Shown here in pieces: positions 1 through 36,070 of a stretch of DNA of 36,070 nucleotides; within the stretch, counting starts at the first letter, position 1, and every line of letters starts with the position of its first letter. The DNA comes from a virus. The stretch lies in IMG/VR virus record IMGVR_UViG_3300045988_179149, positions 1 to 36,070 of that record, one strand, 5' to 3'. Under the pieces are notes generated by a model that was not told where the DNA came from, did not search any database, and worked only from the letters and a program-made list of their open reading frames with translations. Position numbers and translations under genes: made by a program.

Positions 1-55
1 GAAACGCTCTAAATTGCATTTTCTAGGTCCACTACCTGCAAAATGCATAAAACGC
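1..55. repeat. Terminal direct repeat, identical to 36016-36070 (circular-contig overlap)
   Basis: Read directly: both ends spell gaaacgctctaaattgcattttctaggtccactacctgcaaaatgcataaaacgc. There is no non-phage flank on either side. Confidence 0.9.
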
Positions 56-85
56 CCCCTGCCGCGCATAAACGGCAGGGGGCGT
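52..85. terminator. 13-bp-stem GC hairpin downstream of the integrase gene; a T-tract is present only in the minus-strand reading
   Basis: acgccccctgccg (52-64) pairs with cggcagggggcgt (73-85). On the minus strand it is followed by ttttatgcatttt. Confidence 0.5.
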
Positions 86-130
86 AAAACGCGAACGGTA
101 ACGGACGGTTATGATTTGGCTTCTCAGTAA

Positions 131-158
131 ACAAAAAATGTCAGCGCCGAAGCGCTGA
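131..158 (-). terminator. Rho-independent terminator immediately 3' of the tRNA-Lys fragment
   Basis: tcagcgc-cgaa-gcgctga hairpin (141-158), followed on the minus strand by cattttttgtttac. Confidence 0.65.
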
Positions 159-171
159 CCTGTGCGTTCTT

Positions 172-216
172 TGGTGGGCCGTCAGGGGGTCGAACCCTGG
201 ACCTTGGGATTAAGAG
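172..216 (-). other. Putative attP core: 45-nt copy of the 3' part of a tRNA-Lys(CUU), from anticodon loop to CCA
   Basis: The minus strand reads CTCTTAA-TCCCA-AGGTC-CAGGG-TTCGACC-CCCTG-ACGGCCC-A-CCA. There is no matching 5' acceptor or D-arm upstream. It lies about 160 nt downstream of the integrase across the circular junction. Confidence 0.7.
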
Positions 217-343
217 TCTTGAACGCGTACTTTTGGCAAGCGCTCTACAAGCAAAGATGCAGGTCACTCTTATTCTGCTCGTACAATTTACGCTCAAGTT
301 GCATTGGAGAACGGATATTTACGGTTATCGCATCATGCATAAA

Positions 344-375
344 GCCCCTCCCCGGCATACTTGCCGGGGAGGGGC
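344..375 (-). terminator. Rho-independent terminator ending the late/lysis operon
   Basis: gcccctccccggca (344-357) pairs with tgccggggaggggc (362-375). The minus strand continues tttatgcat. It sits 7 nt after the stop at 382. Confidence 0.7.
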
Positions 376-381
376 TAATGC

Positions 382-684
382 TTATGGCCTGTCGATGATC
401 ACCTGATCGCCGTCCTCGTCGAGGTACGGCGTGATTGCGATGCCGCGGTCGCTCTCGACCACGATGTAGGCTCGATTTGTCGAGCGCTCGGTCACGATGT
501 ACGAATTGACTCCACCAGGCAGATCGTACAGGGGACCTTCTGACTGGTCCATGACAGTCATGTCAGATGCCGCCTGGGCATTCTTGGGCGCCAAGGCTGA
601 GCAGACGATGATGATGAGCCCCGACATTGCGATGAGGCACGCGATCGCATAGGCGAGGCTGAGCATCTTATCTCTCGGTTTCAT
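382..684 (-). CDS. Small membrane-anchored protein (100 aa) distal to the endolysin; lysis accessory or exclusion protein
   Basis: Internal ATG of ORF 382..1098, preceded by AAGGAG and starting 2 nt after the endolysin stop. N-terminal hydrophobic helix LSLAYAIACLIAMSGLIIIVCSALA. Confidence 0.6.
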   Translation of the reverse strand: MKPRDKMLSLAYAIACLIAMSGLIIIVCSALAPKNAQAASDMTVMDQSEGPLYDLPGGVNSYIVTERSTNRAYIVVESDRGIAITPYLDEDGDQVIIDRP

Positions 685-685
685 G

Positions 686-1504
686 TCACTCCTTGATGAG
701 GTAGTCATCTGCCTCGGGCTTTCCGGTGGCACGTCCCACGGCAACATAGCGGATCTTCCCGCTGCCGCCGGTGTAGCGTCCCCAGATAAAGCCGTTCGCG
801 GACTTATACCAGTCGTCGAGCACGACAGTCTGCCCCCTGCTGTAGGAGGCCACCACGGACCCGGAGAGGGACGGCGCCGAGCGCACGTTGAGCTTGAAGA
901 CGGTGCAGCGGTAGCGGCCGCCGAAGCTCTCGGTCTCAGTCGCCTGCTGGGTCGGCTGCTTCGCGGGAGCCTGCTGAACGGGTGCGGAATTCGATACCTT
1001 GATTCCGAAACTCTCGAGGTAGATTCGGGCCAGGTCGTCGAGGTATTCATTGAACTTCTGCAAATCGCCGCCGTTGTCGATGAAGCCGTTCTCGGCAAGG
1101 CGGTAGTTGATGCCGCGCGCGGCAGCCCTGTTGACGTTGGCGAGGTCGGAATGCTTGACGAGCTTCTGCGCCCGTCCCGGCATAAATGCTGACAACTTGT
1201 CCGCCAGCGTCTTGTCGTAGGAGTCCGGGCTGAACTTCGAGCTGATGATCACATGGGCACCGTGAGGTGTCTTGAGGCCGCTGGCATCCATATGCAGCTC
1301 AACGACGGGGCCGTCAGCCTTGAGGCTGTTCAGCCCGCCATCCGCATACCAGTTGCGCGAAGTGTCGCAAAGCACCACCTGATCGCCGCCAAGCTCCTTG
1401 ATGCGCCTGCCGAGCGCACGCACGCGCTCGGCCTCGGTGTACCCGCCGGCGCAGCAGCCGGGGTCGCCGGCGCCGTGCCCGCAGATGACGAACAGCTTGG
1501 CCAC
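686..1504 (-). CDS. Endolysin: N-acetylmuramoyl-L-alanine amidase (Amidase_3-like) with a C-terminal bacterial SH3 domain
   Basis: GTG start after GAGGAA. Motif ICGHGAGDPG..E..ELHMDA, an Ala/Pro/Gln linker, then an SH3b-like YRCTVFKLNVRSAPS...GFIWGRY. Confidence 0.8.
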   Translation of the reverse strand: MAKLFVICGHGAGDPGCCAGGYTEAERVRALGRRIKELGGDQVVLCDTSRNWYADGGLNSLKADGPVVELHMDASGLKTPHGAHVIISSKFSPDSYDKTLADKLSAFMPGRAQKLVKHSDLANVNRAAARGINYRLAENGFIDNGGDLQKFNEYLDDLARIYLESFGIKVSNSAPVQQAPAKQPTQQATETESFGGRYRCTVFKLNVRSAPSLSGSVVASYSRGQTVVLDDWYKSANGFIWGRYTGGSGKIRYVAVGRATGKPEADDYLIKE

Positions 1505-1505
1505 G

Positions 1506-1745
1506 CTATTCCTCGCCGCCCTCGTGAGACGGTCCCGGCTGCGCGCCGCCAACCTCTGGCAGGTCGGTCGCGACACTGGTTAGCAGCGACACGACGGCGG
1601 CGACGCCCGCCACGCTCGCAACCTGCACCCAGTCGAGGTCCGTGAATCCGACGCTCCCGGTACCGATGAGCGCCACCGCCGTCTGAGCAGCCGTCTTGAC
1701 GGCGCGGGTGAGGGCCGCGATTGCCCATTCCTCGTACTTCTCCAT
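1506..1745 (-). CDS. Holin (r1t-like, 79 aa)
   Basis: ATG after GGAGGA. AIAALTRAVKTAAQTAVALIG ... VASVAGVAAVVSLLTSVA gives two hydrophobic helices and a charged tail. It lies directly upstream of the endolysin. Confidence 0.7.
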   Translation of the reverse strand: MEKYEEWAIAALTRAVKTAAQTAVALIGTGSVGFTDLDWVQVASVAGVAAVVSLLTSVATDLPEVGGAQPGPSHEGGEE

Positions 1746-1749
1746 GATG

Positions 1750-2064
1750 CTAGTCCTCCGATTCTCCCCTGATGGGGGCGTTGACGATTTCCTGGTAGTA
1801 GTGGGTGCCGGTGCCATTTCCGCCCATGCCGTGGTAGGCACCGTAGACCTGCGAGGCCTCCTGCTTGACCCAGTCGGGGCAACCCTTGCCGCTGACCACG
1901 TAGCGCTCATGGAGGTCCACGAGGCGGCTTCGCAGCATCGTCCGAGTGCCCTCCTGCATCGCGTCCATGAGCCGGTACAGGCGCATGAGCGCACCCGCGA
2001 GGGCCGCGAGGACAACCGGCACGGCCCACTGGACGGCCGCGCTGGCTAGTTCTTCCATTCGCAT
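1750..2064 (-). CDS. Membrane-anchored lysis-module protein (second holin-like or accessory protein)
   Basis: N-terminal TM helix AVQWAVPVVLAALAGAL. YHGMGGNGTGTHYY motif. The start may instead be the ATG at 2058, which has better RBS spacing. Confidence 0.55.
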   Translation of the reverse strand: MRMEELASAAVQWAVPVVLAALAGALMRLYRLMDAMQEGTRTMLRSRLVDLHERYVVSGKGCPDWVKQEASQVYGAYHGMGGNGTGTHYYQEIVNAPIRGESED

Positions 2065-2071
2065 GCCCCCA

Positions 2072-2641
2072 CTAAGCCGTCAGCTGCTTCCATGCAGACT
2101 CGCTGCCGAACGTGCCCGGCTCGATTGTGTTGCCGTCCATCAGCGACTCGTAGACCTGGCCGTACTTGGTGACGCGGTCGCCCTTGGCGTATGACTTGCC
2201 GCTGACCCACTCGGGAACGCTCTCGCCTCCGGCCGTGGACGCCACGACCTTCGCCCAGTGCTGGGGGTCGGAAGCGGGATCCGCCGCAGTCGCCGTGTGG
2301 CCGGAAATAGCCTTGTAGAGCGTGCCCTGCCAGAGCACGCGGTCTCCTTGCGCATAGACGTGACCGCATGCGTAGAGCGGATAGAGTGCCGGAACCTTCA
2401 ACGCATCATCGTCGGAGAGGGCGGCCGCCTGGATCTGGGCGAGCATGAGGGCGGCGTCCTGAGGCGTTCCGGCATCGGGAACGAGAGTCCACACCTGCCA
2501 GATGGCGCCGTCATGCTGCTCATAGGAGAGCACCGTGTGGTAACCGGCGCCGGGGTTGGGTTCCGCCGCCTCGCGAATCGGCAGGCCGGAGCCGTCCGTG
2601 GTCAGGTAGACAGACCCAGATACAAATTGTCCGTAAATCAT
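2072..2641 (-). CDS. Fibre/lysis-adjacent protein with two ChtBD3 (CBM5/12)-like carbohydrate-binding repeats (189 aa)
   Basis: ATG after AAGGAGAAAA. Repeats YAQGDRVLWQGTLYKA...HW and YAKGDRVTKYGQVYES...AW. The N-terminus is paralogous to 2650..3057. Confidence 0.6.
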   Translation of the reverse strand: MIYGQFVSGSVYLTTDGSGLPIREAAEPNPGAGYHTVLSYEQHDGAIWQVWTLVPDAGTPQDAALMLAQIQAAALSDDDALKVPALYPLYACGHVYAQGDRVLWQGTLYKAISGHTATAADPASDPQHWAKVVASTAGGESVPEWVSGKSYAKGDRVTKYGQVYESLMDGNTIEPGTFGSESAWKQLTA

Positions 2642-2649
2642 TTTTCTCC

Positions 2650-3057
2650 TTAATGGTTGATTCTTTCCCAAAGCTCCGGAGCCGTATCGGGCTCAGATCC
2701 GATACGGGGCGCATGCGTCTGCAGACACTTGTACAGATCGCCTCCATATGCCACGCGCGCGCCAGCGGCATACGAGGCCTCGCCCACATACCACGGCCGG
2801 ATGAGCTGGGGCACCTTCAGCGCGTCCTCATCACCGAGAGTCTCGGCGGACATGGCAGCAAGCCGCACCGCGTCATCGCGCACCCCGTCCGGCACGACAC
2901 TCCATACTTGGTAGATGGAACCGCCCCGCTGCTCATACGCCATGTCCGCCTTGAAACCCTCGGGGACCTCAGGCTCATCAGACGCGAGAATCGGGAGACC
3001 CCTCCCGTCTGTCGCCAGGCGCACTGCGGGCCCGACAAGGGTCCCGATCAATGCCAT
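2650..3057 (-). CDS. Paralogue of 2072..2641 with one ChtBD3-like repeat (135 aa)
   Basis: ATG after AAAGGAG. Shares TDG-GLPI...YEQ..G-I-QVW-VVPD...DALKVP with its neighbour. Repeat YAAGARVAYGGDLYKC...LW. Confidence 0.6.
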   Translation of the reverse strand: MALIGTLVGPAVRLATDGRGLPILASDEPEVPEGFKADMAYEQRGGSIYQVWSVVPDGVRDDAVRLAAMSAETLGDEDALKVPQLIRPWYVGEASYAAGARVAYGGDLYKCLQTHAPRIGSEPDTAPELWERINH

Positions 3058-3153
3058 TTAGACTCCTTTCTCTCGACCTCTCGTGGCAGAAATCCCACGC
3101 GCGTATCCTCTCCTTGAGAGCCCACGCGTCTGGGATTTACGGGATTGGAGACC

Positions 3154-4026
3154 ATGATGAAAGTTGCAGAGGCCGCCTCGAGGTACATGGACGACAAGCG
3201 CGGCAGGCTGCGCGCCTGCACCCTGGCCGGATACGAGAGCGCGCTAGCGCTGCACGTCCTACCTCGCTGGGGCGAGCTGGAACTCGAGTCGATAACGCCC
3301 GAGGGCGTACAGGGCTGGATTGATTCGTTTGATCTGCCGGGGGCCGCCGAAAAGGCGTACAAGACCCTGCGGCAGGTTATCCGCTGGGCCATCCGCCGTC
3401 TCGGTGTGCGGATGTACGACCCCACCGCCGCCGGTGTCGAGCTACCGCACAAGCCGGCGCACCGCCCACGCACGATGGAGGCGAGCCAGGTCCGTGCCTA
3501 CCTCCGCGCGCTGTGGGGACACGAGTGCGAGGCAGTCGCAATCTGCTCGGTAACCCTCGGGCTGAGGCGCGGCGAGGCGTGCGGCCTCAAGTGGTCGGAC
3601 ATCGACCTGCGCACCGGCGAGGTCCGCATCCGCCGTTCGAGGCAAGTCGTGCGCGGCAATGAGGTCGTCGAGGCGCCGAAGACCGAGCGCTCCGCGCGGT
3701 CCTGCTGGCTCCCCCGCTTCGCCGTCAAGCGCCTGCGCGCGCTGCGAAAGGGCCGCTCGGGCTGGCTGTGCGAACTGTCGCCCGACGCCATCGCGCGGCG
3801 CATCAAGTCCGCATGTCGCCAAGCCGGAGCCGCCTGGACCTCGATGACGGAATGCCGCCACACGTGGGCGACGCTCGCCGTGGAGGCTGGGGTCGGCATC
3901 GAGACCGTGGCCATGATGCTGGGGCACACCGATATCGGCACGGCATACGAGCACTACATCGTGCCGAGGCCGCGCATCTGCAAGGATGCGCAGCGCGAGG
4001 TCGAGCGGCTGATACTGGGCGGGTGA
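3154..4026 (+). CDS. Tyrosine recombinase, putative shufflon-specific (Rci-like role)
   Basis: Catalytic signature: LGLRRGEACGL (Arg), ECRHTWATL (R-H box), LGHTDIGTAYEHY (His and Tyr). Opposite strand to all neighbours. Its stop TGA (4024-4026) overlaps site R1. The start may be 3145, 3154 or 3157. Confidence 0.85.
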   Translation: MMKVAEAASRYMDDKRGRLRACTLAGYESALALHVLPRWGELELESITPEGVQGWIDSFDLPGAAEKAYKTLRQVIRWAIRRLGVRMYDPTAAGVELPHKPAHRPRTMEASQVRAYLRALWGHECEAVAICSVTLGLRRGEACGLKWSDIDLRTGEVRIRRSRQVVRGNEVVEAPKTERSARSCWLPRFAVKRLRALRKGRSGWLCELSPDAIARRIKSACRQAGAAWTSMTECRHTWATLAVEAGVGIETVAMMLGHTDIGTAYEHYIVPRPRICKDAQREVERLILGG

Positions 4027-4037
4027 TTCTGTATCCC
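4025..4037 (+). repeat. Shufflon site R1
   Basis: tGATTCTGTATCCCtcc; overlaps the recombinase stop codon. Confidence 0.85.
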
Positions 4038-4270
4038 TCCCTGCTATCACGGTGCAAAGAATTGACGGAAATGTCGGCGCCAGCATAACCGCCCCATCTA
4101 TCGATGGATACTCTTTTGCAGCATGGATAGCTTGCATATCAAGCGGATGGGTTGGCAGTGCCTATATCGAAAAGCCACTAGATAAAATATCGAGGACATG
4201 GATGGTGTCGAAGCGGTGGGAGTCAAGCGAGACGGCAATTGCGTGCTATGCCCTTTATGTGCGACAGTGA
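4025..4270 (+). other. Silent fibre C-terminal cassette 1 (81 codons, no own start)
   Basis: In frame from R1: DSVSLPAITVQRIDGNVGAS...CYALYVRQ*. Contains track ORF 4052..4270. Confidence 0.75.
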
Positions 4271-4281
4271 TTCTGTATCCC
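4269..4281 (+). repeat. Shufflon site R2
   Basis: tGATTCTGTATCCCtga; overlaps the TGA stop of cassette 1. Confidence 0.85.
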
Positions 4282-4613
4282 TGACAGCAACGAACGACTT
4301 TTGGAAGGTTCGTCACGCCTGCAGGACAATTGGAAAAATAGCAGTACTGTCAGTCCACGCCACTCGCGTCGACAATAACTGGGTCAACGCTCAGGCTTGG
4401 GAGAGGTCGCAGGTTTTGGCGTACCCACCGGAGTTGGCTCCGGTGGGAGGCGAAGTGCTGGCGCCTGCCATCAGCAGTGTCTCTTCGGATGGCCATACCG
4501 ACTGCTTGGGCATAAACGTCGACTCCAGGGGCATCAACGTCAGGATTGTCAGGCAGTGCACCATTCCATCGGGCGCTTGGGTCTCCGGAGTCCTAGTCTG
4601 GCCGATCGCTTAG
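4269..4613 (+). other. Silent fibre C-terminal cassette 2 (114 codons)
   Basis: In frame from R2: DSVSLTATNDFWKVRHACRT...GVLVWPIA*. Same frame as track ORF 4239..4613. Confidence 0.75.
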
Positions 4614-4626
4614 CATTCTGTATCCC
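4614..4626 (+). repeat. Shufflon site R3
   Basis: tagCATTCTGTATCCCgtg; abuts the TAG stop of cassette 2. Confidence 0.85.
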
Positions 4627-4895
4627 GTGCGCCGAGAATTTTTGTCGGTAACAAGATCGTACAATTCAACAATGGGAAGGTCACGACGCTTTGGAACAAG
4701 GCGGACTTTGAGCGGGAGTTCGGGCGTTGCTTCGATAATTCCCGCGATTCCGTTTACGGGATGAACGGTGATGCGGTCTTCGACTTCATGGTTGATGCCG
4801 TAAATTTCTACCCGCGCACCGAGGAGCTCGTCGTCGCAATCAGCGGTGCGCACACTGGCCCATTCCGTGTGAATTACATCGTGGTGATGGGCTAG
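4614..4895 (+). other. Silent fibre C-terminal cassette 3 (93 codons)
   Basis: In frame from R3: HSVSRAPRIFVGNKIVQFNNGK...GPFRVNYIVVMG*. It has no Met, so it is absent from the ORF track. Homologous to cassette 6. Confidence 0.75.
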
Positions 4896-4908
4896 GATTC
4901 TGTATCCC
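4896..4908 (+). repeat. Shufflon site R4
   Basis: tagGATTCTGTATCCCcga; abuts the TAG stop of cassette 3. Confidence 0.85.
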
Positions 4909-5195
4909 CGAGGGTCGTGGGGCAGACAAACGCCGGAAAGCTGTATCAGCCTTTCCGGTGCGACCTCCCATTGGACAGGATGGCGGCGCTCATCTGCATC
5001 TACGACAACGGGCGCCCGCTGGCGTCGACTGTATTCCCCATATCCGTCTTCGCGCAATACTGCACCGGCTCAGGGGTTTGCGCCGACTGCTATTACAGCC
5101 CGGGCGGTTTCGGCGTCCACGCCTACTATACGGGCGGCATGCTCTACCTTATGGCTGACGCCAACATATACAAAGCAGCATTCGTCGTGTTTTAG
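4896..5195 (+). other. Silent fibre C-terminal cassette 4 (99 codons)
   Basis: In frame from R4: DSVSPRVVGQTNAGKLYQPF...IYKAAFVVF*. Contains track ORF 4917..5195. Confidence 0.75.
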
Positions 5196-5467
5196 GTACA
5201 GACCACGGCCTGGCCGGAGAAGTTTCCTGACGTCGCGGAGAAACAGAAGACGGCTCCATTTGTGTCGATCTTGACGTAGCCTGAGGCACTGCCCACGTTA
5301 AGACATCCGATTGCCTCCGTCACCGGTTTAAAAGGCAGATGGCAAACGATGCGACCGGTATTTCCCGTAAGAGAGATGTTTTTCAGCTGGACGACAACGG
5401 TGCGCCCGATGCCGACACAAGTGACGCCGTCGGCTGGAGCCGTGAGGACGGCTTGGGATACAGAATG
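5192..5467 (-). other. Silent fibre C-terminal cassette 5 (91 codons)
   Basis: In frame from R5: HSVSQAVLTAPADGVTCVGIGRTVVVQLKN...FSGQAVVCT*. It has no Met, so it is not in the ORF track. Its stop overlaps the cassette 4 stop. Confidence 0.75.
5455..5467 (-). repeat. Shufflon site R5
   Basis: The minus strand reads tagCATTCTGTATCCCaag. It is head-to-head with R6 across a 21-nt spacer. Confidence 0.85.
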
Positions 5468-5488
5468 CTATACGTTTACCGTTCCCAG

Positions 5489-5501
5489 CATTCTGTATCC
5501 C
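5489..5501 (+). repeat. Shufflon site R6
   Basis: cagCATTCTGTATCCCaaa. Confidence 0.85.
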
Positions 5502-5779
5502 AAAACGAGTATCCCAAGGTCATATGCGGCTCAGTGGTGCGCAACGCGAGTGGCTTCAATGCTGTGATGGTGTTCAGCTCGGAGCAGTTTAAGGAGATCG
5601 CGGGGAGGGCGTTCGACAACAGCAAAGACTGCATCTCGGTCATAAACGCGGACGGTAACGCGAGCGGCGCCGTCGTCACGGGCGTCATCTACGACCCGAA
5701 CACGAAGCACATTGATGCCCATCTGAGCGGCACGACCTACGCCATAAGGCTGAATTACATCATCACATTGGGGGCCTAG
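5489..5779 (+). other. Silent fibre C-terminal cassette 6 (96 codons)
   Basis: In frame from R6: HSVSQNEYPKVICGSVVRNASGF...YAIRLNYIITLGA*. This is the 3' part of track ORF 5339..5779. Confidence 0.75.
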
Positions 5780-6099
5780 GCGAGGATAACCAGACCGTAC
5801 AGGTCGGTAGTCGCCGCCGCCCCATAGCCGCTTCCGCTGACGCGCACGATGCCGTTGGTACCGATAGATGCCGTCGTTGTCCCGACGTATGTGGTGGCGA
5901 CCATGAGCCTGCCCCACAGACGAACAGTGGTCTCCAGATGGAACGGAAGGATGAACTCGGCGTACGCGGGCGTAGGGTTCAGGGTACGCTGGATCGTCAG
6001 CATATAGTTGTCGCGTTCGATATGAACGAGTGAATAGTTCCATCCCTCGGCAATCCCGCTGCGGTCGAGCGACGGGTCGCGGCCTTGGGATACAGAATG
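5776..6099 (-). other. Silent fibre C-terminal cassette 7 (107 codons)
   Basis: In frame from R7: HSVSQGRDPSLDRSGIAEGWNYSLVHIERDNYMLTIQ...LYGLVILA*. Contains track ORF 5776..6003. Its stop overlaps the cassette 6 stop in CCTAGG. Confidence 0.75.
6087..6099 (-). repeat. Shufflon site R7
   Basis: The minus strand reads tagCATTCTGTATCCCaag. It abuts the TAG stop (6100-6102) of the expressed fibre gene. Confidence 0.85.
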
Positions 6100-6909
6100 C
6101 TATATGCCGGCTATCCACACGATGAACGCGGAGACATCCGAATTGATATTGGAACTGTCTCCGCTGCCAACCCTAATCTTTCCAGTGTTGCCGTCAATGA
6201 TGAGGCGAGCATTGGCGTTTGGGTAGGCATACGCAGGAGCCTGAAGCTCTTTTTTCGGCCTCTTATCAAGCGGTAGGACGTAAGGGCAGTCTTTCAGAGT
6301 CCAACCGCTTCCGGTTACCTTGACGCTCTTCGCGATGACTGTACAGAACATCCCGGAGCTCACTATGAGCCACGAGGCATCAGAGTAAAGCACTGTCGGG
6401 GATACAGAATCCCCGAGGTCTGCCAGCGGGGTCAGCTCGGGGATGAGAAGCTTGGGCTGGCCCGTGGTCAGCCCGTCGAATGTCACCGAGCAGATCGGGA
6501 CCGTCACGTCGGCGTCACCGTCCAGGATGGAGCCTTTCGGCACCGACGGCGCGGCGGCGCTCGAGCCGGGGGTTCCCTGGAGAACCTTCCACTCAACCGT
6601 CTCGACAAGGGTCGGGCTGGACCCGCTCACATCGCGGGTGTAATGGACGCAAATGTAGTCCATGCGCTTCTTGCCTTGCGAGCCGCTCGCCACCTTGACG
6701 TCCTCGGGCGCGGTGACACCGATTTGGCGACCCTGCACGATCATGTCGCCGGTCGCGATACGGACGGTGTTCGCGTCGACGAGAGATGGGGCAAGTTTGC
6801 CGCCCGTCTGCAGCACATAGCTGCCAGTGCCGACTTCACCCGCAATGCGGCGCCCGTCGTCGGCCGAGCTGACGTGTGGCACGCCCGCTTTGCCGGTCAC
6901 AATCTCCAT
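6100..6909 (-). CDS. Tail fibre / receptor-binding protein, currently expressed isoform (constant aa 1-166 plus cassette 8, aa 167-269)
   Basis: ATG abuts the upstream TAA. It is the last structural gene of the tail module. R8 lies in frame at codon 167. Confidence 0.8.
   Translation of the reverse strand: MEIVTGKAGVPHVSSADDGRRIAGEVGTGSYVLQTGGKLAPSLVDANTVRIATGDMIVQGRQIGVTAPEDVKVASGSQGKKRMDYICVHYTRDVSGSSPTLVETVEWKVLQGTPGSSAAAPSVPKGSILDGDADVTVPICSVTFDGLTTGQPKLLIPELTPLADLGDSVSPTVLYSDASWLIVSSGMFCTVIAKSVKVTGSGWTLKDCPYVLPLDKRPKKELQAPAYAYPNANARLIIDGNTGKIRVGSGDSSNINSDVSAFIVWIAGI
6399..6411 (-). repeat. Shufflon site R8 (inside the expressed fibre gene, codons 167-170 DSVS)
   Basis: The minus strand reads gggGATTCTGTATCCCcga. 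It marks the boundary between the constant N-terminal 166 codons and the variable C-terminus. Confidence 0.85.
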
Positions 6910-7140
6910 TTAAGCCGTCCTTTCCCATATAAAGCCGTTCTGGCTGTCCCGCATGGCCCACGTTCCCCCATAGGTGGCGCCGGGGTTCTTCCCCTGGCTC
7001 TCCATGTAGAGAGAGCCGACGGGATGGGCGGCGAGGAACACCTTGGCGGTCGAGGCCTCGGGGCCTTGTGGCCCTTGCGGGCCCCGAGGCCCCGTAGACC
7101 CGGTCGGTCCTTTAATGTTGCCTATCTTTGTCCAGGCCAT
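6910..7140 (-). CDS. Short collagen-like (G-X-Y) fibre protein with a tail-collar-like C-terminus (76 aa)
   Basis: [27 protein letters not shown] followed by HPVGSLYME..GGTWAM. Internal ATG of ORF 6910..7509. Confidence 0.65.
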   Translation of the reverse strand: MAWTKIGNIKGPTGSTGPRGPQGPQGPEASTAKVFLAAHPVGSLYMESQGKNPGATYGGTWAMRDSQNGFIWERTA

Positions 7141-7153
7141 AGCGCAACCCCAG

Positions 7154-7405
7154 CTAGGCCTTATAGGTGTACAGGTTTCCGGTCGAGGCGTCGATGTACA
7201 CCGAGCCGACCACCGCGACGCCGCTCGGGGCGCCGGTTCCCGCAGTGACGGAGGTGCCGTCCGCGCCCTTCGGGCCCGTCGGGCCGGTCGGGCCCTGGGA
7301 GCCCGTGGCGCCCTTCTCTCCCTGCGGGCCCCGCGGTCCGGTCTCGCCGGTGGCGCCCCTGTCGCCCTTGGGCCCCTTGAGCGAGCCGATGTTCGTCCAT
7401 GCCAT
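7154..7405 (-). CDS. Collagen-like fibre protein (83 aa)
   Basis: [35 protein letters not shown]... ending [15 protein letters not shown]. Confidence 0.7.
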
Positions 7406-7420
7406 GATGAGCTCCTTTCG

Positions 7421-8098
7421 CTAGACCGTCTGGCCGTACTGGTAGACCTTGAAGCCGTCGGCGGTGTCGATGTAGACCGCGCCCTCCTGCGAGGCGGACG
7501 TAGGAGCACCCTGGCCGAAGGTAATGCCGGGACCAGCCGGGCCCTGCGCGCCCGTGGCGCCCTTCTCGCCCCTGTCCCCCGTAGCGCCCTTCTCGCCCCT
7601 GTCTCCCTTAGGGCCCTTCATCTCGCCGAGGTCTGTCCACTGGGCGTCGCCGGACATCGACGTCTTGACCCACATGTGGCCGTTATCGCTCGTGACGTAG
7701 GTGTCGCCGACCGCCGCATCTGCAGGCAGGGCGTTCTTGTCGGCGACGGCGCCCTTGACGGTGATGGACGTGCCGTCGGCGCCCTTCTCGCCTGCGTCGC
7801 CCTTGGGGCCCTGCGGGCCCTTGACGCTTACGCCCTCGACGGCTTCGCCGACGTGCGCGGTGCTGCCCGCCAAGTCCACGGACGCAATGGCGTACACGTC
7901 GCCGTTGACGTCGATGACCACGTCGCCGACCTGTACGCCGTCGGCAGGCTTGAGCGCGGAGAAGGCAACGTCGCTGTTGCTCTTCACGTCGATGTTCGCG
8001 ACCCTGACGCTGCCGCCCTTGGCGCCCGTCGCGCCGGTCGCGCCCCTCGGCCCCTGCGGGCCCATGAGCGTGCCGACCTGGTTCCATGCGTTAGCCAT
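7421..8098 (-). CDS. Collagen-like fibre protein (225 aa) with three G-X-Y blocks
   Basis: MANAWNQVGTLMGPQGPRGATGATGAKG..., [48 protein letters not shown]; ends VYIDTADGFKVYQY. Confidence 0.7.
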   Translation of the reverse strand: MANAWNQVGTLMGPQGPRGATGATGAKGGSVRVANIDVKSNSDVAFSALKPADGVQVGDVVIDVNGDVYAIASVDLAGSTAHVGEAVEGVSVKGPQGPKGDAGEKGADGTSITVKGAVADKNALPADAAVGDTYVTSDNGHMWVKTSMSGDAQWTDLGEMKGPKGDRGEKGATGDRGEKGATGAQGPAGPGITFGQGAPTSASQEGAVYIDTADGFKVYQYGQTV

Positions 8099-8564
8099 TT
8101 GTATCTCCAATCTCGCCGTAGCGATAATAGGTGCCAGTCTCACTGTCGAGGTAGAGGTCCCCGACGCGACCACCTATGGCGGGGGTGCCGCCCCCGACAT
8201 ACCACTTCGTGCCGGGTTCGCCTGCGGACTTCAGCTGCTCTCGCACCCAATCTTCGACATCAGCCCAGGTCTTGACCTCGTCATCGGTGTAGATGTAGCC
8301 GTCCGGCTTGGCCCTCGGGCGCACCTTGAGCACGGCGCGCGCGTGCGTGTCGCGCCCATCGCTCGCCCAAACGGCCATGTCAACACCCGCAGTAAGCAGG
8401 AGCGAGGGCACCACGGCCTCGCCGCCCACGACCGGGACGACCAATGCGCGCTCCGATCCGGCGACGGCGAAATGTGCCTCCGTCACCCCCTGCAACGCGA
8501 TGTGAACGCGCCGACCCGTATCCCATTGGTAAAGGGGCGGGCCGATGAGCTCTATCTGCTTCAT
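8091..8564 (-). CDS. Baseplate/fibre-associated structural protein (157 aa)
   Basis: ATG after AGGAGA. The C-terminus GDLYLDSETGTYYRY shares the YxD..TG..Y.Y motif with the two downstream fibre proteins. Confidence 0.5.
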   Translation of the reverse strand: MKQIELIGPPLYQWDTGRRVHIALQGVTEAHFAVAGSERALVVPVVGGEAVVPSLLLTAGVDMAVWASDGRDTHARAVLKVRPRAKPDGYIYTDDEVKTWADVEDWVREQLKSAGEPGTKWYVGGGTPAIGGRVGDLYLDSETGTYYRYGEIGDTNG

Positions 8565-8573
8565 AGCAGTCTC

Positions 8574-9560
8574 CTATCTCCCCACCGCACCAGGCGATGC
8601 GCCATACGTGGCGCTGTAGCCCGACCCCGCGGCCTTTACGATCTTGCTGCTAATCTCGACCGAGACCGTCACGTTTGGCGAATAGTGCCTGGCCTCAACG
8701 ATATCGCCGAGGCCGAACTCGACGCCCTCGTTGACCGTCACGGTCACGCTGCCCTCGGACTGTTTGTCCTTGAGTCGGCTGAGTCCCTGATCGCGGAGAT
8801 CGTCGCCCTCGGTGTTGTTGGCGTCGTAGTACTCCTCGAGCTCGAAGACGCCGGTCATCGCCTTCACGGTGCCTACGCCGCCTTCCCGGTCGGCGTAGAC
8901 GTCCACGACATCTCTGGCCGCAAGTTCGCCCTTGCCGGCCGCCTTGAGGTGATTGGTGACGAGCAGGTCGCTCTTGAGGTCGAAGTTTACGAGATCGGAG
9001 TCGACCCTGCCGCGCCAGTCTGTCACCTTCACCGCCTGGAGCCTGCACGATCCGCCCACCCACCTCGCATCGAGGCGAAGGCCTGCGGAGCGCATCGCCA
9101 GCCTAAGGTTGGTCCAAGCGTCGGGTACGTCCCTGTTGCATCGGTAGCTTACGTTCACCCCGGCGTCGGCATCGGGAACCGTGAAGAGGGAGCCGATGCC
9201 GAGCCGTTTAACCGCGGACCGCAGCACGGCGTTTGCGTCCCCAGAGAGGACAAGGTAGTCCTGGCCCGGATCGGGCCACAGAAGGCGCTTCTCGAGCACT
9301 CCAGTCCAGGTCGACCCGGTCCAGTGAAGCTCGGACGAAGTGCGGCCCGTCTTGAGCTCAAAGCCCTCGACGCGACCGCCGATCTCCAGGCCGTCGGCGA
9401 AAACACGCCAGGCGGCCTCCGGCAACGGTACGGACGGGTCGCGCACCACTAGATCGAACGAGTTGTCGACGCCGTCGCCCCAGCCCGAGTCCATATCCAG
9501 CTCGAAGTCCGAAATCGGGAAAAGCGTCCTGCCGGCGCTGTCGGCGACTATGAGCTCCAA
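8574..9560 (-). CDS. Tail-tip/baseplate protein (siphovirus Gp37-like minor structural protein, 328 aa)
   Basis: TTG start after GGAGGGGGAG. It lies immediately after Dit. The family assignment rests on recall and position only. Confidence 0.5.
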   Translation of the reverse strand: MELIVADSAGRTLFPISDFELDMDSGWGDGVDNSFDLVVRDPSVPLPEAAWRVFADGLEIGGRVEGFELKTGRTSSELHWTGSTWTGVLEKRLLWPDPGQDYLVLSGDANAVLRSAVKRLGIGSLFTVPDADAGVNVSYRCNRDVPDAWTNLRLAMRSAGLRLDARWVGGSCRLQAVKVTDWRGRVDSDLVNFDLKSDLLVTNHLKAAGKGELAARDVVDVYADREGGVGTVKAMTGVFELEEYYDANNTEGDDLRDQGLSRLKDKQSEGSVTVTVNEGVEFGLGDIVEARHYSPNVTVSVEISSKIVKAAGSGYSATYGASPGAVGR

Positions 9561-10387
9561 GGCGGCTCCCCCTCCTCAAGATAATGGGTCATGGTGAAGG
9601 CGAACGAGCCGTCCCACGAGACAGAGGACGTGCCGGGACGAAGCTGCTCGAAGCAGTAGGAACCGCTTCCGGCGCCCTCTCCGCGCATGCCGTCGGCGAA
9701 GCGGTCCTCGGTCTCACCGTACATGCCGACGAGCTTGATCGTCTTGGGGAAGCTAGAGCCGTCGATGATGAGCCTGGAGCCGCCGGGCACTTCAACGTCC
9801 GCAGAGTAGACGTTGATGAAGTCTCCCTGCGTCACGGTGATGCGCGGGGATGACGCGGGGCCGAAGATCGTGAGCTTAAGGTCGGCGGGCACCAGCCCAT
9901 CGACGGTGACCGACCGGCTTGCGACCGATCCGCCGTAGTCGAACTCGAAGTCATGGGGGAAGTCCAGGCCGGTCTGGTCCTCGTCCTCCCGGGCGTAGAA
10001 CTCCTGGGCGACCTCGCGCCGCCAGGATCCGTCGAGCAGCAGCACGGTAAGCGTAGCGGCGATGCCCCGCCTGCCGTAAATCTGCGAGGTCTCGGACTTC
10101 GCGATATAGGCGCGCTGGTACCAAACACCGTCGACAACGAGGCGGCCGGGCTCGCCGACGGAGATATCCCTGTCCGCGAGCCGCCTGAGCCTGTCGGCAG
10201 CCGCCGAGGACAGCACGGCATCGACCGTCGCCTCCCTCGCGTCCCGCGAGATGCCGTAGGCGCCGCGCCATGAGAGGTCGTAGCTCCACTCGCGCGAGCG
10301 CACGCCAGCAGCGGTACCGACGAAGACGCCGTCGCCATCGAGGTCGACGCTCTCGCCCGATGAAGACACGTAGTGCATTCTATGCAT
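9548..10387 (-). CDS. Distal tail protein (Dit-like, 279 aa)
   Basis: It lies directly downstream of the tape measure and overlaps its stop. Size and position are typical of the Sipho_tail family. Confidence 0.6.
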   Translation of the reverse strand: MHRMHYVSSSGESVDLDGDGVFVGTAAGVRSREWSYDLSWRGAYGISRDAREATVDAVLSSAAADRLRRLADRDISVGEPGRLVVDGVWYQRAYIAKSETSQIYGRRGIAATLTVLLLDGSWRREVAQEFYAREDEDQTGLDFPHDFEFDYGGSVASRSVTVDGLVPADLKLTIFGPASSPRITVTQGDFINVYSADVEVPGGSRLIIDGSSFPKTIKLVGMYGETEDRFADGMRGEGAGSGSYCFEQLRPGTSSVSWDGSFAFTMTHYLEEGEPPWSS

Positions 10388-13300
10388 GTGTCACCGCCCT
10401 GATGTGTCTGTCGAGGTCGCGCTCGAGCGTGACCGGCGTGTACTCCCGGATGATTGCCGGAAGGTTTCGGTCGAGCCACGCGATGACCGCGCCGCCGTCC
10501 GAGCCGCCGCCGACATCCATCGTCTGGGCGACCCCCCTGCCGATCCCGCCCAGCACCTTGGGGCTCAGCGGGATGGCCGCCTCGTCGTATCGCCGGTTGT
10601 CGCCGATTCCGATGACGCGCGGGCTGTTCGGCCCGAAGACCGCGCCGCCGGCGTACCAGTTAACGCTGACCGACGGGACCGAGCCCGTCTGCGCGTCGAA
10701 CTTGCCGCTCATCGAGAAGTGCGGCAGCGGTCCCACGTCGATGCGCGGGAGCGTGAGCCGCATCGATCCGACCTCGGCCGACATCTGCCTGCAGGCCCCC
10801 ATGATCGCGGAGCGGGCGGCGCTTGCCGCATTCCTAGCGGAAGCCGAGAAGCGATTAAAGGATGCGCCCGAGCGGACGCCGAACGAGACTGCGGACGCCG
10901 ACGCCGACGCCATGCTCGCCGCGACCATGGAGCCCACTGCTGCCACGGAGACGGAAAGCAGCAGGGCCGACGCCGAGGCGGTCCCGCAGGAGGCGGAGAA
11001 AGATGCCAGAGACGGCGACGCGGCGGCAAGGGCGGGAGCGGCGGCCGCCGCCGCAGCGGCAAGCGCACCAAGGCCGGCTGCGGCACCGGGGGCGCCGGAG
11101 GATATCTTGGGAATCGCCTTCCCCATGGTTCCGAGCCCGTCGGCCGAGGTTGAAATGGAAGCGGCGACGCCCGCCATGGCAACGTCGAGCGCAGTCATTC
11201 CAAGAGCGAGGGCGGCGGTCGCAAGCGACGCAGCCGTGGCGCCGACGGCGAACACCGCGAGTCCGGCCCCCGCGACAATCGACCCCACGCCGAGCATGAT
11301 GAGGCCGACGCCGCCGACGATGGCGGCGGCACCGAGGGCCGCAGTAGCGGCGGCAAGGGGCATCGCGAGCGCGGAGCAGGTCGACAGGCCAGCACCCGCC
11401 AAGAGGCCGCCGGCGCCCATGACAATAAGGCCGACGCCCGCGACGATGGCGGCGATGCCGAGGGCCGCCGAGGCAACCGCACATGCCGCTGCCCCGGCGG
11501 CGAGCGCCAGCAGCCCTCCCGACGCCATGAGGGTACCGGGGGCCAGCACGAACAGGGAGGCTCCGAGCGCGGCTATGCCGACGGCGGCCTCGGGGCCGCA
11601 GGCGGCGATGGTCGGCAGCGCGAGTGACATAATCGCGAGGCCGGTGGCTGCGAGCAGGATGCCCACGCCGGCGAGCGCGACGGCGGCGCCGAAGGCGACC
11701 ATGCCGACGGAGCCGGCAGTCAGGGCGGGCCCGAGCGCGGCGGCGCCCAGCGCCAGCCCGGCGATGACTGCCACCATAGCTGCCATGCCGATTGCGGCCT
11801 GAGGCCCCGCCTCGCCGAGCTTTATCGCGGAGAGGGCGAGAAGGCCGATGCCGCCGCACGCAAGCAGAACGCCGGCTCCAACCATGAGGACGGCCGCGCC
11901 GAACGATGTCATCTTACCGGCCGCCGCGCCCGCGGCTGTGCCAGCTGCGGTCTCGCCCGCCGCCGTTGTGGCAAGGCCGGCACCGGCGGTGGGTGCCGAT
12001 GCCCCGAGGGACAGCAGGGCGCCGCCGATGACCTTCAGGAGCGAGCCCACAGGGCCGCCGGCGACTTTCATGACGAGGAAGGCGCCGCCGATGGCCTTGA
12101 CGACGGGGGCAGTCTCCTCGGAATGGTCGGAGAGCCACTGGAACGCGTCGCCCACCGAGCGGATGACCGGCTCGGCGGCCTCGAACGCAGTGTCGAGCGC
12201 GTTGGCCGCGTCCGCCGCGCCCTCGGCGGGACTCGACCATCCGGTGATCTGCGATACGGTCGACCATATGGCGTCGCCCATGGAGGACGCCGTGTAACCG
12301 AGCGCGTCAAGTGTTCCCGCGAAAGATGAAGCCGCTTCGTTGTTGAGAAGCGTCTCGCAAAACGTGGAGGTCATCGCCGTCGCACCGGAAAATGCGTCCC
12401 CTGCGACCGAGACACCGCCTGCAATCACATCAGAAAACACGGCGGCGAACGATGACGCCGCGCCTTGGATGCTCGGGTCGGCCATCGCGTCGGTGATGGC
12501 GCCGAACGCTCCATTTACAGCACCCTTCACGCCGTCGATGACGCCCACGATATTGGACGAGCCGATGGCGCCGATGATCTTGGCGACGCCCCTGGGGAAG
12601 GCGTTGCACATGTTGGAGAGCGACGTCTTGATGCCGCCCGTCGCGGCCTTTGCCTGCTCGTAGAAGCTCGTGATGCCGTCCGCGCCGTTCTTGTCGAGGT
12701 CGACCACGGCGTCAGCGAAATCCGAGACCGAGACCCTGCCGTCCTTCATCGCCTGGTAGAGGTCGGATGCCGAGGCGCTCTGCCCGAGCATGGACTTCGC
12801 CACCTGGTCGAGCTGGCCAGGCATCGCCTGCTGGATGCTCATCCAGGTATCCATCTCCATCTTGTTGGTGGAGACGGCCTTGGTGAGCTGCGTCATGGCG
12901 TTGGACTGGATATCCTCGGACGCGCCGCCAGCGAGGACGGCATCGTTGAATGCGAGGTAGCGGTCGGTCGCCTGGTCGATCGACTTGGACGAAGGAGCGA
13001 GCTGCTGCACGCCCGTCGCCGCCGCGTCGAGCCTCGTGGGAAGCTCCGACAGCCTGTCAGACAGGGTGTCGACGCTCCTCTGCGACTCGTCCGCCCCGTA
13101 GCCGAGCGACTGGAGGACCTTGGGGAAGTTGTTGAGCGTGTCGACGCGCGCGACCGCGGCGTCCACGCTCGAGGACACTGTCGAGACGACCCTCTGCACC
13201 ACGCCGGCAACGACGCCGGTGATGACCGCAGCCTTTGCCGAGAAGCCCGAGGCGACCTTACTCGCCATGCTCCCGCCCGCCGTGGTTCCGGTCGAGCCGA

Positions 13301-13628
13301 ACACGGAGTTGACGGAGGAGAGCCCGTCCCCGACGGCGCACAGCAGGCCGCCGGAAAAGGCGGCGGCCTTCCCAAGCACGCCGCCAGAAAAAGCAGCGCC
13401 CGAGGCCCTGCCCGAGCGCGAGAACGCCCCGGCGGCCCCCGATAGGGACCCGGTCAGTTTCGCCACGAACCCCGAACCGGCGGTTTTACCCGCCGCGCCG
13501 CAAAACGCCTTGCCGAACTTAGAGCCCGTCGATGCGCCGGATCCGGACAGCGAGCTGTCGACCTTCGAGGCGAAGCCGTCCATGGACGGCATTACCTTCA
13601 CGCTAACAGATCCTACGTTTGCCGCCAC
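10380..13628 (-). CDS. Tail tape measure protein (1082 aa)
   Basis: GTG after GGGAGG. Long Ala/Gly-rich protein with a central run of hydrophobic segments. It follows the G/GT chaperones. Confidence 0.9.
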   Translation of the reverse strand: MAANVGSVSVKVMPSMDGFASKVDSSLSGSGASTGSKFGKAFCGAAGKTAGSGFVAKLTGSLSGAAGAFSRSGRASGAAFSGGVLGKAAAFSGGLLCAVGDGLSSVNSVFGSTGTTAGGSMASKVASGFSAKAAVITGVVAGVVQRVVSTVSSSVDAAVARVDTLNNFPKVLQSLGYGADESQRSVDTLSDRLSELPTRLDAAATGVQQLAPSSKSIDQATDRYLAFNDAVLAGGASEDIQSNAMTQLTKAVSTNKMEMDTWMSIQQAMPGQLDQVAKSMLGQSASASDLYQAMKDGRVSVSDFADAVVDLDKNGADGITSFYEQAKAATGGIKTSLSNMCNAFPRGVAKIIGAIGSSNIVGVIDGVKGAVNGAFGAITDAMADPSIQGAASSFAAVFSDVIAGGVSVAGDAFSGATAMTSTFCETLLNNEAASSFAGTLDALGYTASSMGDAIWSTVSQITGWSSPAEGAADAANALDTAFEAAEPVIRSVGDAFQWLSDHSEETAPVVKAIGGAFLVMKVAGGPVGSLLKVIGGALLSLGASAPTAGAGLATTAAGETAAGTAAGAAAGKMTSFGAAVLMVGAGVLLACGGIGLLALSAIKLGEAGPQAAIGMAAMVAVIAGLALGAAALGPALTAGSVGMVAFGAAVALAGVGILLAATGLAIMSLALPTIAACGPEAAVGIAALGASLFVLAPGTLMASGGLLALAAGAAACAVASAALGIAAIVAGVGLIVMGAGGLLAGAGLSTCSALAMPLAAATAALGAAAIVGGVGLIMLGVGSIVAGAGLAVFAVGATAASLATAALALGMTALDVAMAGVAASISTSADGLGTMGKAIPKISSGAPGAAAGLGALAAAAAAAAPALAAASPSLASFSASCGTASASALLLSVSVAAVGSMVAASMASASASAVSFGVRSGASFNRFSASARNAASAARSAIMGACRQMSAEVGSMRLTLPRIDVGPLPHFSMSGKFDAQTGSVPSVSVNWYAGGAVFGPNSPRVIGIGDNRRYDEAAIPLSPKVLGGIGRGVAQTMDVGGGSDGGAVIAWLDRNLPAIIREYTPVTLERDLDRHIRAVTHA

Positions 13629-13637
13629 ATTGCCTCC

Positions 13638-14314
13638 CTACTCATCGACGCCGAGCGCCGCCGCTATCTCTTCCCTCGCCGCCAGCGCCGAGTCCCTACG
13701 TCGCTCGTTTCTGGCGCGCTCGCCCGGCGATATGATCCGCTGCGGGGCATTGACGCGCTTCCTGGCATCCTCGGTGAACCCGTAGTGAAAGCACCTGAGC
13801 TCATGCTCGATCATGTCGAGCAGGCGCGTCTTGTCGTCCCACAGGTTGTCGGGCTCAAGGCGAACGGAGACCCGCGAGCGCGCCGGCAGCTGGGAGTAAA
13901 GGACCTGCCAGCGGCAAAGGTCCTCGTCCGTCGCCCCGTCGAACCCGCCGCCGAGCGGCAGGTCGATGCCGTACGTCTCCCGGAAGTCGGCGACGACCTC
14001 TCCCCTCATGCAGGTCCAGGCGGCGGCGAAGCTTGCTAGTTTTTTGCCGCGGCCTCCATGGCGGCCTGGAAGAATGCGCCCCAGCGCTCCGCCGAGCAGT
14101 CCTGCCCGTCTTCGCCGAGCGCGTCCATGTACTCGACGGTCTTGCCGTCGAAGATCTCGTCCATCGCGTCCCACACCTCGTGCATCTTCTCGGGGATGCC
14201 GTCGTAGGCCATGGCGCGCTGCACCTTCATGGACTGCATGGCCTTCTTGTTGATCTGGTACTTCTTGCCGTCAAACTCGAACTCGATGGCGCCCTCGGGG
14301 CGCTTGGCTGCCAT
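13638..14314 (-). CDS. Tail assembly chaperone GT (-1 frameshift fusion product)
   Basis: The -1 frame ORF 13638..14174 continues KKLASFAAAWTCMRGEVV... from the slip site. Coordinates mod 3 fit a -1 shift on the minus strand. Confidence 0.7.
14036..14314 (-). CDS. Tail assembly chaperone G (92 aa)
   Basis: ATG overlaps the major tail stop (TAATG). Ends ...AAAKN* on the slippery heptamer. Confidence 0.75.
   Translation of the reverse strand: MAAKRPEGAIEFEFDGKKYQINKKAMQSMKVQRAMAYDGIPEKMHEVWDAMDEIFDGKTVEYMDALGEDGQDCSAERWGAFFQAAMEAAAKN
14039..14045 (-). promoter_or_regulatory. Programmed -1 ribosomal frameshift heptamer A_AAA_AAC
   Basis: The minus strand reads GCA AAA AAC TAG. This is a canonical X_XXY_YYZ heptamer in the zero frame, directly before the G stop. 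Confidence 0.7.
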
Positions 14315-14901
14315 TAGGCCGCCGCCGTCTCGGTCGACTCGATGTAGTCGTAGCAGGTGTTGCCGTCCTCGTCGGTGAGGTACTTCATCGTCAGGGCGCG
14401 CTGGCAGAGCTCGGAGCTGGAGATGGTAAGGTCGTCGAGCTCGGAGGACTGGCCGCGCGGCACAACCTTGGTCCACTTGCGGCCGTTCTTCAGGAGGAGA
14501 AGCAGCACGTAGGCAAAGGTCGGGTGGGAGTCGGAATTGTGCTTGACGGTGATCAGGCCGCCCTCGTCGGTGACGTTGTCGTCGCCGTACTGGCGCTTGA
14601 GCGTCTCCTCCTTGATCTCGGCGAGCGTGAGCTGTGCGGACTCCACTCGGTTGGAATTGCTGGAGTCCATGAGGTCGCCGTTCATGTCGACCGTGTCGTT
14701 GGAGTCCTCGGAGACGGACTCGACGTAGCCGTCCTCGGAGACAAAACCGAGGCACTTGAATGCGGGATCGAGCTCGTTCTTGTTCTTGATGACCTTGTCC
14801 GGCAGGGTGGTGCCGACGGGGGCCGAGAAGATGTAGCCGCCCTTCACGCCCTTTCCGGCGCTGACGTTGTTGGAGTTGTTCGCGTTGCTGACTTCGGCCA
14901 T
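14314..14901 (-). CDS. Major tail protein (TP901-1/phi13-like, 195 aa)
   Basis: ATG after GAAAGGAA. Position upstream of the chaperones. No sheath gene is present. Confidence 0.75.
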   Translation of the reverse strand: MAEVSNANNSNNVSAGKGVKGGYIFSAPVGTTLPDKVIKNKNELDPAFKCLGFVSEDGYVESVSEDSNDTVDMNGDLMDSSNSNRVESAQLTLAEIKEETLKRQYGDDNVTDEGGLITVKHNSDSHPTFAYVLLLLLKNGRKWTKVVPRGQSSELDDLTISSSELCQRALTMKYLTDEDGNTCYDYIESTETAAA

Positions 14902-14918
14902 TCGCGCGTTCCTTTCTA

Positions 14919-15272
14919 CTACTCGCAGACCCAGAGCTGGACCTGCACCACGTACCTCGCCCTGCGCGTGTCAGGGTCGGGCATCTTGTATTGGTTCGTG
15001 ACCTCCGGGTGGAAGACGTTGGGCAGCTCGTCCTCAAGGGACGGGACGGCCGCCTTCACCTTCTCGGCGAGGGCTTTCGCCGGCTTCCTGCCGCCCTTGC
15101 CCTCGGTCCCCCAGCAGTCGATATCGAGCTGTACCGGCTCCAGGAAGCCGCCGCCCCCTCCGACCTGCTCGACGGTGACGTACGGCTCCGGGTGACCGGA
15201 GACCGGCTCGAGCGTCGCGTCCGAATCGGTGAGTTCGCACAGGCAACGCGCGACTTCGGCCTCAATATCCAT
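14919..15272 (-). CDS. Tail terminator / tail completion protein (117 aa)
   Basis: Called from its position between the neck genes and the major tail protein. Confidence 0.5.
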   Translation of the reverse strand: MDIEAEVARCLCELTDSDATLEPVSGHPEPYVTVEQVGGGGGFLEPVQLDIDCWGTEGKGGRKPAKALAEKVKAAVPSLEDELPNVFHPEVTNQYKMPDPDTRRARYVVQVQLWVCE

Positions 15273-15276
15273 GTGG

Positions 15277-15570
15277 TCATCCCTTCGAAGACAGGGCCGC
15301 CTTGGTCAGCAGCTTGTGCTTGGCCTGCGCGCGTTTTGCGTGACTCGTGTTCGCGCGAACCGAGAAGCCCTTCGCGAGCTTGCCCTGGCACTTCCTGACG
15401 GTGAATGCCGGGACGTCGTGGCCGTCCGGTGAGAGCATCGACGTCGCGCGGGCGGCGATGCCCTCGGCCTTGCCCCTGAGCATGCCCTGGAGCGCGGCGT
15501 TGCCGTCCATCGCCTCGGCGTAGCCGCCGCGATTCCATTTGAACTTCCCCCAGATGTACTCTCTAGCCAT
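15277..15570 (-). CDS. Neck protein (HK97 gp10-like, 97 aa)
   Basis: Internal ATG (MAREYIWGKF...) overlapping the upstream stop. Called from position. Confidence 0.45.
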   Translation of the reverse strand: MAREYIWGKFKWNRGGYAEAMDGNAALQGMLRGKAEGIAARATSMLSPDGHDVPAFTVRKCQGKLAKGFSVRANTSHAKRAQAKHKLLTKAALSSKG

Positions 15571-15907
15571 CGGCCGCCTCCAGCTCGACCGGGTAGCACC
15601 AGCGTCCCGGGCACGCCTCGGGGGCGTAGGGCCTCGGGTCGCCCACGACGCGCAGCTCCTCGCCGCGCACGCGGACCGAGCATCCCTTGAGGCGGATTCC
15701 GGCCATGTCCCTCGGGAGGTGCACCGTGTATGCCACGGTGGCGCCCTCCGGCCGCGAGGCATCGAGGTCTGCGGTGGCGCCGGGCGCCACGACGGCATCG
15801 ACCTCGCGCTCATCTACCGCCTCGGAGACAGGCTCGTGGAGGTCGTCGTACACCGTCTTGCGGGAGATGATCGCGACCGTCTCGGTCGGTATCCCCGCCA
15901 TCGGCAT
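15563..15907 (-). CDS. Head closure / head-tail adaptor protein
   Basis: Starts at the GTGATG junction after GGGAGGAGG. Called from position. The start could be 15910, 15907 or 15901. Confidence 0.5.
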   Translation of the reverse strand: MPMAGIPTETVAIISRKTVYDDLHEPVSEAVDEREVDAVVAPGATADLDASRPEGATVAYTVHLPRDMAGIRLKGCSVRVRGEELRVVGDPRPYAPEACPGRWCYPVELEAADG

Positions 15908-16311
15908 CACGCCTCCTCCCAGCGGTCAGCGGCGGTCACGGGCTGGATGCTGCGCACGCGGCACCCGGCCAGACCGAGCCGCTTGAGGTCGGAGCGCCCC
16001 AGGTAGAGGTCTCCAGTCGGATTGGCGAACGTGACGCTCGACGAGTACGGCCCGGTCGTCTGCGACTGCTGGGTGATGCCAGCCATGGCACCGGGCGCGT
16101 TGACTGCCCGGGCGACCATGGCCACGCAGACGGACTTCACGTTCTCATCGAACGTGGGGTTCGAGCCGGCGAGGTACTGGACACCCATACGGCGCCGATA
16201 TGCCCCGCGCAGGTACGCAGAGGCATCGTCGAGCAGCGCGGCAACCCTGGCCTCGTCCTCGGCGGCACCGCAGCGCGCGACATAGTCGGCGACGGTCGCG
16301 AAGGCGTCCAC
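15907..16311 (-). CDS. Head-tail connector (gp6-like, 134 aa)
   Basis: GTG overlaps the upstream TAG. Called from its position after the capsid genes. Confidence 0.5.
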   Translation of the reverse strand: MDAFATVADYVARCGAAEDEARVAALLDDASAYLRGAYRRRMGVQYLAGSNPTFDENVKSVCVAMVARAVNAPGAMAGITQQSQTTGPYSSSVTFANPTGDLYLGRSDLKRLGLAGCRVRSIQPVTAADRWEEA

Positions 16312-16652
16312 TAGAGCGTCTCCAGGATGGCGATGAGCTCAGCCTTGGTCGCCTTGCGCGGGGCGAAGCCGTTGGCGGCCTCGATGGCATCGCGCAGCTG
16401 CTGCACGGTCATCTCGGGTGAAGGCTTCTCGCGCACGGGCTGCTCGGGCTCGTTGTCCACGACGTCCTCCTCCTCGGCGCCATCGTCCTCAACGGGCTCC
16501 GCGGCGGCCTCCGTCTCGGCGGGCGGGAGGTCGACGTGGCCGAGGGCGGACAGCTCCGCGAAACGCGCCTCGGTCAGCTCGACCTCCTCCCCCACGAGAT
16601 GCACCGCGAGGGTCTCGCGGTCACGATACGGGTAGGTAACCAAAGCGATCAT
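16311..16652 (-). CDS. Head-associated protein with an acidic linker and a C-terminal HeH/Rho-N-like motif (113 aa)
   Basis: ATG after AAGGAG. C-terminus TVQQLRDAIEAANGFAPRKATKAELIAILETL. Confidence 0.5.
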   Translation of the reverse strand: MIALVTYPYRDRETLAVHLVGEEVELTEARFAELSALGHVDLPPAETEAAAEPVEDDGAEEEDVVDNEPEQPVREKPSPEMTVQQLRDAIEAANGFAPRKATKAELIAILETL

Positions 16653-16671
16653 GGATGCTCCTTAGGGTTGC

Positions 16672-17517
16672 CTAGGCGGTCGGGGCGATGGTGCCCTTGA
16701 CCACGAAGTCGATGTACTCGGCGAAGAACACGAGGCCGACGTAGGCCACGGTGTCGTAGGTCAGGCTCTTGAGCTCGGGCGAGTGGGACACGGCGATGTA
16801 GCCGCTCTCGTCGGAGTAGAAGCCGAACAGGTCGTCGCCGTCGGTCGGGGCGACGTAGACCTTGATGTTGTCCTTGACGGTGGCGTAGATCGTGCCCGCG
16901 GCGACGGAGCCGGTGGACACGAGCGTGCCGAGGCCGGCCCAGTTCTCGATGTAGGAGATGCCGAAGGCGCTGAAGACCTCGGAATCGCCGATCTGCTTGG
17001 CGAAGTCGACCGGGTTGGCGAAGTAGACCGTCTCGCCGCTGCCGAAGCCGTACTCCTCGGTGAGGTTGGACAGGGCGGCCCAGGCGTTCGCGGCGGTGGC
17101 CACGAGGCTCTTGCCGGTCGCGGCCGTGGTGCCCTCGGCGCCGAGCGCGGCGACGAAGTCCTTCTTGATGTTGCGCTGCATGTCGGAGATCATCGCGGCG
17201 TCGGTCTTGTCGACGGCGCCGTCGTAACCGCGCTTCTTGACCTCCTGGAGCGTGGTCTGCTTGCGGTAGGGCTTGAGCGTCACCTCGTAGGTCGTGACGT
17301 CCTCGTAGGCGTAGCTGGAGAGCGGGATGTCCTGGCCGGGGGTGTACTCGGCCTCGGAGAGCTTGCCGGTGATCTTCTTCTGGTGCAGGGTCTCGCCCAC
17401 GGCCGCATGGATGGGCGCGCAGGTGGACAGCATCGCCGTGAGCTTCTCGAGCGACTTGGTGAAGGTGTTCACGAGGTCGACGTTGCGCGCCGCTGCGAGG
17501 GTCTTGATATCGGGCAT
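16672..17517 (-). CDS. Major capsid protein (281 aa)
   Basis: ATG after GGGGAGAAAGGGG. Position after the scaffold. The composition is unlike the Arg-rich overlapping frames. Confidence 0.8.
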   Translation of the reverse strand: MPDIKTLAAARNVDLVNTFTKSLEKLTAMLSTCAPIHAAVGETLHQKKITGKLSEAEYTPGQDIPLSSYAYEDVTTYEVTLKPYRKQTTLQEVKKRGYDGAVDKTDAAMISDMQRNIKKDFVAALGAEGTTAATGKSLVATAANAWAALSNLTEEYGFGSGETVYFANPVDFAKQIGDSEVFSAFGISYIENWAGLGTLVSTGSVAAGTIYATVKDNIKVYVAPTDGDDLFGFYSDESGYIAVSHSPELKSLTYDTVAYVGLVFFAEYIDFVVKGTIAPTA

Positions 17518-17535
17518 TGGGGCCCCTTTCTCCCC

Positions 17536-18057
17536 TTACTTGAAGAGGTCGATGTTGGCGGCGATGGCCGCCATGCGTTCCTTCTTGTCCTCGATCCCGA
17601 GGATGTCCTTCTTGGAGGGCTTGCCGGGCTTGGGCTTGCCGCCTGCCTCGGGCGCCATCGGCGCGCCGCCCGCCGGTTTCGTGATGGCCGCCACGGCCTT
17701 GGCCTGCTCGGTGAGGGCGTCCTCGTCCTCGCCGTTGAGCGTCGCCACGATGGAGCGGTCGAGTCCGGTGGCCTTGGCCACGGAGTCGACGAGCGCGGAT
17801 CGGGCGGCGCTGGCCTTGAGCGAGGCGTTCTCGCTCTCGAGCGCGCTCAGGCGCTCCTCGACGGTCGGGTCCGGCTTGGATGCCGCGGCCTTGAGCTCGT
17901 CGAGCTCCTTGAGGTTCGCCTTCGAGCGGCTCTCCCACTTGCGCGACTCCTTCAGCGCGTTCTCGTAGAGCGCCTTGTAGTCGGGCTCCTGACCGGCGTC
18001 TCCGTCCTGTGCAGGCTCGGTCGGCTTGGTCTCGGTGGGCGTGGTCTCCTGGGCCAT
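17536..18057 (-). CDS. Scaffolding protein (173 aa)
   Basis: ATG after GGAGGGAG. Charged and coiled-coil-like (LKELDELKAAAS..LSALESENASLKAS). Directly upstream of the capsid gene. Confidence 0.7.
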   Translation of the reverse strand: MAQETTPTETKPTEPAQDGDAGQEPDYKALYENALKESRKWESRSKANLKELDELKAAASKPDPTVEERLSALESENASLKASAARSALVDSVAKATGLDRSIVATLNGEDEDALTEQAKAVAAITKPAGGAPMAPEAGGKPKPGKPSKKDILGIEDKKERMAAIAANIDLFK

Positions 18058-18072
18058 GCTCCCTCCATTTCC

Positions 18073-18108
18073 GCCCCGTGCGGGGCATCGTCTTGCCCCG
18101 TGCGGGGC
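18073..18108. repeat. Two copies of the 14-nt palindrome GCCCCGTGCGGGGC, 8 nt apart
   Basis: Copies at 18073-18086 and 18095-18108, in the leader of the scaffold gene. Confidence 0.8.
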
Positions 18109-18120
18109 GCTTTTCGGCAT

Positions 18121-18146
18121 GAAAAAGGCCACCCGTGCGGATGGCC
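18121..18146 (-). terminator. Rho-independent terminator after the tRNA pair
   Basis: The minus strand reads ggccatccgcacgggtggcc followed by tttttc. Confidence 0.6.
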
Positions 18147-18159
18147 TGGTTCAACGTTT

Positions 18160-18244
18160 TGGTCGGGGCGGCGGGACTCGAACCCGCACGGGCGATGCCC
18201 GCGTGCTCCTGAGGCACGTGCGTCTGCCATTCCGCCACGCCCCG
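18160..18244 (-). tRNA. tRNA-Leu(CAG), 85 nt, long variable arm, CCA encoded
   Basis: Hand-folded: CGGGGCG/CGCCCCG acceptor, U8, anticodon arm CGTGC-CTCAGGA-GCACG, variable arm cgggcatcgcccgt, T-arm GCGGG-TTCGAGT-CCCGC. Confidence 0.8.
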
Positions 18245-18245
18245 A

Positions 18246-18319
18246 TGGCACCTGGCCGAGGAATCGAACCCCGGTAAGCGGTTTTGGAGACCGCCGCACT
18301 GCCATTGTGCTAGCCAGGT
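18246..18319 (-). tRNA. tRNA-Trp(CCA), 74 nt, CCA encoded
   Basis: Hand-folded: ACCTGGC/GCCAGGT acceptor, anticodon arm GCGGT-CTCCAAA-ACCGC, T-arm CGGGG-TTCGATT-CCTCG. Confidence 0.8.
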
Positions 18320-18372
18320 GTGTATAATCTCATTTGAAAAGCCCTGGGCGTGCTGGATAGCTAACCTGGGGC

Positions 18373-19545
18373 TTATTTCTTTATGTCGTCTATGGCCCCG
18401 CCCCTGGTCAACAAGATGACGCGGTCGATGTCATGCCTCGACATCTCGAGCCGCACGCGCTTCAGCGCGTCCTCTCTTGTCACAGGGACTTCCTCGCAGT
18501 TAAGCACGACGATAGAGGGCCTTACCGGCCCACCTTCCACCTTTTCGAACTGCCGCACTGCCTTTCTTATATTGCGCTCGATGAACCTAAGCCCGTTGAT
18601 GCCAGACGCATCGCTTGTCGGGCTCTTCAGCTCGCATAGCTTGCCGTCGAGCAGCAGGTCGATATTGGAAAAGCCCTCCGGCGCGTCCTCCTTGCGGACG
18701 ACGACCTCGTGACCGGCCGCCCGAAGCGCCTTGTGCGCCGCGAGGTCGTAGGAGCCGCCGCGCTCGTGCGCGAAGGTCTTTTTCGGCTTCTCGTACACGA
18801 CTGGAGGCCCAGGCGAACCGAGCACGGCACGCTTCGCCGCGTCCTTGTCGGCGCTCGTCAGGCTTTCGTTCTCGTCGATGTTCTTGAACTGTGCCCACTG
18901 CTCGCGAAGCTCCTCGGGACGCACGCCCTCCACGAGCTCCGCGTCCGGGTCGTCCTCGAAGCCGGGGACCACCTTGCAGTCGCAGTGGCGGTGGAAGTGC
19001 CTGAACTCGCCGGCGGACTCGCGCGTGTGGTAGACCGCGCCGCGGCTCGCGAGCATGATGCAGAAGGTGCAGGTCTCGAAACCCGTCGGCACGCGCGCGA
19101 AGCGCACGCCCCTGTCCTTGTCGCGGCCCACGTTGGAGATGATCGTCTCGTTCAGGCTGCGGAACGCGTCGTTCCTGGCGTACTCGCCGCACGCCCTCGC
19201 GAACGCCCCGTCGCCGCCCTTCACGAGCTTCTTCGCCTGGTAGCGCGCGACCTCGTCTACGGACTTCGGCCTGTAGGTCGTCACGGTGACGGCCTGCTGC
19301 AGCCTGGCCCCGTTGCGCTCGGCGAGGTCGTCGTACCACTGCGCCGCGAACTCCGCCGCCACGTCGTCGTAGCCTTGGACGAAGCCCTCCATGATGAGCT
19401 TCGCGGCCTCGCGCTTCTCGGCGACGGTCGCGTCCCCGTGGGCGCAGCACCAGGCGAGCACGGCGGCCTCCACGTCTGATGCCGCCCTGTCGCCTATCTT
19501 CGCCACGGCGCGGTTGTAGGCCGCGAACTCGGCCGCGCTAATCAT
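18373..19545 (-). CDS. MuF/SPP1 gp7-like minor head protein fused to a C-terminal PD-(D/E)xK-like nuclease/toxin-like domain (390 aa)
   Basis: N-terminal part: FARVPTGFETCTFCIMLASRGAVY...HRHCDCKVVP, directly downstream of the portal. C-terminal roughly 145 aa contain NIDLLLDGKLCELK (D..ExK). Confidence 0.65.
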   Translation of the reverse strand: MISAAEFAAYNRAVAKIGDRAASDVEAAVLAWCCAHGDATVAEKREAAKLIMEGFVQGYDDVAAEFAAQWYDDLAERNGARLQQAVTVTTYRPKSVDEVARYQAKKLVKGGDGAFARACGEYARNDAFRSLNETIISNVGRDKDRGVRFARVPTGFETCTFCIMLASRGAVYHTRESAGEFRHFHRHCDCKVVPGFEDDPDAELVEGVRPEELREQWAQFKNIDENESLTSADKDAAKRAVLGSPGPPVVYEKPKKTFAHERGGSYDLAAHKALRAAGHEVVVRKEDAPEGFSNIDLLLDGKLCELKSPTSDASGINGLRFIERNIRKAVRQFEKVEGGPVRPSIVVLNCEEVPVTREDALKRVRLEMSRHDIDRVILLTRGGAIDDIKK

Positions 19546-20956
19546 CGGCGGGCGGCGCGGGTTCTGCCGCCTGGGTGACGCCCGCCATCAGGTCGAGCGC
19601 CGCCGAGCGCGTCACGTTGCGCCTGATCTCGGACGAGACGTTGCGCACCTCGTCGTCATCGAGGCCGTTGAGGCGCCAGAAGGTCGGCGTGCCGGCGAAG
19701 CCCTCGACCACAGACGCGAGCTTGATGGAGCTGTCGGTCTGCTGGGCCAGCGTCGGCATGGCGGGGTTCAGGAAGTGGACGGACACGCCGCAGGCGTCCT
19801 CGGCCTCCTCATAGGAGCACCCGAGTTCCGTGGCGATCGCGGCGGTCGCGGCATTCGCCAGCGCCGCCTTGGCCTCGCGGATGAAGCTCTTGCACTTGAG
19901 GATGAGCGGCTCGTTCTCGGCGTAGATCGCCTCGGCGGAGCTGGGGTTGTCGCTCATGATGCCGAACTGTCCCACGTGGATGCCGGTCGCGGCGCTCATG
20001 CGCTTGCACAGGTTGCCGAAGTGCTCGGTCATGGGCTGCATGCTCGGCTGCGTGAGCTGGCCGAACTGCGGAATCGTGCCGTCCTCGGTCTTGGTGACCT
20101 CGAAGATGGAGCCGATGAAGGCGCTCCACTTGGTCTTGTCGGCGAACGCGTCTCCGTCGGTGCCCAGCAGGTACTTCTGCGTGGACGCGGCGAACGCGGC
20201 GGCGATCTCCTCGTTGACGTTGGCGCGCATGGCGCAGTCTATGTTCCAGCGCACCTCGGAGTTGATCCTGGACACGCCGAACGGTCGGTCGTCATCGGGA
20301 TTGTGCGGCATGACGAACATGGGCACGGCGCCCAGGCCGTGCTCCACGTACTCCGCCGCCCACTCGTTGCGGCGAACCTCGCGGATGCGCACCATGCGGT
20401 CCGGCAGCATCACGTTGACCCAGTCCGGGCGGTTCGTGGGCCGCCCGCGGTCCTTGGCGAAGGAGACGACGAACATGCCGGAGGACAGGCACTCGTGGAC
20501 GTCGTCCCAGATGCCCGTGCACAGGGTCGGCGGGTACGCCGAGATACGGGCGTGCCCGTCCTCGTCCGCCGTCACCACAAGCATGGAGAAGCAGTACTTG
20601 AGCGCGGAGTTGACGGCCTTGCCGACGCGCGTGGCCATCTTGTTGCGCTTGGCCACGGAAGTGAGCAGGCCGTCGAAGTCCTCGTCGTCGGGGCACGTGA
20701 ACCCATCGAAGGCGATGTGGTCGCGCATGACCTCCACGCACTTGTATCCCCAGCCGCACGCGACCTCCAGGTCGCGCAGCGAGTCGGGCACGGCGATGCC
20801 GAGGTCCTTGAGCATGTTGCGCGCCTCGTAGTAGTCCGAGCGCAGGAGGTTGCCCTTGTAGTGGGTCTGCCAGCTGTTGAGCAGGCAGCGCACCGTCTCG
20901 CGGTCCTCCTCGAGCAGGCCGTCGGCGGACGCCACGGCGTAAGGAATCGAGATCAA
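19538..20956 (-). CDS. Portal protein (about 472 aa)
   Basis: TTG start overlapping the TerL stop (CACTTGA) after GGCGAGGG. The upstream 185 codons of ORF 19538..21511 are an Arg-rich out-of-frame overlap of terL. The start is uncertain (alternative GTG at 20935). Confidence 0.75.
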   Translation of the reverse strand: MISIPYAVASADGLLEEDRETVRCLLNSWQTHYKGNLLRSDYYEARNMLKDLGIAVPDSLRDLEVACGWGYKCVEVMRDHIAFDGFTCPDDEDFDGLLTSVAKRNKMATRVGKAVNSALKYCFSMLVVTADEDGHARISAYPPTLCTGIWDDVHECLSSGMFVVSFAKDRGRPTNRPDWVNVMLPDRMVRIREVRRNEWAAEYVEHGLGAVPMFVMPHNPDDDRPFGVSRINSEVRWNIDCAMRANVNEEIAAAFAASTQKYLLGTDGDAFADKTKWSAFIGSIFEVTKTEDGTIPQFGQLTQPSMQPMTEHFGNLCKRMSAATGIHVGQFGIMSDNPSSAEAIYAENEPLILKCKSFIREAKAALANAATAAIATELGCSYEEAEDACGVSVHFLNPAMPTLAQQTDSSIKLASVVEGFAGTPTFWRLNGLDDDEVRNVSSEIRRNVTRSAALDLMAGVTQAAEPAPPADD

Positions 20957-22437
20957 GTGACCCTCGCCTTCATTCCGGGTTTTCTCTTCGATGTGTTGAG
21001 CGCGAGCAGCGCCAGCCCCGCGGCCTCGATGGGCGCGGCGCTGTCGCCGCCGAAGCCCCAGCCGCCGCCGGAGCCGATCTTGCGCTTGGGGGATGTCTCG
21101 GCGGAAAGGTCGAGCGCAGGGCACGCGATGTGCGTGACCGAGCCCGCCTTCGCGCCGGACGAGATGAGACTTGCGGCGGTCACGGCCTGGTCGGTGCTCG
21201 GGCGCAGGATGTAGTCTTTGGGCATGCCCATGCCCTCGAGCTTGTCGCACAGGGCGCCGGCGCCTGCCTTGCCGTCGATGGCGACGCAGGCGTACCTGCC
21301 CGCCCTCGCGGCGATCCAGTAGGCCAGCCAATCCGTGCTGGGCTCGGGGTCCTCGCAGAAGGGAAGCTCCACGTGCACGGTCGCAGACCCGGGCGGCCGC
21401 ACGGCGCACGCCACGGCGACGGTCGAGCCGTCGGCGCTGAACCTCACGCCGGCGCAGACCCTGCAGCCGTCGGTAAGCTCTGGGCCGCTCCCCACGAGGC
21501 ACTCGCCCCATGCGGCGGCGCCGATGACCGGCGGCTCAACCTGCTCCTGCGGAGGCAGCCAATAGCCCAGGTATTCCTGGGCGGCCCCCAGCTCGTCCAT
21601 GTCTTTCATTCCGGTGCGGATGGCGCGGATGTCGGCGTGGTAGCCCAGGGACGGCATGACCTCCGGCCAGCGGCTCTCGTCCCAGATGTCGCCGACCTCC
21701 TCGACGCCGTACTCCAGCCAGAGCAGGTCGGACGCCTTCTCGCCGCCCTCCCATGCCTGCTGCCGGAGGTTCTTGAACACCTCCGCGGGGTTGCCGGCGC
21801 GGGTCGGCGTGCCGGCGTAGACGATCATCAGGTTTTGCTTGGCGCCGGACGTCGTGGTCGGGTTGATGACCTGCGTGTGGATGCCCGTGAGCTCCTGGGC
21901 CTCGTCGTATATGACGATGTCGAAGGAGAAGCCCAGGCGCGAGGACTTGGTCCTCGTCGAGAACTGGATGACGCCGCCGGAGCTGAACCGCATCCACTCC
22001 TGGCCGGTCTGCGAGCAGACCTCGACCAGGAGCTTGCGCCAGCGCGGGATTCCCTCGGACGTGTCGCCGACACGGCGCCCGAAGATCTTGCGGAAGCGGC
22101 CGACCATCTCCATGGTCGTGGAGTAGTTGTGCTCGGTCCACAGTACCTTGTAGCCGGCCAGCGCCGCCATGATCGCGACCCACACGATGAGGTCGACGGA
22201 CTTGCCCTGCTGGCGCGGGATGGATATGCCGACGCGCGGGTGGACCCATTTTCCGTTGGCGTCCACGGCGCCGATGTCGTGGGCGAGCTGCTCCTGCCAC
22301 GGCACGAGGTCGTACCCCATCGTCGGGGCGAGCTCGACCGCGAGGGAGCCGATGGACCTCTCGTAGGGCTGGACGAGGCGGAGCCTCGGCTTAGCCGAGG
22401 ACGTCGCGCAGGACCGAGACGGCGTTGATGATGACAT
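20953..22437 (-). CDS. terL: Terminase large subunit
   Basis: Walker A PRQQGKS, Walker B IVIYDEAQE. The ATG at 22437 has better spacing from GGAGGA than the GTG at 22446. Confidence 0.9.
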   Translation of the reverse strand: MSSSTPSRSCATSSAKPRLRLVQPYERSIGSLAVELAPTMGYDLVPWQEQLAHDIGAVDANGKWVHPRVGISIPRQQGKSVDLIVWVAIMAALAGYKVLWTEHNYSTTMEMVGRFRKIFGRRVGDTSEGIPRWRKLLVEVCSQTGQEWMRFSSGGVIQFSTRTKSSRLGFSFDIVIYDEAQELTGIHTQVINPTTTSGAKQNLMIVYAGTPTRAGNPAEVFKNLRQQAWEGGEKASDLLWLEYGVEEVGDIWDESRWPEVMPSLGYHADIRAIRTGMKDMDELGAAQEYLGYWLPPQEQVEPPVIGAAAWGECLVGSGPELTDGCRVCAGVRFSADGSTVAVACAVRPPGSATVHVELPFCEDPEPSTDWLAYWIAARAGRYACVAIDGKAGAGALCDKLEGMGMPKDYILRPSTDQAVTAASLISSGAKAGSVTHIACPALDLSAETSPKRKIGSGGGWGFGGDSAAPIEAAGLALLALNTSKRKPGMKARVT

Positions 22438-22840
22438 CGTCGCCACCGTCCTCCCCAGCCCCCTCTATTCGTTCAATCTGGTCGAGCGTCTCGCGGTACT
22501 CCTTGGCGAGCCGGGCCGCCTGGCTGGGCTCGGCATCGTAGAGCTGCCGCTCGATGATCTGCCTCACCCACCGGAGCCTCCCGAGCGTGTCCTGGCGGCC
22601 GTCCGGGCCGTCGGCTGGGGGCGCCGAGATGCCCGCGCCCACGGACTCCCCCGTGGACTCGTCGGTTGCGATCTCGCCGCTCTCCTTCATCCTCTTGATG
22701 AGCGCGCACACGCCGGAGCGCGACCGCTTGAGTTTCTTCGCGATAGCCGCAGGTCCGAGCGCCGGGTAGGCGTTTCTGACGAACTCGCGCTCGTCCGCGG
22801 TCCAGGGCTTGCCCCTCGGCTTCGTGGACTTCGTGGACAT
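22391..22840 (-). CDS. terS: Terminase small subunit (HTH type)
   Basis: ATG 6 nt after GGGAGGTG. N-terminus WTADEREFVRNAYPALGPAAIAKKLKRSRSGVCALIKRM. Overlaps terL. Confidence 0.65.
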   Translation of the reverse strand: MSTKSTKPRGKPWTADEREFVRNAYPALGPAAIAKKLKRSRSGVCALIKRMKESGEIATDESTGESVGAGISAPPADGPDGRQDTLGRLRWVRQIIERQLYDAEPSQAARLAKEYRETLDQIERIEGAGEDGGDDVIINAVSVLRDVLG

Positions 22841-22948
22841 TCCATGCACCTCCCGGTATGGACTCGGTTTCGGGGCCTGCGCAAAAAAGGCGCAATGCCG
22901 TGGGGCGAGCCTTCGGCCCCCGGGGAGGGGCCATCCCCCAGGGTCGCG

Positions 22949-23263
22949 TCACCACGGCAGCGAGGTCGAGCAGCCCACGTCGAGGGGACGCGGCGATATC
23001 GAGCCGTTGAGAGCGGCGAGGCTCTTGTTGCCGCGCCGCTCGTTGCAGATCCGGTGCGCCGGCGCGACGTTCGCGCGGTCGATGGGCGAGCCGCCCTTGG
23101 ATACGGGCACGATCTCGTCCACCTCGAAGCTCATCGGGTCGCCCGCGGGCAGGTCGTAGTCGATGGCCATGCCGCAGATGTGGCACGGCAGCCCCTGCGC
23201 CTTGAGCCAGGCGCGCACCTGCCGGCGGGCGTGGCCGTTGGCGTAGCGGGTCTTGGTGGCCAC
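22949..23263 (-). CDS. HNH endonuclease (terminase-associated, 104 aa)
   Basis: CHICGMAIDY...EVDEIVPVSKGG...APAHRICNERRGN. GTG start 2 nt after the upstream TAG. Confidence 0.8.
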   Translation of the reverse strand: MATKTRYANGHARRQVRAWLKAQGLPCHICGMAIDYDLPAGDPMSFEVDEIVPVSKGGSPIDRANVAPAHRICNERRGNKSLAALNGSISPRPLDVGCSTSLPW

Positions 23264-23265
23264 GG

Positions 23266-23466
23266 CTAGCGCTCCACGGGAGAGCGGCCCCGGTTGGCCA
23301 TGCACTCCTCGAGCCCCGCGTAGCGCAGGCTCTCGACGGCCTTGCCGGCCCCCTTGCACTTGCGCCCGCCCGCACGGCGGGCGATGCCCAGGGCGCGGCG
23401 GAATGCCCACGCCATGACGGTGTCGTACCGGTTGACGGCACGGACGATAGCCTCGCGTGTGACCAC
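23266..23466 (-). CDS. Small basic hypothetical protein (66 aa), first gene of the late operon
   Basis: GTG after GAGGTGGG. No recognisable domain. Confidence 0.4.
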   Translation of the reverse strand: MVTREAIVRAVNRYDTVMAWAFRRALGIARRAGGRKCKGAGKAVESLRYAGLEECMANRGRSPVER

Positions 23467-23500
23467 GGACCCACCTCATTAGGTTGTTGCTTGATAGAAA

Positions 23501-23534
23501 GGCCGGGGCCCTGAACTGCTAGGGGACCCCGGCC
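23501..23534 (-). terminator. Strong hairpin with a T-rich tail just upstream of the first late gene (possible regulated terminator)
   Basis: ggccggggccct...aggggaccccggcc. The minus strand continues tttctatc. Confidence 0.4.
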
Positions 23535-23620
23535 ACTCATCTGTGCTTCCACGCACATCCGACCCGCACACCGCGCGGGCGGCGCTGCGAATCGACACCC
23601 TAGTTATATCCCAGCCGCAA

Positions 23621-23710
23621 CGTGCAACGGTGTGCAATTGCGTGCAATCGCGTGCAATCGTAGGCAATTGTGTGCAACGGCGTGCAACCGTGTGCAATCG
23701 CGTGCAGCCA
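23621..23710. repeat. Nine tandem 10-bp repeats, consensus YGTGCAAYYG, helically phased
   Basis: cgtgcaacgg tgtgcaattg cgtgcaatcg cgtgcaatcg taggcaattg tgtgcaacgg cgtgcaaccg tgtgcaatcg cgtgcagcca. Confidence 0.9.
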
Positions 23711-23711
23711 G

Positions 23712-23748
23712 CAGGCAAAGAGAAACCCGCCGGCGCGGAGCCGACGGG
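23712..23748 (-). terminator. Rho-independent terminator after the late regulator gene
   Basis: cccgccgg (23726-33) pairs with ccgacggg (23741-48). The minus strand continues tttctctttgcc. Confidence 0.6.
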
Positions 23749-23770
23749 TCACGATAGAGTTGTATCTAGC

Positions 23771-24223
23771 TCAGACTGCAGCGCGGCCAAGACCGGATCG
23801 GGCTGCCGCCATCCCGACCATGTCCGTCCAGTCCAGGGCGGCGCACAGGTCGGAGTTCACCGACCTCACCGACACCCCGAGCGTCCCCGCGATCTCCTGC
23901 AGGGTGCGGTCCTCGCAGTAGCGCAGCTCCAGCACGTCGCCCCAGCGCTTGCCGGGGTTGGCCGAGCGCACGCCCGCGCACAGCTCGCGCCCGCTCTCCA
24001 CCTCGCACCGAAGCTCCGACAGTTCGGCTCCGCTGCGTCGCTCGTAGTCTATGCGTTCGTCGGTGGACCTCATGAAGTCCGTGCCGTGCGCGCCCTTGCC
24101 CACGGCGTCGTAGCGCTGGGCGCGCACCTGCTCGCGCGCCTGCATCGACTGGATGACGGCCAGCCTGCGGTCGATGCCGCGCTGGGCGGCCCGTACGGTA
24201 TCGAAGTATTCCCTTGCGTCCAT
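23771..24223 (-). CDS. Late-gene transcriptional regulator (sigma-70 region-4-like / RinA-ArpU-like, 150 aa)
   Basis: ATG after GGGAGGT. C-terminal HTH LELRYCEDRTLQEIAGTLGVSVRSV. Positioned before the packaging module. Confidence 0.6.
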   Translation of the reverse strand: MDAREYFDTVRAAQRGIDRRLAVIQSMQAREQVRAQRYDAVGKGAHGTDFMRSTDERIDYERRSGAELSELRCEVESGRELCAGVRSANPGKRWGDVLELRYCEDRTLQEIAGTLGVSVRSVNSDLCAALDWTDMVGMAAARSGLGRAAV

Positions 24224-24280
24224 GTGACCTCCCGCGTGGTACCATGCTCTACGCCACATAGAGGATGCCGGGAGGCGTCT

Positions 24281-24316
24281 TTGCCAAAGGCCGCCGGCGC
24301 TCCGACGCCAGCGGCC
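24281..24316 (-). terminator. Hairpin plus T-tract between the early operon and the late regulator
   Basis: ggccgccggcg (24289-99) pairs with cgccagcggcc (24306-16) with one mismatch. The minus strand continues tttggcaaag. An adjacent AT-rich stretch carries TCTACCT twice, 10 bp apart. Confidence 0.5.
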
Positions 24317-24352
24317 TTAATTATATATCTACCTATGTCTACCTGCGTAAAC

Positions 24353-24601
24353 TCAATATCTCATCGCGACCTCGCGCCGCATGGCCATGATCTCGTCGTG
24401 CGCCGCGCCCGAGCCTGCCAGATAGCGGTCGACCCTGTCGCGCTTCGGCTTGATTCCCTTGCGCCGGGCCTCCTTCGCGCGGCGCTGCTCATGCTCGCGG
24501 CGGCACGCATCCGAGCAGTACTTGGCCTTCGGGGCCTGCGGGATGAAGACCCTCCCGCAGATCGCGCACGTCCTCTCCTGCACGTCCCACATCACGTTCA
24601 T
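24353..24601 (-). CDS. Zinc-ribbon protein (82 aa)
   Basis: ATG after GGAGG. CAICG...CSDAC followed by a basic tail. Confidence 0.55.
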   Translation of the reverse strand: MNVMWDVQERTCAICGRVFIPQAPKAKYCSDACRREHEQRRAKEARRKGIKPKRDRVDRYLAGSGAAHDEIMAMRREVAMRY

Positions 24602-24702
24602 CTCGTCGACCTCCTGCACCTGCGGGCGCGGCGCGCCTCGATGCTCTTGCGCACGCGGCGGTTCTCGATAATCATCCGCCACAGCTTCTCAAATAACCTC
24701 AT
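24598..24702 (-). CDS. Possible 34-aa basic peptide, ATGA-coupled on both sides
   Basis: MRLFEKLWRMIIENRRVRKSIEARRARRCRRSTR. Supported only by overlap geometry. Confidence 0.3.
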   Translation of the reverse strand: MRLFEKLWRMIIENRRVRKSIEARRARRCRRSTR

Positions 24703-24911
24703 CGCTTCGCCTTCCTCGACCTCTTGAGCGCGCGGGCCCGGTCGCGCTCCAGCGCCCGCGCCCTCCGCTCCGTCTCCCCGATCTGCGCCGCCGTCACGCG
24801 CGGCGCGTCGGCACGACCGTGCACGAGCGCCCGGCGGGCGGGACCCGACACCAGATCGGGCACCGTCCGCCAGGCGGTCGCGCGGTACAGCTCCACCGCC
24901 GAGCGGATCAC
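24699..24911 (-). CDS. Hypothetical protein (about 70 aa)
   Basis: GTG overlapping the Lar-like stop (GTGA). The remainder of ORF 24699..25013 overlaps the Lar-like gene. Confidence 0.35.
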   Translation of the reverse strand: MIRSAVELYRATAWRTVPDLVSGPARRALVHGRADAPRVTAAQIGETERRARALERDRARALKRSRKAKR

Positions 24912-25123
24912 CTGCTGTTCCAGCCATACGCAAGCATGGAGACGGCCTCTTTTTGCGGCGTCGCCATCAAGCTCCCCCACGCGATTCTGTTGGACATCCC
25001 GCAGGAGGGGCACGTCACGCTCATCACATTGGGACGGTCCAGCGAACGCTCGCGCACGTCCTCCACCTTAGGCTCGGCCCCGCACCTGGGACACGCCTTG
25101 AACTCGATATCGTTAAAGGTCAT
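24908..25123 (-). CDS. Lar-family-like zinc-ribbon protein (restriction alleviation-like, 71 aa)
   Basis: CPRCG...CPSCG with a C-terminal ...AYGWNSR, resembling the AWNRR ending of Lar-like proteins (from recall). Confidence 0.5.
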   Translation of the reverse strand: MTFNDIEFKACPRCGAEPKVEDVRERSLDRPNVMSVTCPSCGMSNRIAWGSLMATPQKEAVSMLAYGWNSR

Positions 25124-25341
25124 GCTCTCTCATCCTCCAAAAACCAGGGCACAAGCCTACCGACCATGGCGACGGTCTCCAGCGTAGTCATCGAGACTGC
25201 GAGACTATGGCAGAAGCAGAGAACCTCCTCGTCATCGACCTTGTCCATCTCCTTGCCCTCGATTGCATTCAGCACGCCGCGCGCGTCCTCGGCGATCTCG
25301 TTGAGCAGATATGTCTTCAAACCCTTATAGCTCTCGTTCAC
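25120..25341 (-). CDS. Hypothetical acidic protein (73 aa)
   Basis: GTG 6 nt after GGAGAGGAG. ATGA-coupled to the next gene. Confidence 0.5.
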   Translation of the reverse strand: MNESYKGLKTYLLNEIAEDARGVLNAIEGKEMDKVDDEEVLCFCHSLAVSMTTLETVAMVGRLVPWFLEDERA

Positions 25342-25605
25342 CTAAAGCTCCTCTCCACAGAACGGGCAGTACTTGATGTCCTCGATGTAGGCGTCCGCCG
25401 TCACGTCGGCGCTGACGGTGTCTCCGCACGAGCCGTTGACCGAGACGTCGAGCACCACGCTGGTATCCAGCTCGACCCTGACGATCGGCTCGCCGTCGTA
25501 TCGGCGCATCAGCGTCATGGAGCCCACGGACCAGTTGCGGGCACCACGGTCGGGCGCAGAGTGAATGGACGCGATTCGCGAGCCTCCGCAGAAGTAGCAG
25601 CTCAT
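25342..25605 (-). CDS. Zinc-ribbon hypothetical protein (87 aa)
   Basis: CYFCGG ... CPFCGEEL. ATGA overlap with the upstream gene. Confidence 0.5.
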   Translation of the reverse strand: MSCYFCGGSRIASIHSAPDRGARNWSVGSMTLMRRYDGEPIVRVELDTSVVLDVSVNGSCGDTVSADVTADAYIEDIKYCPFCGEEL

Positions 25606-26036
25606 TCGCCATCACCCGCGAGCAGGGAGTGAATGCGGTAGCAGATGCTGTGGAGCGCCCTCGCCTGGCACAACGTGCCGCCGCACCTGTCAGCGCAGGC
25701 ATCGCACATCCCAGAGACAACGTTGTAGGCGTGCGTCGGTTCTTCGCTGGCAGGGCAGTTCATAGCAGCTTCGATATCGTTCATCAGGGCGCCGAACGTA
25801 TCCGGGCAGGTCAGGTGCATCTCGTCCACCCTCACGACCCCCTCATCGCAGCAGGCACGCCAAACGCCAGCGCCGAGCAGATACTCATATCTCTTGACCG
25901 TGCACTCCATGCCGCTGTCCGCAAAGAGCGTCGCGGTCGACAGGGAGACCTTGCGTCCATCCTTGTCGACAGGGCCCAACGGCATCACTTCCCCGTCCGG
26001 TGTCATCACGCTGTCGGCTGTGAAACGTTCCCTCAT
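25602..26036 (-). CDS. Cys-rich hypothetical protein sharing its N-terminal roughly 35 aa with the radical-SAM protein (144 aa)
   Basis: ATG after AGGAGGA. DSVMTPDGEVMPLGPVDKDGRKV compares with DSVMTAEGEVVPLGPVDKDGHRV in the upstream gene. Confidence 0.6.
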   Translation of the reverse strand: MRERFTADSVMTPDGEVMPLGPVDKDGRKVSLSTATLFADSGMECTVKRYEYLLGAGVWRACCDEGVVRVDEMHLTCPDTFGALMNDIEAAMNCPASEEPTHAYNVVSGMCDACADRCGGTLCQARALHSICYRIHSLLAGDGE

Positions 26037-26044
26037 CAGTCCTC

Positions 26045-26923
26045 CTATCGGCTGTAGGCGAGGGCGATGTCCTTGAAACGGTCATACACCCTGTCGTTGA
26101 CGATGTATCGGTTGTAGTCGCCCTGCTCCGTATAGTGCCAGCGGCCCTCGCTATGCCCATCGAGCAGGTAATCGCGAAGCGTGCCGTCCGGCGTGAAATC
26201 TCCGTCGACCATCTGGCGGAACGTCAGCTCATCGACGCCAAAGCAGCCGTGGAACGCCTTCGCGATTTCCTCGACAGCGTTGATGGTGGTTTCCTTGGTG
26301 ACGACGAACACGGCGCGAACAACTACCCCACGCCTGTAGACGCCCTCATGATGCGGGAACGCCTTGTTCACGCGGTCGAGGTCATCGACGGTCCTACAGT
26401 GGTAGACGACGCAATCGAAGCCTCTCAGAAGGCGCATGACATCGTCGTCGTGCATGTATTGACGGAGAGTCTCGGCGCTCGTGTGCATCTCTGTCTCGAT
26501 GTTGCGCCAATAGCAGGTCTCTTGCGTCATGGCGTACCACGCGGCACGCGTCTTGTCGGTCACAATGCCGTGCATCGGGTCGCCTCCGCCGGAGAAGCTG
26601 AGGAACTCAATGTGGTCATCTTCCAGCAGGCCGCGCAAGGTTTTAGACACGGCCAGTGCGTCAGTCTCCGGCAGGTGCATACCGGTCTGCTTCGTGATGC
26701 AGTACGGGCACTTGTAATGGCACCCGAAGTTGGTGATGACGGAGTAGTTGCGGTTAGGCATCGTTCTGGAGAGAAACTTCTTCGCGCTCACCTTTGTTCC
26801 GCGCCAGTCGTACATGACCTCGGTGTCCAGCGGCACGCGGTGCCCGTCCTTGTCGACTGGGCCCAGCGGCACCACCTCCCCTTCCGCAGTCATGACGCTA
26901 TCGACCACAAGGCGCTCACTCAT
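26045..26923 (-). CDS. Radical SAM domain protein (292 aa)
   Basis: CxxxCxxC cluster motif NFGCHYKCPYC and SAM-site-like FSGGGDP. ATGA-coupled to the upstream gene. Confidence 0.7.
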   Translation of the reverse strand: MSERLVVDSVMTAEGEVVPLGPVDKDGHRVPLDTEVMYDWRGTKVSAKKFLSRTMPNRNYSVITNFGCHYKCPYCITKQTGMHLPETDALAVSKTLRGLLEDDHIEFLSFSGGGDPMHGIVTDKTRAAWYAMTQETCYWRNIETEMHTSAETLRQYMHDDDVMRLLRGFDCVVYHCRTVDDLDRVNKAFPHHEGVYRRGVVVRAVFVVTKETTINAVEEIAKAFHGCFGVDELTFRQMVDGDFTPDGTLRDYLLDGHSEGRWHYTEQGDYNRYIVNDRVYDRFKDIALAYSR

Positions 26924-27492
26924 TTCTCGCTCCCTTCCTCATTGACCTCCGCCTGCAGGACGTCCCGCAGGGTGCCGATACGCTCGATGGCGTCGTCCGG
27001 CGTGCGGCCGTCCCACTCGGGCGCGCGGTCGAGTACCTCGCACGGAAACATGTCCCAGTAAGGCTCGAGGTCGTAGCGGTAGGTGGCGGGGCCGGCGGGC
27101 GTGTCGATACCCACGATGAACATGCCGTCGTACATCGTCCCGTCATGGTGATGGAGTGACTTCCATGAACGCCCGGGGAACGTGGCCACGATCACCGAGA
27201 ACAGCACCGCACGGTGATGGTAGAGCTCGTCGAACGTGTGATACCCGTCCGACGTTGAGCCCGTGACGGGCTCGGGGCTGATGAGCTCGGCGAGCTCAAG
27301 GACCTCGCTCTCATCGACGTTCACTATGCCGCCGACATCACGAGACGGATGAAGCCCAAGTGCATGCAGGACATCCTCCCCATCTGCGACGCACGTGACA
27401 GTCGGCCACGCGAAGGGGTTTTCCACAGCCTCAATTTCGAGATGCCGCAGGGCTCCCTTGGCCTCCTTGAACCACTCGTTCCTATCTCTCAT
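26920..27492 (-). CDS. Hypothetical protein (190 aa)
   Basis: Internal ATG (MRDRNEWF) overlapping the upstream stop by ATGA. Conserved-looking core YHTFDELYHHRAVLFS. Confidence 0.55.
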   Translation of the reverse strand: MRDRNEWFKEAKGALRHLEIEAVENPFAWPTVTCVADGEDVLHALGLHPSRDVGGIVNVDESEVLELAELISPEPVTGSTSDGYHTFDELYHHRAVLFSVIVATFPGRSWKSLHHHDGTMYDGMFIVGIDTPAGPATYRYDLEPYWDMFPCEVLDRAPEWDGRTPDDAIERIGTLRDVLQAEVNEEGSEK

Positions 27493-27683
27493 TTCTCGCT
27501 CCATTCCTTCACGATCTCCTTCTCCTCCGCGACCATGATCAGCGCCTTGTTGAGGCATCGCCTCGCCTGGCGCAGCTCGTCGCAGGCGGACGGGCCCATG
27601 CCCGCACCGATCGACCTCTTGGCGTCCTCGAGCCTGCCGATGGCGAGGTCGATCCAGTCGGCTGCCCCGCACCTGTAGCTCAT
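27489..27683 (-). CDS. Hypothetical protein (64 aa)
   Basis: ATGA overlaps at both ends. Confidence 0.45.
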   Translation of the reverse strand: MSYRCGAADWIDLAIGRLEDAKRSIGAGMGPSACDELRQARRCLNKALIMVAEEKEIVKEWSEK

Positions 27684-28015
27684 CGGGACTCACCCCTCAC
27701 GCCGAAGATGTCGGCCAGGATGTCGCCCGGCGATGCCACGAACGGCTCGGGGCTGATCGGGTCGTAAGTCACCTCGAGGTAGCCCGGGTAGCCGATCGTC
27801 ACGCCCGTGGGCTCGCGCCCCGGAAGGAGCTGGTAGCCCCAGGCCACGCTCACCCTGTGCTCGTCCAGGATGGTCTCGGTGCGCTCCACGCGAAACCTGT
27901 AGCCGCCCACCCGCTCCGTGTCGTACGTGTCGTCGGCCCAGGGAATCCGGTGCCTGTCGAGGGCGTCGCGGTAGGCCCTCATCACCGCTGAGATCTCGGT
28001 CAAAACCTCTCTCAC
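27680..28015 (-). CDS. Hypothetical protein (111 aa)
   Basis: Non-biased composition. The start is uncertain because the GTG is too close to GGAGA. Confidence 0.45.
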   Translation of the reverse strand: MREVLTEISAVMRAYRDALDRHRIPWADDTYDTERVGGYRFRVERTETILDEHRVSVAWGYQLLPGREPTGVTIGYPGYLEVTYDPISPEPFVASPGDILADIFGVRGESR

Positions 28016-28033
28016 TCTCCTATCTCAAAAGAA

Positions 28034-28375
28034 TTAGGTGTTCTTTGCCGCTTGGACTCCCACGCCGGCCCCGTTTCCGCCCTCTAGCGGCGGGAACCCC
28101 ATCGCCTGCTGGCCCAGCTGCGGCGCGGGCGTTGGCACACCTTTGGCATACCTTTGGCGCGGCTCCTTGCCGCGCGCGAGCTCGGCGATGTCATCGTACA
28201 GGTCGGCCTTCTGCTTCCGGCGGGCACGCGCCTCGGCGAGCTTCTGCTTCTTGGCCAGCAGAACGGCCTCCCCGCTCGACATGACGTTCGCCATGTAGAT
28301 GCGCGTTATGTCGAGCGGCCGGCCGGCGGCGGGGTCGACTTTCTTGTCCTTGAGCATCTCCATGAGGGTGATCAT
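28034..28375 (-). CDS. Hypothetical protein (113 aa)
   Basis: ATG after GGAGG. ATGA overlap with the upstream stop. Confidence 0.5.
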   Translation of the reverse strand: MITLMEMLKDKKVDPAAGRPLDITRIYMANVMSSGEAVLLAKKQKLAEARARRKQKADLYDDIAELARGKEPRQRYAKGVPTPAPQLGQQAMGFPPLEGGNGAGVGVQAAKNT

Positions 28376-29073
28376 GACGCCTCCGCAACTTGACGCTCGA
28401 GCTCGGTTATGAGCTCGTCATCCGTCTTCGCCGGCTGCCACACCGCCGCGCGCTCGACCTCCTGCGAGGTCTGGCCGCCGCGTGCCTTGCGCTCGGCGTC
28501 GTAGCCCTTCTCGCGGTCGGACCAGCTGCGGGCAACCGGCTCCCATTTCGCGATGGGGAAACCCTGCCTGGTCCAGCCGTTGGCCTCGTAGTAGTCGTAG
28601 AACTTCCGGGCGCTGCCGCGAAGACAGTTCGCCGCGAAGTACGCCTCGACCTCCTCGAGGGTAGGCGGGACGAATTCGGCGCCACCTCCCCCTCTGTTTT
28701 CACAACCGGAGGGGTTAATCCAGACTCCTAACTCCTCTTCCCCTTCCTCTTCCTCTTCGCTTGCGTGTTTGCTATCTACTTTGCTTGCGCTTTTGCTTTC
28801 CGTTTTGCTCGTGCGTTTGCTTTTAGCTTTGCTTGCGGCTCCGCTTGCTGTGCCGCCACGGCTCAGCCCGCCCTTCCTCCCGGCAACAGACTTAGCGCGG
28901 CTGTTCTCGAGGACCGGCATGATCATCGTGATGGCCATCCGCTGGGCGTCGGTGCGCGGCTCGGGCACCTCGCCGGTCACGAGGTAGCGCACCATCATGC
29001 CGAGCAGCTCGTTGCTCTCGCGCCTGTTGCCTAGGCACAGGGCGCCCTCCACGAGGGAATCAAGTATCGTCAT
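28372..29073 (-). CDS. Early protein with a Ser/Lys/Glu low-complexity linker, possibly replication-organiser-like (233 aa)
   Basis: ATG after GGAGGTGAG. C-terminal FYDYYEANGWTRQGFPIAKWEPVARSW motif, recalled from phage replication-module proteins. The function is not established. Confidence 0.45.
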   Translation of the reverse strand: MTILDSLVEGALCLGNRRESNELLGMMVRYLVTGEVPEPRTDAQRMAITMIMPVLENSRAKSVAGRKGGLSRGGTASGAASKAKSKRTSKTESKSASKVDSKHASEEEEEGEEELGVWINPSGCENRGGGGAEFVPPTLEEVEAYFAANCLRGSARKFYDYYEANGWTRQGFPIAKWEPVARSWSDREKGYDAERKARGGQTSQEVERAAVWQPAKTDDELITELERQVAEAS

Positions 29074-30262
29074 CCGTCTCACCTCCGTGCGATATCGACT
29101 CGGTAAAGGCCGCGGCGGCGGCCTGGTCGCGGCCCGGCATGACCGAGCCGTAGATGTCGAGCGTCGTCTTGACGCTCGCGTGCCCCAGGCGCTCCTGGAT
29201 GGTCCTCATGTCGAACCCGTTCATGAGCAGCCACGAGGCATGCGTGTGCCTCAACGAGTGGAACACTGTCTCCTCCGGCAGCCCCAGGTCCCTCACGAGC
29301 GACTTGAAGCGGCTCGTCACGGTGGACGGGCGAGCGATGCCGCCTGCCGGCCCGAAGGTCACCACCGGCGCCGCCGGGCCCTTGCGCGAGAGCCACGTGT
29401 CCTGCCACTCCAGGTGGCGCTGCAGCTGCGCCTCCACCGCCGGGGCGAGCGCCACGTTGCGCACGCGCCTGCCCTTGGTGTAGGCCTGCCGGTGCAGCTC
29501 GGGGTGCTCGACCGCCTGCCCCACGACGTGCAGGTCGTGCAGGGCGCAGCGCCAGTCTCGGCGCTGCAGCCCGCAGATCTCCCCGCAGCGAAGACCCGTA
29601 TTGAGGGCGAGGTAGACCGCCATGGCCTCGGTGCGCCGCGAGATGTTGGCGGCAGAGGCAGATCGCGAGGACATGGCAGACACCAGCGCTCGGGAGAGCT
29701 CGTCGGTGTCGAGCTCGGACAGCGCGAACGGCTCCACGGGGTCGGGCGAGGGCGCGGGGACGTCGAGCATGATGTCGCGGCCCAGCGCCGGTCGCCACGA
29801 GCGGTAGGCGCCCTTGAGGAGCGCGTGCATCTTGAGCAGCGTCTTGGGCGACAGCCCCTTGCCGCTCCTGGGGGCGAGCAGCATGCGGTACGCCGCCGAC
29901 ACGTCCCAGGGCTCAAGCTGGTCGTAGGGAAGCCGCCCGATGGTCGGCTCCACCATCGTCCTGACCACGCTGCGGTACGTGGCCACGGAATTGTCGGACA
30001 GGCCGTTGACGGGGTCGGAGATGTACGTCTCGAGCATCGAGGACAGGCGCTTGGAGCTGTCCCGGGCCGACGACGGGTCGAACGTGGCCGCCCACCTGTC
30101 GCACTCGGCCTGGGCCTGCTCGCGCGTCAGGTGGGCGTCCCACGACCTGTACGGCCTGATCCGCCTGCCGGTCACGCGGTCGGTGCCCATGTAGGGTCGG
30201 GCGAACCAGCGCCCGTCCTCCCCGCGCTGCACGACCGCGCGGCGCTCGCTAGAAGTCGGCAT
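29060..30262 (-). CDS. Tyrosine recombinase no. 2 (400 aa), embedded in the early operon
   Basis: LNTGLRCGEICGL, FHSLRHTHASWLL, LGHASVKTTLDIYGSV. The ATG at 30262 overlaps the upstream gene end. Confidence 0.8.
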   Translation of the reverse strand: MPTSSERRAVVQRGEDGRWFARPYMGTDRVTGRRIRPYRSWDAHLTREQAQAECDRWAATFDPSSARDSSKRLSSMLETYISDPVNGLSDNSVATYRSVVRTMVEPTIGRLPYDQLEPWDVSAAYRMLLAPRSGKGLSPKTLLKMHALLKGAYRSWRPALGRDIMLDVPAPSPDPVEPFALSELDTDELSRALVSAMSSRSASAANISRRTEAMAVYLALNTGLRCGEICGLQRRDWRCALHDLHVVGQAVEHPELHRQAYTKGRRVRNVALAPAVEAQLQRHLEWQDTWLSRKGPAAPVVTFGPAGGIARPSTVTSRFKSLVRDLGLPEETVFHSLRHTHASWLLMNGFDMRTIQERLGHASVKTTLDIYGSVMPGRDQAAAAAFTESISHGGETDDDT

Positions 30263-30605
30263 CGACGCCCAGCTCCGCCGCCATGTCGCGGATCTCCCTG
30301 CGCGCATCCAGGTCGAGGGTCTGGATGCTGTCGGCGTGCCCGTGGGGGTCGGCACCGAGCACGGCGATGAGCATGAGCTTGCGAGCGATGTCGGCCGGCG
30401 CGCCAGCCTGGCGGAAGGCCTCGTAGAGCGTGTCGGCGCAAGCGCCGGTGAGCATGAGGAGGTCGGAAAGCCCGCCCGAGCCCACGAAGCACGCGTTGCC
30501 GGTGCCGTCGCCGTGGCCGATCGAGACCGTCGCGCAGCGGCACTCGAAAGCGCGGACCTCGCCGCAGGCCTCCACCGTCACCCTGACCTTCTCCTCGCTA
30601 CTCAT
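30249..30605 (-). CDS. Hypothetical protein (118 aa)
   Basis: ATG after AAGGAGGAGAAGG. Overlaps the ParB-like stop. Confidence 0.5.
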   Translation of the reverse strand: MSSEEKVRVTVEACGEVRAFECRCATVSIGHGDGTGNACFVGSGGLSDLLMLTGACADTLYEAFRQAGAPADIARKLMLIAVLGADPHGHADSIQTLDLDARREIRDMAAELGVDADF

Positions 30606-31851
30606 CCTTCTCCTCCTTGAAACTCGCCTGAACCCTCTCCATGAGCCACACGTCCTCCTCGCCGGGCTCGAAGCCCACGGAGCAGAAGATGTCATAGTGG
30701 TCGAGCCACGCCTCCGCGTCGTCGCCGCCCCAGCGGTTGTTGAGCTGGGCCATGTCCTTGGCCGCCGCCATGAGCCAGCAGCCGGCCTCGTACTCGCTGG
30801 GCTTACAAGCCTTGAGGTTGCGGGCGAACTCGTCTCGCACGAGCCCGAAACGCTCCTCGTTCTCGACGTGGCTGTCGCCGCCCATCGCCACGAGCAGCGC
30901 GGACGGGTCGGCACGGTCCACGCGCACCTCCATCATGAGGTCCTTGGACATGGCAAAGGCACCGGACGCCACGAAGCCGATCAGGCTCCTGTACAGCTCC
31001 TCGAGCGCCGCCTTCTCGCGCGCGGCCTCCTGCTCGGCCCGAATCTCCTCCTCGGTCTTCTCGGGCTCGGCGCCCGAGCCGTCATCCGGCTCGTAGAGGT
31101 CCCAGTAGTTGCCCTTCCACACGGCAACGGTGCCGGCGGCGAACTCCTTCCCCTCGAGTTTCTGGGCGGCGAGGCCGACGTTGGCCCAGTCCGTGTTGTT
31201 GAAACCCTCCGGCTGCTCCTTCACCACCGGGATGCCCGCGTCGCCGAAGGCGTCATAGTCCTCGGCCTTGGCCTCCTCGCGCTCGACGCGGCGGCGGATG
31301 CTGTCGGCCTTGCCCGCCCAGCCGTCACCGGCGGCGAGGACCGCCTCGACGTCCTTCTCGTCGTCGAAGGCGCTCGCGGCCTCGAGCTGCTCCAGCGTCA
31401 CCTGCACGCCAGCATCGATGCGACCGCGCAGTTTGCGTGCAGCCCGAATCTGCCCGGCGGTGGCTCGGCTCGCGCGCTCGATGCGCTGCTCGTCGATGCC
31501 CAGCACGAGCATCTGCTGCACGCCGCGTGCGCGCTCGGCCTCGGTCAGCTGGCGCTTGTCATCGGTGGCGAGCATGGCCACGAGCTCGTTGGCCTCGTCC
31601 ATGGTGTCGGCCACCAGCGCGGAAACCTCGCGGTCCTCCCCGTAGATGGACGACAGCGCGCGGTAGCGGCGCTCGCCGTCAACGATACGGAACACGTTGC
31701 CGTCCGCCACGACCACGGGCGGGTTCAGCGGCTCGCCGCCGGTCGCCTCGATGCTGCGGGCCAGGGCGCCGATGTCGCCGAAGTCCTCGCGCGGGTTCTG
31801 CCCGCTGGGGCGGATGTCGCCCAGACGAACCTGCCTCTTCTCGAATTGCAT
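30598..31851 (-). CDS. ParB/Srx N-terminal-domain protein (417 aa)
   Basis: ATG after AGGAGGAA. IRPSGQNPRED...PPVVVADGNVFRIVDGERRYRAL. Confidence 0.75.
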   Translation of the reverse strand: MQFEKRQVRLGDIRPSGQNPREDFGDIGALARSIEATGGEPLNPPVVVADGNVFRIVDGERRYRALSSIYGEDREVSALVADTMDEANELVAMLATDDKRQLTEAERARGVQQMLVLGIDEQRIERASRATAGQIRAARKLRGRIDAGVQVTLEQLEAASAFDDEKDVEAVLAAGDGWAGKADSIRRRVEREEAKAEDYDAFGDAGIPVVKEQPEGFNNTDWANVGLAAQKLEGKEFAAGTVAVWKGNYWDLYEPDDGSGAEPEKTEEEIRAEQEAAREKAALEELYRSLIGFVASGAFAMSKDLMMEVRVDRADPSALLVAMGGDSHVENEERFGLVRDEFARNLKACKPSEYEAGCWLMAAAKDMAQLNNRWGGDDAEAWLDHYDIFCSVGFEPGEEDVWLMERVQASFKEEKDE

Positions 31852-31861
31852 GTCATTCCTC

Positions 31862-32020
31862 CTAGTAGTACATCCCGCTCGGGGCGGTCCCCTCGATGGC
31901 GCCGCCGACGGCGATGAGCGCGATGAGCGCCACGGCGCACACCACGCTGCGCACGCGCTCGGGCAGCGAGTCCCACCACTCGCCGAGGCGGCAGCCCGCC
32001 TCCCAGATAAGATCGACCAT
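31862..32020 (-). CDS. Small membrane protein (52 aa)
   Basis: TGATG coupling to the upstream gene. TM helix VVCAVALIALIAVGGAI. Confidence 0.4.
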   Translation of the reverse strand: MVDLIWEAGCRLGEWWDSLPERVRSVVCAVALIALIAVGGAIEGTAPSGMYY

Positions 32021-32250
32021 CACGCCACCCGCCTCGGACGACGCGACGGCACGCAGTCGGGCGAGGGCAGCGCAGGGACCGCGCCACGCGCCTTGATGGC
32101 GGCGTCGATGTCCTCGCTGCTCACCACCTCGCGCGAGCTGTTTGGGTTGAGCGACGGGTAGCGCGGTATCACGCCCTGCATGACCATCGCGCGGAACGTG
32201 ACGTTGTCGCAGCAGGCATAACGCGCGCCCTTGGCTATAGACATCCACAT
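32020..32250 (-). CDS. Excisionase-family (HTH_17-like) DNA-binding protein (76 aa)
   Basis: ATG after AAAGGAGAAGG. The pattern SIAKGARYACCDNVTFRAMVMQGVIPRY...REVVSSEDIDAAI matches the Xis/AlpA-type winged helix by recall. Confidence 0.45.
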   Translation of the reverse strand: MWMSIAKGARYACCDNVTFRAMVMQGVIPRYPSLNPNSSREVVSSEDIDAAIKARGAVPALPSPDCVPSRRPRRVA

Positions 32251-32475
32251 GGCCTTCTCCTTTCAAATCAATAGAGCCATTCCCTTGCCGGAGGGCCGCA
32301 CCGATAGATGCAGCCGGAGGGCGCTCCCCCGCCAAAGGGAGCGGTGCCGCCGCACCGCCAAGTCGGCGGCGGACACCATGTGGGCCGGATGTAGGGAGTC
32401 CGGCCCCGTCGCGCCACGGGCCCCGCGGAATGGGGGCGGTGCGGAACCCGTGGCGCGGCGGGAGCGGGCCCGCCG
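32251..32475 (-). other. 225-nt GC-rich, highly structured non-coding leader within the early operon
   Basis: 10-bp stem 32411-20/32447-56, 7-bp stems 32383-89/32399-405 and 32322-28/32337-43, and a direct repeat gccggaggg at 32287 and 32313. No credible ORF. Confidence 0.5.
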
Positions 32476-32625
32476 TCAGTCGCGGAGCGACCCGACCGCC
32501 CACGCCGCGATGAACGGCACGGCGGCCGAGAAGCACACCCGCGCGAGGCCGTAGGCCCCCTGCACGGCGCACATCCAGCCGGCGGCGTCCATCACGACGG
32601 CCGAGGCGAGCAGCGCCCGGGTCAT
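32476..32625 (-). CDS. Small membrane protein (49 aa)
   Basis: ATGA overlap with the upstream stop. Hydrophobic ALLASAVVMDAAGWMCAV...VPFIAAWAV. Confidence 0.4.
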   Translation of the reverse strand: MTRALLASAVVMDAAGWMCAVQGAYGLARVCFSAAVPFIAAWAVGSLRD

Positions 32626-32897
32626 TCGCGACCGCAGCCGAACGGCCACTCGCCCGGCGCGGGGTCGATCTCCATGACGTCGTAGGCCACCGGGTTGAGC
32701 GCCTGCCTGCGGTCGAGCGCGACCAGGCGTGCGAGGTAGGCGACGTCGCCGGCCTGGACGTGCGCGCGGAACGAGTAGCGCGCGTCCGCGAGGAACTCGA
32801 AAACCTCCGTGTTCCACCTGCCGCTCTCGTCAGCCCACGTCACCATGCCGCCCAGGGTCGTGATGTCCTCGGGCAGCTCGTAGCTCTTGCCTTCCAT
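32622..32897 (-). CDS. Hypothetical early protein (91 aa)
   Basis: Internal ATG after GGAAGGGGGAAG. Confidence 0.5.
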   Translation of the reverse strand: MEGKSYELPEDITTLGGMVTWADESGRWNTEVFEFLADARYSFRAHVQAGDVAYLARLVALDRRQALNPVAYDVMEIDPAPGEWPFGCGRE

Positions 32898-32914
32898 CTC
32901 TTCCCCCTTCCGGC

Positions 32915-33145
32915 CTAGGCGGCCTCGTCCGTGTTCCAGCCCATCAGGTCGTTGGGTGTGCATCCGAGGGCCAACCCCAACGCCGCGAGGCTCTCGAGCG
33001 AAGGCGTCGAGGCCTTGGCCAGATAGTTGCGGATGCTGTATACCGACACGCCCGATGCCGCGGAAAGCTCCTCAGCGGTCTTGATGTCGGCGTGAGCCAT
33101 GAAGATGCGCAAGTTATGAGCAAAAGACTCTTTAACGTCCGTCAT
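32915..33145 (-). CDS. Cro-like XRE-family HTH regulator (76 aa)
   Basis: ATG after AAGGAGGT. FAHNLRIFMAHADIKTAEELSAASGVSVYSIRNY. Divergent from the CI-like gene. Confidence 0.75.
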   Translation of the reverse strand: MTDVKESFAHNLRIFMAHADIKTAEELSAASGVSVYSIRNYLAKASTPSLESLAALGLALGCTPNDLMGWNTDEAA

Positions 33146-33168
33146 GTGTACCTCCTTAATCTGAAAAG

Positions 33169-33181
33169 TACGGATTTCGTA
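33169..33181. promoter_or_regulatory. Operator Oa, TACGGATTTCGTA
   Basis: Palindromic half-sites TACG/CGTA with a 5-nt spacer. Identical to Oc. Confidence 0.6.
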
Positions 33182-33199
33182 TCTCACTAATTAGACTAC

Positions 33200-33212
33200 T
33201 ACGTATCTCGTA
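33200..33212. promoter_or_regulatory. Operator Ob, TACGTATCTCGTA, inside the candidate cro promoter spacer
   Basis: Same TACG-N5-CGTA layout. A minus-strand TTGACA (33215-33220) and TCTAAT (33190-33195) flank it. Confidence 0.5.
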
Positions 33213-33228
33213 CTTGTCAACAGTTAAA

Positions 33229-33241
33229 TACGGATTTCGTA
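33229..33241. promoter_or_regulatory. Operator Oc, TACGGATTTCGTA
   Basis: The three sites are spaced 31 and 29 bp apart in the 145-bp divergent intergenic region. Confidence 0.6.
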
Positions 33242-33290
33242 CACGTATATCTAACTTATTGGTACACTCCTGTCTAAGGAGGTACGAAAT

Positions 33291-33680
33291 ATGAACTTTT
33301 CTCTTCGATTGAGGGCCCTTAGAGAAGCCAAGGGTCTAAAGCAAAACCAGATGCCGGAACTTGTTGGCACGACCGCTCGCATATATGGCTCTTGGGAGCG
33401 CGGCGAAACACCGATCCTCCTTGAGGATGCTTTCAGATGCGCTCAGGTACTCGGATGCACGCCTAACGACCTATGCGGATGGCCGCCCGGCCTCAACGAT
33501 GGTGCCGCCGATGACCTCGACCCCGAGGAGGGCGAGCTGCTCTACTGCTACCGGCAGAGCACCGAGAAGAGGCGCTCGAAGATCCTGGAGACGGCACGCG
33601 ACCAGGCCGAGCTGTCCCAAAATCAGGCTGCAGCGCCTGAAGGCGAAGGGCTGGAAGCGGATCAAGTAAGGTCCGCGTAG
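33291..33680 (+). CDS. CI-like XRE-family repressor (129 aa)
   Basis: ATG after AAGGAGGT. LRALREAKGLKQNQMPELVGTTARIYGSWERGE. Followed by an acidic, flexible C-terminal part. Confidence 0.75.
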   Translation: MNFSLRLRALREAKGLKQNQMPELVGTTARIYGSWERGETPILLEDAFRCAQVLGCTPNDLCGWPPGLNDGAADDLDPEEGELLYCYRQSTEKRRSKILETARDQAELSQNQAAAPEGEGLEADQVRSA

Positions 33681-33698
33681 CAAAGTAAGGAGGTATTC

Positions 33699-34643
33699 AT
33701 GGGGCTGTTCAGCTCATTGGCCAAAGCGATTTTGACGGGCAATGGCGCGCCTCGCTCTGCCGCCATGTCCGCACAAGATAGTAGGCACCCCGCCGCGCGC
33801 GTCATAAACATCGACGGCGATTGCGAGAAGACGGTGTTTTCCTACGTCGGTGTGCCCTTCAAGGGCATCCGGAAAGGAGCCGAGTTCTACGTCGATCCAC
33901 TCGGTCGCGATATGGTTCTCCACAGCAAGTCGACCGGCACGACGGCGGACAGCGCCGAGTTTGGAGATACGCCACTTTCCTACAACGGCACCGCATTCGG
34001 TTTTACCTGCTCGGGACTCGGGTTCCTCAAGGAGATGGTGGCGGCCGGCTTCACGTTCCGTCTCAAGGTCAAGAAAACCGGCATGTACTCCCCCGGCGTC
34101 CCCGAGCTAGTCAGCCTGACTGCGGAGCCCCGGCTCTTGGAGCAGTGGTGGGAACGCCAGAAGACGCTGACGACTCCCGTTCTGTTCTCCGAGGAAGACG
34201 AGCTTATTAGACTCGAGGCTAAACACGAGGCGCAATATAGGGCCAAGGTCGCCCAGGTGAGGCGTAGGCGGACAGGCATCGAGCTTGCAAAGGATTCGCT
34301 TGAGGCATGGATTACCGTTACCGATCGCAACTGGATCGGCGGCAAACTGCCCAGAAAGGACCTCCGCTTCACTCCGTCATTTGAGATAGTCCCGACGCCA
34401 AAGGGCTCGTCGGCAAAGCCCCATATCAGAGTGCTCGCCGACGGCAATCCGCTCGTCGAGATTAGCGCCATGAGCACCGAGGCTTACAAGCAAATCTCCG
34501 CAAACAGGGAAAGACCGTGCCGTGCCATCTATATGTGGGACTACTACCAAGACGGCACCGACCCCAGACGAAGCTCTATCTGGTATTTGACTAGCAGATT
34601 GTGCGAAACGATCGAATCGCCAGTTACTCTCCCATTTTCGTAA
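33699..34643 (+). CDS. Unknown 314-aa protein co-oriented with the repressor and integrase (lysogeny-module cargo)
   Basis: ATG after AAGGAGGT, 18 nt after the repressor stop. Balanced composition. No motif I recognise. Confidence 0.7.
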   Translation: MGLFSSLAKAILTGNGAPRSAAMSAQDSRHPAARVINIDGDCEKTVFSYVGVPFKGIRKGAEFYVDPLGRDMVLHSKSTGTTADSAEFGDTPLSYNGTAFGFTCSGLGFLKEMVAAGFTFRLKVKKTGMYSPGVPELVSLTAEPRLLEQWWERQKTLTTPVLFSEEDELIRLEAKHEAQYRAKVAQVRRRRTGIELAKDSLEAWITVTDRNWIGGKLPRKDLRFTPSFEIVPTPKGSSAKPHIRVLADGNPLVEISAMSTEAYKQISANRERPCRAIYMWDYYQDGTDPRRSSIWYLTSRLCETIESPVTLPFS

Positions 34644-34715
34644 CCCCACGAAAATGGGCAGGCGACTGCTTAAGTTGTTGCAGAAAACGCAACGACTGTT
34701 ACAGACACAAAGAAA

Positions 34716-34749
34716 CCCCGTGCGGCAATCTTGGCGGATCCGCACGGGG
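34716..34749 (+). terminator. Hairpin ccccgtgcgg/ccgcacgggg after the cargo gene (no T-tract)
   Basis: 10-bp inverted repeat with a 14-nt loop. Confidence 0.35.
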
Positions 34750-34788
34750 CATATGCCCTCCGGCAAAAGGGAAAGGCAGGACCATTAT

Positions 34789-36027
34789 ATGGCAACCAAC
34801 GATACTTCAAGGTCAAAACTCGGCTCCAAGCGCGAGGTCGCGCCCGGCAAATGGGTGATCCGCGTGCAGGCTGGCTTCCGCGCGGACGGGCACGTGCGGC
34901 GCGTGTCGCGCACCGTCCACGGCACAGAGACCGAGGCCGATATCGCCATCGCCCAGCTCGCCCGCGAGCTCGGCGTGTCCCAGGCGGCGCACGCGGGCGT
35001 GACGCTCGACATGTACTACTGGGGAGTTTTCCGCGATTCCCCCAGCAACCGCGGCAAGCCGCGCTCAAAGGCGAGTCTGCGCGAGTACGACGGGCAGATG
35101 GACAACTACATCTCCCCCGTCCTGGGGGGCATCGACATCTCCGAGATCACCCACGACATGATGCGAAGCTGCATCGAGCGCTCGGGCGCGCCTGCCAAGA
35201 CCAAGACGACACTGCGCGCCGTCATGCGCCGCGCCTTCGATGACGGATGGGTGACGGTGGAGCCCTTCCGCCGGCGCGTCATCGCGCCCAAGGCCAAGCA
35301 GGCTCCCGTGGAGCCGTGGAGCATCCCCGAGGCCGCCGAGGCGCTGCGCAGGCTCGCCGCCAGCGACGACCGCGCCGATCTGGTCATGAACGCCTACCTC
35401 ATCCTCGGCCTGAGCGGCCTGCGCAAGGAGGAGGCACTGGCGGTGCGCCCGTGCGACCTCAAGGTCACCACGACCTACGACTTCGCCACGGGCCAGCCGA
35501 CCGTGTCGGAGTACATCGAGGTCTGCCGCGCGTACACGGACGAGGACGGCGTGAAGGAGACCAAGAACGCCCATTCCGTGCGCACCGTGCCGGTTTTATT
35601 GGCGGGCCGCAAGCGCCTGCACCAGATCATGGACGAGCTGCGCCCATCCATAACCGTCGAGGGCGGCACTTCGGTTACGAAGCAGGTTCGCGAGTGGAGC
35701 GGCCAGCGCATCGTCAACATGCGCGGCGACAACCTCGTGCGGGCGTGGCGGCGCATGTGCGCACGCCATGACCTGCGGTATATCCCGCCCAAGGCCCTGC
35801 GCCACACGTCCGAGACCATCATGGCGGCGACCGAGGTCGACCCCCTGAGCATCATGGACCTGCACGGGCATACGGACCTGGGGACAGATTACCGCCATTA
35901 CATCAAACCGGGCCTCGCGGAGCGCGAGAAGGCCGCCAGGCAGGTCGGGCGCGCCCTGCAGATCGTCGAGGGAGGCGGCGCGGACGGCGGTTTTAATGGC
36001 ACCGGTCTGGGCGCCGAAACGCTCTAA
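34789..36027 (+). CDS. int: Integrase (tyrosine recombinase no. 3, 412 aa)
   Basis: The ATG at 34789 gives MATNDTSRSKLG. ILGLSGLRKEEALAV, PKALRHTSETIMA, HGHTDLGTDYRHYI. attP lies just downstream across the junction. Confidence 0.85.
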   Translation: MATNDTSRSKLGSKREVAPGKWVIRVQAGFRADGHVRRVSRTVHGTETEADIAIAQLARELGVSQAAHAGVTLDMYYWGVFRDSPSNRGKPRSKASLREYDGQMDNYISPVLGGIDISEITHDMMRSCIERSGAPAKTKTTLRAVMRRAFDDGWVTVEPFRRRVIAPKAKQAPVEPWSIPEAAEALRRLAASDDRADLVMNAYLILGLSGLRKEEALAVRPCDLKVTTTYDFATGQPTVSEYIEVCRAYTDEDGVKETKNAHSVRTVPVLLAGRKRLHQIMDELRPSITVEGGTSVTKQVREWSGQRIVNMRGDNLVRAWRRMCARHDLRYIPPKALRHTSETIMAATEVDPLSIMDLHGHTDLGTDYRHYIKPGLAEREKAARQVGRALQIVEGGGADGGFNGTGLGAETL

Positions 36028-36070
36028 ATTGCATTTTCTAGGTCCACTACCTGCAAAATGCATAAAACGC
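36016..36070. repeat. Second copy of the 55-nt terminal repeat
   Basis: Identical to nt 1-55. Contains the last 12 nt of the integrase gene. Confidence 0.9.

Follow-up and report, generated by a model that had tools for sequence, protein, structure and literature searches.

Background

Rin-type shufflons have been described in the Bifidobacterium prophages Bb423phi1, Bl157phi1 and Bl30698phi1 (Mavrich et al. 2018, Sci Rep 8:12772, PMC6109161) and in the clade 1 prophages of Eggerthella lenta (Buttimer et al. 2022, Microorganisms 10:195, PMC8778435). The published crossover site, rix, is TTCCCTAACCC in Bifidobacterium (PMC6109161) and ttccgtat in E. lenta (PMC8778435). Inversion by the Bifidobacterium system was shown experimentally in reads, most of them in one orientation (PMC6109161).

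The locus discussed here lies in a stretch of virus DNA of 36,070 nucleotides (IMG/VR record IMGVR_UViG_3300045988_179149), the whole of which we call the window. The genome is of siphovirus type and its host, the gut bacterium Collinsella, is Gram-positive and GC-rich, which bears out what the original prediction said of the phage. That prediction also implied that inversion of tail tips by a tyrosine recombinase in such a phage was new. In this it was mistaken, as the Rin shufflon, reported in 2018 and again from the Coriobacteriia in 2022, is this very combination. The Collinsella locus is therefore not new in kind; what is new is a well-supported Collinsella example of a published system. 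We believe, judging from the sequences, that this is very probably a shufflon of the Rin type, carried by a temperate Collinsella siphovirus of 36 kb, where presumed Rin-driven inversion swaps the receptor-binding tip.

Organization of the locus

The features are given below with the evidence for each; Rc and Rv denote the constant and variable parts of the receptor-binding protein.

3145..4026, plus strand: rin, presumed invertase, armless Xer-like tyrosine recombinase of 293 aa (Pfam, motifs, homology)
4025..4270, plus strand: Rv1, silent, 81 codons, the shortest cassette (stop-free frame from core)
4026..4037, plus strand: rix1, core ATTCTGTATCCC (exact copy, in frame)
4269..4613, plus strand: Rv2, silent, 114 codons (stop-free frame from core; Rc fusion P0046, 89% identical over residues 167-280)
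4270..4281, plus strand: rix2 (exact core copy)
4614..4895, plus strand: Rv3, silent, 93 codons, three Met (stop-free frame; Rc fusions P0110 and P0102, 79% identical)
4615..4626, plus strand: rix3 (exact core copy)
4896..5195, plus strand: Rv4, silent, 99 codons, convergent with Rv5 (stop-free frame; Rc fusions P0030 and P0021, 91% identical)
4897..4908, plus strand: rix4 (exact core copy)
5192..5467, minus strand: Rv5, silent, 91 codons, no Met (stop-free frame; Rc fusion P0035, 87% identical)
5455..5466, minus strand: rix5 (exact core copy)
5467..5489, no strand: 23-bp spacer between the back-to-back sites rix5 and rix6
5489..5779, plus strand: Rv6, silent, 96 codons, convergent with Rv7 (stop-free frame; Rc fusion P0045, 96% identical)
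5490..5501, plus strand: rix6 (exact core copy)
5776..6099, minus strand: Rv7, silent, 107 codons (stop-free frame; Rc fusion P0098, 98% identical)
6087..6098, minus strand: rix7, directly after the stop codon of the expressed gene (exact core copy)
6100..6411, minus strand: Rv8, currently expressed C-terminal head, residues 167-269 plus stop, 103 codons (full ORF; structure model)
6399..6410, minus strand: rix8, within the expressed gene at codons 167-170, DSVS (exact core copy)
6412..6909, minus strand: Rc, constant N-terminal 166 residues of the receptor-binding protein (homology; constant across fusions)

The 12-nt core occurs in eight exact copies, five on the plus strand and three on the minus, where about 0.04 would be expected by chance; none of 100 shuffles reached eight. 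A search for further copies with one mismatch found none. The plus-strand coordinates first given for the cores are one base lower than ours because the preceding G or C was counted in. All eight cores read xAT-TCT-GTA-TCC, that is D/H-S-V-S, and each opens a stop-free run that ends at the next site or at the stop of a convergent cassette. Exact counts and translation thus confirm the eight in-frame cores and the cassettes of 81-114 codons. As predicted, the sole core joined to a start codon is the 6399-6410 copy, whose D is codon 167 of a 269-aa ORF (6100-6909, minus strand). Two cassettes had been called free of Met; this holds for 5192-5467 and fails for 4614-4895. The cassettes are only 11-26% identical to one another, and no Pfam domain was detected in any of them. 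GC content is 0.52-0.58 over the cassettes and 0.65-0.72 in the flanks. When 122 sites of relatives are compared with their surroundings, the 4 nt left of the core are conserved too, as (T)(A/G)G(C/G); they mostly represent the stop codon with which the preceding cassette ends.

The true start of rin is probably the ATG at 3154 or 3157, with which the Met of relatives aligns; the program opens the frame at the TTG at 3145. The A of its TGA stop is the first base of rix1, so the gene does end at the first site on the strand opposite to the tail gene, as had been claimed. Pfam finds Phage_integrase (1.6e-15) and the SAM-like N-terminal domain Phage_int_SAM_3. The profile comparison that had been proposed puts the protein nearest to XerC, XerD and XerA among PDB and NCBIfam entries, all under the family cut-offs. 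The description of the enzyme as Rci-like therefore stands for its class, but by sequence it is Xer-like. Arg-I, the RH of box II, the LGH and a conserved Tyr are all present, so that the catalytic Arg, Arg-His, His and Tyr are retained. The usual His-II is replaced by Thr, and Thr, Arg or Lys is found there throughout the family, including at clearly rearranged loci. Rin shares 43% identity with its counterpart in Bifidobacterium phage PMBT6. It has no room for an arm-binding domain. We found no convincing promoter upstream of rin. The other two integrase-family genes of the window, both larger, could handle integration. As the only recombinase adjacent to the array, and one of the tyrosine family, Rin agrees with the prediction of such an enzyme in place of a Gin-type serine invertase, and we infer that it catalyzes the inversion. 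We regard this anatomy, and the homology to the published Rin loci, as established.

The receptor-binding protein

Rc is 96-99% identical across more than 60 database proteins whose C-termini differ. It shares 34-42% identity with the Rc of PMBT6 and ctl617, in alignments that stop at the junction (DSVS in the window, DSVT in the Bifidobacterium phages). Its profile match to a PDB entry named receptor-binding protein is weak (E = 0.003). Structure prediction, one of the checks originally suggested, was informative for the head and less so for the stem: residues 170-269 of Rv8 are modelled by AlphaFold as all-beta with pLDDT of about 90, while Rc has pLDDT below 40. Foldseek matches the Rv8 model to the TP901-1 receptor-binding protein (2f0c) and the p2 receptor-binding head (2bse) with TMt 0.61. 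The matches include 2F0C_A, 4HEM_C and 4IOS_A, the PDB entries cited for the Bifidobacterium Rv. The modelled Rv8 head thus has a receptor-binding-head fold like that of the lactococcal phages TP901-1 and p2. The several heads presumably differ in receptor specificity.

Rearrangements among relatives

Five Collinsella prophages whose rin DNA is 93-97% identical to ours (L035, L079, L020, L036 and L212) carry the same cassettes in altered orders and orientations, and alignment blocks between related prophages end exactly at cores. In L035 breakpoints at cores flank an inverted Rv4/Rv5 module; L079 has the Rv6/Rv7 module inverted, and the expressed cassette of L020 and L212 is Rv7. Public protein sets hold natural fusions of Rc residues 1-166 plus DSVS to homologues of Rv2-Rv8 at 79-98% identity. 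The junction is invariably DSVS, and the best 120 matches carry 82 distinct tails. No Rv1-Rc fusion was found in these sets, where the sole database match to Rv1 is a 56-aa fragment. Up to eight tips had been proposed; seven are accounted for and Rv1 is not. We consider the rearrangements at cores and the seven fusions to be as well established as the anatomy.

Of 41 related contigs, 19 end within the shufflon, invariably 11-118 nt past a core start, and 10 of these 19 end at 52-54 nt. Breaks at 53-54 nt are expected from assembly with k = 55 (core start + k-1). In metagenomes such breaks could also reflect co-existing strains and not switching in a clone. Five isolate assemblies (L001, L018, L019, L020 and L029) run through the locus unbroken. 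Assemblies from run ERR1398190 and sample SAMEA3951648, which may share underlying data, have the same single arrangement at 100% identity, so one isoform is dominant there and switching, if any, is infrequent. Core rearrangements, fusions, contig breaks and the Rv8 fold all agree with the predicted in-frame inversion shufflon of a siphovirus tail-protein tip.

The core sequence varies with recombinase lineage. ATTCYGTATCCC is the core in Collinsella, Olsenella, Enteroscipio and Cryptobacterium, ATTCCATATCCC occurs ten times in L102 and L104, and TTTCCGTAA three times in PMBT6. The ctl617-type core, TTCCGTAACCC, has seven copies in ctl617 and forms arrays of at least two in 69 of 80 related loci. 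The exact published 11-mer is absent from 80 Bifidobacterium-type loci, which have a one-base variant.

Proposed mechanism

In the mechanism we propose, the last tail gene encodes a receptor-binding protein made of the constant Rc (166 residues) and an Rv head (about 100 residues), meeting at the core read as D-S-V-S. Seven further, presumably promoterless head cassettes lie between Rc and the convergent rin; all open with this core, read in that one frame, and have their stop codon right at the next core. Rin would recombine oppositely oriented pairs of cores and invert the DNA between them, placing another cassette behind Rc; the host receptor recognized by the virion would therefore change. 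As the locus now stands, a single inversion would bring any of five cassettes to Rc, and Rv5 and Rv7 would need two. All eight can be reached, through 13,440 arrangements in total, every one of which has a genuine cassette start next to Rc.

Alternative explanations

The locus might instead be a fossil of past Rin-type inversions, frozen with rin inactive or unexpressed or with the arrangement fixed. We think this improbable. It would account for the one identical, unbroken arrangement in two assemblies, but the published system also switched at a low rate, with most reads in one orientation. The Thr at the His-II position might suggest a dead enzyme, except that the family as a whole, rearranged loci included, shows the same departure. 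The apparent lack of a rin promoter also favors a fossil; against it are eight perfectly identical 12-bp cores, eight cassettes in frame and free of stops, and an intact rin ORF. Dozens of relatives, with loci that differ by inversions, match this ORF at 94-99% identity. Switching is likely to be still ongoing in the present phage.

Even less probable, in our opinion, is that phages exchanged DNA at short repeats by general (RecA-type) or illegitimate recombination, the neighboring recombinase being an unrelated integrase or resolvase. Breakpoints lie precisely at the cores, and efficient homologous recombination needs more than 12 bp. The array adjoins the recombinase at 16 of the 17 Actinomycetota loci examined (the exception is L096), and the core tracks the recombinase lineage. 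An integrase role is also poorly suited to an armless protein in a window with two larger integrase-family genes. Cassette content does vary strongly among otherwise near-identical prophages, and these differences need exchange between genomes, not inversion alone. Hardly credible, in our view, is the idea of cassettes that are small genes in their own right, each translated separately, with the repeat as a translation or processing signal. Gene callers annotate several as small ORFs and most have internal Met codons, yet the conserved core has no start codon on it or close by, and Rv5 lacks Met entirely. The core is used in a single frame, as DSVS, continuing the frame of Rc, and cassettes are found in both orientations. 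Like its counterparts in the TP901-1 and p2 proteins, the Rv8 head is a domain dependent on a stem, here Rc. The original prediction had foreseen that relatives might reveal separate genes; instead they show full-length Rc fusions for seven cassettes.

Comparison with known systems

The invertases Gin (Mu), Cin (P1), Pin (e14) and Min (p15B) also swap the C-termini of tail fibers or receptor-binding proteins and so alter host range, and Min is a multi-segment shufflon. However, these are serine invertases that use an enhancer and Fis, whereas the only adjacent recombinase here is of the tyrosine family. In the R64/IncI shufflon (Rci, sfx, PilV), as here, a tyrosine recombinase and short asymmetric repeats give multiple inversion of the C-terminal segments of one adhesin gene, with cassettes in convergent pairs. 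Its target is the tip adhesin of a plasmid-borne conjugative type IV pilus, not a phage tail protein, and Rin is nearest to Xer proteins by sequence among the PDB and NCBIfam entries.

The E. lenta prophages share the host class Coriobacteriia and the order of tyrosine recombinase, small Rv genes and larger Rc gene. Their rix, ttccgtat, lies within ATTCCGTATCCC, the core of Olsenella and other Collinsella relatives, and is one base off the core of the window, which is the T variant. They differ in host genus, Eggerthella in place of Collinsella, and their Rv were reported with H-type lectin domains, whereas the head modelled here is TP901-1/p2-like.

The Bifidobacterium system differs in its host, in having five cassettes where we find eight cassettes and eight sites, and in its rix, from which ATTCTGTATCCC departs at 3 of 11 positions. 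Inversion there was seen experimentally in reads and here is supported by comparative evidence. The architecture is the same: rin, then Rv cassettes split by short asymmetric rix sites, then a convergent Rc, with one rix inside the receptor-binding protein gene and one directly after its stop. Both have an armless XerD-like tyrosine recombinase separate from the prophage integrase. Rc measures 166 aa in the window against 168 aa in Bifidobacterium, and Rv 81-114 aa against 95-100 aa; the Rv are mutually dissimilar in both systems (11-26% and 6-30%, respectively). The Rv resemble the TP901-1 head through the same PDB entries, the Bifidobacterium phages PMBT6 and ctl617 have a recombinase (43%) and Rc (34-42%) homologous to those of the window, and the rix skeleton TTCnnTAnCCC is common to the window and the published site.

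Crossover cores and cassettes

The 12-nt core ATTCTGTATCCC has eight exact copies in the 36-kb window, all inside 2.4 kb, and about 0.04 copies would be expected in the window by chance. A search that tolerates one mismatch finds none beyond these eight in the window. We number the copies rix1 to rix8 by position, like the cassettes (Rv1 to Rv8), so that the copy at 5455-5466 is rix5 and that at 5490 is rix6.

4026, plus strand, core copy
4270, plus strand, core copy
4615, plus strand, core copy
4897, plus strand, core copy
5490, plus strand, core copy
5455-5466, minus strand, core copy
6087-6098, minus strand, core copy
6399-6410, minus strand, core copy

With the preceding G or C the core translates as D/H-S-V-S in all eight copies, and the stop-free stretches behind them, from rix1 to rix8, are 81, 114, 93, 99, 91, 96, 107 and 103 codons long. 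Every cassette runs up to the next core or, where its neighbour is convergent, ends on that neighbour's stop. The original prediction of eight in-frame cores reading (D/H)SVS, each opening a stop-free cassette, thus survives a recount with all eight present. The same is true of its statement that just one core is attached to a start codon: the only complete gene holding a core is 6100-6909 on the minus strand (269 aa), where the copy at 6399-6410 falls at codon 167. This gene encodes the receptor-binding protein (RBP), in which Rv8 is joined to a constant N-terminal part of 166 residues, Rc (6412-6909, minus strand); the other seven cassettes are silent. Of the cores, rix8 lies inside the gene, and rix7 begins one base past its TAG stop. 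The claim that two cassettes lack Met was half right, since 5192-5467 has none but 4614-4895 has three Met codons.

The cassette region (4000-6400) has a GC content of 0.52-0.58 versus 0.65-0.72 in the flanks, which hold the recombinase gene rin and the tail genes. The lower GC of the heads suggests a different origin or different constraints. To the left of the core, 122 site contexts from relatives conserve four bases, (T)(A/G)G(C/G), and most of this extension belongs to the preceding cassette's stop codon. A scan of 2000-8300 for promoters and terminators gave nothing beyond the shuffled expectation. The cores rix5 and rix6 stand back-to-back around a 23-bp spacer (5467-5489), with an in-frame TAG directly behind rix5; the spacer looks like the leftover 3' end of a cassette.

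Rearrangement among relatives

We mapped the cassettes of the window onto related loci and aligned the window in blocks with four of them (L035, L020, L036 and L079). These relatives came from protein-level search only, and a blastn search of the INPHARED phage records with 3000-7000 found nothing. The alignment blocks are bounded by the 12-bp cores at both ends. L035 has the Rv4/Rv5 module in reverse orientation next to rin (99.7% identity) and Rv8 at another place, and in L079 the Rv6/Rv7 module is inverted relative to the window. Rv7 is joined to Rc in L020 and L212. Whole-block inversions also distinguish L001 and L086 from L085, and L083 from L009.

The way related contigs end tells a similar story. 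A near-identical recombinase is present on 41 contigs; 19 of them terminate within the shufflon, and all 19 stop 11-118 nt past a core start. Ten of these stop at 52-54 nt, and for k = 55 the core start plus k-1 falls at 53-54 nt. An assembly graph that branches at the cores leaves just such breaks, and this indicates mixed junctions in the samples, whether by switching or by co-existing variants.

A search with Rc-Rv8 matched 352 proteins, many of them 96-99% identical across only about 63-65% of the query, which is essentially Rc, and of other lengths. Among the best 120 of the 352 are full-length proteins in which Rc is joined at residue 167 to homologues of Rv2 to Rv8 (89% identity for Rv2, 79% for Rv3, 91% for Rv4, 87% for Rv5, 96% for Rv6, 98% for Rv7 and 91% for Rv8). 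These 120 have 82 distinct tail starts, and the junction is D-SVS in 113, the D being what one expects when Rc keeps the base to the left of the core. A fusion of Rv1 to Rc was found neither among the best 120 nor in a dedicated Rv1 search of about 5.8 billion proteins, which returned a single match, a 56-aa fragment. Rv1 (4025-4270) may be a decayed cassette. It is the shortest of the eight and holds the region's only terminator-like hairpin (4094-4107).

We also enumerated, breadth-first, the arrangements that inversions between oppositely oriented cores can produce. There are 13,440, and they bring every one of the eight cassettes behind Rc: five need one inversion, and Rv5 and Rv7 need two. 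None of the 13,440 leaves a cassette tail or the spacer beside Rc.

Alternatives to inversion at the cores were considered. The cassettes might be independent small genes, with the repeat serving as a ribosome-binding or processing signal, in which case homologous phages should carry them as separately translated genes; what we find instead are full-length fusions of Rc to homologues of Rv2 to Rv8, and we reject both ideas. Recombination of the RecA type was likewise considered and rejected. A serine invertase is the classical way to switch phage fibres, but the recombinase adjoining this array is of the tyrosine family, and we reject a serine-invertase system as well. The prediction of an in-frame shufflon that swaps C-termini is borne out by blocks inverted or relocated at the cores in relatives, by natural fusions and by breaks at the cores. 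We believe that the shufflon interpretation of the locus is right, and from these sequence comparisons we infer switching in the phage's own population.

The recombinase

The recombinase gene lies where the original prediction put it, on the opposite strand and ending on the first site: the ORF 3145-4026 (plus strand) has a TGA stop that overlaps core 1 by one base, its A being the first base of the core. The product, Rin (293 aa), has a SAM-like core-binding domain from residue 9 and a Phage_integrase catalytic domain at 137-272. This layout leaves no room for an N-terminal arm-binding domain, an organisation like that of XerD. The enzyme had been thought to be Rci-like; HMM comparison keeps it in the tyrosine family, but its best matches are XerC, XerD and XerA, all well under the family cut-offs. 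Of the catalytic residues, it retains Arg-I, Arg-II/His, the LGH histidine and a conserved Tyr. His is usual at the His-II position, which precedes the conserved Arg-His by three residues, but Rin has Thr, and across its family (L031, L034, L038, L043, L102, L128 and L129) the residue is Thr, Arg or Lys, never His. Rin is the putative catalyst of inversion at the cores.

Two larger integrase-family genes, separate from rin, are also present in the window.

29060-30355, minus strand, tyrosine-recombinase gene, 431 aa
34654-36027, plus strand, tyrosine-recombinase gene, 457 aa, phrog_1 integrase

One of these adjoins a gene with a ParB_N-like domain (30598-31851).

Structure of the receptor-binding protein

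In an AlphaFold model of Rc-Rv8 the head (residues 170-269) is all beta with pLDDT of about 90. The Rc half is unusable (pLDDT < 40), because the alignment is nearly invariant over Rc. A Foldseek search of the PDB with the Rv8 head places the RBPs of TP901-1 (2f0c_A, 4hem_C, 4ios_A) and p2 (2bse_A, 1zru) at the top, ahead of reovirus sigma1 and adenovirus fibre heads, with probability 1.00, TMt of about 0.5-0.6 (head-only chains) and modest E-values of 5e-3 to 4e-2. The likeness to the TP901-1 RBP head holds for Rv8, the one cassette modelled. An Rc profile run against PDB sequences gave a weak match (E = 0.003) over residues 5-81 to chain 30yz_W, a 'receptor-binding protein', and no match to 4L9B. 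Neither Rc nor any of the eight cassettes has a Pfam domain, even at E <= 1, so the H-type lectin annotation of the Rv cassettes of Eggerthella lenta (Buttimer et al. 2022, PMC8778435) is not reproduced in the window.

Phage genome and host

The window is a complete genome of a temperate phage of siphovirus type. The minus strand carries, in order, portal, head protease, tape measure, Dit, minor tail protein, three collagen-like fibre genes and Rc-Rv8; past Rc-Rv8 come the shufflon with its convergent recombinase, then two CBM5/12 proteins, holin and endolysin. The three consecutive collagen-repeat (G-X-Y) genes just upstream of Rc (6910-8173, minus strand) have similar N-termini and look like a small paralogous fibre family. 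The two proteins with CBM5/12 carbohydrate-binding modules (2072-3057, minus strand) sit between rin and the holin gene; along the strand of the tail genes they come after the shufflon and beyond the convergent rin. Adjacent genes for tRNA-Leu(CAG) and tRNA-Trp(CCA) lie at 18160-18319 (minus strand) in the structural-gene region, downstream of the head-protease gene.

The scaffold comes from an ENA gut metagenome. Positions 1-55 are identical to 36016-36070, so the genome closes as a circle of 36,015 bp. A second assembly (k127) of 36,142 bp, or 36,015 + 127, has another start point and the identical shufflon arrangement. At the level of assembly, one arrangement dominated the sample of origin. 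In that sample the phage was probably excised or replicating.

Collinsella is the host. About 40 contigs from isolates of C. aerofaciens and from Collinsella MAGs encode the recombinase at 94-99% identity, and Olsenella and related Coriobacteriia encode it at 74-89%. Two short contigs with the Collinsella-phage recombinase (L002 and L010) are binned in Sodaliphilus and Bacteroidaceae MAGs; they are most likely mis-binned fragments broken at the shufflon.

Core variants across recombinase lineages

The crossover core differs with the recombinase lineage. The form ATTCTGTATCCC is found in the window and in Cryptobacterium, and ATTCCGTATCCC in Olsenella, Enteroscipio and other Collinsella. Two contigs of about 130 kb carry ten copies each of ATTCCATATCCC, L102 at 10915-14038 and L104 at 10914-13961 (nine direct and one inverted in L104), and these arrays exceed that of the window in size. 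Beside the recombinases of Bifidobacterium phage PMBT6 and of ctl617 we find TTTCCGTAA three times (PMBT6) and TTCCGTAACCC seven times (ctl617). Arrays of TTCCGTAACCC occur in 69 of 80 loci of the ctl617 type (L130-L209). The published Bifidobacterium site TTCCCTAACCC occurs in none of these 80, which carry the one-base variant instead; either the lineages differ or the printed site is off by one base. We found no repeat arrays beside the Clostridia recombinases (25-28% identical, L044-L078), and reject these as Rin, taking them to be ordinary integrases.

Possible cassette exchange and significance

Prophages whose rin and Rc are about 93-99% identical have largely different cassette sets, with 2 to 10 sites, and public data pair one Rc with 82 or more distinct heads. 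This turnover on near-identical backbones, together with the low GC of the cassettes, suggests integron-like exchange between phages at rix. Rin would then recombine rix sites intermolecularly, and head cassettes could be captured or exchanged between co-resident phages besides being inverted. We think it rather unlikely that the Rin loci form an open, integron-like exchange network of this kind across gut Actinomycetota prophages rather than closed sets. If they do, the network would bear on what makes an armless tyrosine recombinase invert DNA rather than delete it.

The locus adds Collinsella, a genus prevalent in the gut, to the known hosts of the Rin shufflon, and its eight-cassette set is among the larger arrays. 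The Rin family is widespread in gut Actinomycetota prophages, in Bifidobacterium, Collinsella, Olsenella, Enteroscipio and Cryptobacterium, and from the literature in Eggerthella. A single constant stem draws on a very large pool of receptor-binding heads, and the locus is a natural scaffold for swapping RBP heads. The breaking of contigs at Rin loci has consequences for predicting host range, for phage taxonomy and for metagenome assembly.

Relation to known systems

It is important to realize that the shufflon concept itself is unchanged by this work. The original prediction knew of no described system that combines a tyrosine recombinase with tail tips in this way, but such a system was published in 2018 and again in 2022. 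Mavrich et al. 2018 (PMC6109161) described the Rin shufflon of Bifidobacterium prophages, in which rin encodes an armless, XerD-like tyrosine invertase separate from the prophage integrase. Five Rv cassettes are parted there by an 11-bp asymmetric rix, TTCCCTAACCC, which precedes every Rv; one copy falls within the RBP gene, and another comes right behind its stop. The constant Rc has 168 residues, and the Rv parts have 95-100 residues, are 6-30% mutually identical and resemble the TP901-1 RBP (4IOS_A, 4HEM_C, 2F0C_A). Reads from prophage and from virions showed inversions at rix. Buttimer et al. 2022 described a Rin shufflon with rix ttccgtat in E. lenta, which belongs to the class of Collinsella. 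We found no report of a shufflon in Collinsella in the literature searched.

The window matches the system of Mavrich et al. 2018 point by point. An armless tyrosine recombinase with the XerD-like layout flanks the array and is distinct from the two larger integrase-family genes. One core is in the RBP gene and one past its stop. Rc has 166 residues, and the eight cassettes have 81-114 codons and are 11-26% identical pairwise. Inversions at the cores are seen, in this case between relatives. The sites are related, not identical: TTCTGTATCCC of the window agrees with the Bifidobacterium rix at 8 of 11 positions (TTCnnTAnCCC) and with that of E. lenta at 7 of 8, and the intermediate cores ATTCCGTATCCC and TTCCGTAACCC adjoin homologous recombinases. 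The rin product is 43% identical to the recombinases of PMBT6 and ctl617, both in matching architecture. Rc is 34% identical to its counterpart in PMBT6 and 42% to that in ctl617, and the alignment ends at the junction, DSVS in the window and DSVT in theirs, so the crossover site has the same position and frame. The link to Bb423phi1 is based on the architecture, the homology to PMBT6 and ctl617, and a core one base different.

The shufflon of R64, with Rci, sfx and PilV, has a similar mechanism, but its target is pilV of a conjugative plasmid whereas ours is a tail gene in a siphovirus structural module, and its enzyme is of the Rci family whereas ours is best matched by Xer proteins. Gin, Cin, Pin and Min reach a similar outcome with an adjacent serine recombinase; the enzyme adjacent to this array is of the Phage_integrase (tyrosine) family. 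The locus belongs to neither of these systems. We place it in the Rin family as a new member with good support, in a new host genus and with a larger cassette set.

Follow-up and report, generated by a model that had tools for sequence, protein, structure and literature searches.

A probable Rin-type shufflon with two forms of crossover site in a Collinsella prophage

Introduction

The Rin shufflon was described in prophages of Bifidobacterium breve and Bifidobacterium longum (Mavrich et al., 2018, PMC6109161), where the constant part has 168 aa, the variable parts have 95-100 aa and the rix sites are 11 bp long, and it has also been reported in clade-1 prophages of Eggerthella lenta (PMC8778435). 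The accessible parts of the published Rin descriptions term the sites simply "asymmetric 11 bp". These parts describe no two-class left arm, position-5 dyad, exchange window or between-locus spacer variants, and no report of a Collinsella host for a Rin-type shufflon was found in the literature searched.

Here we describe a probable new example of this little-studied shufflon in a Collinsella prophage. Its sites take two forms: a near-symmetric one lies in the expressed gene, and stop-codon-bearing ones precede the silent cassettes. The window is the whole stretch of 36,070 nt that was analysed, and its region 3145-6909, taken as a whole, probably forms a shufflon of the Rin type, carried by a siphovirus prophage of Collinsella.

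Results

Recombinase and receptor-binding protein

The layout is of the Rin type. At one end of the array lies the gene of an XerD-like recombinase of two domains, with no arm-binding domain at its N-terminus, and every cassette is preceded by a short repeat, which occurs in both orientations and has no exact copy elsewhere in the 36 kb. A domain search found a tail module nearby, with the tape measure, Sipho_Gp37 and collagen-like fibres. The coding features are:

3145..4026, + strand: tyrosine recombinase (invertase) of the Rin type, 293 aa, with a TGA stop that overlaps R1
4038..4270, + strand: cassette 1, silent; no expressed homologue among the 120 proteins listed
4282..4613, + strand: cassette 2, silent; expressed in P0046
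4627..4895, + strand: cassette 3, silent; expressed in P0102 and P0029
4909..5195, + strand: cassette 4, silent; expressed in P0021 and P0030
5192..5454, - strand: cassette 5, silent; expressed in P0012 and P0035
5502..5779, + strand: cassette 6, silent; expressed in P0045
5776..6086, - strand: cassette 7, silent; expressed in P0098
6100..6398, - strand: cassette 8, currently expressed, 103 aa with DSVS
6411..6909, - strand: constant N-terminal part of the receptor-binding/tail-fibre protein (RBP), 166 aa, from homologues and PHROG 9994

The recombinase matched Pfam Phage_integrase, SAM_3 and Phage_int_M, and its domains are SAM-like, core-binding and catalytic (Phage_integrase). It resembles XerA/C/D, yet scores under the family cut-offs; the XerD profile aligned at 14-268 of 290 to the whole protein, and PDB structures of XerC-like and XerD proteins aligned to residues 73-284, across the catalytic domain. 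The catalytic residues R141/142, K179, R238, H261 and Y271 are invariant among relatives. Only 22 aa remain after Tyr271, and, judged from the sequence, the extra C-terminal domain of Rci, as described in the accessible part of PMC11852207, is absent. Domain and profile searches gave tyrosine-recombinase domains only, and no serine recombinase of the resolvase/invertase family. Identity was 43% to the enzyme of Bifidobacterium phage PMBT6, and 43-44% when Siphoviridae sp. ctl617 was included; both have the same layout. This recombinase would act on short sites about 16-17 bp long.

Over the N-terminal ~63-65% of the query, many homologues of the RBP show 95-99% identity, and their C-termini differ; the PHROG 9994 match covers residues 1-171. 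The eight alternative C-terminal cassettes encode 81-114 aa, and seven of them occur elsewhere fused to the constant region, with Asp at every junction. An inversion that pairs the expression site (R8) with a silent site of opposite orientation would replace the C-terminal ~80-110 aa of the RBP.

Crossover sites

Exact copies of the 12-bp core ATTCTGTATCCC number eight, all within 2.4 kb, with none elsewhere in the 36-kb window. Allowing up to two mismatches gave nine matches against 0.88 expected, and none of 100 shuffles reached nine. The sites and associated elements are:

4026..4037, + strand: site R1, recombinase-proximal, silent; left flank GTG, right flank TCC
4270..4281, + strand: site R2, silent; overlapped by the TGA of cassette 1
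4615..4626, + strand: site R3, silent; left flank TAGC
4897..4908, + strand: site R4, silent; left flank TAGG
5455..5466, - strand: site R5, silent; left flank TAGC
5467..5489, no strand assigned: 23-bp segment between the head-to-head R5 and R6, left arm of both (GCT...AGC), no cassette
5490..5501, + strand: site R6, silent; left flank CAGC, without a stop codon
5509..5519, + strand: GTATCCCAAGG, half-site-like copy inside cassette 6, encoding (E)-Y-P-K
6087..6098, - strand: site R7, silent; left flank TAGC, whose TAG ends the gene expressed at present
6396..6416, - strand: 21-bp near-palindrome around R8, TCGGGGATTC-T-GTATCCCCGA, with 9 of 10 arm positions complementary
6399..6410, - strand: site R8, the expression site, within the RBP gene; GAT, the junction codon for Asp167, lies at 6411-6409

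A preliminary description of this DNA took these repeats for recombinase crossover sites in an inversion system with multiple cassettes, and comparison with 75 related loci bears this out: one left flank is joined, exactly at the core, to as many as 12 different right flanks. These loci are not phylogenetically independent, so counts drawn from them are higher than the true number of separate events. The core was also held to be invariant, which is true inside the window; outside it, related loci use ATTCCGTATCCC or ATTCCATATCCC.

The core is in frame at the start of each cassette, as a mere conserved coding motif (Asp/His-Ser-Val-Ser) spread by cassette duplication without site-specific recombination would be. 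That reading is extremely improbable. Conservation is at the nucleotide level, synonymous positions included, and extends to non-coding copies (left side of R6). In every related locus the first site of the array coincides with the end of a tyrosine recombinase gene. Dozens of genomes in which the same flanks are re-paired precisely at the core contradict the reading, as do contigs that break there: 26 of the 75 terminate 0-115 nt past a core, most commonly at 42-43 nt, which indicates heterogeneity within samples.

Stop codons were said to abut or overlap the sites, and they do; that of R1 is the recombinase's own TGA, and R6 has none. The additional right-arm-like copy noticed downstream of R6 is present as GTATCCCAAGG, 7 nt past the R6 core. 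It lacks core positions 1-5, and its coding sequence is kept in P0045 (DSVSQNEYPK) and in P0101 (DSVSQDKYPK); no locus showed a junction at this copy.

Where strands are exchanged

According to the preliminary description, the base just ahead of the core is part of the left flank, and the expressed protein always carries Asp while the His codons of silent cassettes are never read. Both statements hold. Asp167 was found in 120 of 120 homologues listed, and the cassettes of R3, R5, R6 and R7, preceded by CAT here, carry Asp when expressed elsewhere. Across the 75 loci, position -1 goes with the left flank and can be A, C or G for one given right flank; it was G in 15 of 15 cases for the expression flank, with eight partners, and A in 15 of 15 for the "tagga" recombinase end, with five. 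Position 1 also travels with the left flank: in L100 and L103 the same cassette, seen in both states, has TTTCCG at silent and ATTCCG at expression sites. Within 59 of 76 Bifidobacterium-type loci this position is polymorphic, and all 54 of their expression sites have A. Position 12 goes with the right flank (T12 in 7 of 7 cases with one right flank and three left partners, a linkage that comes mostly from one unusual site family). Strand exchange is thus confined by these natural isoforms to core positions 2-11, and the left flank therefore keeps everything through position 1, including the first base of the Asp codon.

Core positions 5-6 are TG, CG or CA between loci and uniform over the shufflon sites of each locus, except for one stray variant match in each of two loci. 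They differ despite recombinases up to 99% identical (window vs L001). We propose that a site combines two half-sites, the left one at about -4 to 1 and the right one, (A)TCCC, reaching to position 12, with a non-palindromic overlap between them, and that each half-site would be bound by one recombinase monomer. The overlap would be centred on core position 5 and is probably the 7-bp TTCYRTA (positions 2-8), its cleavage positions and length being estimates. The asymmetry of this overlap would give the site its polarity.

Two classes of left arm

The bases after the core fall into the groups given earlier, CCCAA (R5, R6, R7), CCCCGA (R4, R8), CCCT (R1, R2) and CCCG (R3), and R5, R6 and R7 have 17 bp in common, AGCATTCTGTATCCCAA. 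The conserved right arm that had been read into them did not hold up: positions 13-24 carry 0.0-0.4 bits in 162 non-redundant right flanks. These subclasses are the first codons of the cassettes, and there is no arm past core position 12.

Nor is it the case that nothing is conserved 5' of the core, since six of the eight sites in the window have (A/G)G(C/G) at -3..-1. The claimed geometry of an invariant core, a conserved right arm and unrelated left arms gives way to conserved left arms, TAGC at silent and NGGG at expression sites. In 125 non-redundant silent left flanks from the 75 loci, the favoured bases at -4..-1 are T/A/G/C, and positions -4..-2 carry 1.0-1.3 bits; the pattern is TAG(C/G), with G at -2. 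Their stops are TAG in 67, TGA in 14 and TAA in none (12/8/5 in the genes of the window). Expression-class flanks have G at -2 in 25 of 25 and at -3 in 23 of 25 non-redundant cases, a set that contains a few misassigned sites. The codon preceding Asp is GGG, CGG, TGG or CAG (Gly/Arg/Trp/Gln), so the residue varies and the G at -3/-2 is kept.

The conserved block runs from -4 to 12, with its dyad centre at core position 5. At the expression site the left arm NGGG-AT mirrors the right arm AT-CCC, and because of this NGGG flank R8 is a 21-bp near-palindrome. The silent form, TAG(C/G)-AT, embeds the stop of the preceding cassette and retains only G(-2) of the mirror image. Conservation of TAG is partly due to the need for a stop codon and to the shared ancestry of cassette units. 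The only features that argue for selection on the DNA itself are G(-2) and AGC in non-coding contexts. The R6 side of the 23-bp segment retains AGC though no stop is required there, and in L020 this segment is present but inverted relative to its partner cassettes.

Could the two classes form a two-tier design, in which the symmetric expression site is preferred as a master site and weakened silent sites make silent-by-silent events, including deletions in tandem arrays, rare? Both classes are kept from Collinsella-type to Bifidobacterium-type phages despite the 43% recombinase identity, silent sites favour C over the palindromic G at -1 (77 vs 32), and the sole left flank known to be used in reverse (an L-core-rc(L) site) is TAGG, the more symmetric variant. 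Coding alone can explain the classes, however: silent sites carry a stop codon, and the expression site encodes Gly/Arg/Trp-Asp. The outcomes of inversions anchored at the expression site are also indistinguishable from arrangements that require silent-by-silent events, and the deletion described below joined two silent sites. We regard this design as possible but doubtful, and a functional role of the two classes as putative.

Deletion between direct sites

The preliminary description proposed a model like that of R64 sfx sites, with one arm, a spacer and unrelated left arms, which would allow inversion only and protect R5/R7/R8 from deletion; the same protection would extend to the tandem R1-R4. 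Its account of R64 (7-bp spacer, one conserved arm, a reported block of deletion) agrees with the accessible part of PMC11852207, where sfx sites made artificially symmetric are said to yield excisions (citing Gyohda 2002 and 2006). In the part of Mavrich et al. (PMC6109161) that was accessible, the authors explicitly leave open what keeps directly repeated rix sites from deleting the DNA between them. In favour of the model, silent left arms vary far more than the right half-site CCC, whose mirror image they fail to match at -1 and -3, and relatives such as L102 and L104 maintain arrays of up to 10 cassettes, many of them tandem. However, the conserved right arm it needs is missing past the core, the left arms have a consensus, and a near-symmetric expression site takes part in all productive switches. 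In R64 the effect is assigned to the C-terminal domain of Rci, which this recombinase does not have.

Rearrangements among relatives also speak against it. L008 and L007 differ by a precise indel of two cassette units between direct sites, and from L013-like to L018-like arrays a segment between inverted sites was lost. Deletion between direct sites thus appears not to be absolutely blocked, and a block of the R64 kind is not established by these comparisons. We consider the R64-like model unlikely and retain the Rin-type reading.

Discussion: comparison with known systems

The locus and the original Rin shufflon have in common an armless XerD-like tyrosine invertase adjoining the array, an RBP in which a constant N-terminus (166 aa here, 168 aa in Rin) precedes one of several C-terminal cassettes of 80-115 aa, a repeat of 11-12 bp before each cassette, tandem and convergent cassettes, and inversions between isolates. 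The rix sequence TTCCCTAACCC agrees with TTCTGTATCCC of this locus at 8 of 11 positions and with the TTCCGTATCCC variant of relatives at 9 of 11. The published rix was not found in any retrieved locus; therefore, homology to the original Rin rests on the PMBT6 relative and on the shared architecture. This locus differs in its core sequence and in having more cassettes (eight here, up to 10 in relatives).

The R64/IncI shufflon (Rci, sfx) also uses a tyrosine recombinase and multiple inversions to swap the C-termini of a host-recognition protein, with sites inside coding sequence and a left half-site less conserved than the right. However, Rci has an additional C-terminal domain, according to the accessible part of PMC11852207, and the recombinase here lacks one. 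In sfx a 7-bp spacer separates a conserved right arm of 12 bp from a fully variable left arm of the same length, whereas here the conserved right half-site is ~5 bp, the left arm has a consensus and the expression site is nearly palindromic. The R64 target is the plasmid pilus adhesin PilV and here it is a phage RBP. Restriction to inversion was shown experimentally in R64; here, comparison of sequences gives the L008/L007 direct-site indel.

Min (p15B), Gin (Mu), Cin (P1) and Pin are, like this system, phage-borne switches of the tail-fibre C-terminus. They alter host range, and Min has several crossover sites. These enzymes are serine invertases that work with an enhancer and Fis at 2-bp crossover cores, whereas the recombinase of the Collinsella prophage belongs to the tyrosine family.

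Crossover sites and neighbouring genes

The 12-base core ATTCTGTATCCC is present in eight exact copies (R1 to R8), at 4026, 4270, 4615, 4897 and 5490 on the plus strand and at 5455, 6087 and 6399 on the minus strand. Allowing up to two mismatches gave nine matches versus 0.88 expected, and none of 100 shuffles reached nine. The array is flanked on one side by a tyrosine recombinase gene, whose TGA overlaps the first site (R1), and on the other by a 269-aa minus-strand gene.

3145-4026, plus strand: tyrosine recombinase, 293 aa, with Pfam Phage_integrase, SAM-like and core-binding domains
6909-6100, minus strand: expressed receptor-binding protein (RBP) gene, 269 aa, terminal gene of the siphovirus tail module

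The tail module encodes a tape measure, a Sipho_Gp37-like protein and collagen-like fibres; immediately upstream of the RBP (7154-8173, minus strand), the fibre genes carry collagen-like Gly-X-Y repeats, seen as 9-bp periodic direct repeats. In core orientation, every site opens an ORF of 81-114 codons that starts with (D/H)SVS, and the stop of each such cassette abuts or overlaps the next site. R8, the expression site, lies inside the expressed gene, where the junction reads Leu-Gly-Asp/Ser-Val-Ser. The convergent cassettes 6 and 7 have stop codons that overlap in CCTAGG at 5776-5779 (TAG at 5777-5779 on the plus strand and at 5776-5778 on the minus strand), and cassettes 4 and 5, also convergent, show the same kind of overlap at 5192-5195.

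Recombination at the sites

Among the related loci, one left flank was found joined exactly at the core to up to 12 different right flanks, and the converse was also true. One cassette set recurs in different arrangements in four loci (L006, L007, L008 and L013), and the window itself has rearranged relatives in L020 and L035. Of 75 Collinsella-type contigs, 26 (for example L002, L003, L016, L021, L023, L024, L028 and L030) end 0-115 nt past a core, mostly at 42-43 nt. Because 12 + 43 = 55, these ends look like the de Bruijn-graph branch points that several arrangements in one sample would leave. Another locus has two sites whose flanks are identical, at a distance of about 2.8 kb (L034:134-400 and L034:2933-3200); this suggests that a block around the recombinase is duplicated or that the assembly contains a repeat there.

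The preliminary description had assigned the base before the core (-1) to the left flank, and this was borne out: the expression flank kept G in 15 of 15 cases with eight partners and a recombinase-end flank kept A in 15 of 15 with five, and A, C or G may precede a single right flank. It had also predicted that the expressed junction always carries Asp and that the His codons of silent cassettes are never read. Asp167 was found in all 120 listed homologues, and for seven of the eight window cassettes other genomes have a fusion to the constant region, in each case with Asp; among the seven are cassettes 3, 5, 6 and 7, whose junction codon in the window is CAT (His).

Position 1 of the core stays with the left flank as well. 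In L100 and L103, TTTCCG at the silent sites contrasts with ATTCCG at the expression site, and one cassette is present in both states. Within 59 of 76 Bifidobacterium-type loci position 1 can be either A or T, but it is A in 54 of 54 expression sites. Position 12 goes with the right flank (T12 in 7 of 7, with three left partners), so the exchange falls within positions 2-11. Positions 5-6 are TG, CG or CA between loci and uniform over the shufflon sites of each locus, with one stray variant match each in L043 and L110. They differ between the window and L001 despite 99% identical recombinases, and the between-locus differences also involve L102/L104. This is the pattern expected of an overlap region whose partners must match and which the protein does not read; the central dinucleotide would thus have to match within a locus and be free between loci.

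Two classes of left arm

The bases after the core had been read as a conserved right arm with subclasses such as CCCAA and CCCCGA. Over 162 non-redundant right flanks, positions 13-24 carry 0.0-0.4 bits, CGA/CGAG is no commoner than AAG/AGG, and the supposed subclasses are in fact first codons (Gln, Pro, Leu, Arg); we therefore rejected these bases as a recombinase arm. R8 is a 21-bp near-palindrome (6396-6416), and since there is no arm after the core, its 8-bp arms arise partly because the expression-site left arm happens to match the first codons of this cassette. The dyad lies at core position 5, which is the centre of the conserved block (-4 to 12). An extra GTATCCCAAGG at 5509-5519, described earlier as right-arm-like, is a real copy, but it consists of the Tyr-Pro-Lys codons of cassette 6. 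It was discarded as an accessory or secondary site: homologues conserve it at the protein level, and in the related cassette 3 the aligned residues are Ala-Pro-Arg. Both the left half and the overlap of a site are missing from it, and no junctions were seen at it in the related loci.

The left arms, thought to be unrelated, fall into two classes. Silent sites have T-A-G-C/G at -4 to -1 (125 non-redundant flanks), and where two sites stand head to head the non-coding side retains AGC, as at R6. In 81 stop-bearing left flanks the stop is TAG in 67, TGA in 14 and TAA in none, versus 12, 8 and 5 in 25 long window ORFs, which argues that G at -2 is under selection. That TAG is the commonest stop of the window is unusual for a genome of 65% G+C. 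Expression sites are NGGG, with the codon GGG, CGG, TGG or CAG (Gly, Arg, Trp or Gln); the amino acid varies while G at -3 and -2 is constant, and synonymous positions in the codons before it are free to vary. Both classes are also present in 80 Bifidobacterium-type loci, as TGGG+A and TAGC+T/A. The claim of asymmetric sites was only partly right: the preliminary observation was largely accurate, and the R64-style geometry attached to it found no support.

Deletion and the comparison with R64

The earlier account of sfx was correct; an sfx site runs from a variable arm of 12 bp over a 7-bp spacer to a conserved arm of 12 bp (PMC11852207). According to that source, sfx asymmetry is proposed to limit Rci to inversions, symmetric sites lead to excisions, and the model invokes an extra C-terminal domain of Rci (PMC11852207). 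The window recombinase, in contrast, has only 22 residues after Tyr271 and aligns end to end with XerD. The box-II His of its HxxR motif is absent: Thr235 stands opposite the His of an XerC-like structure, a gap stands opposite His244 of XerD, and relatives have T, K or R at position 235.

A block on deletion between direct sites, as first suggested, is not absolute: L008 and L007 are distinguished by two cassette units precisely lost or gained between a pair of direct sites, although relative rates cannot be read from genomes. Between an L013-like arrangement and L017, L018 and L019, a segment between two inverted sites was lost, leaving a site with two left arms. These two differences show that excision-sense recombination is not absolutely blocked. 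Such hybrid sites, in which ATTCTGTATCCT is followed by the reverse complement of a cassette end (CIWIAN-stop TAGG), occur in L005, L017, L018, L019, L022, L037 and L040 (for example at L017:7215 and L019:6885). They are accounted for by loss of the segment of convergent cassettes that lay between two inverted sites, and L013 shows the precursor arrangement. Three different left flanks have since become joined to the hybrid site, so a TAGG-AT left arm in reverse can act as a right arm. Use of the arrangements to infer whether inversions between two silent sites occur was dropped, because inversions anchored at the expression site can yield any arrangement.

Proposed mechanism

We propose that a Rin-type invertase acts on sites of 16-17 bp, with strand exchange in an asymmetric overlap whose length we infer to be about 7 bp (positions 2-8). 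A single inversion, of R8 with any plus-strand site (R1-R4, R6), would be enough to fuse the cassette of that site to the constant region, and cassettes 5 and 7 would require a prior inversion. Left arms would be permanent, and the Asp codon, the recombinase's own stop codon at R1 and each cassette's stop codon would therefore be preserved through any rearrangement.

A more doubtful proposal, which we advance tentatively, is that Rin systems have a conserved two-tier design, with a near-palindromic 'master' site NGGG-AT/AT-CCC in the expressed gene and TAG(C) as the silent left arm, and that this design, not an Rci-like domain, biases recombination to expression-by-silent inversions and away from tandem-array deletions. 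If true, it would answer the question of directionality left open in the original Rin description. The compact 16-17-bp sites and small recombinases are possible orthogonal shuffling tools beside Rci/sfx.

Relatives and the Rin shufflon

The expressed protein has 352 homologues. In many, the first ~170 residues are 95-99% identical and the C-termini unrelated; the named ones belong to Collinsella aerofaciens, and one bears the annotation 'receptor binding protein'. No Pfam or NCBIfam family was found for it, and the PDB search gave a weak match to a receptor-binding protein (E 0.0098). A DNA search of GenBank phages with the 4-kb region gave no match. The same site was found in ~75 loci retrieved through the recombinase at 54-99% identity, plus L043 at 35%, from Collinsella, Olsenella, Enteroscipio and related Coriobacteriia genomes and from gut viral contigs. 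More distant relatives (22-30% identity; Ruminococcus/Clostridia loci and others) were rejected as shufflons; their loci show no repeat arrays of this kind, and they resemble ordinary integrases.

The Rin shufflon of Bifidobacterium prophages is described as an armless tyrosine invertase with a 168-aa constant Rc, Rv cassettes of 95-100 aa and 11-bp rix sites, called 'asymmetric', of sequence TTCCCTAACCC (PMC6109161); a later account notes it in Eggerthella lenta prophages (PMC8778435). No link of the Rin system to Collinsella was found in the literature searched. Rin-type shufflons are a barely studied route of host-range change for temperate phages of gut Actinobacteria, and the window with about 150 related loci forms a natural recombination map of the exchange window (2-11), the central dinucleotide and the two left-arm classes. 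This comparative site map is the useful new element. The architecture of the window system is exactly that of the Bifidobacterium shufflon, the recombinase is 43% identical to its counterpart in Bifidobacterium phage PMBT6, where the layout is the same, and the window system is an ordinary member of this known, little-studied system in a new host genus.
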